Below are positions 1 to 64,000 of a DNA stretch of 64,000 nt, piece by piece. The number at the start of each line of letters is the position of its first letter. Position 1 is the first letter of the stretch. The DNA comes from Balanoglossus misakiensis (taxonomy: Eukaryota; Animalia; Hemichordata): contig CM082581.2 in assembly GCA_040954595.2 (NCBI GenBank), positions 1,914,699 through 1,978,698 of the forward strand, written 5' to 3'. A program made the translations under genes and the position numbers. The notes beneath the pieces are model-generated. The model had not been told where the DNA came from. It did no database searches and saw only the letters and a program-made list of their open reading frames with translations.

Positions 1-1820
1 CCCTGATGCAAAGAATCAGATTCAATGTCATCATTGCATTAGCAATGTCAAAGTACAGTGCTTTTCGACACGTATTAACCCACAGATTTTTCAACAACCT
101 GAAATCCCCATATGCATTTAATACCCATGACAAAGTGAAGTGTTTGCATTACTATCTACCCTGATGCATCATAAAGCTTGCTACGCCATTTACCCTGATG
201 CAAACAATCAGATTCAATGTCATCGTTGCATTAGCAATGTCAAAGTACAGTGCTTTTGGACACGTATTAACCCACAGATTTTTCAACAACCTGAAATCCC
301 CATATACATTTAATACCCATGTCAAAGTGAAGTGTTTGCATTACTATCTACCCTGATGCATCATAAAGCTTGCTACGCCATTTACCCTGATGCAAAGAAT
401 CATATTCAATGTCATCGTTGCATTAGCAATGTCAAAGTACAGTGCTTTTGGACACGTATTAACCCACAGATTTTTCAACAACCTGAAATCCCCATATGCA
501 TTTAATACCCATGTCAAAGTGAAGTGTTTGCATTACTATCTACCCTGATGCATCATAAAGCTTGCTACGCCATATACCCTGATGCAAAGAATCAGATTCA
601 ATGTCATCGTTGCATTAGCAATGTCAAATTACAGTGCTTTTGGACACGTATTAAACCAGGGATTTATCATCAACTTGAAATCCCCATATGCATTTAATAC
701 CAATGTCAAAGTGAAGTGATTGCATCACTATCTACCCTGATGCATCATCAACCTTGCTTCGCCATTTGCCCTGATGCAAAGAATCAGATTCAATGTCATC
801 GTTGCATTAGCAATGTCAAATTAGAGTGCTTTTGGCCACGTATTAACCTATGGATTTACAGTTAACATTAAATACCCATGTGAAAGTGCAGAGTTTGCAT
901 CACCATCTACTCTGATGCATCATTGAGCTTGCTTCGCCATTTGCCCTAATGCAAAGAATCCCATTCAATGTCACCATTGCATATGCAATGTCAAAGTACA
1001 GTGCTTTCCGCCACGTATTAACCCAGGGATTTACAGACAACTTTAAATCCCCCCTGTAGGCATTTTATACCCATGTCAAAGTGCAGAGCGTGCATCACTA
1101 TCTACCCTGATGCATCATCAACCTTGCTTCGCCATTTGCCCTGATGCAAAGAATCAGATTCAATGTCATCGTTGCATTAGCAATGTCAAATTAGAGTGCT
1201 TTTGGCCACGTATTAACCTATGGATTTACATTTAACATTAAATACCCATGTGAAAGTGCAGAGTTTGCATCACCATCTACTCTGATGCATCATTGAGCTT
1301 GCTTCGCAATTTACCCTGATGCAAAGAATCTGATTCAATGTCATCGTTGCATTAGCAATGTCAAAGTACAGTGCTTTTGGACACGTATTAACCCAGGGAT
1401 TTATCATCAACTTGAAATCCCCATATGCATTTAATACCCATGTCAAAGTGAAGTGATTGCATCACTATCTACCCTGATGCATCATCAACCTTGCTTCGCC
1501 ATTTGCCCTGATGCAAAGAATCAGATTCAATGTCATCGTTCCATTAACAATGTCAAAATAGAGTGCTTTTGGCCACGTATTAACCTATGGATTTACATTT
1601 AACATTAAATACCCATGTGAAAGTGCAGAGCTTGCATCACCATCTACTCTGATGCATCATTGAGCTTGCTTCGCCATTTGCCCTAATGCAAAGAATCCCA
1701 TTCAATGTCATCGTTGCATTAGCAATGTCAAAGTACAGTGCTTTCCGCCACGTATTAACCCAGGGATTTACTGACAACTTTAAATCCCCCTATACACATT
1801 TTATACCCATGTCAAAGTGC
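1..1820. repeat. Tandem satellite, 192-bp unit, changing to alternating 175/192-195-bp units
   Basis: Unit start CCCT(G/A)ATGCAAA at 1, 193, 385, 577, 769, 944, 1139, 1314, 1506 and 1681. The array runs off the left edge of the window. Confidence 0.95.
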
Positions 1821-3649
1821 CAGGGTTCGAACCCATGATCCTCTAACCACTGGACTATGACTATGTGACAGAATGACCTTTCTGTATGGTGCCTTGTTTA
1901 GCTCCTAGTCAGATTTCAAGAAAATGTGGAAAAGTGCAAATTAGTCTCTTTGAATTTCCAACAACTCAGTTTGTCAGCTCCCATATCCCAGTTCTCTGAC
2001 CAGTTCCCGTTCTTCTTAAATGTCACAATACTGATCACAAGACATGCAGTTGTACACTTTGCGGAAAACATTATGAATATATGCAGATAAGAAAAGACTT
2101 ACTTGTGGGCAATTTAAACACAACATTTTGAGTAAAGTGGGTAAAATAGGATTAAAGTTGGTTTATAAAGGCATATCGAAAAGAATCTACTTCAATTTGT
2201 TCATTTCTGAAATTTGAGAATATGAATATGCATGTTTTATTTGCCATATATGAACACCAATGAAAAGTTATGTTTCCAGCTTAGGTATTGGTGGATTTGA
2301 ACCACCTGACATCAGAAGACGCCTCCAGAATACCTCTAATTTGGTTGCATAATTTTCATGTGAATGTTCATAATATAGCGATTGATTAATCCCTAATTTT
2401 TTATTTTTATTTTTTTTTTGGGGGGGGGGGGGGGGGGGCTGGAGGGGGGTGGAGGTTCAAGTAGTAAATCTTGCAGGCCAATTTGAAACAATGTGTCATG
2501 TAGTTAACCTGAAAGAAATTAACACAAATAGTTTCTGCTCTTTTTGAAACAAGGTGTCATGTGGTTGAACTGTGACAATGGGCCAGTCAAAATAGCATCT
2601 GCAAATTATGCACACAATAGAGTGATGGGTTAGTGGGTTAAGTTTACTTTTACCTTAGCATTATATAACACACTATCGTGTACATAATCTCGCAGAGCTC
2701 TATCATAATTGTTTTCAAATAAAGCAAGATAACTACTTGTATGATTACATATCTAATTTACGCGCCTAAAGGGCAGTTAAAAACCTCAGACCAGTTACAA
2801 AAGAGGAAAAAAAACTGTCCTCTCCTCCTCTCACCCCATGATCTAAGCTAAATTTGGAATTTGGATGGGGTGGGGAGGTTTAGCTAACCTAACATGTTCT
2901 GCCTGTCTGTCGCGTACAATGTGTCCATGCGCGAATACGATCACGGGTACCGTTGCGAGAAATTCCACCGAATAACGATGCTGACGAGTATTATCTATCT
3001 GAGAAATAATAGCATGTTATTCATAAAACATACACATTAACCAATTAATGAACCAACATGATTATTAGACCCTGGACACTTATTTAATGTTATATCATTA
3101 TTATACCTCTGTCATCATCATCAATATTAACACCCTTGTATACTTAATATCACCATAAGCCATCACCGCAATTATTAATCGTTATTATACCCTTCCATGA
3201 TTGTTACCTTTATTAAACCCGACACAGTTATCACCATTTATTATACCCTTCTCATTCATATACCCATTATAACCTGTGTACACAAGTCATCATCATATTA
3301 TAAACCCATTATTATACCTTTTATACCAGTCACATTTGTTACCCTATTATCATTCCCTTCATCCAAAAAACCACTGTTACCCCTGTATAACCTGTGTACA
3401 CTCAAATTTTACCATAAGCCATCATCACATTTGTAACCCTTTTATTAAACCATTCATATTTGTTCGCCTTTATTATACCATACACATTTATGAACCTATT
3501 ATCATACCCTGCACAAAGCCATTGCTGTTAACCTCATTTTAGCATAAGTAATCACTACCAATTATTAACCTGATTTATTGGACTATTAAGTTTTATATTA
3601 CGATCACTTCGTTTTGTACTCCTATATAACTCTACCTCATAATTTCGGT

Positions 3650-4280
3650 CAATAGGTTTATTATGTTGAAACTCCACTTCTCCATCCTTCCACATCTCCA
3701 TCCTTTAAGTTGACGCTCCACGGCACCATCCATCCACCAAAGTTTATATTTCAGCAGGTTGACTATGGTTGACGCCCCGCACCATCCATCCATCAAAGTT
3801 TAATATTAGTAGGTTGACTATGGTTGACACTCCGCTCCATCCATCCATCCATCAAATTTTACGTTAGTAGGTTGATTATGGTGTTACCAGTGAGCCCTAC
3901 AGGAAAAAAAAGAGAAAAAAGAGAAAAAAACTCTTCTTCTCCATCCTTCCACTTCTCCATCGTTTAAGTTGACGCTCCATGGCACTATCCATCCATCAAA
4001 GTTTATATTTCAGCAGGTTGACTATGGTTGACGCTCCGCCCCATCCATCCATCAAAGTTTATATTTAGTAGGTTGACTATGGTTGACGCTCCGTTCCATC
4101 CATCCATCAAAGTTTAATATTAGTAGGTTGACTATGGTTGACGCTCCGCTCCATCCATCCATCAAAGTTTATATTAGTAGGTTGACTATGGTTGACACTC
4201 CGCTCCACCCATCCATCAAATTTTACGTTAGTAGGTTGATTATGGTGTTACCATTGGGGCCTACAGGGAAAAAAAGAAGA
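3650..4280. repeat. 54-55-bp minisatellite (AGGTTGACTATGGTTGAC...CATCCATCCATCAAAG), with the block itself duplicated
   Basis: Unit starts at 4070, 4125 and 4179. The 3676-3930 block recurs from about 3935. ORF 4083-4493 is only a translation of this repeat. Confidence 0.9.
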
Positions 4281-7200
4281 GAAGAGAGAAAAAAGAAAGA
4301 AAGAAAGGAAGAGAGAGAGAAGAAGAAGAGTACCGGTGGGACCTACAGAAGAAAAAAGAATGAAAGAATTAAATACATGAAATCAATGATAATTAAAGCT
4401 GCAAGCAGCGTTGGTGGGGCACAAACGGTTCCCATGGTAACCAGCGAATCCCAAAGCTGTATCTGCTGTGGATACCAAGATATGGGAAAGTAGGTCAAAG
4501 GTCACCTGAGTTCACCCAAATTTGGGCGAAACATTTTGACACCATACTTGTCCATGACCAACAAAAACCAAACCTCTAGCCCTATTGGTTAGCCTGGAAT
4601 TAGATATGTGCATAATTACTGAGGTAACATAAAAGACCCCAAAAGGTGTTCAATCCCTCCAAAAGCCAAGGCTCTATCCTGTCTGGATGCCGAGATATAG
4701 GGAAGAAGGTCAAAGGTCACCTGAGGTCACCAAAATTTGAGCAAAATTTTGACACCACATATGTCCTTATACAACAAAAACCAAACATCTAGCCCTGTTG
4801 GTTAGCTTGGAATAAGATATGCACATAATTAATGAGGTATTGTGTAAGACTCTATTAGGTGGTCAATCCCCCCATAGCCAGGGCTGTAACTGCTCTGGAA
4901 GCTGAGATATGGGAAAGTAGGTCAAAGGTCACCCAAAATTTGGGCATAAAAGTTTGACCCCATAGTGGGCCATGTCCAACAAAAACCAGACCTGGAGCCC
5001 TATTGGTTAGCCTGGATTTAGATATGCAGAAAAATGATGTTTCAGAAATAGGTCAAAGGTCATTGCCAAAATATTTGTGTCATGTCCTGACAGCATTGGT
5101 ACCCATGTCCACAAAATTCATGACTGTAGTGCTTTTACAAGAGGAGGTATGGGGAATATGCATATATAATTAGTTGGTTTAAAACTGGGTCAAAGGTCAT
5201 GTGAAAATTGCCCCCCCAAAATTGTGACAAGTTCCGGTCATATGATGACTTATATCCACAAAAATAATTTCCTTGGTGTCAACATTTTGGCTATAGAACG
5301 GAATTTACATTTTTCAATGGTTTTCAGGAAATCCAATATGGCCGCCATAATGATCGACCAATCACAGTGCACTTCGCAAACTTGAAAGACATAGGTTAGG
5401 TGACTGCATACCCCGAATCCCATAACTCGGCGATCACTGCTTCTGGAGAAGAAGATTTTAAAAGTTTTAAGTAGTTTTTCAGAAAAAAAATTGTAGCAAA
5501 AAAACTTTATATTTGACATCATGATTTCAATGGGGTAAAATGATGGACAGAAGGTAGGCTACCTGCACACAAAAATTGAACTCGATTGGCCCAGTAGTTT
5601 TTGAGAAGGAGTCATTTAACGGTTTTCGGAAAATCTAATATGGCCGCCAGGTCACGTGACTAATTAAATATTCACGGCCACTCTAGGTCTACTCATTGGC
5701 CCCTATCACCCTACCAAGTTTCAGCCCTGTAGGTGCTGCGGTTTTCCAGATCTACCTCGCCTGGGTTGTGCCCCTTATGATAGCATTAATGTTGCAAGCC
5801 AGCCCAACCCAACAAACTGAGGGTCAAGGGGTACATATGGTCAATTAATAAAAAAAAATAAGGTGCGACCAACATTGGCTAGGTCTAAGCAGTTCCTATG
5901 GATACCAGAGAGTGCCAATGCTATATCTGCTATGTTTATAGGAAAGTTGATCAAAGGTCACCAAGAGCTCACCCAAAATTGTCAACAAATTTTTCTTCCA
6001 AAATGATCAGTGTAAAATGAAAAACAAGACTTCTGGCTCTATTGGTTAACCTGGTTATTAGGTGTTCCAGCCTTCAAAATTGTAAGACGTTATCTACTGT
6101 GCATGCCAAGGCATGGAAAAATAGGTCCATCAAAAATGTCCAAAACCAAAGCCATCAAAAATGTCAGAAAAAATTTTGATTGCATAGTGGTCTATGTTCA
6201 AGGAAACCCAGACTCAAAGCTTCATTGTCTAGTCTACAATTACGTAAGCACATATTTATAAGATTATCATTGGTCAAGAAATTCAGCAAAAAAATTAAGT
6301 CCAAAAGTAGAGCATGTTCATAAAAAATTCAACCTGTAACAATATGGGTAAGCTCAGCATTAGATATGCACATATTTAATAAGGTCAACATTGGTCCAGT
6401 GGATTCCAAATGTAACAAAAATACCTAAGTCCCATACTTGTCCATATACATCAAAAACCAAACCTCTAGTGCTACTAGTCTTGCCGTAATAAGATATTCA
6501 GAAAAGAATACAGGTGCCAAATGTAGAACGAAGTTCAATGCCAAAATATGTCCTGGCAGCAGTAATGTGACAAAAATCATCACTGTTGTGCTTTTCAACT
6601 AGAGGCACATCCACGAATAATTAAGTTCTGAAAAAAACTAGATCAAAATACATGCGAAAATTGCCAAAAAAAATGCAATGTATTCTGGTCATATGAAGAC
6701 TCGTATCTATAAAAAGAATTGGTGTGCAATCAATGAGTAACCCAGAAAAAGGAAATTTTAGTTTTTAATCAGAATTCAAAATCCAATTTGGCTTCAATAA
6801 GCTTTAATTAAGTTCTGAAAGATCTGGATCAAAGAACAAATGAAAGTTGCCAAAAATTTGTATTATTAGGTGTTGAAAAAGGTTGGATCAAAGGACATGT
6901 GAAAGTTGCCAAAAAATTGTAACATATTCTAGTCGTATGGTGACTCATATCCATTAAAGGAATTTGTATGCAATCAATGCATAGGCTAAAAATAGGAAAA
7001 TTTAGTTCTTAATCGGAGTTTAGAAAATCTAATTTGGCTCCAATGAGATTTAACCAATCAAAATTCACTTGAAAACTTGATTAGATAAAAAAATGACAAT
7101 TATAATGAGATTTTCAAAAATCCAATAAGGCATCAAAAGTCACATGACCACTAATGATATTATTGTCAAACTTTGAACCGGACAGTCAATTAGTAATTTG

Positions 7201-8194
7201 AAAAACAGTTTTGAAAAAATATGTCAACTTGTAGAAATTATCAGAAAATCCAATATGGCCGTCATGAAGAAGACAATTAAACTTACAAGCAGCATTGCAG
7301 GGGCTAAACTGGTTAGCATGGTTTCAAAAGAAAGCAAAGGCTGTATCTGTTGTGGATGCCAAGAAATGGTAAAGTACTTCATTAGGTGTTCCAGTCCTCT
7401 AAATTTGAAACATGCATCTGCTGTACATGCCAGGTTATGGGAACGTAGATCAAAGGTCATTGCCAAAATTATCAAAAAATAAGGTTATGTTCCGGCAGCA
7501 GCAGTACTCATGTAAACAAAATCATGACTGTTTTGCTTTTTAACAAGAATCGTATCCACATACAATTAAGTTCAGAATACACTGGATCAAAGGACATGTG
7601 TAGTTGTCAAAATTTTGTATAATCAAGTTCTGAGAAAACTGGATCAAAAACATGTATTCTGGTCATATGGCGACTCATATCCATACAAAAATTTTATCCA
7701 ATAAGGTTGAACCAATCACAATTCACTTGAAAACTTAAGTAGAAAAAGATTTTTGACATTTTTAATGAGATTTTTCAAAAATCCATAATAAATCCAAAGT
7801 CACATGACCACTAACATTATTATTGAAAAAATTGGAACCGCACAGTAAATTAGAACTTTATTGGCCTTGTAATTTTTGAAAAGAGTCAACTTTTAAAGGT
7901 TATCAGAAAATCCAATATGGCTGCCATGACGAAGACAAAGCTAAAAGCAGCATTGGAGGGACGAATGTGGTTAGCATGGTTCCAACAGAAAGCAAAGGCT
8001 GTATCTGTAGCAGATGCCGAGAAATGGTAAAGTAAGCCAGAGGTCATGCAAAATTGTGCTAACAAAATTTGATATCAAACTGATCAGTGTCCAACAAAAT
8101 CCAGACTTCTAAGCTATATTGGTTAACTTGAAATTGCTTATGTACATAATTATTGTGTTAACGTTTAATACTTCATTAGGTATTCCAGTCCTAA

Positions 8195-11100
8195 AAATTT
8201 GAAGGCTGTATCTGCTGTACATTCCAAGGCATGGGATAGTAGATCAAAGGTCATTGCCAAAGTTATCAAAAGATTTGGGTTATGTCCTGGCAGCAGTAGT
8301 ACTCATGTGAACAAAATCATGACTGTTGTGCTTTTTAACAAGAGGCATATCCACATAAAATTAAGTAGTGAACAAAAATGGATTAGAGATTGTGTGAAAG
8401 TTGCCAAAAAATGTAACGTATTCTAGTCATATGGTGACTCATATCCATAAAAAATAGTTGTGTGCTATCAATTAGTAGGCAAGAAATAGGAAAATGTATT
8501 TGTTAATCGGATTTTAGAAAATTCAATTTGGCTCCAATAAGGTTAAACCAATCACAATTCACTTGAGAACATGATTAGGAAAAATAAATGAGATTTTTTA
8601 ATGAGATTTTCAAAAATCCAATAAGGCATCCAAAGTCACATGACCACTAATGATATTATTGTCAAACTTTGTGAACAGTAAATTAGAACTTGATTCGCCC
8701 TGCAGTTTTGAAGAAAGTCAATTTTTATAGATTATCAGAATATCCTATATGGCAACCATGAAGGAGACAATTAAAGCAACATGCAGCATTGCAGGGGCCA
8801 AAGTGGTTAGCATGGTTCCAACACAAAGCAAAGGCTGTATCTGTTATGGATGCTGAGAAATGGTTAAGTAAGTCAGAGGTCATGCAAAATTGTGCTAACA
8901 AAATTTGATATCACACTGATCCGTATCCAACAAAAAGCCAGACTTCTAACTCTATTGGTTAATTTGAAAAAGCTTATGTACATAAATATTGTGTTAAAGT
9001 TTAAACTTCATTAGGTGTTTAAGTCCTCCAAATTTGAAGAATGTATCTGCTGTGCATGCCAAGTTATGGGGAAGTACATCAAAGGTAATTGCCAAAATTA
9101 TCAAAATATATTTGTTATGTCCTGGCAGCAGTAGTACTAATGTGAACAAAATCATGACTGTTGTGCTTTTAACAAGAGGCATATCCACATAAAATTTAGT
9201 TCTGGAATTACTGTATCAAAGGAGATGCGAGAGTCACCAGCAAATTGAAATATATTCTTGTCATATGGTGACTCATACCCATAAAAATTATTTGTGTGCT
9301 TTCAATGAGTAGGCTAGAAATAGGAAATTTTAGTTTTTAATCGGAGATCAGAAAATCCAATATGGGTCCAATTAGTTTTAACCAATCACAATTTACTTGA
9401 AAACTTGATTAGAAATAGATTTTTGATTTGTTTTATGATATTTTTCAAAAATCCAATTATGCATCCAAAGCCACATGACCACTACTGATACTATTATTGT
9501 CAAACATTGAACCGCACAGTAAATTAGAACTTGATTGGCCCTGTATTTTTTGAAAAAAAATGTCAAGTTTTAAAGGTTATCCGAAAATCCAATATGGCCA
9601 CCATGAAGAAGACAATTAATACTAAAAGCAGCATTGGAGGGACCAAAGCGGTTAGCATGGTTCGAACAGAAAGCAAAGGCTGTATCTGTTATGGATGCTG
9701 AGAAATGGTAAGTAAGCGAGAGGTCACGCAAATTTGGGCCAACAAATTTCGATATCAAACAGAGCTGTGTCCAACAGAAAACAGACTTCTCAGCTCTATT
9801 GGTTAACTTGAAATTGCTTATGTACATAATTATTGTGTTAAAGTTTAATACTTCATTAGGTGTTTCAGTCCTCTAAATATTTTGTTTATTTCCTGGCAGC
9901 AGAAAGCAAAGGCTGCATCTGTTATAGATGCAAAACTCCTGTGAACAAAATCATGACTGGTGTGCTTTTTGACAAGAAGCATATCCACACACAATTAAGT
10001 TCTGGAAAAAATGGATCAAAGGACATTCGAAAATTGCCCAAATATTGTAATATAATCTGGTCATGTGGTGACTCATATCTATTAAAAGAATTTGGGTAGG
10101 CTAGAAATAGGATTTTTTTTAAATCGTGTGTTTAGAAAATCCGATTTGGCTTTAATTAGGATAAACCAATCACAATTCACTTGAAAACGTGATTAGGAAA
10201 AGATTTGTGAAATTTTTCATGAGATTTTTCAAAAATCCAATATGGCAACCAAAGTGACATGACCACTAATGATATTATTGTCAAACATTAAACCGCACAG
10301 TAAATTAGAACTTGATTTGCCTTGTAGTTGTTGAAAAGATGTAAATTTTTAAGTGTTATCATAATATCCAATATGGCCGCCATTAAGAAGAAATGGGATG
10401 GGCCCAAGCAGTTAGCATGGTTCCAACAGAAAGCAAAGGATGTTTTGTTAAAAAAATCATATGAAAACTCATGTGTTCGAAAGAGCATACAGTGTGGTTT
10501 AACCGTGAGCGTCATTGGGCAAAATTTCTTTTTGGATTTTGGCGCTATATAAACTTTTTTGCTTGATTGATTTGATTTGATTTTGTTGTGGATGCAAAGA
10601 AATGGTAAAGTAAGCCAGAGGTCACGCAAAATTGTGACACAAATTTTTGATCTTAAACTGATCAGTGTCAAACAAAAAACCAGATTTCTAAGCTCTATTG
10701 GTTAACTTGAAATAGATTATGTACAAAATTATTGTGTAAAAGTTTAATACTTTATTGGGTGTTGCAGTCCACCAAATTTGAAGGCTGTATCTGCTGTACA
10801 TGCCAAGGCATGGGATAGTAGATCAAAGGTCATTGCCAAAATTATCAAAAGATTTGGGTTATGTCCTGGCAGCAGTAGTACTCATGTGAACAAAATCATG
10901 ACTGTTGTGCTTTTTAACAAGAGGCATATCCACATAAAATAAGTTCTGGAATTACTGGATCAAAGAACATGTGGAAGTAGTCTAATAATTATGATATATT
11001 CTGGTCCTATGGTGACTCGTATCCATAAAAAGAATTTGTGTGGTTTCAATGAGCACGCTAGAAATAGGAAATTTTAGTCTTTTATCGGAGATCAGAAAAT

Positions 11101-14100
11101 CCAATTTGGCTCCAATAAGGTTTACCCAATCACATTTTACTTGAAAACTTGATTAGAAATAAATGTTTTGAAATTTTTTTATTCTATTTTTCAAAAATCC
11201 AAAGCCACATGACCACTAACGATATTATTGTCAAACATTGAACCACACAGTCAATTTGAACTTGATTGGCCCTGTAGTTTTTGAAAAAAATGTCACCTTT
11301 TAAAGGTTAACCGAAAATCCAATATGGCCGCCATGAGCAAGACAATTACAACTAAAAGCAGCATTGGAGGGACCAAAGTGGTTAGCATGGTTCCAACAGA
11401 AAGCAAAGGCTGTATCTGTTATTGATGCTGAGAAATTGTAAGTAAGCCAGAGGTCACGCAAATTTGGGCCAACAAATTTTGATATCAAACTGAGGTGTGT
11501 CCAACAGAAAACAGACTTCTAAGCTCTATTGGTTAACTTGAAATAGCTTATGTACATAGTTATTGTGTTAAAGTTTAATTCTTCATAAGGTGTTCCAGTC
11601 CACCAAATTTGAAGGCTGTATCTGCTGTACATGCCAAGGCATGGGATAGTAGATCAAAGGTCATTGCCAAAATTATCTAAAAGATTTGGGTTATGTCCTG
11701 GCAGCAGTAGTACTCATGTGAACAAAATCATGACTGTTGTGCTTTTTAACAAGAGGCATATCCACATAAAATTAAGTAGTGAACAAAAATGGATTAGAGA
11801 ATGTGTGAAACTTGCCAAAAAATGTAACGTATTCTAGTCATATGGTGACTCGTATCCATAAAAAATAGTTGTGTGCTATCAATTAGTAGGCAAGAAATAG
11901 GAAAATGTATTTGTTAATCGGATTTTAGAAAATTCAATTTGGCTCCAATAAGGTTAAACCAATCACAATTCACTTGAGAACATGATTAGGAAAAATAAAT
12001 GAGATTTTTTAATGAGATTTTCAAAAATCCAATAAGGCATCCAAAGTCACATGACCACTAATGATATTATTGTCAAACTTTGTGAACAGTAAATTAGAAC
12101 TTGATTCGCCCTGCAGTTTTGAAGAAAGTCAACTTTTATAGATTATCAGAATATCCTATATGGCAACCATGAAGGAGACAATTAAAGCAACATGCAGCAT
12201 TGCAGGGGCTTAAGTGGTTAGCATGGTTCCAACACAAAGCAAAGGCTGTATCTGTTATGGATGCTGAGAAATGGTTAAGTAAGTCAGAGGTCATGCAAAA
12301 TTGTGCTAACAAAATTTGATATCACACTGATCCGTATCCAACAAAAAGCCAGACTTCTAACTCTATTGGTTAATTTGAAAAAGCTTATGTACATAAATAT
12401 TGTGTTAAAGTTTAAACTTCATTAGGTGTTTAAGTCCTCCAAATTTGAAGAATGTATCTGCTGTGCATGCCAAGTTATGGGGAAGTACATCAAAGGTAAT
12501 TGCCAAAATTATCAAAATATATTTGTTTTGTCCTGGCAGCAGTAGTACTAATGTGAACAAAATCATGACTGTTGTGCTTTTAACAAGAGGCATATCCACA
12601 TAAAATTTAGTTCTGGAATTACTGTATCAAAGGAGATGCGAGAGTCACCAGCAAATTGAAATATATTCTTGTCATATGGTGACTCGTATCCATAAAAATT
12701 ATTTGTGTGCTTTCAATGAGTAGGCTAGAAATAGGAAATTTTAGTTTTTAATCGGAGATCAGAAAATCCAATATGGGTCCAATTAGTTTTAACCAATCAC
12801 AATTTACTTGAAAACTTGATTAGAAATAGATTTTTGATTTGTTTTATGATATTTTTCAAAAATCCAATTATGCATCCAAAGCCACATGACCACTACTGAT
12901 ACTATTATTGTCAAACATTGAACCGCACAGTAAATTAGAACTTGATTGGCCCTGTATTTTTTGAAAAAAAATGTCAAGTTTTAAAGGTTATCCGAAAATC
13001 CAATATGGCCACCATGAAGAAGACAATTAATACTAAAAGCAGCATTGGAGGGACCAAAGCGGTTAGCATGGTTCGAACAGAAAGCAAAGGCTGTATCTGT
13101 TATGGATGCTGAGAAATGGTAAGTAAGCGAGAGGTCACGCAAATTTGGGCCAACAAATTTCGATATCAAACTGAGCTGTGTCCAACAGAAAACAGACTTC
13201 TCAGCTCTATTGGTTAACTTGAAATTGCTTATGTACATAATTATTGTGTTAAAGTTTAATACTTCATTAGGTGTTTCAGTCCTCTAAATATTTTGTTTAT
13301 TTCCTGGCAGCAGAAAGCAAAGGCTGCATCTGTTATAGATGCAAAACTCCTGTGAACAAAATCATGACTGGTGTGCTTTTTGACAAGAAGCATATCCACA
13401 CACAATTAAGTTCTGGAAAAAATGGATCAAAGGACATTCGAAAATTGCCCAAAAATTGTAATATAATCTGGTCATGTGGTGACTCATATCTATTAAAAGA
13501 ATTTGGGTAGGCTAGAAATAGGATTTTTTTTAAATCGTGTGTTTAGAAAATCCGATTTGGCTTTAATTAGGATAAACCAATCACAATTCACTTGAAAACG
13601 TGATTAGGAAAAGATTTGTGAAATTTTTCATGAGATTTTTCAAAAATCCAATATGGCAACCAAAGTGACATGACCACTAATGATATTATTGTCAAACATT
13701 AAACCGCACAGTAAATTAGAACTTGATTTGCCTTGTAGTTGTTGAAAAGATGTAAATTTTTAAGTGTTATCATAATATCCAATATGGCCGCCATTAAGAA
13801 GAAATGGGATGGGCCCAAGCAGTTAGCATGGTTCCAACAGAAAGCAAAGGATGTTTTGTTAAAAAAATCATATGAAAACTCATGTGTTCGAAAGAGCATA
13901 CAGTGTGGTTTAACCGTGAGCGTCATTGGGCAAAATTTCTTTTTGGATTTTGGCGCTATATAAACTTTTTTGCTTGATTGATTTGATTTGATTTTGTTGT
14001 GGATGCAAAGAAATGGTAAAGTAAGCCAGAGGTCACGCAAAATTGTGACACAAATTTTTGATCTTAAACTGATCAGTGTCAAACAAAAAACCAGATTTCT

Positions 14101-16757
14101 AAGCTCTATTGGTTAACTTGAAATAGATTATGTACAAAATTATTGTGTAAAAGTTTAATACTTTATTGGGTGTTGCAGTCCACCAAATTTGAAGGCTGTA
14201 TCTGCTGTACATGCCAAGGCATGGGATAGTAGATCAAAGGTCATTGCCAAAATTATCAAAAGATTTGGGTTATGTCCTGGCAGCAGTAGTACTCATGTGA
14301 ACAAAATCATGACTGTTGTGCTTTTTAACAAGAGGCATATCCACATAAAATAAGTTCTGGAATTACTGGATCAAAGAACATGTGGAAGTAGTCTAATAAT
14401 TATGATATATTCTGGTCCTATGGTGACTCGTATCCATAAAAAGAATTTGTGTGGTTTCAATGAGCACGCTAGAAATAGGAAATTTTAGTCTTTTATCGGA
14501 GATCAGAAAATCCAATTTGGCTCCAATAAGGTTTACCCAATCACATTTTACTTGAAAACTTGATTAGAAATAAATGTTTTGAAATTTTTTTATTCTATTT
14601 TTCAAAAATCCAAAGCCACATGACCACTAACGATATTATTGTCAAACATTGAACCACACAGTCAATTTGAACTTGATTGGCCCTGTAGTTTTTGAAAAAA
14701 ATGTCACCTTTTAAAGGTTAACCGAAAATCCAATATGGCCGCCATGAGCAAGACAATTACAACTAAAAGCAGCATTGGAGGGACCAAAGTGGTTAGCATG
14801 GTTCCAACAGAAAGCAAAGGCTGTATCTGTTATTGATGCTGAGAAATTGTAAGTAAGCCAGAGGTCACGCAAATTTGGGCCAACAAATTTTGATATCAAA
14901 CTGAGGTGTGTCCAACAGAAAACAGACTTCTAAGCTCTATTGGTTAACTTGAAATAGCTTATGTACATAGTTATTGTGTTAAAGTTTAATTCTTCATAAG
15001 GTGTTCCAGTCCACCAAATTTGAAGGCTGTATCTGCTGTACATGCCAAGGCATGGGATAGTAGATCAAAGGTCATTGCCAAAATTATCTAAAAGATTTGG
15101 GTTATGTCCTGGCAGCAGTAGTACTCATGTGAACAAAATCATGACTGTTGTGCTTTTTAACAAGAGGCATATCCACATAAAATTAAGTAGTGAACAAAAA
15201 TGGATTAGAGAATGTGTGAAACTTGCCAAAAAATGTAACGTATTCTAGTCATATGGTGACTCGTATCCATAAAAAATAGTTGTGTGCTATTAATTAGTAG
15301 GCAAGAAATAGGAAAATGTATTTGTTAATCGGATTTTAGAAAATTCAATTTGGCTCCAATAAGGTTAAACCAATCACAATTCACTTGAGAACATGATTAG
15401 GAAAAATAAATGAGATTTTTTAATGAGATTTTCAAAAATCCAATAAGGCATCCAAAGTCACATGACCACTAATGATATTATTGTCAAACTTTGTGAACAG
15501 TAAATTAGAACTTGATTCGCCCTGCAGTTTTGAAGAAAGTCAACTTTTATAGATTATCAGAATATCCTATATGGCAACCATGAAGGAGACAATTAAAGCA
15601 ACATGCAGCATTGCAGGGGCTTAAGTGGTTAGCATGGTTCCAACACAAAGCAAAGGCTGTATCTGTTATGGATGCTGAGAAATGGTTAAGTAAGTCAGAG
15701 GTCATGCAAAATTGTGCTAACAAAATTTGATATCACACTGATCCGTATCCAACAAAAAGCCAGACTTCTAACTCTATTGGTTAATTTGAAAAAGCTTATG
15801 TACATAAATATTGTGTTAAAGTTTAAACTTCATTAGGTGTTTAAGTCCTCCAAATTTGAAGAATGTATCTGCTGTGCATGCCAAGTTATGGGGAAGTACA
15901 TCAAAGGTAATTGCCAAAATTATCAAAATATATTTGTTTTGTCCTGGCAGCAGTAGTACTAATGTGAACAAAATCATGACTGTTGTGCTTTTAACAAGAG
16001 GCATATCCACATAAAATTTAGTTCTGGAATTACTGTATCAAAGGAGATGCGAGAGTCACCAGCAAATTGAAATATATTCTTGTCATATGGTGACTCGTAT
16101 CCATAAAAATTATTTGTGTGCTTTCAATGAGTAGGCTAGAAATAGGAAATTTTAGTTTTTAATCGGAGATCAGAAAATCCAATATGGGTCCAATTAGTTT
16201 TAACCAATCACAATTTACTTGAAAACTTGATTAGAAATAGATTTTTGATTTGTTTTATGATATTTTTCAAAAATCCAATTATGCATCCAAAGCCACATGA
16301 CCACTACTGATACTATTATTGTCAAACATTGAACCGCACAGTAAATTAGAACTTGATTGGCCCTGTATTTTTTGAAAAAAAATGTCAAGTTTTAAAGGTT
16401 ATCCGAAAATCCAATATGGCCACCATGAAGAAGACAATTAATACTAAAAGCAGCATTGGAGGGACCAAAGCGGTTAGCATGGTTCGAACAGAAAGCAAAG
16501 GCTGTATCTGTTATGGATGCTGAGAAATGGTAAGTAAGCGAGAGGTCACGCAAATTTGGGCCAACAAATTTCGATATCAAACTGAGCTGTGTCCAACAGA
16601 AAACAGACTTCTCAGCTCTATTGGTTAACTTGAAATTGCTTATGTACATAATTATTGTGTTAAAGTTTAATACTTCATTAGGTGTTTCAGTCCTCTAAAT
16701 ATTTTGTTTATTTCCTGGCAGCAGAAAGCAAAGGCTGCATCTGTTATAGATGCAAAA
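8195..16757. repeat. 3411-bp higher-order tandem repeat (4 monomers), about 2.5 near-identical copies
   Basis: Near-identical ORFs recur at an exact 3411-bp offset: 8994/12405/15816, 9570/12981/16392, 10288/13699 and 11300/14711. Confidence 0.95.
10450..10580 (+). mobile_element. 131-bp 5'-truncated non-LTR retroelement 3' end, with a second copy at 13861-13991
   Basis: Flanked by a TTTTGTT direct repeat (10443-10449 and 10581-10587). Ends in GGCGCTATATAAA plus a (GATTT)n tail. Absent from the homologous monomer near 20190. Confidence 0.7.
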
Positions 16758-17874
16758 CACATAAAATAAGTTCTGGAATTACTGGATCAAAGGACATGCG
16801 AGAGTCGCAAACAAGTTGTTCAATCAAGTTTTGTAAAAATTTGATCAAAGAACATCTGAAAGTAGTCTAATAATTTTGATATATTCTGGTCCTATGGTGA
16901 CTCATATCCATAAAAAGAATTTGTATGGTTTCAAGGAGCACGCTAGAAATAGGAAATTTTAGTCTTTTATCGGAGATCAGAAAATCCAATTTGGCTCCAA
17001 TAAGGTTTACCCAATCACAATTTACTTGAAAACTTGATTAGAAATAGATTTTTTGAATTTTTTTTATGATATTTTTCAAAAATCCGAAGCCACATGACCA
17101 CTAATGATATTATTGTCAAACATTGAACCGCACAGTCAATAAGAACACCAAATTTGAAGGCTGTATCTGCTGTACATGCCAAGGCATGGGATAGTAGATC
17201 AAAGGTCATTGCCAAAATTATCAAAAGATTTGGGTTATGTCCTGGCAGCAGTAGTACTCATGTGAACAAAATCATGACTGTTGGGCTTTTTAACAAGATG
17301 CATATCTATGTATAATTTACTTCTTATAAAATAATGTAAAGGACACTGGTGCCCTTTGGGGATTACTCAGAAATTAGGTATTCACCAGAATTAAATTCAG
17401 GGGCGACATTGGCAAGCATATATGGCATTAATATTTAAATACTATGGAAACATAAAAAAATTAACTATGCCAAATAAAGTGTTATGTGTCACAGCAATCT
17501 TACAAGCTACACTAAAAAAACAACAACTGATTTTTGTCCAAAAACTGTCTGTAAAAATACATGCGAGTATGACAAATTAATTAGTCCAATCAGACAGAGG
17601 CATTCACTGACCTACCACCAGTTTATAATAAAATAGCTGGTGGTCCCTGTAACAGCTGGACCATTAAAATTATATAAGGAAGATCAGTTAAAAATTTACT
17701 CCAAGATTGCCGTTTATTTTTCTGATAAAAATGTTTATACATCTTAGTAAGTTATAACAAAGAAAATTATCAAAATCGGTTCACCGGATTTCAGCGTACA
17801 AACGCATCAAATAATACTGAGATTCTCAAGTATCTTCACCATTTTTCAAAGAATTTTACCAAATTATATAAAAA

Positions 17875-19212
17875 TGTAAGATTCACAGAAGATTACTTCT
17901 TTCAGTTTTACAGGAGATCATCTAAACTTGTAAAAAAAATCTCTCTATTTTTTGCATGGCACCATGGTAAAATATGAAAATTTGCAATGTTTGATGTTCC
18001 GTGTCTAAATCATGTTTGATCTAATTTTCACGAAATTTTCAGATTATATTACAATATATGTGCAGATACAGATAGTGACTTATGTTTTTGATATCTGGAT
18101 TATAATTTAAATTCACAGGCGCTCAAATATGGTAAACCTAGCATTTTACCATTGCAAATGGGCGGCCATATTGGGTTGACATTTCTTTAGATGGCAATAT
18201 TTGTTTATACATTGCAATTTGCTGAAAATCAGTTCAATCACTGTAGTAAGTGGAAATATTTAAATTCTTGTGTATTTTAGCAATCATAAAGCTGATATTA
18301 CTATCAAAAAAATGTTATACAGTTGCTTCTGGACAGCAAAAATTGCCATCATTCAAGTCAAAGTCTCAGATCGGCCCTTTTGCTTGCCTGTGTCGAGCAG
18401 ATATCAAAAGTGGAGAAAGTTGGATAGTTTAATTTCTACATGTTACCTGTACTATCCTTGTAGACTATTAACATTAACAAGAATTTCATATTAACTTCTG
18501 GTATGATATGCATGGAAAGACTGGCTGGCTATAAATCATAAAAATGGACGCCGTTGCACCATACAGTTTTACTGCATACACACGTATTTTAAGCAAACTG
18601 TGCCTTTCATGTATTCCACTTTTCTCCCTTCCTTGCTGGCTTTCTCTGTTTTTTTTCTGACTGTGTCTTTATAAAATTACTATTTTTTTTTATTTTTTTT
18701 TTTTTTTTGGGGGGGGGGGTAATTCAATTTCTGGCTCAAAAAATTGTACTAGAGCTGGTAAGGTTTCCTGAAAATTAATCCCTGTATCTTTAACGCAGGT
18801 GTGCAAGTTCATATAAAGTTCATTGGTTAAAGGAATATTATGAGCTGATAAATTTACTAAGCTCTTCTTTCCAGTTAGAAGCTCTGCTATATTAACAACT
18901 ACTCTCAATGCTACTTCAATAATGTTGCCTGTGCAAATTGACAATCAAAATATCCATTAGTTAGACAACATATTTGGTTGGGTAATTACAGAATAATAAC
19001 TATAATTCCATGCATACTCTACCTAAACTCAAATTAGAATATATAACTAAAATTATAGTTATACACAGGTCTATAAAATGCTAAGAAAATATAAAATCTA
19101 GGAAAGAACACCCATGGGAATTCAGCTCTTAGCAGATAACATCAGTCACTTTGAAGACATGTCACTTCCCAGACTTTACTAAAAATACTTCCAACTCTGA
19201 CGTTAAACGCAT
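17875..19212. repeat. Duplicated ~1.35-kb segment, copy A (copy B at 21787-23545)
   Basis: Near-identical ORFs 18250/22599 and 18690/23027, with colinear sequence from AAGATTCACAGAAG to AAACGCATCTC. Confidence 0.9.
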
Positions 19213-21780
19213 CTCCAAAAAATCCAATATGGCAACCATGAAGAAGACAATTAAAGCAACATGCTGCATTGGAGGGACCAAAGTGGTAAGCATGGTTCCA
19301 AAAGAGAGCAAAGGCTGTTTCTGTTGTGGATGCCAAGAAATGGTAAAGTAAGCCAGAGGTCATGCAAAATTGTGCTAACAAAATTTGATATCAAACTGAT
19401 CAGTGTCCAACAAAAAACCAGACTTCTAAGCTCTATTGGTTAACTTGAAATAGCTTATGTACATAATTATTGTGTTAAAGTTTAATACTTCATTAGGTGT
19501 TCCAGTCCACCAAATTTGAAGGCTGTATCTGCTGTACATTCCAAGGCATGGGATAGTAGATCAAAGGTCATTGCCAAAATTATCAAAAGATTTAGGTTTT
19601 GTCCTGGCAGCAGTAGTACTCGTGTGAACAAAATCATGACTGCTGTGCTTTTTAACAAGAGGCATATCCACATAAAAGAAGTTCTGGAATAACTGGATCA
19701 AAGGACAAGCGAGAGTCGCAAATAAATTGTTTAAATCAAGTTCTGTAAAAACTTGATCAAAGAACATGTGAAAGTAGTCTAATAATTGTGATATATTCTG
19801 GTCATATGGTGACTCATATCCATAAAAAGAATTTGTGTGGTTTCAATGAGCAGGCTAGAAATAGGAAATATTAGTCTTTTATCGGAGATCAGAAAATCCA
19901 ATTTGGCTCAATAAGGTTTACCCAATCACAATTTACTTGAAAACTTGATTAGAAAAAGATTTGTGAAATTTTTCATGAGATTTTTCAAAAATCCAATATG
20001 GCAACCAAAGTGACATGACCACTAATGATATTGTTGTCAAACATTGAACCGCACAGTAAATTAGAACTTGATTTGCCTTGTAGTTGTTGAAAAGATGTCA
20101 ATTTTTAAGGGTTATCAGAATATCCAATATGGCCACCATTAAGAAGAAATGGGACAGGCCCAAGCGGTTAGCATGGTTCCAACAGAAAGCAAAGGCTGTT
20201 TTGTTGTGGATGCCAAGAAATGGTAAAGTAAGCCAGAGGTCACGCAAAATTGTGACACAAATTTTTGATCTTAAACTGATCAGTGTCCAACAAAAACCAG
20301 ACTTGTAAGCTCCATTTGTTTACTTGAAATAGCTTATGTACAAAATTATTGTGTTAAAGTTTAATACTTCATTAGTTGTTTCAGTCCTCCAAATTTGAAG
20401 ACTGTATCTGCTGTGCATGCCAACTTATGGAAAAGTAGATCAAAGGTCATTGCCATAATTAGCAAAATATTTTGGTTATTTCCTGACAGCAGCAGTACTC
20501 ATGTGAACAAAATCATGACTGTTGTGCTTTTTAACAAGAGGCATATCCACATAAAATAAGTTCTGGAATTACTGGATCAAAGGGCATATCCACATAAAAT
20601 AATTTCTGGAATTACTGGATCAAAGGACATGCGAGAGTCGCAAACAAATTGTTTATTCAAGTTTTATTATTGTCATTGAACCGCACAGTAAATTAGAACT
20701 TGATTTGCCTTGTAGTTGTTTTATAAGATGTCAATTTTTAAAGGTTATACGAAAATCCAATATGGCCGCCATGAAGAAGACAATTAAAACTAAAAGCAGC
20801 ATTGGAGGGACCAAAGCGGTTAGCATGGTTCCAACAGAAAGCAAAGGCTTTATCTGTTATGGATGCTGAGAAATGGTAAGTAAGCCAGAGGTCACGCAAA
20901 TTTTGGCCAACAAATTTTGATATCAAACTGAGCTGTGTCCAACAGAAAACAGACTTCTAAGCTCTTTTGGTTCACTTGAAATAGCTTATGTACATAATTA
21001 TTGTTTTAAAGTTTAATACTTCATTAGGTGTTCCAGCCAAAAAAATTTGAAGACTGTATTTGCTGTTTATTCCAAGTAATGGGATAGTAGATCAAAGGTC
21101 ATTGCCAAAATTATCAAAAGATTTGGGTTATGTCCTGGCAGCAAAGGTCATTGCCAAAATTATCAAAAGATTTGGGTTATGTCGTGGCAGCAGTCGTACT
21201 CATGTGAACAAAATTATGACTGTTGTGCTTTTTAACAAGAGGCATATCCACATAAAATAAGTTCTGGAATTACTGGATCAAAGGACATGCGAGAGTCGCA
21301 AACACATTGTTTAATCAAGTTCTGTAAAAACTTGATCAAAGAACATGTGAAAGTAGTCTAATAATTGTGATATATTCTGGTCATATGGTGACTCATATCC
21401 ATAAAAAGAATTTGTGTGGTTTCAATGAGCAGGCTAGAAATAGGAAATTTTAGTCTTTTATTGGAGATCAGAAAATCCAATTTGGCTTCAATAAGGTTTA
21501 CCCAATCACAATTTACTTGAAAACTTGATTAGAAATAGATTTTTGAAATTTTTTAATGATATTTTTTCAAAAATCCAAAGCCACATGACCACTAATGATA
21601 TTATTGTCAAACATTGAACTGCACAGTAAATTAGAACTTGATTGGCCCTGTAGTTTTTGAAAAAAATGTCAACTTTTAAAGGTTATCCGAAAATCCAATA
21701 TGGCCGCCATGAAGAAGACAATTAAAACATTTACTAAAAGCAGCATTTGAGGGACCAAAGCGATTAACATGGTTCCAACA
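19213..21780. repeat. Second block of the ~840-bp monomer array
   Basis: Same monomer motifs as the 4.4-17.3 kb array. ORFs 20084 and 20738 resemble 10328 and 11300. Confidence 0.9.
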
Positions 21781-21786
21781 TAAAAA

Positions 21787-23545
21787 TGCAAGATTCACAG
21801 AAGATTACTTCTTTCAGTTTTACAGGAGATCATCTAAACTTGTAAAAAAATCTCTCTATTTTTTGCATGGCACCATGGTAAGATATGAAAATTTGCAATG
21901 TTTGATGTTCCGTGTCTCAATCATGTTTTATCTAATTTTCACGAAATTTCCAGATTATATTGAACACCTATTGCCTGGCCATGAGGGCCATAGCGGCCGT
22001 TTATTACACCGGAGGGGTTGTGAGTTACCAGAATCATATGCTATTTCCCGAGGCCGCAGGCCGTGGGAAATAGCGTATGATTCTGGTAACTCACAGCCAC
22101 GTGGGGGTAAAAACGGCTGCTATGGCCCGAATATAGGCCAGGCTATAGGTGTTTTATAATAAACCTCATGCTGACAGTTTTGGAAAATCATGCAATTTTC
22201 TCTTGAGGTTGGCAGACGACATCTTCAGCGGTGGCCATTGTGTCAGATGCGACGCTGATTGACGTGACCACGTTTGTCATGTGACCGGTTTATATTTTTT
22301 CTGCTATTTCCCTAACGGTTCATAGTCGATTCTATTTTCCTATCACGTGACGGATTCTGGCGAATCACGGCACAGTATTAGCATGAGGTATATTATAATA
22401 CAATATATGTGCAGATACAGATAGTGACTTAAGTTTTTGATATCTGGATTATAATTTAAATTCCCAGGCGCTCAAATATGGTAAACCTAGCATTTTACCA
22501 TTGCAAATGGGCGGCCATATTGGGTTGACATTTCATTAGATGGCAATATTTTTTTATACACTGCAATTTGCTGAAAATCAGTTCAATCACTGTAGTAAGT
22601 GGAAATATTTAAAGTCTTGTGTATTTTAGCAATCATAAAGCTGATATTACTACCAAAAACATTTTATACAGTTACTTCTGAACAGCAAAAATTGCCATCA
22701 TTCAAGTCAAAGTCTCAGATCGGCCCTTTTGCTTGCCTGTGTCGAGTGGATATCAAAAGTGGAGAAAGTTGGATAGTTTAATTTCTACATGTTACCTGTA
22801 CTATCCTTGTAGACTATTAACATTAACAAGAATTTCATATTAAATTTTGGTATGATATGCATGGAAAGACTGGCTGGCTATAAATCATGAAAATGGACGC
22901 CGTTGCACCATACAGTTTTTACAGCACACACATGTATTTTAAGCACACTGTGTCTTTCATGTATTCCACTTTTCTCCCTTCCTTGCTGGCTTTGTCTATT
23001 TCTTTTCTGACTGCGTCTTTATGAAATTACTGATTTTTTTTTGGTAATTCAACTTCTGGCTCAAATAAATGTACTAGAGCTGGTAAGGTTTCCTGAACAT
23101 TAATCCCTGTATCTTTAACGCAGGTGTGCAAGTTCATATAAAGTTCATTGGTTAAAGGAATATTATGAGCTGATAAATTTACTAAGCTCTTCTTTCCAGT
23201 TAGAAGCTCTGCTATATTATCAACTTCTCTCAATGCTACTTCAATAATGTTGCCTGTGCAAATTGACAATCAAAATATCCATTAGTTTATAGACAACATA
23301 TTTGGTTGGGTAATTACAGAATAATTACTTTAATTCCATGCATACTCTACCTAAACTCAAATTAGAATATATAACTGAAATTATAATTATACACAGGTCT
23401 ATGAAATGCTAAGAAAATGTAAAATCTAGGAAAGAACACCCATGGGCATTCAGCTCTTAGCAGATAACATCAATCACTTTGAAGACATGTCACTTCCCAG
23501 ACTTTACTAAAAAATACTTCCAACTCTGAAGTAAAACGCATCTCA
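21787..23545. repeat. Duplicated segment, copy B, carrying a ~440-bp insertion
   Basis: Colinear with 17875-19212 except for the insertion at 21962-22399. Confidence 0.9.
21962..22399 (+). mobile_element. Non-autonomous double-hairpin element (possibly Crypton-like)
   Basis: Absent from the paralogous site near 18050. A ~190-bp palindrome at 21963-22153 is centred on GGCC-GCA-GGCC, followed by a second inverted repeat at 22154-22172/22380-22398. No clear TSD. Confidence 0.7.
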
Positions 23546-26500
23546 AAGTTGCATACACAATACTATAATATACTGTTAGAGATTTATAATGTTTTAAGTG
23601 AAAAAAATACAGAGATGTAAATACCCCTGCCATTTATTCAGTGACATGTAATGCTGCCATTATGCACTGATTGACTCTAGCCACTTTCCCAGTAGGAGGA
23701 AAAAGACCATATGCCGACTTCAGCATAAAAATCTCAGTTTACTCTGGCTAATTATATTGGAGTTCTTATCAGTGTTTCGGGACGCTTAGATGATAATCGT
23801 TGAAATGGACAACACCAACATATGACGTTAACAAGCGGGAAGAAACAAAAGTTACTCAGTTTTTGGCATTTTATTTTTATTTGCAAGACCGAGAAATTAA
23901 AATATGACAAGTTTAGAAATCAATCAGATTATACAGCATGTCCCACTTTGAATGGTGGCCATATTGGATTCTGAACTCCCTAGTAATATAAACATATAGT
24001 GTACTTAGTGAGTCTCAGTATAGGGTAATCAACACAATCAGACAAAACTTGGGTTACCCATTGGAATATTCCTATCAAATTTCAAAGCAATCCCATATGC
24101 AGTTTCAGAAAAATCAGTATTTTCTCCAAAATTGTATAATATCTTACTTCAATCGCTTCAGGGAACATGCCTACCAAAGCTCAAGGCGATCTGACATGCA
24201 GTTTGAAAGAAAATAATTTTTGATGAAAAATTCCACAACTTTCACACACAAAACGCAAATATGTAAATTTCAAGTATTTTTTTTAAACATCTCATTTAAT
24301 TATCCCCAAGGAACAAGCCTACCAAATTTGAAAGCAATCTCACAAGCGGTTTTAGAGGAAACAATTTTTGACCAAAAATGGCAAAAATTGCTACAAAATT
24401 ATAAATATGCACATTTTTCATTAACCAGGTTTTCATCAACTGGGACCACACATACAAAAGTATGCTTCCAAGCAACACGACTCTAGGAGAAAAAATCCTT
24501 GTCGCCCTGGTCAAAAAATTGGCTTATACTAAAACATCAAATCGGTTATCTCTCAAAGCTAAAAGGGTTATCACCAAACAGATTACAATGCCTAAGTTAA
24601 AATGTTTAAGACATTTTCTTTAGTTGTGGTTTTGGTTTTATCGGTTTTCCCAATAAAAATTAGGATAATTTTTTAAGTATGCCAACGGAGAGGTGGAAAT
24701 CTCACCAGAAAAGCGAAAATACACCAACCACGTTTAAACCGTAAAATTAAAAAAAAAACACCTGCAAACACCGAGGTGACTCATATAAAAACCTCAAAGA
24801 ACGTATGGAATTATGTATGGAAAAATACCGTGGTTTCCTGACCTTCCGCTAAACAAAGACTATACGTATGGAACTATCGTTCCGTCCACCAGCAAAGAGA
24901 CTTTCCAGAGAAAAACGTTCTACCCGTACCTTATGTCGCCATAGTGACGTGCCATTTTGCCACAACCGTTCGACAGTATGGTCGACTATTTTGACACTAA
25001 ACATCCTGCAGCGCTGCCATCCTTTTCAATCTCACAAACTGGCCCTACGTGCGCTTAGGCAAGAGGCCTAGCAATAAAATCCTCACAAAATATAACCCTA
25101 TAAATATGACTAGACTTTCTCGATTATGACTTCCTGGTCTCCTGATTCGGGAGCCAGCGCAGCCATACCCAGAATAGCCGAGAGGCTAGCTGCACGCCCG
25201 TAGCTCGGAATTGTTTCTGGAATTAAACCTACTTCTGTTCAACTACAAGGTGTTGTACGGATAGCTGCAAGTCACCCAATACCAGACAAAACAATCGAGT
25301 GACGGTAACATAGCTAAATAGGCTATTGTACTAAAAGCAATGATTCGATTATGAGCCTACCGAAAAGACGTCTTGATCCCGCGGCAAGTAGAAGGAAAGT
25401 GGTCGAAACCCGGCGTCGCACACCGGAAACGGATCAATGATCACCTGTTGTTATGGTGAGTAGAACGTGTTACCCAATCACAGACCAAAGTTAGCATTAC
25501 GACACACTAATGAATATGCATACATGCTACAGCTGCATATTTTATTTCTTTAGAACGCTCTGGAACATGCTCGCATTCGAAAGAATATCTCATTTGCTTT
25601 TTGAGTGTGAGTGCCTCATTGTCTACACAATAAAATCGGGGGGGGGGGCACAGTGGGTAATTTCTACCACAGCCACGCATTTCAAACCAGGCAAGCGAAC
25701 TGCAAACTTCCGATGTCTGAGCAACGGGTTTGATGTGCCTTGTGTTGTGAACACTTATTCGACTTCGAGGAAACAGAGCTATAATACTTCCTAATGTGTT
25801 TCTCTTTCTGTGTCATTTTGGTCAGTCAGACCACGATACCCGAGATCGTAAACTGCTTGGGTTAGGTCGCTTAGGAGGCTGCAACTGCGGCCACAGGTCA
25901 TGTCGGTGTGTGTTGTAAACAAACATGGTAAATGCCTCCCGCACAGCAACACGCTCGCTCTACCAGCAGTCACTGTGCTCTACCGTACTGTCGATCGTTT
26001 CCATGTCAGTTTAACGTTGGCTCGTTATAATGTCCCTATGCTTATCGTAATCTCGGGATCGTAATTATTATTTTATTATTATTATGATTATTATTTATCT
26101 TTATTTCAGACACAACCGTCCATAGAAATAGGTTACAAAAACTGACAAAAACACTAGAAAAGTAATAAATAAAATAAATGTAAAAAATATAATAGTTTTA
26201 AGAATCAATGTAAAATGTCAATCCAGTGGGTATGTAGTCCATAAAAGCGCATATCTCATGAGACAAGACGATTGATCAAAACATTGGGACTAGTACAGAA
26301 AAATTAAAAGCGACTTTTCTTCTCATGACGGAGAAGCAGTTTACGGCGTTTAGAACAAATATTTTAGAGGCACTTTCGTGTCCGGGTGACCAAGAAGTCT
26401 TCGAAGTGCATTGTTGTGACATACGATGATATTCCGGATATTATAATCGCACCATAAATGAAAGTCATAAATGTTATTACAAAAAGCATTAAATAAACGC

Positions 26501-27290
26501 AATTTCACATCGACAGAACACGAATTGAACTTTCTCAGGAGAAAATTAGGCCTAGCCCTTCCACATGTTATGTATTCGTGTTATGATAGTCCCACTGATC
26601 TGACAACACGCTCGCTTTTATTGTGGCCTTTTGTCCCGTTCGCCAGCACTGTGTATAGGCCTGCGTTTTCCGTTAACAGACTATCCCGTTCGCCAACTTT
26701 ACTGAACTGCAAATTGAAGAATCGGTTTGCAGCTAGGACGAAACGGCCGGGGTCGCGTACATTAAAGGCCGAACCAATAAGAATAAGTGCCGTAACGACT
26801 TGTTACCGACTGGGACGGCTACGAGCCAAGAGCATATTGCAGCTCAGTGTGGCAGGGCCGGTGGTGTGTCTTACGGGCGATGTCTCCACACACTGTACTG
26901 CTCTGTTTGATAAGAGTGTCCAAGCTTCGGACCACGGTCATGTTCGGACTTATGTCTTAACTTTGCTTTGTAAACACATTACCAACGTACAACCCCTCCA
27001 TGTTTGCAGAGAAATTAGATGAAGTCACATGGCGGAGTTCTCATCCTATCGGGATGCGTTTATCTCTGAATCGGCTGCTTTTCCATCGTCGAGTTTGATT
27101 TCATGTCCGATTCATAGTCGAGTTTTATGATGATCCCTGATTGATATATATTTTTTTCGGGCGCGCCGGGGGGGGGGGGGTTCCATGGGATTGATAATTC
27201 GAGGCAGGAGAAGAAATATGTCGACAGCGCAAATTGCCATTTTCTCGCTTTGTTTCGTCGATTTTGACAACTTCGCTCTGCATTGGTCGA

Positions 27291-27333
27291 CACAGCCGTA
27301 TTCAGCCTGAATTCTAGTTGGAGTAAAGAAATA
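27291..27333 (+). repeat. Left (gene 3' side) bipartite TIR: CACAGCC + 11 bp + GAATTCTAGTTGGAGTAAAGAAATA
   Basis: Read directly. The 25-bp block at 27309-27333 is the exact reverse complement of 34710-34734. Confidence 0.9.
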
Positions 27334-27862
27334 CAAACTCACAAACCTTACCAAATTACATCGATAGAGGGCGATATTCATATGGCAATCCTGATCTGTG
27401 CTGTGGTCACAAATTTAATACAATACACATTTTAAAAGTACAAGTTTAAAAAAAAATGTATGTAGTTTGAAAATTTATATTATTTCACTTTTAAATTCAT
27501 AGATTTTTTCAATTAAATTATATTTTTAATTAATGTTTTTGGCCACGACCTTAAAAAATCATTGCTCTTGTTTTGTTGGACATACCATGAACCATTTGGT
27601 GGGATCTGTTCACTGGATATACTAAAAAATATGACAATAGGGGATTGTATATATATATATCTATATCTATATATATATATATAGACACATATCTATATAT
27701 ATGTATATATGTAATATTTAGACACATGGGCACACACACACACACTTATATAAATATATACCGGTATATATGTGTGTTCCGATCCATACACTCACACCTC
27801 TATGAACTACATCCAAACATCACAAGAAATGATTACTGACAAAACTTGTACTTTTTTAACCA

Positions 27863-27868
27863 TTTATT
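27863..27868 (-). promoter_or_regulatory. Candidate polyadenylation signal AATAAA of the transposase gene
   Basis: TTTATT on the + strand, about 45 nt downstream of the stop codon. Confidence 0.5.
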
Positions 27869-27912
27869 CTTTTCTTTAGCAAAGTGCATGCATATCACTT
27901 CATCTTAAACAT

Positions 27913-30900
27913 TTAGCTGCTATCTTTGCGAGCCCTTTTCCTTATAGGTGGTTTAGGGTTTCCTGGGTGATTCCTGATATGATGATCTTTCACCATGCAC
28001 TTCAACCTGTCTACGTCATTTGGCATTGAGGCATAACTCCTCTCTGCTGTGTTGAAGTGATGGTGAATGACCTCAATACCTTGCTCACCTAGAAAACCCA
28101 GCCCCATATTTGTCATTTCAATTTGACTGACAACATGACATTCAAGAAGGTGCATCTTTGGAAACACAGATTCTTTAGGGAAATTTGATCTGTAATATTC
28201 CATAAGCCCTCGTATGTTGATACCTAGGAGAAAAAGAGAAAATATAAAATCCTTAGTGAGTGGTAATTTAAGAAATTGCAAGAGGTTTATCACTTTATCC
28301 ACTAAACACTAAGGAATCCAAATGTAAAGAGTTACAACTACAACATGAACATACATATAAATGTAAACATCAAAATAAAATAAAATACAATAAATATAAA
28401 AATTATACACTCAGAGAGAGAACAAAAAAGGTGAACACAAGAAAAAATACAAATACAAAATAAATTATCGTTGATTATCCAAACAAGAAAATAATACTTA
28501 TTTTATGCAAACTTCAACATTGAATACATTTACAGCATGCAGCAACCAGGCTTCTAAATCTGCCCGTGGCTTCTCTGGTATAATTCAAGTATCTACAAAC
28601 TGCCAAATAGAAAAAAAAACACCATAGAACACGGTTAGTTCAAATACATTATGAATAATCGAACAAATGTGATTATCTTGATAAGAATAGTCACCAAGCT
28701 CAGTTATTTCATCTTGGGTCAACCTCCTTGAAAGAGAATATGTGTTGTGGCATGATGCAAACAGTGTCAGTAATGGTTTGAATTTGTCCCTTATGGCCTC
28801 TGCATCAGTAATCAGTTCTGGTGTCATCTCCTCAGTACACTGTACCACACTATCAACAATGATGTTGATATTCTTGTCCTGAATGTGAGATGGAAAAGAT
28901 CTTATGTTTAATAGGTGTACGTGTTTGCATGAATGCATGAATAAGAAAATGTCAGAAACAAATTGAAAATGTATTTGTGAATATCTACAACAAAAGCAGA
29001 GTAAAACTAAATATTAATTTAACCTTTTCATTTCTAGGATTTGACCTGTATGAAATGAAAATACCAACAGGCAAGCATACAAGCAGCAGATAACTTACTG
29101 CCTTGGGGAAACTTAAAATTTTAAGAAAGCTGCATGCCATTGTTATCTACATAAAAAAATGAACTGGGGTCAATAACCACAAATCATGCCTTATTTTGCA
29201 GTTACTCTTATCCTCTGAAGTAAAACAATTTCTTCACTAGATTTAAAACTTGAATATTTGGGAAGCAATACAATATACTAGTATTATAGAAACCTTGCAG
29301 CATGTGTTGACATGGTTTCCAATGAAAGACTTTCCATGGTAAGCCTGTCTGTACACATGAATTTTATTTAGACTCCTATCAAGTTTCCTGACTGTATATC
29401 CAGCATCCCTTGGTAAGTTTCCTTTCAGGCTTGCTGCATCCTCTCTCTGTGTGGAAACAAAACTGTCAGTGAAACTATTGCAAAGCTGAAGTATGAAATC
29501 AAGAGTAGCATGGTTATCCAAAAGACAGGTGAAAATGAGGTGAAAGACTAGGATTATGTCCAAAATAAATGTTTGTTTCTCATACCTCAGCACTTGAAAT
29601 AACTATGGCAACAATTTTCCTGTTATGAGTACACATAAAATTTGGTTTTCTTTTTTCTGGTGTCATATGAAACATTATATTATTCTGTTTCTATTACTGC
29701 AAATAGAAAAAAAATCATTGACATGATCAAAACCTAGCATGAGAAACAAACACTGCAAAGTACTCTAACCCTAACCTTGGCCTTGGCACTTGCAATTAGC
29801 TTTTCCTGCACATCTGATGCTTTTGAAATAGCAGCTAATGAAAGGGAATCATCATCGCTGTCGTCATCACTATCATCATCAAGAAGTTGTCTCTGAATGT
29901 TATTCTCCATGGCAGCAGCCCTGGCTTCTTGAGAGTCGGCCTCCCTTTCCAAGACAAGGGCCTCACGAAGCAATGACACATATGCATCAAAACGTGCTGG
30001 TTTGAAGACAGGTTCATCAATGTCGTCATTTTTTTCCATAGCACAGAACATCTTAAGATCAAGTTCTGCACATGCATTTTCCAGCAACTCAAAAAACCTC
30101 TTATATAAGCCAAGGCTTATATGCAGTGCTGGAATTGCAACCTGGAAGCAAAACAAAATCAATGTAACTGTGAATAAAAAAAATACTGAGTTAAGTAAAC
30201 TTTAACAGGCCTATTTGGAATATACTGTCTGGCTACTTAGTATTCCCTCAACAATAAATGTAATTATTTATAGAGAAGATCATCAGTATACAGTTATGTT
30301 TTACATATTTTAGATTTTTTTGAGACAAACCCAAGACCTGAAGTAGCATTCACAAAGCCAGGACTCAAACCCACTAAGCTAACTTCCCAAGCTAAAAAAA
30401 GACTTCTTCTTTAGTTGCAATTTGATCCTGCATGTCTCCATCACATGTGCATATCATATGGTAAAGTGACAACTGGTAATGCTAGGAGCAAATAAAACTG
30501 TTTAACAACCAAGTCAAAATGACAATTATTGATTAAACTGCACACCCTGTTTAGAGGAATATCAAACAAAGGCTTGTTGATACAGTTGTTGAACATCAAC
30601 GCAGTCTTCTTATCACTCCCTGCTGCTACATAGGCCTGGTTGTCAGCTTTCAGTTGCTCAAGGGACCGTTGTTTTATTTCTGGTCTGTCTCCTGGTTCAC
30701 GCTTTGCTTCCTCCTTGGTAATAGTACACCAAAGACAGAAATATCTGCCTAAAGACAAATTACCCATGAATTATTGCACATTTTGTACATTTGCTGAAAA
30801 TAAATTATAATCATTCTTTCACATGGTAAATTACATATAGTGACTGGCTGACTGATAAACAAAGCTGCTGATAAACACTAGAGCACAATACTATTATCTA

Positions 30901-33900
30901 ATAACTCCATCATTCATGAATGGAAAACAAGTGATTAGTAGCTCACAATTGACTTATACCTTATGTGTACTTACCACTTGCACCTGATAACCCATAAATG
31001 GTTGTCAGATATTCATAGTCACCAGCAAGAAAAGGAATAACCTTCTTATCTCTATGGAAGAAAGGTTTGAAAGTTAAAGGCATGGTACATAGCATAAAAC
31101 ATGTTGAAATAACAAATATTCAGTTTGCCAGCACAGTCACTATGAGTATGGCCAGCACTGCTATTGTTGACAATTGAATTGATTTCAATTGTAAGCGATA
31201 ACAGTGTTTGTTATACATACACTGGTTGTGCTGACAGAACCGATATTGTGTGTTTCAACATGGTATAAGGAACAGACAACACAGTGTTAGTTGAAAGAAT
31301 CAAGCTAAAAGTATCTGAAACAAATAAAAGTTACAGCTACATGTACTGAGTGTCAGAAAACCAGCCATTGTAAGAAAAGGTGTGCATCAGTTTGAATAGA
31401 GCTGAACAGTTATGTACAATCCTCTACCATGGGTAATGCTGCAGAAGAGAAAACTATGACTAGATATTTTAATGCATAATTGAAATATTTGCATCATTTA
31501 CATGTATATCATGTACTCACCTCCATGTGCAACTCTCTAATGAGTTGATTTGGTCTAAATTAACCTTGTAGGCAATCTCAAGGTTATGCCTTGTATCCGG
31601 TGCAGCAAAAATATTCCACACCACTGTGTTTTCAATTGAATTAAGGTTGGCCACATTACAAATCTGAAAGACAGATTTCATGCTGCCACCTCCCTTATCG
31701 CCCCCAACTTTACACCAGACTTCATCACAGGGAATAGTGCTTTCCTGCCAAGTAAGTTTATTTTCTCTGAAATATAAAGTAGATTGATATAATAATATCA
31801 ATATAATAAATGCATTACAAACATGGTAGTAAAAAATGTTGAAGAATGAGAATGAAAAGACCACGTGTACAAAATATTGTCTAAAATGTGAAGTGAAATG
31901 TAGGTACCATTAGTCTAATTTAATTCAATTGAAAATGTGTAAAGTAAGGTCAAAACAAAACATACTATTTATTTTTGACATTATATGATGTCTTTCATTT
32001 TTACGTCAATGAAGTTGAATGTTAACTCCAAATTATACTCCCTACCAGCATTCACAAGAACATTTTAGGGATAACTGAAAGTAAAATCCAAATTTGTTGA
32101 TTATTCTCAATGTTACCTTTCCAAACACTCAAGCCTAGTAATGATTGCATCCTTCACATTCTCTATTACTACCAATGGTGCAAGTCTGATTTCTGTGCAG
32201 TGTTTGCCATCTGTTCCCCTCACTTTAAATGTGAAGGGAAGTCTTTCCGCAGAAAGGGGCAGGGTTAGCGTTTCAGCAATTTCTCTGTCCCTTGTCTCTC
32301 CTTGGACATGTATGTTCCAATTTCGCAACCATCTGAGGAAAAAAATAGATTATGTTGAAATGCATGTGTACTTACCCATCCCATGACACATTGCCACTAT
32401 TGACAGGTTTGACTGTACTAGTAAAATATGCTATAAAAACGCTGGCATACACACCCACTTAATCCTTACCTCCTCAGTGCCCTCAACTTATTCCATGGTA
32501 GTGACAAACTGGTCTTTAGCATTAGACCAGCTCCAGGAGGAACATTAGGCAAAAGACCAAGGGAATGTAGTTCAGTCTTCCCAAATCTGCCCAGCTCCCG
32601 CCTAACCTGTTGTGCTACCGCTTTGCTGTCACCTGACGCACCTGACGCACTTTCTCTTGTCTTCTCTACAATGGTTGCTCGATGTGCCTGTGTACGAGTT
32701 GATACTCTGGTGGAATCCTTCGCTGCCTTTGGGACATACATCAGGTGAATAGGCTTATGGGAGAAAAATGACACACGCAAATATTTTATTAACATGGGGA
32801 CATATGTAATGCAGGTAAATGGCCTTACTAGGAAAAATTACACACAAATACATATGTCATGCTTAAACATATCAGATATGTCAACAATTGAACATTGTGA
32901 CAATATTACAAAACACTATAACTACTTATTCATTCCTACTACAGTCATAATAATTATGACATTAATTTCAAATCAACACTGTTTTTTCCTTACCTTTGAT
33001 CTAGTTTTGAATGTTATCGCCTCTCCCTTTCTAGAGCCAGGGGTTTGTTCAAGTTTCAGTTTGATTATTTTGGTTGCCACTGTATCGAAACCAGCCATCT
33101 TGTCGATTTTTTCAGAACAGTTAGCAATGGTGTCAAGTGCTTCTTGTGGGGATATAGTACTGGTTGTTTTCACGGTCTCTGGCTGGTGTACCGACCCATT
33201 CACATCGATGTCAGTGTCATTGCAATTTACATGTAATTGCTGTTGCTGTTCAGGGAGCTTGGCTGACGCATAATGATGATCATGGGCAATTGATGTGTAG
33301 GGGCAGCTTTCAAAATGGCCTTTCAGATCCCTCAATGGCAGTTCTCTAGTACATCCCCAATTACTATAATCGCAGTGTATTGTTAGTGAACTTAGGATAT
33401 TTCCCAACATGACTGGAATCGAAGCAACTAAATTGCTGTCTATTGTAACCCGACAGACAGGACATGTTGGGGAAACTTTGAACCACTCTGCCAAGCAGGG
33501 GGAACAAAATGTGTGGGGGTTAGCACACAGAATTTGGACAGGCTCGTCCACAATTTCTTTGCAAATAGGGCAATCGAGTTCTTGGCCAATATATGTGCTG
33601 TGAATGAATCGTTGTGGAGACAGTCCCAGTGAACACCTAAACCTCTTGCCTGCTTTGGTCTTTACAACATTGACGAAATCTATATCAACGGGTGTGTCAG
33701 TTTCACTTTGAGTTCCTGAACCCAACTTCCTATCATCAGAGTCATTAGGAGTAGACACGATATTTAACTTTTTTTTTTCACGTCCTCGTTTCGTCTGTTT
33801 TGGTTTCCTTCCGGGTCGAGACCGAAGGCAAACATCACACTCACCGTTTCGCGGATGTTTTTTCCACAATGTCACCTTCGTTCTCGGGCTATAGCTAGCT

Positions 33901-34133
33901 GTACTGACCTGTGTTACATGTAAACAGTAGTCGACTGTCCGCTTGCAATTCTTGCAGAAACTATTTGGATGAACTGTCGATTCGTCGTTGTTTACGTCAA
34001 CATTGAACGTATCGCGCAATTGGGTTTGGAAGCTCTTACACGCGTACGAAGTACTGACGATTTTTGTACCACAAATTCTACACAGTGTTGAGATTAGACC
34101 CAAATGTGCATCCAAATCTTTCTTGGTGGCCAT
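27913..34133 (-). CDS. RAG1-like DDE transposase (Chapa Zn domain, RING, Zn finger, RAG1/Transib-like catalytic core), 10 exons, 1059 aa
   Basis: Exons: 34133-32994, 32753-32470, 32332-32117, 31766-31521, 31051-30975, 30748-30546, 30141-29776, 29446-29294, 28878-28695 and 28223-27913. All nine introns are GT-AG with matching phases, giving 3180 nt and no internal stop. Motifs: HxxxxxxxCRICG...HPNSFCKNC...WKKH...CDVC; RING CPIC...CANPHTFCSPC...CPVC; CDYSNWGC...HFESC; KVGGDKGG (D1, 31697-31699); LAGDYE (D2, 31018-31020); YFCLWC; PALHISLG; FIGN; KMHLLECH; GFLGEQGIE (E, 28072-28074). Confidence 0.92.
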
Positions 34134-34709
34134 ATTTTGCTTCAAAGATGATCTGTATTTTGATTATGGCGCCACAGACACCGGTAACAGGTAGCGTATA
34201 GACGCCGTGACCATGGTGACATTGAGTCAATTTACGTCAATCACAATCACGAACTCTACCGAAAGTGTAATTACGTAGCCACACGCTAAATTCCGAAGCC
34301 ACACCAACACTACAAAACGATCGTACATACAGCAAATTACCCCAGAAATTTGTTATTTACGTTGTGAAAATTGATTTAATTTTAAATCAAGCGCAAAAAA
34401 ATACACATCATAATCATGCTCACCTACAGATCGCACGGCTACCGTGAAAAAAATCGCCACTAACGCAACCACAAAATCACACTTTGAGGCGATTGCAGTA
34501 CATCCGGAAGCCAGCAAAATATCAGTGAGGTTGTTCGGACATCTTCGGAAACCAATTATACTTAGCAAATGTCACGATTATGTCCATATTAGGTAGTTAC
34601 CCCGCCCAGAACTTGCTTCGATCGATCGGCGGCAATTCTCAAAAAACATGTGATCGAAATCCCGCCGCGAGTTCTCCCTATACACGAGATCTCGTGCGTT
34701 TGACATTGT

Positions 34710-34761
34710 TATTTCTTTACTCCAACTAGAATTCGCCTTACGTACGATATTAACAGCCGTG
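34710..34761 (-). repeat. Right (gene 5' side) bipartite TIR: CACGGCT + 20 bp + GAATTCTAGTTGGAGTAAAGAAATA
   Basis: The reverse complement reads CACGGCTGTTAATATCGTACGTAAGGC-GAATTCTAGTTGGAGTAAAGAAATA. Confidence 0.9.
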
Positions 34762-36189
34762 TCGAGTGGTCTTAAATTTTACCCATCTAACAAAACAACT
34801 TTGTAGTCTATAAAGTGCTCCCAGCTGGAATAAACGTCGATTCAATTCAATTCATCATGAATTTGATCAAATTTTCTAAAAAACTCACTTGCGGGCGCTG
34901 CTCTCAATGAAAGCAGGTAACGTAACACAAACTGGTCGTTTTTTCATACTTGTAGTAGGAAGCGTGGCCAACGTTTGGACTTAATTTGTTGTTATTGACC
35001 TAATACCACACGAGCTGATATGACCTAATTTCAAAAAACTGTCCCAAAACTGCCAAACTCAAATATTCAAACATCACCATAATTGTACAATATCTTACAT
35101 CAATCAGTATAAGGAACATGCTTACCGAAGTTCAAAGCAATCTAACAAGTGGTTTCAAGGACAAAAACTTCTGACGAAAAATTGCAACAGTTAGGCCCTA
35201 CCTCAAGAACATAAATATGCACATTTCAGCAAAAATTTAACACAACTCACAATTGCTTAACCCTGAAAACATGCCTACCAATTTTCAAAGCAATCTGACA
35301 AGCGATTTCCGAGAAAACGAATTTTGACCAAAAATTGCAAAATTTGGCCCATAATTACAAATACGCAAACTTAGCAACAATTTGAAAAAAAAAACAAAGA
35401 TCACCTATAGGAAGCTTTATAATTATACTGAATTTTTTTTAGAGAAATCGACCAATCACTTTCATAGAAGATGTGGAAAAAATGACAAAAGTCATAAAAA
35501 GTAGAAAATTCACGATATAAGGTCAAAACTTATAGAGCTCTGTGATGTTGGCAGAAGATATATGCATACCAATTTTCAAAGAAATCTGACCAGTAGTTTT
35601 CAGCTAATGTGTCCGAGATCAGACAAAAACAGAGAACAGAACAGCCAAAGTGAGAGAACAGAATAGCCAAAACTATCACCAGCGCTTAACTCCACATCTG
35701 AAAGCAAACCATTTGTTAGAGCGATATTCAGGTCCTAAGAAAACCCAAACTTCAATCAGACAGAACATACTGGTAATCACAATTGCCTTCTGATTGGAAT
35801 CTGTGCAGGAAAAGCAACAACAAATACTGATCCTCACCTGAAATCAAAGAGACAGACAAAAGCACTCATTTTATCAGAATATTTATTTTAAGTATGCAAA
35901 AATCCTAACATGATATATCTGTCTACTTATTTATCATGATAGGAAAATTGTTGGAATAAAAATATCAAAGATATTCCTTCCTAATGCTGCATATAATATT
36001 TACATACTCTGGCAGTCTTGTAAATACAATGAAATGTTAGTCAAAAGCTCTTCTTAAGAACTGAGTAATTCTCAGTACAAAAAGCAATATGTGGAAAATA
36101 CCAACTTAGCATCTTATGCAAAATCAACAAAATTGAGGAATGGTGTCCCCCCCCTATATGGGGTGAGAACACCGCCAAAAATAGCTGAT

Positions 36190-36680
36190 GTCTTTATTTG
36201 GTAGTTTTCTCATCATTATTATGTTATTATGTCATTATTTGGCCATTACCTTGGCCATTATTTGGTTCGCTCGACATTACCTCGGTCATTATTATACCGT
36301 TATTTCGTTATTTGGCCGTTATTATGTCATTATTCAGTACCGATGTCTTTATTTGGAAGTTTTCTCATCATTACTATGCTATTATGTCATTATTATACCG
36401 TTATTTGGTTAGTTCGTATTTATGTCATGGTCTCGACATTACCTCGGCCATTATTTGGTTCGCTCGACATTACCTCGGTCATTATTATACCGTTATTTCG
36501 TTATTTGGCCGTTATTATGTCATTATTCAGTACCGATGTCTTTATTTGGAAGTTTTCTCATCATTACTATGCTATTATGTCATTATTATACCGTTATTTG
36601 GTTAGTTCGTATTTATGTCATGGTCTCGACATTACCTCGACCATTACCTCGGCCATTATTTGGTTCGCTCGACATTATTT
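36190..36680. repeat. Subterminal CATTAT-rich array with a 193-bp direct duplication (mirrored at about 39450-39940)
   Basis: GGCCATTATTTGGTTCGCTCGACATTA occurs at 36253, 36446 and 36651. Confidence 0.85.
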
Positions 36681-36787
36681 GACCTGCTTTATTATTTGAA
36701 CTCTTGCTCGGTACCCAGAATTCATTGCACAAAATGGCGACGGTATGAAAGTTTCGCCGGCCGTGGCCGACGACGGTCTTGTAAACA

Positions 36788-37637
36788 CAGGGTTCGTACG
36801 CTCCTGGAAACTCCTGGAATTTGAAACCCCTCCTGGAAACTCCTGAAATCTCCTGGAAATTCAAAATTTCTCCTTGAAACTCCTGGAAAACCGCGAGTCA
36901 CGATCGCATTTCACCGGATCGTGAAACGCGTTGCCCATTTCACTCAGCGCACCAGTTATCTTTAGACAGGCGTCCTATAAATAGTATCATTGACGTAGTA
37001 ATGCACAATTTGCAACAACTAACGCAGCTCAGCATTCCGGTCGCAACAAAATATCTAAAACTTGACAAAAGATGTAGCAACTTTTGTAAGAGGTCATGCC
37101 ATGTTTCTGCGCGTCTGCAGAATACTTGTGCAGACGGCCGCGGCAGACACCCGTGAGATCGATGTTCAAGGGCAATTAGTGACGTCAAAAAGAAGCAAAA
37201 AAGGCAGACGTTTTTGTGTGTTTTTTCAGCAGCAAAACAGTAATTTCCATCGGTAATTTGTCGATTTTATCACGACAGAAATCATTGCTTTAGGGACCGT
37301 TCTGTTTTTACGGCCGAGGGTGGGGGAGGGAGTGTCACTTAAATTTTAGCCAAATATATTAAATGATTTGGGAACCTAGGAGATCTCTTGGTGAAAATTG
37401 TTTTACTAGGCCTTCATGGGGAGGTCATTGAAATTTGTACTATCACAGTCAAAAGTCTTTAAATGATTTGTTAAACTAGAATAACAAGTGCATGTGAATG
37501 TAACAGTAATAGTAAATTTTTTTGTTGCGTAAAACATCCTGGAAAGTGGCATTTTTACCACAAAAACTCCTGGAAAATTACTGGAAATCTCCTGGAAACT
37601 CCTGGAATTTTGAATTGCTCTAGGTGTATGAACCCTG
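36788..37637. mobile_element. 850-bp non-autonomous element with a 5-bp TSD (hAT5-like), left-arm copy
   Basis: TIR CAGGGTTCGTAC / GTATGAACCCTG, an AAACA direct repeat on both sides, and CTCCTGGAA subterminal repeats. Confidence 0.8.
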
Positions 37638-38493
37638 AAACAGCACGCGTGGATCAGGCCTCGAACTTAACGCCGGCCCACCGGCCCCGGGCAGGTAAAT
37701 ATTTATAGTGGGCCGGTTATTTTCACATCTTGTCGGCCCAATTGGGCAGGTGAATATACACAAATAAATCAGTAAAACATACTGAAGAATCAATATTCTA
37801 TTGTAAAAGTTATTTAGAAAGAAAGATTTCAAGAAAAAAAAACAAAGTTTTGTGTCTTTATATGCCGTTTTTTCTTATTTTATCGAAGATATAATCGGCC
37901 GTCAACGCGCTGGCAGGGTTACGCGATTAAAGTTCATTGATTGATATGTAAATTAGGAGAAGCCAACGTACGCGCGCGTTGGTGAACCCGACCTGACCCC
38001 TTCCACCCCATGCCCAGGCCATGCGCTCACTGCGTAAGCGTGTCTAAATATAGCTCGGATATATTTGCATAAATTACTGCTTTGTTCTTCTGAAGTTTGC
38101 CTGATAGAATAAAAATGAGTCTTAAAGTTTGGGTTTACTAAAACTTAGAAGGAAGTTTGTACTTAGTGTGCCATCAAAGTGGGAAAGGAAAGGAAATTGA
38201 GTGTCTAAATGGTTGTATTAGACTCCTGGCAGTGTCCTTGTCTTTCCTTAAAATAAGAAAAAACGGCATATAAAGACACAAAACTTTGTTTTTTTTTCTT
38301 GAAATCTTTCTTTCTAAATAACTTTTACAATAGAATATTGATTCTTCAGTATGTTTTACTGATTTATTTGTGTATATTCACCGGCCCAATTGGGCCGACA
38401 AGATGTGAAAATAACCGGCCCACTATAAATATTTACCTGCCCGGGGCCGGTGGGCCGGCGTTAAGTTCGAGGCCTGATCCACGCGTGCTGTTT

Positions 38494-39343
38494 CAGGGTT
38501 CATACACCTAGAGCAATTCAAAATTCCAGGAGTTTCCAGGAGATTTCCAGTAATTTTCCAGGAGTTTTTGTGGTAAAAATGCCACTTTCCAGGATGTTTT
38601 ACGCAACAAAAAAATGTACTATTACTGTTACATTCACATGCACTTGTTATTCTAGTTTAACAAATCATTTAAAGACTTTTGACTGTGATAGTACAAATTT
38701 CAATGACCTCCCCATGAAGGCCTAGTAAAACAATTTTCACCAAGAGATCTCCTAGGTTCCCAAATCATTTAATATATTTGGCTAAAATTTAAGTGACACT
38801 CCCTCCCCCACCCTCGGCCGTAAAAACAGAACGGTCCCTAAAGCAATGATTTCTGTCGTGATAAAATCGACAAATTACCGATGGAAATTACTGTTTTGCT
38901 GCTGAAAAAACACACAAAAACGTCTGCCTTTTTTGCTTCTTTTTGACGTCACTAATTGCCCTTGAACATCGATCTCACGGGTGTCTGCCGCGGCCGTCTG
39001 CACAAGTATTCTGCAGACGCGCAGAAACATGGCATGACCTCTTACAAAAGTTGCTACATCTTTTGTCAAGTTTTAGATATTTTGTTGCGACCGGAATGCT
39101 GAGCTGCGTTAGTTGTTGCAAATTGTGCATTACTACGTCAATGATACTATTTATAGGACGCCTGTCTAAAGATAACTGGTGCGCTGAGTGAAATGGGCAA
39201 CGCGTTTCACGATCCGGTGAAATGCGATCGTGACTCGCGGTTTTCCAGGAGTTTCAAGGAGAAATTTTGAATTTCCAGGAGATTTCAGGAGTTTCCAGGA
39301 GGGGTTTCAAATTCCAGGAGTTTCCAGGAGCGTACGAACCCTG
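38494..39343. mobile_element. Mirror copy of the 850-bp hAT5-like element in the right arm
   Basis: Reverse complement of 36788-37637, including the TGTTT flanks. Confidence 0.8.
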
Positions 39344-42300
39344 TGTTTACAAGACCGTCGTCGGCCACGGCCGGCGAAACTTTCATACCGTCGCCATTTT
39401 GTGCAATGAATTCTGGGTACCGAGCAAGAGTTCAAATAATAAAGCAGGTCAAATAATGTCGAGCGAACCAAATAATGGCCGAGGTAATGGTCGAGGTAAT
39501 GTCGAGACCATGACATAAATACGAACTAACCAAATAACGGTATAATAATGACATAATAGCATAGTAATGATGAGAAAACTTCCAAATAAAGACATCGGTA
39601 CTGAATAATGACATAATAACGGCCAAATAACGAAATAACGGTATAATAATGACCGAGGTAATGTCGAGCGAACCAAATAATGGCCGAGGTAATGTCGAGA
39701 CCATGACATAAATACGAACTAACCAAATAACGGTATAATAATGACATAATAGCATAGTAATGATGAGAAAACTTCCAAATAAAGACATCGGTACTGAATA
39801 ATGACATAATAACGGCCAAATAACGAAATAACGGTATAATAATGACCGAGGTAATGTCGAGCGAACCAAATAATGGCCAAGGTAATGGCCAAATAATGAC
39901 ATAATAACATAATAATGATGAGAAAACTACCAAATAAAGACATCAGCTATTTTTGGCGGTGTTCTCACCCCATACCCCTCCCCTTCAGCACTATACATGA
40001 TTCAACAGCCTCAGAGGGTCATTCTTCACACACACATAAAATGAATGGCTGATTACATGAAATATTTTCGAAAGTCAGTAAGTGGTCATGAAAGGCTCTT
40101 GTTTTTGTTAAAATAAAAAAATGTTAGGAAATTCAAGAAAAGTAAAAAGCAATGTATGTGAATATTGATATTAAAAACATTTGATTTTAATTGTTTGGCT
40201 ACTATGGTCACTGGATAGAAGAGATTAGGACTCTTTAATGACTTTATTTGCATTTGAATAGTGAACTTTCCTTTTGACGTTGAACCCCCTAGCTGGACGA
40301 GAAAATGATCTAAATGTATCATGAACGTTTATTTTGTTGATACCATTCATTAATTTACCTTTTTAGGCATATATAAATGCATTATATCTCGATTGTAATT
40401 TGAGTGCATTTCGAGTCTATTAAAGTAGTTTTCGTCGTACGAGGTCTCCTTCACTCCAGTCACTTCCTTATAACAGACTATATTTCTTCACATGCATCTA
40501 ATAGTTTGATTCTAACATACTTGTCACGGGTGTCGCCGTTCACCACAAAACACACCAACATGGTTTAAAGGTTTCACAAGACATAGGCCTATAACATTTC
40601 TTAACTGAAATTGAACAGGGACATCATCAGTTCATATGTGTGGCCGGTCTGGCTACACAGGTGAACTGCTAAATTACGCACATGTATGGGAGTTCACCTA
40701 CAGCAGAATACACAAAAATTCATGCAAGTGAAAAATACAGAAGTACAATTGAAGACTTGACGCAAGTTCAGACACCAATTACTTGTGCTAAAATGAGCCA
40801 GTAGAATGCACCTATATAAAAATGCTTCAAGCTACAGGTAAAGTACAAGGAAAACTAACCTGAAATTGAACATAGACATCTTCAGTTCATACATGTGGCC
40901 GGTCTGGATACAGAGGTGAACTGACTAAGTATATGCATGGTGTCCTTTTATATCAGCAATCTACACTATGGTGGCGCATTACCTTGAGTTCATTAGTCAA
41001 ATGAAACATCCTGGTGGTTTGCATATAATTGAGATCATCAAATAGACTGTAAGTTCTATCATTACTAGAAAGGTGTTCTCATGAATAAATGATTAAATGA
41101 TGACTGCAAAGAATACAGGTGTTACATACATACATATATTACATATATATTCAAGTGAACGAATGGTTCGGTCCAAATCCATTGTTTCCTGCTGGAAAGT
41201 TGGATGTCTACACAGGGAATTGGGTGAAAGGTGAGAGTGCTAAGAAAAAAGGCTGATGGTAATTTTCCATTTTTATCTAAATTGAATACATGTGTGGGCT
41301 TAATCTTTCCCAATAATGCTGACACACAAAAAGTTCATTGTTTTACCAAACTTTCCTTGAGAGTCGAATGAAGGCACTTGATATTAGCACAGAGACTGAT
41401 TTTTTCCACACACCACTTTTCTCCTTTCATAGAGCTCCATTCAAATTTTGTACACAACAATGTAATAACATTGTCACTACCCAAGCCTAACTTTCAAATT
41501 ACAATGTGACATTTCAAAACACTGTTAGACTCCCCAATGAACCATTAACTCTGGATCAGCATCCCTTCAAATTAGTGATAGCCCTGGGGTGAGTTTCGTT
41601 AATTTTGTTATAATGGTGTTATTTAATTGTTTGGCTGTAACACAAATTACTACATGGAAGTATAAACATGTTATGTCCACACATATGCTGTAGGTTCAGC
41701 TTCAATTCAATTTTCAGCAATCAGATCATAACAAATTATTCCAAAAAAAATGAACATCAAGAGCTGGTGACTTTGTGGCTTTCACATGATAAATATAAAC
41801 GTGTGAACATTGCCCCATGCTAGAGTGTGATATTAACACGTCTCAAACAACCTACAATTCTCTGTATATAATGAAACACATTCATTATAGCTGGATTAGT
41901 TGGTTCACAGGTAATCTGTAACCAGATAGGCTGACCTGAGCAATCCATGTTTTTGCAAGTGTTTTATTGTCACTGTCATAGTGTGACTTCTTTGGTGTAA
42001 TGCTCCACTGAACACAAGAGTATTAAAATTGGACAGATAAATGACCAATAACACAAAGTCTGTGATTGGGTAATACAAATGATAAGTACACAACTGGAAG
42101 ATCTGTCACTCAAAGTTTTGTCTATTGCTCTTTTCCCTGAGGGAGAAATAGAGAGCAATTTTAGAGATACGTTCTTCAGTTTAATGATCAGGCATTAATG
42201 AAATATTAGTCTAGTATATAGCTGTATTTTGTCAGCTTTGCTTCCAAAAACTATGCATGCCACTGCCCCAATAAAGCACGATACCCCTTGCTGGGAATTG

Positions 42301-42581
42301 TGATGTAATTAATATCACTTTGAAGTCAATCACAGACTTTTTTTTCCATTGATTGGTCAAAGGATACATGTGTTGTTAAGGATGAGTACCATTTTGACTT
42401 TAGATTAGCCTTGCCTTCACTGTATCTTTACACACAATCACCATTGATCAGTTTATGTGCGTGACTTCAAGGGGGATGCTAGTTACATCACAATTCCCAG
42501 CAAGGGCTATCAGGTTTTATTGGGCCAGTGGCATGCATGACTCTAAATGTTCGTTTTGGAAGCAGAAAAAATGGGTATATA

Positions 42582-42788
42582 CTGTAAAACATGAAATTTT
42601 CCCAACAGGAAATTTTCGCAATATCAAAAGTGGCGACTGTTATGTAATGATTAATTTTCGCATTCTCGAATTTCAATTCATCATTATTTCAGAAAAACAT
42701 TTTTTTGCGACTTTTTAGTTTTCAGGTTATTTTGGCTCTTGCATGATTCATGCAAATTTATCGCTCGTGAAAATTTCCTGTTTTACAG
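42582..42788. mobile_element. TA-flanked MITE (CTGTAAAAC...GTTTTACAG), with a related copy at about 57250-57454
   Basis: TA|CTGTAAAACATGAAATTTTC ... GAAAATTTCCTGTTTTACAG|TA. Confidence 0.75.
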
Positions 42789-44989
42789 TACATCCTAAGT
42801 ATCTTTTTTTCACACCAGAAGACAATGCATAGTTGCTTTGTGTATGGCAGACTTTGTATTACGATAGACACTGACAACCAGTTACATCTGTCTCGCATAC
42901 AAATATGGTCATATTGAAATAAGGTATTACGATGGAAACAAAGTAAAGCTAATGCAAGAATTAGTACAGAACAAGTCTATTCTGTTACTACACTGGAATA
43001 ACCATTCTGTGTTATTTGATCTGTTTAATTAAAGTCTACAGTCTCGTGTTCATTATAGTCAGTTTCCTGTATGAATTTATTGATTCAGAATATCAAAAAG
43101 ACTCATGTCATCAGCCAGCAGACTACTACTTGATTGTTGCTGTGTTTGTTGCATGCTGGGTGCCAAGCCCATCTGAGGTACCTGTGGTCGCGGCCGTGGC
43201 TGTTGTCCTAGTAACAGCTGTTGTTGTTGTTGTGATTGCTGTTGTTGTAAGAACTGCTGTTGTTGTTGCCATGTTTGTTGTGTTGCTGCTGGTTGTTGTT
43301 GTTGTGGTGGTGGTGGTGGAATGGTTGCTTGTGTACCGCTAGCTTGTTGTTTTTGTTGTTGCTGTTGAATGCAAACAAAATGGTTTTCTTTTTAAAGTCA
43401 CTTCACAGAAAGCGGCAATGTATCAGGAGACAGCTCTCTTTAACGTTCTTCACATTTGTCAATCAGACTGAAATTTAGGGAGGCATAAAGTAACTGTAAT
43501 TTCGGGTATAGTCGTGTCGTGTCTACTATTTGATGGTTAATTTCAGGACCCCCATAGACCTAATTAATTATGTACACACCTAATTCTAGGCTAACCAATA
43601 GATCTAGAAGTTTGGATTTTGTAGGACATAAATCAGTTTAGGATCAAAACTTTTTGACAAAATTTCTGGTATCCACAGCAGATAATCCTTGGCATTCTGT
43701 AGAAACCCTGGGAATCGCTTGGGCCCAGTGAACACTGCTTTCAGCTTTAATTCACCATGTAATCAGATGCAGACATTTTGAAAACAATGTGATTTAAATT
43801 CTAAGCAGACTTTTGTTAAAGGGTTATGATCGTCTAATGTGCATGTGCCAAAGCAGAGATTCTGGTTACAAAAACTTTATCAATGACACAATTCTGTCTA
43901 TACAACAGACAAGATGGCGGCAACCATACTCTGTGTCGTAAATTAGGAAAAAAAACAGCAAATTGAGTGAAAAGAAGAGACAAAATGAAAGTCTTCTTTA
44001 TATATATATATATATGGTGGGAAAGAAATATGAAAGGAAGTGAAGGCAGTCCACTATTTGAATGCATGCACATAAAATTTGCAGATATTTGGATTTGATC
44101 TTATTTTGTACACACAAAATTACACATATGTGCATAAGAGTAAGACGATTGTCTGCATTTAAAACTGTCTGACGGAGGTTATCATCAGTGCTTCCACACT
44201 GATACCATGGAAAAACTAGAAGAATTGAAAATAAGAATGAGACAAGATTTGTTGTATTCCTCTGTCTGTAATTTAGGTCTGCTTTGGGCAAATAGTGCTT
44301 TGAATTTATTCTGTGTGACTGTCAGGTCCCAAATACATTAAGATAATTTCGGGAATGGCACAGACCATGTTATTTGTAACATCAAGAAAGCTCCTTTTTT
44401 GAGAAAAATGATTTTATTTTTCCCCACATAACAATTCCCAGGAGTGACACGGGTATCAGTCTTGGTTTTCAAAATATTCACTGTTCACATTATTGTGACA
44501 ACTTACTTGAAAGTGGTGTCTTAGTTGTTGATTTGTTGATTGTATATTGGATGGCTGTGCTTGCACTGCTTGTTGTTGTTGTTGGGCTATCTTTGTAATT
44601 GCTTTTGTTGTTGTCTTTGTGTTATGAGTTGATTTTGTCGTGCATGTTGATCTTGCTGATTCTTCAATTCAAGTTCTTATTTTCTGTGCCATCTCTAGAT
44701 TCTCCTGCAGTGCTTGAATATTCCTCTAAAAGATCAAACAAAGAAAAGTGTAAACAGTCAATCATTGTCATGTGTCAATCTACCAACAGGTAACTGACTA
44801 CAGGAGCTTCAGCCAATTTTCACTTGGGAGATTATTGAAATCAATTTAAAGCTCAGTAACTCCAACTTCGGGTTATTTTCTCAATATTTTTTTGGGGTAT
44901 CAACTGTGGTTTCTTGTCCCACTTATCATGGAATTAATCATATTCAAATATTTGAAGGGATTAAAAAGTACATACTGTAAAACACTTTA

Positions 44990-45324
44990 GTGCCTTTCAC
45001 ACGTGCCATCAACGCCGCCCCAGCAGCGGCCCTAGGGCGGCGTTAATTTGTAAGTGCCACGTGTGAAAAGGTGAGAGCGGCTTTTTTGGGGACGGTGTTG
45101 AGGGGTGGGACCTGGGTCGGGGCGCTGCACTAAACAGCGACTCAAATCACGTGTGAACATTGTGACCTTTAGTCACACTGCTGTGGACGCGCGTAGAGGG
45201 CGATGACCCTGTCCCTTTTATACACATGTGCATGCAAAAGTATTTGAGTCACTGATAAGAAATGTTTACCAAATTTTATAATCCCAAAAAGGGCGCCCTA
45301 ACAATGGCACGTGTGCAAGCGGCT
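44990..45324. mobile_element. Harbinger-like MITE nested in a TACTGTAAAAC-type MITE
   Basis: Imperfect TIR with core CACACGTGCCAT / ATGGCACGTGTG, and TTA on both flanks. Confidence 0.5.
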
Positions 45325-45623
45325 TTAATTTTTCGCGAGCAATACATTTTCGCCAAATACGCAAGTGCCAAAATAGTGTAAAAATAAAGTGTCACGTAAT
45401 TTTTTTTGAAGATAACGATGCAGTGAATGAAATAAGTGAACACGAAAATATATACTCGCGAAACAGTGGCCGCTCTCGATATAAGATCTGGAGTGCTGAG
45501 CAGTCTCTAACTATGTGTACTGATTGGTTGCAATAGAATACATATCAATAAGCAGGCCTTCTCCGCCCGTCAAATAGTGTTTACCCATCGTACAAATTGC
45601 CAAAATGAAGATATATCCCAATA

Positions 45624-45799
45624 CAGTAAAACTCCAATTATCCGAACTGACAGGGGGACATTGATTTTGTTCGGATATGCAGACAGTTCGGTTATTCGGA
45701 TAGCGATCCTATACAAAAGAACTGTTTGGGGGACATGACAGCAGTTTGGATAACCAAACAGTTCGGATAATTGGAGTTCGGATAATTGGAGTTTTACTG
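45624..45799. mobile_element. Tigger/pogo-like MITE with TA TSD
   Basis: TA|CAGTAAAACTCCAATTATCCGAACT ... AGTTCGGATAATTGGAGTTTTACTG|TA. Confidence 0.85.
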
Positions 45800-48700
45800 T
45801 ATAGGTAATTTAATGGCCTGGAAGGAACATTTTTAGTCAAAAAATAGTGCCATGCATGCAACAAGCAGGTGTGTAAAGTGTGTCACCCACCAAGCTCAAG
45901 GACGCATGAAATAACAAAATAATAACAAAACCAAACAGATTACAGGTAATATTACATATTAAGTGACACGACTTGACAATAGCCAAGTCAGGTACAAAGT
46001 GCAGAAGTTTTAATGGAGGGTTCCCATACTGATTTTATGTTCTGTGCATACATCTGTAAGTGTTGCATCAACTGAATTTTGCATCAGCAGAATTGTTGGC
46101 ATGGTATATTGTAAGAAGTAAAACAGACACTTTATTTCTTTCAGGGTATTTCAACAGGACTTTGTTATATGACATCACATTTTTAAGTGTTTGATTACCA
46201 TACTACATAAGGTTGAATGTATTTTGCAAACCTGATCAGTGAACACAGTGGGGTAAACCTCCATAGCTGCCAAAACGCACATTTTTTCATGAGTTTTCCT
46301 TTAAACTTGAATTGATGCATATAAATAGGCTTATCAAATTTGATTGTGACGGTACTTTGCAATTCGAAAGTCAGCTGGATTAAAACGGTTCTACCGTTTT
46401 TATAGGGGTCCAGTTGACCTCCATGGTGAGTAAACAAGTATTGTGGTCATGATAGTTCCAGCAGTGCAAATGTTGTGTACACTTCATGATATTAAATATG
46501 TTGCTCGGTTGACATAAAAGATTTATCCTTTGACAACCATGCTGCCTTTCAGATGGCCAGCCCAAGATAATAGTGGTGAATTTAAAATAGCTGCGAGAAC
46601 TCCAAACATTTTCATACAAGTAATCCGTTTCCGGTTGACGACAAATTCATGCACATACAAGGTATGTCGCTTACAGGCATATAAGTTGAAACTTTAGGGA
46701 TAATTATCATTTTTTTTCAAACTTTACTAGTATTAGTCCATGCAGATGTAGGCACTGAACTGTATACAAGTATTTTTAACCCTAAATATGAGTGCATTTG
46801 CAAGTTTTAACCAGATAAATAATAAAGCTTTGCCATAAAGAAATATGGCTGCCACCGTGGGAAATGCAAGAAACAATGAAAATGTTGCATTTCTGACTAT
46901 TGAACTTCATAAACAAAACATGATCTCCTCCACTAGAACTCATGCAAGTAAATGTACACCGCTGAGACATTAGATTTTCATTTTTCATTGCAAAATTGCA
47001 CTTTTTAAAAAATACAGGAATTTTAGATTTTCTTTCATTTTTGGCCTGTTTTGTCATACATAAGTGTTGATCTTGATATATTATGAAATGTCATTTAATA
47101 GACATAATTAAAATCATATATAAGATTATTTAAAGCTTAATTTAAATGAATATTTCCTTTTTATGAAAAACTGACAATCTCGAGCAGGCAAACACTGAGA
47201 CTGATTACAGTATGTAGAGGATGGGGGCGCAAATTGCATCTGCATAAAGCAAGAAGAATGCTTCAACATAACTGACACATCTGTTTAAACAGCCAATAAA
47301 TGGAAGGGGATACTGCTCCCCCCCCCCCCTCTCTGAAGTCATATTACTTGATCAAGTTTCCGAAACTCTGAGTATACGAGTCAAAATGACAATTTGTGCT
47401 TAATGTTTGTTTTGGATCAGCATTTTTCTGGTATTGGAGATGGTTTCAATCACAGCCACTGGACAAAACTGGCCATGTTAATGTTTCCACAAAATCAACA
47501 GTCGATTCAAACTGAGAAAATTTGGTCACTGGGAAAAATGTTAGTGATGTCAAAATGTTATGTTTTAGCACCTATTATCGGACTGAATGAGCGTGCTGCG
47601 TTTCATGCATTTATGATGGTTGTCTGCAAAGACCATTGGAGCATGTTTGCCAACAGGACTGTGGTCGAATCTATACTGGTACGTGTTTGTGTAAATTGCC
47701 TATATAACAGTTGACCAGCAGGGGTAGACACCCTTTGGACAGGAATTTGAATTTTAAAGGCACACAAGCTGCAAATTTTGGGATAGTTATAATAATTTTA
47801 TCAAACAATTGAAAAGAAAATAAATGTTTGCGTGTTGGTTGTTTACCATAACTAAAATTTTTGACATTTTCCTACGCGCTAAACAAAACTCTTTTTTTGT
47901 CCTTATCAGTAGCAGTGTGGCACCATTTCCTAGATAGACAGAAGCTCACCTCGTTGATAGCATTTGGGTGTATAACATTTCTCTGTTGTTGCTGGCTTAT
48001 CTGTCAATAAGATAGGTTACATTTATCTTTAAGGGATTCATAAGTGACTTTGACATAAGACATCTTAACCCTATGACCTTTCATACAATGAGCAGTTGCC
48101 AAATTAACTTTCTCTCTGAACATTAATGTGACCAATCCGGACCGGGCACTGTTCCATTCTACTACGCAAAACAACTCATCGCAAAGAAACCCAGGAAGGG
48201 AAATGCTGACAAAATCTACACCTATCAGTAAATTTCAGACATCAAATCTTGTAACTGCATTTATACAATTTATTTGAATAATGCCTTTGTGGTTATCTGA
48301 TGTCAATTATTTAATTGAAGAGTTGTTGTGTTGGAGTTAACTTGTGTGAATTGCTTGCCTTTCATTCTGACAGTCAATTATATCTTGAGGAAGCAGCTCC
48401 CACTTCTAGATTGAAAATATGAATTATTTAAAATACATGTATATATATTTCTTTTCAATGTACAACACTATATCACAAGTCATCTTTTCACAAGAGGTGG
48501 GCCAAACCATACAGGAAACTGTGAACAATCATTCAATGCTTTGATATTTGGACTGACAACACCACTCTTTGGCACAATATTCAATTTCAAACATTTTTGA
48601 ATACTGTAAACGCATTGAATATCGCATGTATTAAATGTTGCTATTTTGCAATTGGGGCCAGTGAGTGAGCATTTAAATATAAGAATGCAAGGTTCTCAAA

Positions 48701-50454
48701 AAAAATAAAAGTCACTGTTTGTTCCTTTGATTTGTGTATCATTTGATAAACTGCAGCCATACACATTCATTGACGAGAAGTGTCAAAACATCCACAGGTC
48801 TATTCATTGAATGTGAGGTGCAAAGCTAGAAATGGAGATGTTACTAGTAGTGTAATACAAAGACAGCAAATAGCAGCCGGACTTGTTTCCTACAAAAAAA
48901 TCCAGCCATGTCATGTTGCTGGAAAGTCTTTGTACTTCAATAACAATACAGTCCAATTATGAAAGGGAAAGCTATGGATATGTCCTGTTTTAAACATTTG
49001 TTTGTACTATTTTGATATTCGCCATGTTAATATCACCACAAGCTAATATCCAAACTACACACAACTGCAAGTTCACTGGCCTCAAGTCACTTGTGGATGT
49101 TGACACTAATACCCATTAAAACTTCCTATCTGGGAACATGTAAATGCACACTACAGGAAAACAAACCAATAATTCAGAACACTATTGTGACGGTCACAGA
49201 ACTTGTGAATTTATTACAAAAGCAGTCATCCTGAAAATTGAAATACACAACCTGACGACCATCACTGATTTTAGTCAGCTACCATCACTGAATGAAGAAC
49301 TCAAACAAAAAATTGCTTAATACGCTGTTAAAAATAACAATGCAACAAAAAACACAAATGATCGACTCCAGTCATATATGTACATCAAGCAACATCAACT
49401 GAAAGGCTACAGGCAGTATCGTCAATACACAGGTTGTTGTTGCTATGCTCAAGGCGTCAATGAATTGGTGGTCACATTTCATTGAACAATGAATGGGCAA
49501 GTGCTCACTCACTTCTTCAGTGAATTTCACTGTTTGTTTATCTTATCATAAAAACTTGGGCACCACAGTCCTTTGGATAAAAATATTCATGTGTGGTGAT
49601 TTAAAATCAGTGTTGCAAGAAACAGAATTAATCACAGGATTAATGGCTTCTGATTGAAAAATACTAAATGCTTAATATGCCATATGCCGCACACAGAGTG
49701 ATCACATTAGTCAATTGGACCGCTGTTCCGAAGGACTAAAATGATTGCAATGTTTTAATATTATATTTATTTTACAAAACCCTTACATCTGAGCTTTACT
49801 TTAAAGTACTTCCATTTACAAGTAGTACAAGTACACATCAGTTAACATTGACAGCTAGGCATGACGTCATAGATGTAGGACTTCAAAACTGACATTCTGA
49901 ACAGTGGGGGCGCTCTATCATAGTGGGTTTTAATGAACATGTGTATTTAATTTCATGAATCAGATATATCAATGAAAACTGTGTGTTTTAACATACGCTT
50001 ATTGTTTATGCATTTGCAGTATCTAGTCATATTACAGTAATACACCAGACATGTTCTTAACTCAATCAATGTGTGTGTGTAAGTTCAATTTCTGACCACA
50101 CTCAGATTACCCAAGTCCATGTGACCAACTCTACTGCAAGTATACAGACTTGAACTCCGGAAAACTAGTCACCTACAATACTTGAACTGGAGCCACATCC
50201 AAAACTTGACTTTGAGATATTTTATCAAATCAGTGCTCCTTTTAGAATTAGAACTCCCATGCAATTTTTGTGACAGAAGAAATAAAGAGATTCCCAGAAA
50301 GAACCTCCCAGTTCCCTTTTTAGAGGTCCAACCTTACCATAGAAAACAACGGGTTTGGACTGTACCATGGTGGTGAAATGGTTAAGCCAGAGCATGTATC
50401 AAAATACAGTAAAACCTGTCTCAACCAAAACCTGTCTATTACAAGGACATTGTT

Positions 50455-51570
50455 CAAACTCCTAGGTTCACTTTTGTTAAATCGCAACACCTGGTCCAGA
50501 GCAGTGCAAACATTGGCTAATCAAGCCAGCAAGGTGTTGTCTCTACTCTCAGTTGCCAGGTGGAAACTAGGGTATATGCCATTTGAATGTCACTTCAAGG
50601 TGTTTGATGCCATGATCTTACTCATTCTTTGTTATGGATCGGAGACTTGAGTTTTATGACATCATAGAAAAAGTGCAAAGAACATGGTGCAGAATTTTTC
50701 TAGGTGTGCCAAGGAGCACTACCAATGAAGCTGTTATTGGAGAATGTGGGCGGTTGCCAGTGTATGTTCACACAATGTTGTATTCGTTACTGGGTGAAAC
50801 TTATAGAGATGCCACAGGAAAGACTCCCTAGGCAAGCATATTTAATGCTACATACGTAATCTTGACTGTTTAGGCCGTCACACTTGGGCAACATCGGTGA
50901 AACACATTTTATTTTCGCCTGGATTTCTCAGGAAAGAGGCGATAAGCGTTTGTTCCTTTCAGCATTTGAGACAAGAATTTCAGATATTTTGAAGCAACAA
51001 TGGAAATCACACTGTCCGTCCAAAACCAAACTCCGTACATACACACATTTTAAATAATTGTTACAGCCTGAAAAGTAGTTAATGTCAACTGTACACGTAA
51101 TGTCAAAGACATTTTTGCATGTTTTCGCTGTTCTGCCCTTCCTCTTGCAATAGAGGAGGGAAGAGATCAGAATGTGGACGTTTCAGAGAGACACTGTAGG
51201 CTATGCTCTGGTGCACAAATAGAAGACGAGTATCACTTTTTACTTGTTTGCCCCTTATATGACAGTCTTAGAAAACAATATATTGGTTACACTAAAATTC
51301 CCCACATTCAAATGTTTGTTAATATCAGGAGCGCATCAGAATCCTCAAGTATTTATGTTTACAATGCCTTTAAACTTAGAGAAAATGTGTTAAAAAACTT
51401 AATCTGCTAAGTTCCTCACTTTGTATCCCGAGTACGTACTTCCACACAAGTGCTGCTTGATGTTGTCATTTATATTATTTGAGTACATGTATTATTTATT
51501 TCATTTTCGTACAATTTTCTGATTACCTTTATGCCCTCTTACCTATGGGCTGGAGGCCTTGACAATCAAT
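50455..51570 (+). mobile_element. 5'-truncated, degenerate LINE (RTE-X-like): post-RT region and C-terminal CCHC Zn finger
   Basis: Fragments ILCYGSE, IEKVQRTWCRIFLGV...NEAVIGECGRLP and CRLC...IEDEYHFLLVCPLY, broken by frameshifts and stops. Confidence 0.8.
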
Positions 51571-51611
51571 TAACGTGCACTGTTGTGCACCTGAACAATG
51601 AACAACAAATC

Positions 51612-51940
51612 AATCACACATTCTCACTGAATCGAAAGCTGTATATGACACAAGCGCTGATTCAGATTGGATGACAAAGCTAAATGTTATCCTATGATAC
51701 AGAAACTACAACGTGCCAGATGACAGTTCAAGAGTCATTTATTTAATGTTTTAAAACGAATTTGGCTAATTTGTGGCCGTGTGAGAAATATAATCTCACA
51801 CACCAAGGACCTGGGATCATATTTCTCACACTCGTCAGGGATATTTTGTCCCACACTCGACTGCAGCTTGTTTGGGACAGAAAATCCTCAACACATGTGA
51901 GAAATATGATCCCAAGTCCTTGGGAGTGTGAGATTCTATT
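51612..51940 (-). mobile_element. Double-hairpin element, inverted copy of the family at 62070-62430
   Basis: Reverse-complement match to 62070-62430. ORFs 51762 and 62055 share QGPGIIFLT. Confidence 0.75.
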
Positions 51941-52695
51941 AGTCTTACAACCTTAGGACCTGGTAAAAGATTTCTCAGACGAGTTGGGGATATTTTTAGC
52001 TCGTGTTAGACAAGCCAAAATATCCCTGATGAGTGTAAGAAATTGCGTTAAGTACACGGTGGTCCCATTCACGGATAATACAAGAAAAAAGTCTACACCG
52101 GAGTACATATACAGACAGACACACACACACACACACACACACATCAAGAGATCAACAGGCAAACATTGGCTGACCCATAAGCTGCCAATGGCATGTGTAC
52201 TGTACACACACCAAATAGAACAGCTGGTCTCTTTAACAGTTAGCCAGTTATGTAAACATGCAGTTACCAATCACTGTTATTATTAACAAATTGCATCCAA
52301 GTCCAGACCCAGGCTTGAATACAATGTTTACACATAACAACATTGCTTACCCATCGAGCTGAACAAGAAATGATGGTTGATAACCAGAAAAATACTAAAT
52401 AAAAATTCAAAAGTTACAGATACTGGACCTTTCGTTGTCCACATATTGTGCTGGTCTTACCTGTACACTCTCCATTGACCAATCAATATCCCACAGAACA
52501 AGTGCAATAAAAAGAGCCTGCTGTATTCACACACTGGCGTTCACAAAGATCTGCTCTCTTATTGACATCTGAAATCAAAGATAGTTTATTATTTTTAATT
52601 TTATTATTATTTATTTCCTGACAAACGTAATACACATACATCTTAGTGCATTTTCTACTGAAAATAATAAAATTGGAAAACAAGTGAAAGCTTAA

Positions 52696-55340
52696 AGAGC
52701 ATATCTTGCCTTTTTAAATCTTATCAGAAGGTTAAAAAATGATTGAAAGAAATCTAATATTTACCAAAAGTGACAATATTTTTCGGGTATCGATTTCTAT
52801 AATATTTGTTTTGTTCTCATAAAATAGACCAGCTTTAGCGATGCTCACAGGTGTCATACGGTGTTTTCGTGCTTTTCTGTGTAATACCACAATGGGAAAA
52901 AGAGGTGGTTGCCGTGGTTGCAGCAACACATTACCTAGACGGAAGTCACCCATGTGAATTCCCCGAAAACCAATGAAAGTCTATGCCACGATCATCGATA
53001 TTGTACGGTGGATATGAAGCCATCCGGCGGCGGCGGCCGTAACTGTCAATGCATGACCGTTGAACGATAATCGGCCAGGTTTGAATCACGAGAAGACAAT
53101 CCACACCCTTACAGGAAAATAGAAGCCTGTCAGTAGGAGAGGTCGACCAGTGATCAATATTCAATTCAGAGCACAACTGATCGTTTATACCCGATATTGG
53201 TGTTCATTCAGTGTTCCAGCGACCGCGATTACACAGTAGAAGGTGAACTGGCAGGAGGCGTAAACACAATTTTGCGCTGGCCGACATCATGTCGAGATTG
53301 CTTATAATTATTCACTCTTTCGTCTGGCTACCCGGTACCCAGGGACCGCAAACTTCGATAATTAAGGTTGACAGCAATCAATGTGAAAACTTGAACGTTC
53401 AAAATATTACTGTTACTATTTCACATTTTTTTCAGTCATACCTTTGTATGGCTTCGGCTGAATGGTCGCCATCTTTCTTTTCTAATTTCTTTGTTTACAA
53501 GTTTTACGTAGCACTATGTCCGACTCATCGGTTCCAAAACACACTGTACAAATTTTGAAACAAAATGTGTTGAATAAATTTTGCCGCGTGTGAGTGAAAA
53601 CCGTTTCCAAACTTGGATATTCGTGTGTATCAATGAAAATGTTTCATGCTTTGTGAGCGTGAGTGGGTCGGCCCGGCATGATCGCCTGTTGCTGTTGGTT
53701 GTATGGTTTCATTTTGTTATAATGCAGTATGAAGCATGTGAAGGAACTTTCATGATTACAGCGACAAGTCATAAATGTTTCTGTTTGTCATCACCAAAAA
53801 GGCATATAGCTTACATGTAATTCAGAAGACAGAATTTTAGTGCTGGCATGGTACATATACATCGCGGCGCGATATGTGTCATCGCTGCTGACTGCGTGTA
53901 CACGCATCGGCGCTGATGGAGTTCCCTTGTAATAACACGCGCGTATTTTGTCTGTTGAGGCAGTGATCGAAAATCGCCAAAAGACCACGATATATCAGTT
54001 GTCAATAAGTTGACATTGTCCAAGATAAGTAGATTGAGACCCAACACTCTAGTCCTAAACCTCTGGGCAATATTCCACGGTTTAAGATGGGTCCCCCGGA
54101 TCTTTTTGCCCGTTGCTATGGGCCTTTGCAGGACATTACACCCCGATTTGGACTAAGCCGTTTTCAGAGTCTAACAAGGGGCTGGTAACTAGTTGAAAAT
54201 CTGCACGATTGTGAGCGCGCGCCCCCTGACGCCATTGATATGCAAATTAGCTAGGTCAAATTTCAAAAGCCTAAGGCTTTTTATTCCGTGACCTCAAAAA
54301 CGAACTTGATACGTATTCATTAGTTGCTTGAACCAGGGAAGATCGTGACGGATTTTGTTTTCGAATATTATCGTTGTATCCTACGATTTCAGCATACCCG
54401 TACCACAGCGGAAAAAGTCATCGATTTTAGGTGTTTTTGGACGCACTCTTCCACCGGTATCGCTTCTTAGCACGACGAAAACCGAAAAAACGATCCGTCA
54501 CACTGTGAGGAAGTGCGTTCTCAACAAGCAGATCAAATTTGACTGGCGTACGTGGCCTATGAAAAAAGCCTTAGGGATTTTCGTGAACGGTACAAAATCT
54601 CTGTGTACAAAACATTGGATTTTTAGCGTTCGATCCAGTTACTGTGGTCACAGGACGCGCATGCTATCGCTGACCGCTGCTTTACCGTATTAGCGTGGCG
54701 GCCTATGGCCGGGCGGTAGCTGCCGTAAACATACTCGGACAGGGGGTGTGCACACAATCGTGTGTATTTTTAACTAGTTACAAGCCCCTTGTCGGACGTT
54801 CATAACGGTTTCGATCAAAATTGAGTGTAGTGTCCTATAAAGGCCCATAGAAACGAGCAAAAAGATACGGGGGACCCATCTTAATCGAGGCAGCAATCAT
54901 TGTATGTGTAAGGTGCCTATACACATCCGCTGCCATTGCATGTTGTGTACTGCTTGCAATGCGTAGCCGTAGCCTAACCGGGCCGAGTAGTGTTATTTTT
55001 TTCATAATCGCATCTCCCCTAGATGAAAAGGTATATATGTACATTTATTTTGAATGGAACGGGGGATCCAGAGGCTGACCCAGCAAAGCTGTTTAGATCA
55101 CAGACATGTATGATTGCAATTCAACCACTGCAATGTACAGTCTTGCAAACGTAAATGGGTTCCTCTTGTGACGTCACAGAAATGGGCGTGGCCCAAACAG
55201 AAGTTTTTTCTCAGGCCCTGAACATTTTTAAATTTAACATTTATTTATCCATATGAAATAAGTAAAAGGACACCAGCATTTAACACACAAGCCCAATTAT
55301 TATTTATCCTCAAAGTGTGTTTCGAGCTAAGATATGCTCT
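52696..55340. mobile_element. Non-autonomous Kolobok-like element with TTAA TSD, 2645 bp
   Basis: TTAA|AGAGCATATCTT ... AAGATATGCTCT|TTAA. Confidence 0.75.
54086..54880. mobile_element. Nested TTAA-TSD element with ~110-bp imperfect TIRs (Kolobok-like)
   Basis: TTAA|GATGGGTCCCCCG ... CGGGGGACCCATC|TTAA. The inverted similarity extends to the GGGGCT(G/T)GTAACTAGTT motif. Confidence 0.8.
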
Positions 55341-57564
55341 TTAAAGGATAAAAAAATTACACTTAAAAACCCCAAAGAAACCAAAACAATTCTGAAAGAC
55401 ATTCCTTTTAAACCAAAAAAAGCAATGGAATGAAATTGTGCAGAATAAAAAGACGAGTTTTTAAACCCCTTTTAAAACTGTCTATAGATCCAGCATTGCG
55501 GATAGAAGGTGAGGTTGATGACACATATTCGTAACCACATATTAATTGATCAGTTGATTGTTTTTACACCAAAGTCCAAATATCCATGGCAATCTCTTTC
55601 TAGGAATTTTAACACTCTCTATCATTCTCATTTTAACAAAATCCCCTGAAACTCGTGTACCCTGTCAGCAAAACTTTGTCTGATTTTTAAAACAACAGAT
55701 TACTTTTTCACCCTTGCAAACAAATTTTCAATGCTAAGTTTTCACATTTGTTAATTTGTTTATATTATGCATAATTATAATTGGAAAATTTCTGAGATAC
55801 AATTTCAACAAACATGTGTTCAGTACGAGTGTGCGGTTGATTTCAAATTTTAAAATGTGTGCAATGGACAGACAGGATGCATGTTTTATTGTAACCATAG
55901 CAATATACAATCCCCAAACAGTGTAGCCACAGAAGAGATCAATATCCACAGTTACATACCTGCACATGCATGGCCATCCTCCAGCACATTGAAGCCTTGT
56001 CTGCAAGCGCAGCAATAACTACCATGGGTATTCTGACAATAGTGTTGACACGCATTTCCACAACTGTGACATTTATTCATATCTGGAGGGTAAGAAGAAA
56101 TTCGAAATAATTTACAAGCATTACATTATTCAAGATAAGCCTACTCTTAACAACTGGAATCTCACACCAAAGACAACTGGGCTCAGATTATAACAAGATG
56201 GGGATAATTTTTCTCAATTTCATCATTTGAGACAACATATCCCCAAACTTATGTAGTGTCGACGTAACATTATAACATAGTTATATCACTGTCAGGCATT
56301 TGTGTCCTACAGTCAAGGGGTTTTAGACACCTGCAGTCATTTTGATGGCGTTGGTTTGAATCCCACCAGTGCCAGAGGTGTACAGTGTATTATAAAACCA
56401 GATTCCAAGAAAATACAGCTGTTCAAAGGGGCTTAGGCTTTTTTCATCTTCCCTTGTCAGGTTGATATGACTATTGTTAGTATGCAGTGTTGTATGAAAT
56501 GTTTTACATCGCTTACTTACCTCACCCAACATGGCAGCCAATTGTTCTACAGTAAATCCACTGTAATTAATACTACCTTGACTTGGCAAAGGATATGGAG
56601 GAGAGTTCAGATCAATATACAATGTTTCTATATTGGTGCGCTGTATACAAAGAGAAGATAAAACAATATTTTGTTATTGGCAGTATTGTCAGTCAGTGTT
56701 TTTTTTTAACCCTTCCACCCCAATTTCCTCTTCAGTGCTCCAACCTTAACATAGAAAACAATGCAGTTGGACTGAACCATTGTGGTGATCAGGGTAATGT
56801 AACCAGGGTTCCCCAGTCATTTTGTTAACATTCCTTATGGTACCATAAATGCAGTCATATTAATGGTAAGACAGGTGTTACATGGGGTTTCAAAATCACT
56901 TATTGCTCCACCCCCCCCCCCCCCCCCAACAATAGCCAAAATACTGTCAGTGTTATCCAAATTCTTATTTCACACCTGTTACAACTAACAAGGTATCTGT
57001 CGCAGTCATTTTATGCTCTTTTAGTATCCAGGATCTATTGTCGATGATATAATCATCTCTGATCAGACTAGATTACATGTATAGCTCAACAGAATAATAT
57101 TGAAGGTCAGAATGCTTTTGATGAAGAAACAAAACACCAACTGCGAGAATATATCTTCTTCAGAAAATACCATCATTTTTATGTTAGTCAAGATACTTTG
57201 CAACTAGTGTATTGTTCTCTCATCAAAAGCATTCTGACCTTCAATATTACTGTAAAACGGATTATTTTCGTGACAGGAAATGTTCGCGATATTAAAAGAG
57301 GCAACTGTTATGCGAGGATTAATTTTCATGTTCTTGTATTTCATTGCATCTTTATCTCCGAAAAACATTTTACGCAACTTTTTCTTTTCACATTTTGTTG
57401 GCTCTCGCCTATTTCGCAAAAATTAATTGCTTGCGAAAATAACCCGTTTTACACACAGGTGCAAGCTTTCTCTTATGTGAGTATGGCAGAGAAAGTTTTG
57501 GCTGCTGTCAAAATTTTCTGACAAAGACATCCAGAAGGATTATGAAACTGAAAATGTTGATAAT

Positions 57565-58586
57565 ACAGTGAAACCTGTCAATTAATACAGACATCTCTCT
57601 AATCAGGACACCTCTCTATTAAGGAAAGATTGTTCAAGACAAGAGTATTGGTTTGAATAGAATATTACATGCACATTTCTGTTAAAGGGACAAAGTCTCT
57701 CTCTCGCTGCCCTTTTTAGGTCCCATTGGTATAGGCCTATATACCATGGGACCTTATGGGATTGGTTGCATCTGTATGTATGTATGTATGGATGGATGGA
57801 TGGATGGATGTATGTCCGTCCACATCAAAAACTTGAAAACCACTGTGTGTATCACCTTGATATTTGGTGTGCACATGCAGGCTGGGCTGTAGATGGGAGT
57901 TTGTTCAAATGAAGTTGTCGTTGCCAAAAATATGCAAATTAGCTGGAAAAATGTGAACTTAGTCAAAACTCAGTAACTCAAGAACTACTGGTCAGATTGC
58001 TTTGCGAAGTGGTGTGTATTTACTTTATTGAGTTGTTTATATACACAGGAAATTCCTGAATGATTACATAACTGGCTAAGTTTTAAAGAGGCCAGCTGTT
58101 CTATTTAGTGTGTGTGTCTGTCAGTATATCGCCATTTACTCCGGTGTAGACTTTTTCTTGTGTATTCCCTCAATGGGACCACTGTGTCCTTGACGCGATT
58201 TTTTCCATTATGTTTGATACAAGAGACATTTTATATTAATGTACATGTGTATATGTAGTTAATGAACGTTCAACCATACACAATTTCCATCCCACTTGAA
58301 TGATATGAGCATAAAAACTCGCATAAAATGAATAAATGATAGAGACCGATTATTGGCGTGTGTTTTTTATCACTCTGGTGGCTACAAGCAGGGTTGAAGT
58401 TGTGTGTGGTGAAACATTGATTCACTATATATCCACATGTAGAATAACAGAAATGGTGCCCTGTAACAAACCTAATTCATGGAAAAGGGGCAGCGAGGGA
58501 GAGAATTTGTCCCTTTAAGGACACCTCTCTATTAAGGACACATTTTGTGGTCCCAGAGGTGTCCTTCCTAGGCAGGTTTCAATGTA
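57565..58586. mobile_element. Tigger-like MITE remnant interrupted by a Helentron-like (HINE) 5' end at about 57713-58040
   Basis: TACAGTGAAACCTG ... CAGGTTTCAATGTA ends with internal AGGACACCTCTCTATTAAGG repeats. The insert starts TTTTTAGGTCCC...GGGACC and is followed by (ATGT)/(ATGG) microsatellite. Confidence 0.55.
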
Positions 58587-59944
58587 CTTCACATCTCAGT
58601 TGTACTCCACTGTCTGTATGGAATCATTTCCTGGTTGACATGGTGAACTTTACAAAAACAGATAAACCACCAAAAAAAGTCAGGGCCATATGTAGAGAAT
58701 GATCTTGAAACTCAGAATTTTACCATAATTACCTTGAATATCGTAAACTCTTCATATCGTCAAATAACTGCAATGCAGTACTCAGACCTTCAGAAATCAT
58801 ACCATATTTCTCACCTGCTCCTGACAACAATCTGAAATACAACAACAATCATTTAACAAAAGGTATATGTAAACAATGTCTACTCTGATTGTAGACAGAT
58901 TTGATTAAACATTTTATGAAACATTTAAAGGTAGGAACCTCTAATAAAAGCAAGTGAGTCAAAAGTCAAAAAGAGCGACTTTGTCCCTTTAACCCTTTCA
59001 CCCCAAGTTCCTTCTATACAGGTCAAACCTTTTCATAGAAAACAATGGGTTTTGACTGAACCTTGGTTGTGAAAGGGTTAATGGGCTTCCATAATTAGTG
59101 TTCTTTAAAATTAGAGGGTGGTACTTAGGGGTTATTACACTAAATTTGGTGAGAACAATAGAAAGTGGCAAATTCAGGCTCTGCATGTAAGATACTAATG
59201 ACAATTAGCCTTCTGCTTTAGAATCATCACCATTAAGCTATATTGATTGTATCCGCATCAGTTTATCATCTTTTGCTAATGCATAACACGACTGTTGTGT
59301 ACTCTTTGAATGGAGGCTGATTAAATCGGTGTGACACCCATTTAAAATAACACTAAATAACACAAAACTACAATGTGTGCGCGCAAATATTTTGTCACAG
59401 TTGCGTGACATGCGCACACAAAAAATCCATTGAAAGATAACAGCGGGCGAGGCTATCTGGGGCGCCTTGTCAAGGTTGGCCGGTCAGGCGCCCTGTACAC
59501 ATGTACGCGTATGTGCGCTTGTATGCTGTAGCAGGACGCACAATGATGTACGTGCGGTAACCTAGGCCACAAACTTGACACGTGTCGGGCTATAATTTAT
59601 GCACACAGAAGCCATTAGATATAACAAAGCAAGTAGGGCTTCTGGGTCATTTTCCTTGATGATATAACACAAGAATTCCATACCTTGTCTGTACTTAATA
59701 CGTATCGGGGAGGGGGGGGACCACTGTACACAGTCTCTTTCATGATGTTTATGTACTTTATTCGCTACATTCTAAATGATATTTTTTGTGTTGGGCCATC
59801 TAGACATGAAGGGAGAACTCATTCAAGTATGTTTATCTGAAAGCCTGCTTGTCTATCGCTATTTTGTTGCACGTAATTCAAATACAATTTCACGAAAAAA
59901 AAATTGGCTCTTTGCGTGCACTGCGCGTAAAAAATAAAATATCA

Positions 59945-60865
59945 AACGCAAGCCCAGTAGAAATTCCAAATTACCTATGATATGATTTCATAATAATTCT
60001 AAAGAAGCCAATCCCATTAACTTACAACTAAAATTTATAGAAATCAGCCATACAGTGTACACTTTCTGAGAAATATAATTTTTTATCAAAATTGGTAAAT
60101 ATACCCCCAAAATACAAGACATTGCCCCCACAAAACATTGACACTTTCATCATAGGTTTTGTAAATCATCATGACAACTCACCATGGAACCTTCAAATCA
60201 AATTTCAAAGCAATGGGGTAGAGGGTTCTGAGAAAGAGTTTTGACCAAAAATGGCAAAATTCACCCCAAAAATATACTATTGAATTCTACAAATTGATTT
60301 GACAAACACACATCTCTATGCCTACCAAATTTCAAAGCAATCTGACAAATGGTTTTACAGAAAAAAATTGATCAAAAAGGCAAAATTTGCACCAAAATTA
60401 TAAATTTGCAAATTTTGCAGCAAATTTAAACAAAACTTTGATAACTCACATCACCTATATGAAGCCCCATACTAAATTTCAAAGAAGTCAGGTCATCAAT
60501 TCCAGAAAAGTAGATTTTTTACCAAAAATGTGGAAAAAGACAAAAAAATACATAAATTATAGAAAATTCAAACTATTAGTTCAAAACATACACAACTGTG
60601 TGAGGTTAATATAAGGTACATGCATACCAATTTTCAAATCAATATGACCAGTGGTTGTTGAGTTTCTGAGTTTTGGCCAAATTTACGTTTTTCCCAACAA
60701 CTTCATTTGAACAAACTCCCATCTACAGCCCTGCCTGCATCTGCACTCCAAATATCGAGGTTATATGCTCAGCGGTTTTCAAGTTTTTGATGTGAACGGA
60801 CATACATCCATACAGACGCAACCGATCTCATGAGGTACCACCAGTATATACAAATGGGACCTAAA
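59945..60865 (-). mobile_element. Helentron-associated non-autonomous element (HINE-like), with related fragments near 24.0-24.5 and 35.0-35.6 kb
   Basis: Its end matches the 57713 copy in reverse (GGGACCTAAA, GTTTTCAAGTTTTTGATGTG). Recurrent AATTTCAAAGCAATC and TTTTGACCAAAAATGGCAAAA motifs. Confidence 0.55.
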
Positions 60866-62069
60866 GATATTTCGGTGCAACTTGTAGACTGCATCATATA
60901 TATATATTGTGTTGTCGCCCAAATTGTGTGTGTGTGTGTGTGTGTGTGTGAGGGGGGGGGGGGGGGTTCCCAATGTGCCCTTCCTATGATATCTGCAATA
61001 ATTGTAGCCTAGATGGGATGATTGATCAAGCCCATAAGCGATCAACCAGCCCACCAAAGCTACAATTATTGCACCTATTCCTATGATAGCTGGATCCATA
61101 GGGTAAACTGTACAAAACAAATAAGTGTCAGTATAAAATGTGGTAACTTTTGGCGTTTGTTTCTTCCCACTGAATTTCGACATCGCAAAGTGATTTCAGA
61201 TGTCAGTTTATATTTATAATAACATTACTGCCACTAAGAAATATGAATGAAGTTGCACAGTTCATATAAACATTACACCACTGGCAACTGTGCTATATCA
61301 TGCCACTTTTATGACCGCTTTTGACCTCTACATCCTGGCTTTTTGTCGGTGTGAGTATACAATTTCGAGTTTACCAACCATGCTATTGAATCAATGCATT
61401 TTTTCTCATCCTTGAACAAAACTGGTGAACATTGCCTGTTAGAAAAGGTTAGCTGTTCAACATTGAATGATGAATGATGTCAAACCAACAAATCACCAGG
61501 ATGTAAGGTCACACAGGGGTCATGAAAGAGGCCTGTAAGATACTCTTGTTCTCTGCCCACTTTCTAACCCTGCTGTCACTACCAGCAGCAGGAATGGGAC
61601 AGGGGACCAGGCTATATCTATAGGACTGTTTGCTAACATTAAGTGTGTTTACTTGAGTAAGTTGGGTACTATAAAAAGAATTGTCACCATTACTGTAGGG
61701 GAGACATGAGTCTACCTGGTTGATTTATATTTTACATAATGTGCTTAGATTAATAGAAATAATTTATGCATAGTTACTTAGGAACACTTCCATAACTAGT
61801 CTGCATTTTGCCTCTGCCAAATAGTAAAGAAAAAACATCAGAGAATAGGCAGAGTAGAAACTAAACTGCACTCTCCTAAATATAAAATGGTTTACCCCTA
61901 AGTCTAATGTGATGCATAGTGTGATTCAATTTGTGTCAATAAAATTGCAACCACATCAGTGTTCAGTGAAAACAGTATGTGACATACTTTTCCACCTGAC
62001 CAAATCTATTAGAAACACATTTTTTAAAGAAATTGTTTTAAAGGGGCAGCTGCTATGACATTTGGGATT

Positions 62070-62526
62070 AATAGAATCTCACACTCCCAAGGACCTGGGA
62101 TCATATTTCTCACACGAGTTGGGGATTTTCTGTCACACACGAGCCGCAGGCGAGTGTGGGACAAAATATCCCTGACGAGTGTGAGAAATACGATCCCAGG
62201 TCCTTGGTGTGTGAGATTATTTTTCTCACACGGTCACAAATTAGCCAAATTCGTTAAAACATTGAATAAATGACTCTGGAACTGTCGTCTGGGGGCACGT
62301 TATAGTTCTGTGCCTGTAATACACATCACGCCATTGGATAACATTTAGTGCGCGAAGAGAAAGAACTCTTTGTCAACCAATCAGCGCTCGCGTCATATAC
62401 AGCTTTCGATTCAGTGAGAGTGTGAGAATAATAGAATCTCACACTCCCAAGGACCTGAGATCGTATTTCTCACACTCGTCGGGGATATCCTATCCCACAC
62501 TCCCAGCGGCCAGCAGTGTGAGAAAT
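62070..62526 (+). mobile_element. Double-hairpin element plus a partial tandem second unit
   Basis: A ~150-bp palindrome at 62070-62220 centred on GCC-GCA-GGC, a second IR TTCTCACAC/GTGTGAGAA (62223/62420), and the unit restarting at 62430. Confidence 0.75.
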
Positions 62527-62532
62527 TAAATA

Positions 62533-62709
62533 CAGTAAAACCTGTCTGAACCGAACACTGAAGGCACTGAAGAAATTGTTCAGTTTACAGACATTTCCAG
62601 TTTGTAAAGGTTCTTTTAACATGTGATTCTATGTCGAAGGTACTGAAAAGGTGTTCAGTATAGACAGGTTTCCAGATTAGACTGGGTTTGGTTTTGACAG
62701 GTTTTACTG
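62533..62709. mobile_element. Tigger/pogo-like MITE
   Basis: TA|CAGTAAAACCTGTC ... GACAGGTTTTACTG. Confidence 0.75.
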
Positions 62710-64000
62710 AAGGTTGAAAATTAATTCTATGTGGCCACTTAAGATTCTTGTGCTACTCCCAACAATATGATGAAACCCACAATTGATGTATAAAATACCA
62801 TCCACTAAATATTTAAATGTCACCAAAAACATTTTACTCTAAATAAATAAATATATTCTATAAAAACATATTTTTTAGACATGTTGCATATTTACGTAAC
62901 AGTAGTAAAAAAATGTGAATGATAACATTACACATTCACGGGCTATGTTGACAAGTGAAGTATAAATGGGTATATTAGCATGCTGTTTGGAGTAGAACAA
63001 GAAATTCCCATTGATACTCAGAACAAAAATATATGTACATCAATTAAAGCCAAAAGTTACAGCTAATGTCCCGTTAAGTGCATTGTAATTCAGAAAACTT
63101 CTGGAGCAGTGAATAAATCCTACTATTCCTAGTATATCAGAAGTTTTTTTCATTTTAAAAATCACGCTAGTTGCTTTAAAAAAAAATGAGACACTACTTT
63201 GTACAAAAGTTATGACAGCTTGCATTCACGCAGATTTGAGCCAGACATCTCAAAGCGTTAACAAAAAAACATAGAGCATGCTGTTTTTGCGAAGGTAATT
63301 TAAATTGCTTGTTACGTGATAGTAGTGAAAACAATGGTGACATTGAAGTAACCGAAATGTTCTCCTATATCAAGCTTTCAGAGATAATTAACAGAGAAAT
63401 GTTTATTTCAAAAAGTGAATGTCTTATTTTTTAGCTTATACAGTCACAGTATGTAATAGAGGGACTGTGATATAGTGCACTGGTTTGGCTGTTGTTTCAC
63501 TACAGATTTTTGTGGTGGGGGTCACGGGTGGGTCTATGATGGGGGAAACCAGCATAGAACCCCCCCCCCCCCTCCACCCTCCCCCTAGCTGTGTTTCCAT
63601 AGAGATAATGTAGTACTAAATGTGACATTATTATATGACTCAGAAGGTCACATAGCTCTGCGTACAGGTCTGTGTGTTCCCGGCTGTATGCAGAGCTAAA
63701 GGTCACACAGAGAAACCACACGACAGAGATCTCACCATCTCAAAAAGCTGACTCTGAAAAGCATGTAAAAGAATTAAGACTGGCTTACCTGTAGGAGGAC
63801 CTGTGTCACACATCTCTGCCCGCCAAGGTCTTGCCAACGACCCTGGCGATGTCTGTCATCTAGTCTTGCTCCAAGCGATGCTAATCACACTGGCGGCGCG
63901 TTGTACTGTTCCTTTCCTTTATCTACAGGCACAGCGACTGCCGTAAAGCCAAGTCATCACCGGACTCATCATATCTGATATACTTCCCTGGCCGGTCGGG

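Follow-up and report, generated by a model that had tools for sequence, protein, structure and literature searches.

The window analysed, a 64-kb stretch of Balanoglossus misakiensis DNA, contains a transposon of 7471 bp (positions 27291–34761) with CAC...GTG termini, flanked on either side by a copy of the tetranucleotide TCGA. Ten exons on the minus strand of the element are spliced into an open reading frame of 3180 nt, which encodes 1059 amino acids followed by a stop codon and has zero internal stops; the nine introns are 137–471 nt long, and all of them have GT..AG borders. The features of the element are listed in Table 1.

Table 1. Features of the transposon and its flanks, in window coordinates
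Feature	Position	Strand	Basis
Target site duplication (TSD) TCGA, downstream copy	27287..27290	.	sequence; empty-site joint skipping element + 4 nt
Short end (element 3'): terminal 9-mer CACAGCCGT, 9-nt spacer, 25-nt inner block (27309-27333); inner 9-mer at bases 19-27 counted from the tip	27291..27333	+	
3' non-coding region with AT microsatellite and one AATAAA near 27868; a second gene would not fit	27334..27912	-	
Exon 10, aa 957-1059: zinc ligands H981-x4-H986, predicted catalytic E1003, short basic tail	27913..28223	-	
Exon 9, aa 896-957: insertion domain, helical part	28695..28878	-	
Exon 8, aa 845-895: conserved GN motif	29294..29446	-	
Exon 7, aa 723-844: LH motif (H729); long hairpin predicted to form a coiled coil, with an acidic loop	29776..30141	-	
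Exon 6, aa 655-722: CxxC zinc ligands C659/C662	30546..30748	-	
Exon 5, 77 nt, aa 629-655: predicted second catalytic Asp D640	30975..31051	-	
Exon 4, aa 547-629: RNase H strands; D570, predicted to be the first catalytic Asp	31521..31766	-	Pfam DUF1280, E 3.9e-11
Exon 3, aa 475-547: aligns ahead of the RNase H domain	32117..32332	-	
Exon 2, aa 381-475: three predicted helices where RAG1 has its nonamer-binding domain (NBD), then start of the core match	32470..32753	-	weak
Exon 1, aa 1-380: Chapa zinc domain (~aa 10-102), RING (aa 187-228), C2H2-like finger	32994..34133	-	
5' non-coding region, CpG-rich; putative promoter	34134..34709	-	
Long end (element 5'): terminal 9-mer CACGGCTGT, 18-nt spacer, same 25-nt inner block (34734-34710); inner 9-mer at bases 28-36 counted from the tip	34710..34761	-	
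TSD TCGA, upstream copy	34762..34765	.	sequence; empty-site joint

The original prediction had assembled the same ten exons, including the 77-nt one, into a stop-free protein by GT-AG splicing, and the introns of homologous genes agree with this model. The spliced product could be aligned with a full-length RefSeq protein over 1078 columns at 36% identity. Intron position and phase are kept in all relatives compared for introns 2 (12/12), 5 (11/11), and 8 (7/7), in most of them for introns 6 (9/10), 9 (6/7), and 4 (5/7), and in two of four for each of introns 1 and 3. Intron 7 was matched in 0 of 7 relatives; it falls within a variable coiled-coil region, in which the ungapped test does not work. 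The donor of exon 7 is the least-tested splice junction. Two upstream acceptors of exon 2 (32827 and 32823) were rejected, since with either of them the phase changes and exon 3 is no longer in frame. The presence of introns at the same places in relatives indicates that they are an old feature of the clade, not peculiar to the window copy; RefSeq already contains such spliced relatives, labelled 'uncharacterized protein'. Four open stretches of at least 90 aa (90–174 aa) on the plus strand of the element are all antisense to the transposase gene. No RAG2-like convergent gene was found in the element, and the 622 nt between the stop codon and the element end leave no room for RAG2L. The CpG observed/expected ratio reaches 1.53 in the 628 nt preceding the ATG versus 0.48 across the entire element, and this 5' non-coding stretch likely represents the promoter.

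Since TCGA is palindromic, the window alone could not tell a TSD from a part of an inverted repeat. The latter possibility was ruled out by the empty site, which had been predicted and was found in public contigs of sequencing run X2: they join position 27285 to 34761, skipping 7475 nt, i.e., the 7471 bp of the element plus 4. The CAC/GTG ends and the perfect TCGA duplication are thus confirmed, while the interval 27287–34765 initially assigned to the transposon does include the element but also both TCGA copies. Public contigs branch or stop exactly at 27291 and 34761, i.e., at both tips. The insertion target is a high-copy host repeat, empty paralogous sites of which are present in the contigs; within the 64-kb window, neither an empty copy of this repeat nor a further transposase copy or relic was found, and an Rfam scan of positions 26000–40500 returned 0 matches. 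Identical flanks in all copies would have refuted the original prediction; in one X2 contig, a second insertion flank was detected, with ATGA rather than TCGA as the adjacent four bases; given that X2 contains GATC-type chimeric joints, this single second flank is modest evidence. All runs compared (X1 and X2) derive from one sample, and the depth of 228 seen for X1 contigs was disregarded as a measure of copy number, which it does not represent. Between the window copy and the majority of the sample there are 16 substitutions and one 1-nt indel (0.2%), and seven coding differences were found across both runs, four of which alter a residue. Given all these differences, the window copy need not be the active one. 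The near-identity of the copies suggests that the element has likely been mobile recently.

The N-terminal part of the predicted protein contains the Chapa zinc domain (Pfam RAG1_imp_bd, E 1.7e-10) and, at aa 187–228, the RING finger (zf-RING_2, E 3.4e-8). The exon 1 region matches residues 154–375 of mouse RAG1 (E 1.1e-12), and its zinc domain matches the structure 21wb of the RAG1 N-terminal zinc domain (NZD) with an E-value of 4e-6. By eye, the Chapa motif pattern agrees with supplement 5 of PMC4411706, and its ligands fit the type I pattern of bioRxiv 10.64898/2026.01.24.700457. The RAG1-like motif order recognised in the original prediction, including the predicted D640 in the 77-nt exon, is present: D570, D640, C659/C662, H729, G887-N888, H981-x4-H986, and E1003. 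These residues are conserved in 12 aligned homologues at covered columns, the exceptions being one E and two gaps at D570. The D-to-E spacing is 363 aa in the window protein versus 253 in RAG1. To our knowledge, Chapaev is the only other lineage with the RAG1 N-terminal zinc domain.

Chapaev transposons are characterised by 5'-CAC...GTG-3' termini and TSDs of 3 to 4 bp (PMC4079192), a DDE triad accompanied by C(2)C, LH, and H(4)H motifs, and an N-terminal Chapa zinc domain (PMC4411706), which in two subgroups is followed by RING; the RING-bearing members are Chapaev-1/2_BF, -1/2_NV, and -4/6/7_HM (Kapitonov and Jurka 2007, per PMC4411706). All these traits were found in the element: CAC...GTG termini, a 4-bp TSD, Chapa with RING after it, and DDE with C(2)C, LH, and H(4)H motifs; it also has no second gene, as in the RING subgroups. 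Its core aligns over 723 columns at 33.6% identity (E 2.9e-112) with the Chapaev-1_BF-like protein P0157, the N-terminus of which corresponds by eye to the Chapaev-1_BF row of supplement 5 in PMC4411706. The relatives have CAC ends as well, and exact 4-bp TSDs of varied sequence were identified in 15 of 21 two-ended copies; among the six exceptions, the ends are misplaced or damaged in L026, L030, and L065, three of four bases match in L053, the duplication is 5 bp long in L058, and none was found in L016. The nearest proteins come from Ptychodera flava and Glandiceps, with 57% identity at best; the quick tree took in relatives only. Chapaev3 was ruled out by the 4-bp TCGA, as opposed to the 3-bp TWA TSD, and by the presence of RING. 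Altogether, these sequence data support the Chapaev-type identity initially proposed and the status of the element as a RING-bearing Chapaev transposon, apparently a separate new family of a known superfamily.

The core fold was examined in a model of a stand-in, the 35% identical relative P0156 (pLDDT 75). This model has the RNase H-type DDE fold, in line with the original prediction. It was superimposed on RAG1 with Z 25.9 and rmsd 3.4 Å over 457 residues at 15% identity (Foldseek E 6.5e-16), followed by ProtoRAG (Z 24.5) and HzTransib (Z 15.6), the next unrelated row having Z 11.0. Searches of PDB with the core sequence at E up to 10 revealed no RAG1, ProtoRAG, or Transib, and those with the core and exon 2 sequences returned coiled-coil noise only. 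Therefore, as far as the stand-in model represents the family, the kinship of the core with RAG1 is visible by fold alone and not by sequence, and the relation to RAG1 proposed at the outset holds in the former respect but lacks a core sequence match.

The exon 2 product, modelled from the window sequence, weakly resembles the RAG1 nonamer-binding domain. RAG1 chains occupy Foldseek rows 1–2 with E-values of 4.5 and 5.9, both above 1, and the NBD structure 3gnb ranks fourth among 48,161 chains (Z 3.5, rmsd 4.0, 59 residues), although this Z ties with unrelated chains and is within noise by score alone. The match is collinear: residues 11–70 of the model lie on RAG1 393–454, directly preceding the core match that starts at RAG1 459. 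The GRPR/K motif of the RAG1 NBD is absent from exon 2 of the window.

An interesting feature of the element, missed in the original prediction, lies in its ends, which are bipartite but differ in their internal spacing. Both contain an identical 25-bp block, the first nucleotide of which is base 19 in one end and base 28 in the other, giving a 9-bp offset. In the papers searched, we found no description of unequal bipartite ends or of an NBD-like region in Chapaev, with the reservation that the Repbase Reports of 2007–2008, which lay outside the search, may mention such ends. The pairwise offset is significant in four of nine families, being +9 in the window element, +10 in L058, and -11 in family C (p 0.0005 each), and -10 in family A (p 0.025); families B, D, G, and H gave no significant result, H (L048) showing no short end, and the offset equals 0 in family F. 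Among 43 distinct two-motif ends of relatives, the inner motif terminates at base 27–28 in 15, at 35–39 in 27, and at 46 in one, whereas the 94 background hits obtained from 15,493 other CAC sites are scattered over bases 19–60. All 11 two-ended matched loci carry one short and one long end; this pairing and the 43-end distribution were derived from the same set of ends. A motif learnt on one clade scored highest within these same two zones in six of eight held-out ends (null mean 2.15, P 0.004); it did not find the 3' end of the window element, the inner block of which fits the motif of the relatives poorly (scores 2.1 and 0.6, p 0.46 and 0.66). Since most ends come from one clade and one assembly set, they amount to about three independent lineages with the offset at both ends. 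The short (27–28) and long (35–39) positions recur in lineages separated by approximately two or more substitutions per site in protein, and the side carrying the long end differs between lineages. The inner motif is unlike the A-rich nonamer. In geometry, the ends match the RAG 12/23 recombination signals (RSS), the AanRAGL ends, and the bipartite, partly asymmetric RSS-like ends of Transib.

RAG1 is the enzyme that shuffles antibody genes, and the RAG signals are the 12/23 RSS. The element shares with RAG1/RAGL the NZD-RING-(weakly NBD-like)-core order, the predicted core fold (Z 24.5–25.9 in the stand-in model), and bipartite ends offset by 9–11 bp, comparable to the 4/13-bp spacers of AanRAGL, the 10-bp asymmetry of PflRAGL-A, and the 12/23 RSS. 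However, besides its low core identity to RAG1, it differs in the 4-bp rather than 5-bp TSD, the lack of RAG2L and, in the window copy, of GRPR/K, an inner motif that does not resemble the A-rich nonamer, and an insertion domain extended by a long coiled coil; the CCGHC motif is also absent from the basic tail of exon 10. With Transib, represented by HzTransib, it has in common a single DDE gene, CAC ends, and a modelled fold (Foldseek E 3.5e-9), but Transibs have no Chapa, no RING, and a canonical 5-bp TSD (exceptions exist), and the cores have no sequence match; asymmetric ends have been described for subgroup I as a whole and for part of subgroup II (PMC9435367). The Drosophila P element gives a weak fold match to the model (Z 10.3) but belongs to another superfamily, with a THAP DNA-binding domain and an 8-bp TSD; the internal transposase sites of its ends, at distances of 9 bp and 21 bp to the terminal repeats, have been likened to 12/23 (PMC7776569). 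This case shows that elements outside the RAG lineage can also acquire an asymmetry of one turn.

A RING-bearing 'TransibVDJ' ancestor was reportedly proposed by Kapitonov and Koonin. The possibility that the element is such an ancestor, i.e., a RAGL or Transib, would account for Chapa, RING, and core in the RAG1 order, for RAG1 being the best fold match of the model, and for the end geometry of the window element (27/36), which equals that of AanRAGL (13+4/13+10, PMC9435367). Nevertheless, it is already largely refuted and appears highly improbable: the 4-bp TSD, as opposed to the canonical 5-bp one, and the presence of Chapa and RING argue against Transib, while core identity of 15% versus ~30%, the TSD length, the lack of room for RAG2L, and the missing CCGHC tail argue against RAGL/ProtoRAG. 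Moreover, the core that found no RAG1, ProtoRAG, or Transib in PDB matched the Chapaev-1_BF-like protein at E 1e-112.

We consider it very probable that the locus carries an intact autonomous cut-and-paste Chapaev, in which one spliced DDE transposase with a predicted RAG1 core fold likely reads two unequal ends. In the mechanism proposed, the catalytic core of a transposase dimer, comprising D570, D640, and E1003 and one zinc held by CxxC and HxxxxH, would bind the terminal CAC-containing 9-mer, while the helical domain of exon 2 could bind the inner block by analogy with the RAG1 NBD. Due to the offset of one helical turn, the two ends brought together in the complex would be a short and a long one. 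Excision would proceed probably via flanking-DNA hairpins, as in RAG and Transib, and reinsertion would occur with a 4-bp stagger, no RAG2-like partner gene being present in the element. An intact but immobile relic or a host-domesticated gene is unlikely. The nine introns are host-gene-like, and, should the sample come from a different individual, the 0.2% distance to its majority could reflect allelic variation; however, introns are common to the multi-copy mobile relatives, and the perfect ends and TSD, the empty paralogous sites, the contigs branching exactly at the tips, and the second flank all speak against immobility.

Going further, one could tentatively hypothesise that Chapaev obeys its own 12/23-like rule through an NBD-type domain that recognises an inner motif displaced by one helical turn between the two ends, allowing only short + long pairing without RAG2; we regard this as a serious possibility, though one falling short of an even chance. 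Alternatively, the element may be an ordinary Chapaev with unequal ends and no pairing rule, in which the enzyme reads the terminal 9–15 bp and the inner block is auxiliary or a copied trace, a reading that is nearly evenly balanced between true and false. For invertebrate RAGL, PMC7204232 proposes that the enzymes depend on the terminal 15–17 bp and that asymmetry has no influence, and the identical blocks of 25 bp in the window element and 19 bp in L058 resemble conversion between ends; furthermore, the pairwise offset test failed in five of nine families, and the long side varies by lineage. However, neutral drift is unlikely to keep the 27–28 / 35–39 spacing over such protein distances, and a change of orientation in which the short/long combination is preserved agrees more with a pairing rule than with fixed left and right roles.

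The origin of the RAG 12/23 rule is disputed (PMC8355894 versus bioRxiv 2023.08.20.553239; see also PMC9435367), and Chapaev is not named in the searched passages of two of these three sources or in the third; according to a 2026 preprint, experimental work on Chapaev systems is lacking. If the ends of Chapaev have the same offset of one turn and are read by an NBD-like domain, the asymmetry would predate the Chapaev–Transib–RAG split and would need no RAG2. If the 12/23-like rule is true, the Chapa-RING-NBD-core layout together with the end asymmetry would be ancestral to Chapaev, Transib, and RAG, and the element would become the first Chapaev available for biochemical work. The intact single gene and defined ends make the pairing rule directly testable. 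If the offset is functionless, the element would be a well-preserved representative of a new family within a known superfamily, mainly of value as an assay substrate and also useful for naming DUF1280 proteins as Chapaev transposases. With exon 10 as a query, a word-index protein search found nothing, and HMMER on a representative library revealed 854 relatives. A pattern scan of viral contigs gave seven matches, five of them of length 24.

The element is a transposon that has moved. It carries CAC at both tips and TCGA on either side, and in X2, one of three sequencing runs of one sample (X1–X3) whose contigs were aligned to the window, position 27285 is joined directly to 34761; the 7475 bases left out equal the element and one TCGA. 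Since TCGA is a palindrome, it could not by itself fix the length of the target-site duplication (TSD), and it is this empty site that fixes it at 4 bp; the perfect duplication had already been noted, and an empty site anticipated, in the original prediction. In the contigs of X1–X3 both flanks belong to a repeat whose depth greatly exceeds that of the element, and X1 contigs start exactly at 27291 and stop exactly at 34761, as would be expected if several flanks branch there. Rather than the shared flanks that would speak against transposition, one X2 contig continues beyond the 3' tip into another flank. Compared with the majority sequence of each run, the window copy diverges by 0.2% (16 substitutions and a single indel of 1 nt); both runs together give seven coding differences, four of them residue-changing and none at conserved sites. 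On sequence comparison, the near-identical copies and the second flank would fit a young multi-copy family, and we regard recent mobility as quite probable.

Coordinates of the element and of other features in the window and in related stretches (L001–L080) fetched from metagenome contigs
Feature	Location	Remarks
Chapaev-type element	window 27291-34761	3' end at 27291, 5' end at 34761
Transposase gene	window 27.9-34.1 kb	minus strand
Insertion target	window 26500-27290 and 34762-35500	very abundant host repeat, several sequence variants
Diverged pieces of target repeat	window 24.1-24.4 kb and 60.2-60.7 kb	
Inverted arms	window 36157-39974	two 1.73-kb arms, 99.9% identical, 366-bp spacer, short internal repeats
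Tandem arrays	window 7375-17146 and 1-1820	~3.4-kb units of ~0.83-kb subunits, 95% identical; ~192-bp satellite
Long intron-poor or intronless frames	L001:498-3437; L027:1033-3582	also in L003, L005 and L008
Related Chapaev copy	L058:35-6200	clear short and long ends
Family C ends	L051:12655 and 12893	short end 238 bp beyond long end, same strand

As predicted, the scattered open reading frames can be joined into one putative protein: ten exons joined across nine GT-AG introns yield 1059 codons with zero internal stops, full-length Ptychodera flava RefSeq proteins align along the whole length of the product (36% identity in 1078 columns), and 854 relatives of exon 10 were found by HMMER. Relatives from metagenome assemblies (12 elements) were scored for introns, and the best hit was compared with the window position and phase, with 31 shifts allowed. 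Both were recovered in all testable relatives for introns 2 (12/12), 5 (11/11) and 8 (7/7), in most for introns 6 (9/10), 9 (6/7) and 4 (5/7), in 2/4 each for introns 1 and 3, and in 0/7 for intron 7, whose site lies within a variable coiled coil. Because position and phase are common to related elements, the introns are judged to be old. Most relatives carry the intron set of the window, unlike those with long intron-poor or intronless frames, which may be intron-loss lineages or transcripts.

Pfam searches identified RAG1_imp_bd (E 1.7e-10) and a RING finger (E 3.4e-8) in exon 1 and DUF1280 (E 3.9e-11) in exon 4, with no matches at E up to 0.1 in the remaining eight exons; exon 1 also matched residues 154–375 of mouse RAG1 as one stretch (E 1.1e-12). 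The window core aligns (33.6% over 723 columns, E 2.9e-112) to that of the Branchiostoma protein P0157, whose Chapa and RING domains agree by eye with the Chapaev-1_BF rows seen in supplement 5 of PMC4411706. PMC4079192 gives as Chapaev hallmarks CAC/GTG ends, a TSD of 3–4 bp and the motifs C(2)C, LH and H(4)H; the window element has all of these, as well as the Chapa zinc domain and RING on which the family assignment had originally been based in part. A quick tree, limited to 37 cores from this element and its relatives, groups the window element with four hemichordate proteins (support 100), the nearest being 57% identical. Several of the 80 (of 186) related stretches that were fetched fall into multi-copy families whose ends are sharp; a perfect 4-bp TSD, differing in sequence between copies, flanks 15 of the 21 copies with both ends. 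The element is very probably a Chapaev, and represents a new family within a superfamily known since 2007. The single-copy L058 element carries a 5-bp duplication, AGTTG, the TSD length of RAG and Transib, instead of 4 bp; a sublineage with 5-bp TSDs is possible. DUF1280, annotated as of 'unknown function', hits the first part of the catalytic core of P0029, P0002, P0140, P0151–P0153, P0156, P0157 and L001, and, as these are Chapaev-type, appears to be a Chapaev transposase core domain.

For the core, the proposed kinship with RAG1 was supported by fold but not by sequence: searches of PDB with the core, by single sequences and by profiles, gave no RAG1 or Transib match. Fold comparison was performed on a model (pLDDT 75.4) of P0156, a 35% identical stand-in for the window protein. 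Structure search matched it to RAG1 (E 6.5e-16), ProtoRAG (E 1.7e-11) and HzTransib (E 3.5e-9), and VIA-align gave Z 25.9 for RAG1 (rmsd 3.4, 457 residues, 15% identity), 24.5 for ProtoRAG and 15.6 for HzTransib, with unrelated rows at 11.0 or less. A RAG1-like DDE fold and zinc site are predicted for the window transposase, with D570, D640 and E1003 as the predicted catalytic triad; we take D570 and D640 to pair with D600 and D708 of RAG1, by motif order rather than residue-level alignment.

The two ends of the element are unequal. Each has a terminal 9-mer (7/9 identical between ends), a motif common to the ends of relatives, and a 25-bp block, identical on the two, that begins at base 19 counted from the 3' tip but at base 28 counted from the 5' tip. 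In all 23 ends scored, weak sites included, the best match to a 10-mer inner motif derived from 21 non-window ends finished at base 27–30 or 35–39, and one short end (motif nearer the tip) and one long end (farther) were found in eight of nine two-ended families, L048 being the exception. A fixed pattern gave 44 matches across L001–L080, 15 of length 27–28, 27 of 35–39 and two of 46, and the 11 loci where both ends matched each combine a short end with a long one; background CAC sites had no peaks at these distances. Pairwise offset tests were significant in 4/9 families, and a motif trained on one clade found the same zones in six of eight held-out ends (P 0.004), missing the window 3' end and one other. 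These statistics draw most ends from a single clade and a single set of assemblies, and the patterns are partly post hoc. The inner block of the window element fits the shared motif of relatives poorly. As for orientation, the window element and L058 have their long end 5', the large clade 3'. The arrangement of family C ends at L051 suggests a nested or adjacent copy.

An RSS is built of a heptamer and a nonamer separated by 12 or 23 bp (PMC1131882), the nonamer therefore ending at base 28 or 39; in AanRAGL ends, a spacer of 4 or 13 bp separates a 13-bp element from one of 10 bp (PMC9435367), which ends at base 27 or 36, the same as in the window; and PflRAGL-A ends show a 10-bp asymmetry (bioRxiv 2023.08.20.553239). 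Since P elements, from another superfamily, have a similar offset (PMC7776569), the one-turn-like offset could possibly have arisen by convergence.

A candidate reader of the inner block is encoded by exon 2, positioned as the nonamer-binding domain (NBD) of RAG1. For its model (pLDDT 83.4), RAG1 chains were the best two of 9 Foldseek rows (E 4.5 and 5.9), and the isolated RAG1 NBD ranked fourth among 48,161 chains, at a Z of 3.5 that unrelated chains equalled (rmsd 4.0 over 59 residues). The model aligns to RAG1 393–454, and the core match begins right after, at 459. The scores alone are at noise level; because of rank and collinearity, an NBD-like exon 2 is a reasonable lead from modelling. 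The window copy lacks the GRPR/K motif. Neither Chapaev end asymmetry nor an NBD-like region was found in the literature searched; Repbase Reports and preprint supplements may contain either.

The intact gene, ends, TSD, empty site and end offset are established. In the proposed mechanism the transposase would act as a dimer, its core reading the terminal 9-mer and the exon 2 domain the inner block; one short end would pair with one long end, and cleavage through hairpins would be followed by insertion with a 4-bp stagger. Because only 622 nt remain from the stop codon to the element end, it would presumably work without RAG2. A functional short/long pairing rule is a tentative proposal, somewhat on the doubtful side. 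A Chapaev family is ordinary in itself, but with this one the question of where the 12/23 rule came from can be tested in a lineage not assayed before. The nearby inverted arms are either a recently formed repeat of foldback type or an artefact of assembly.
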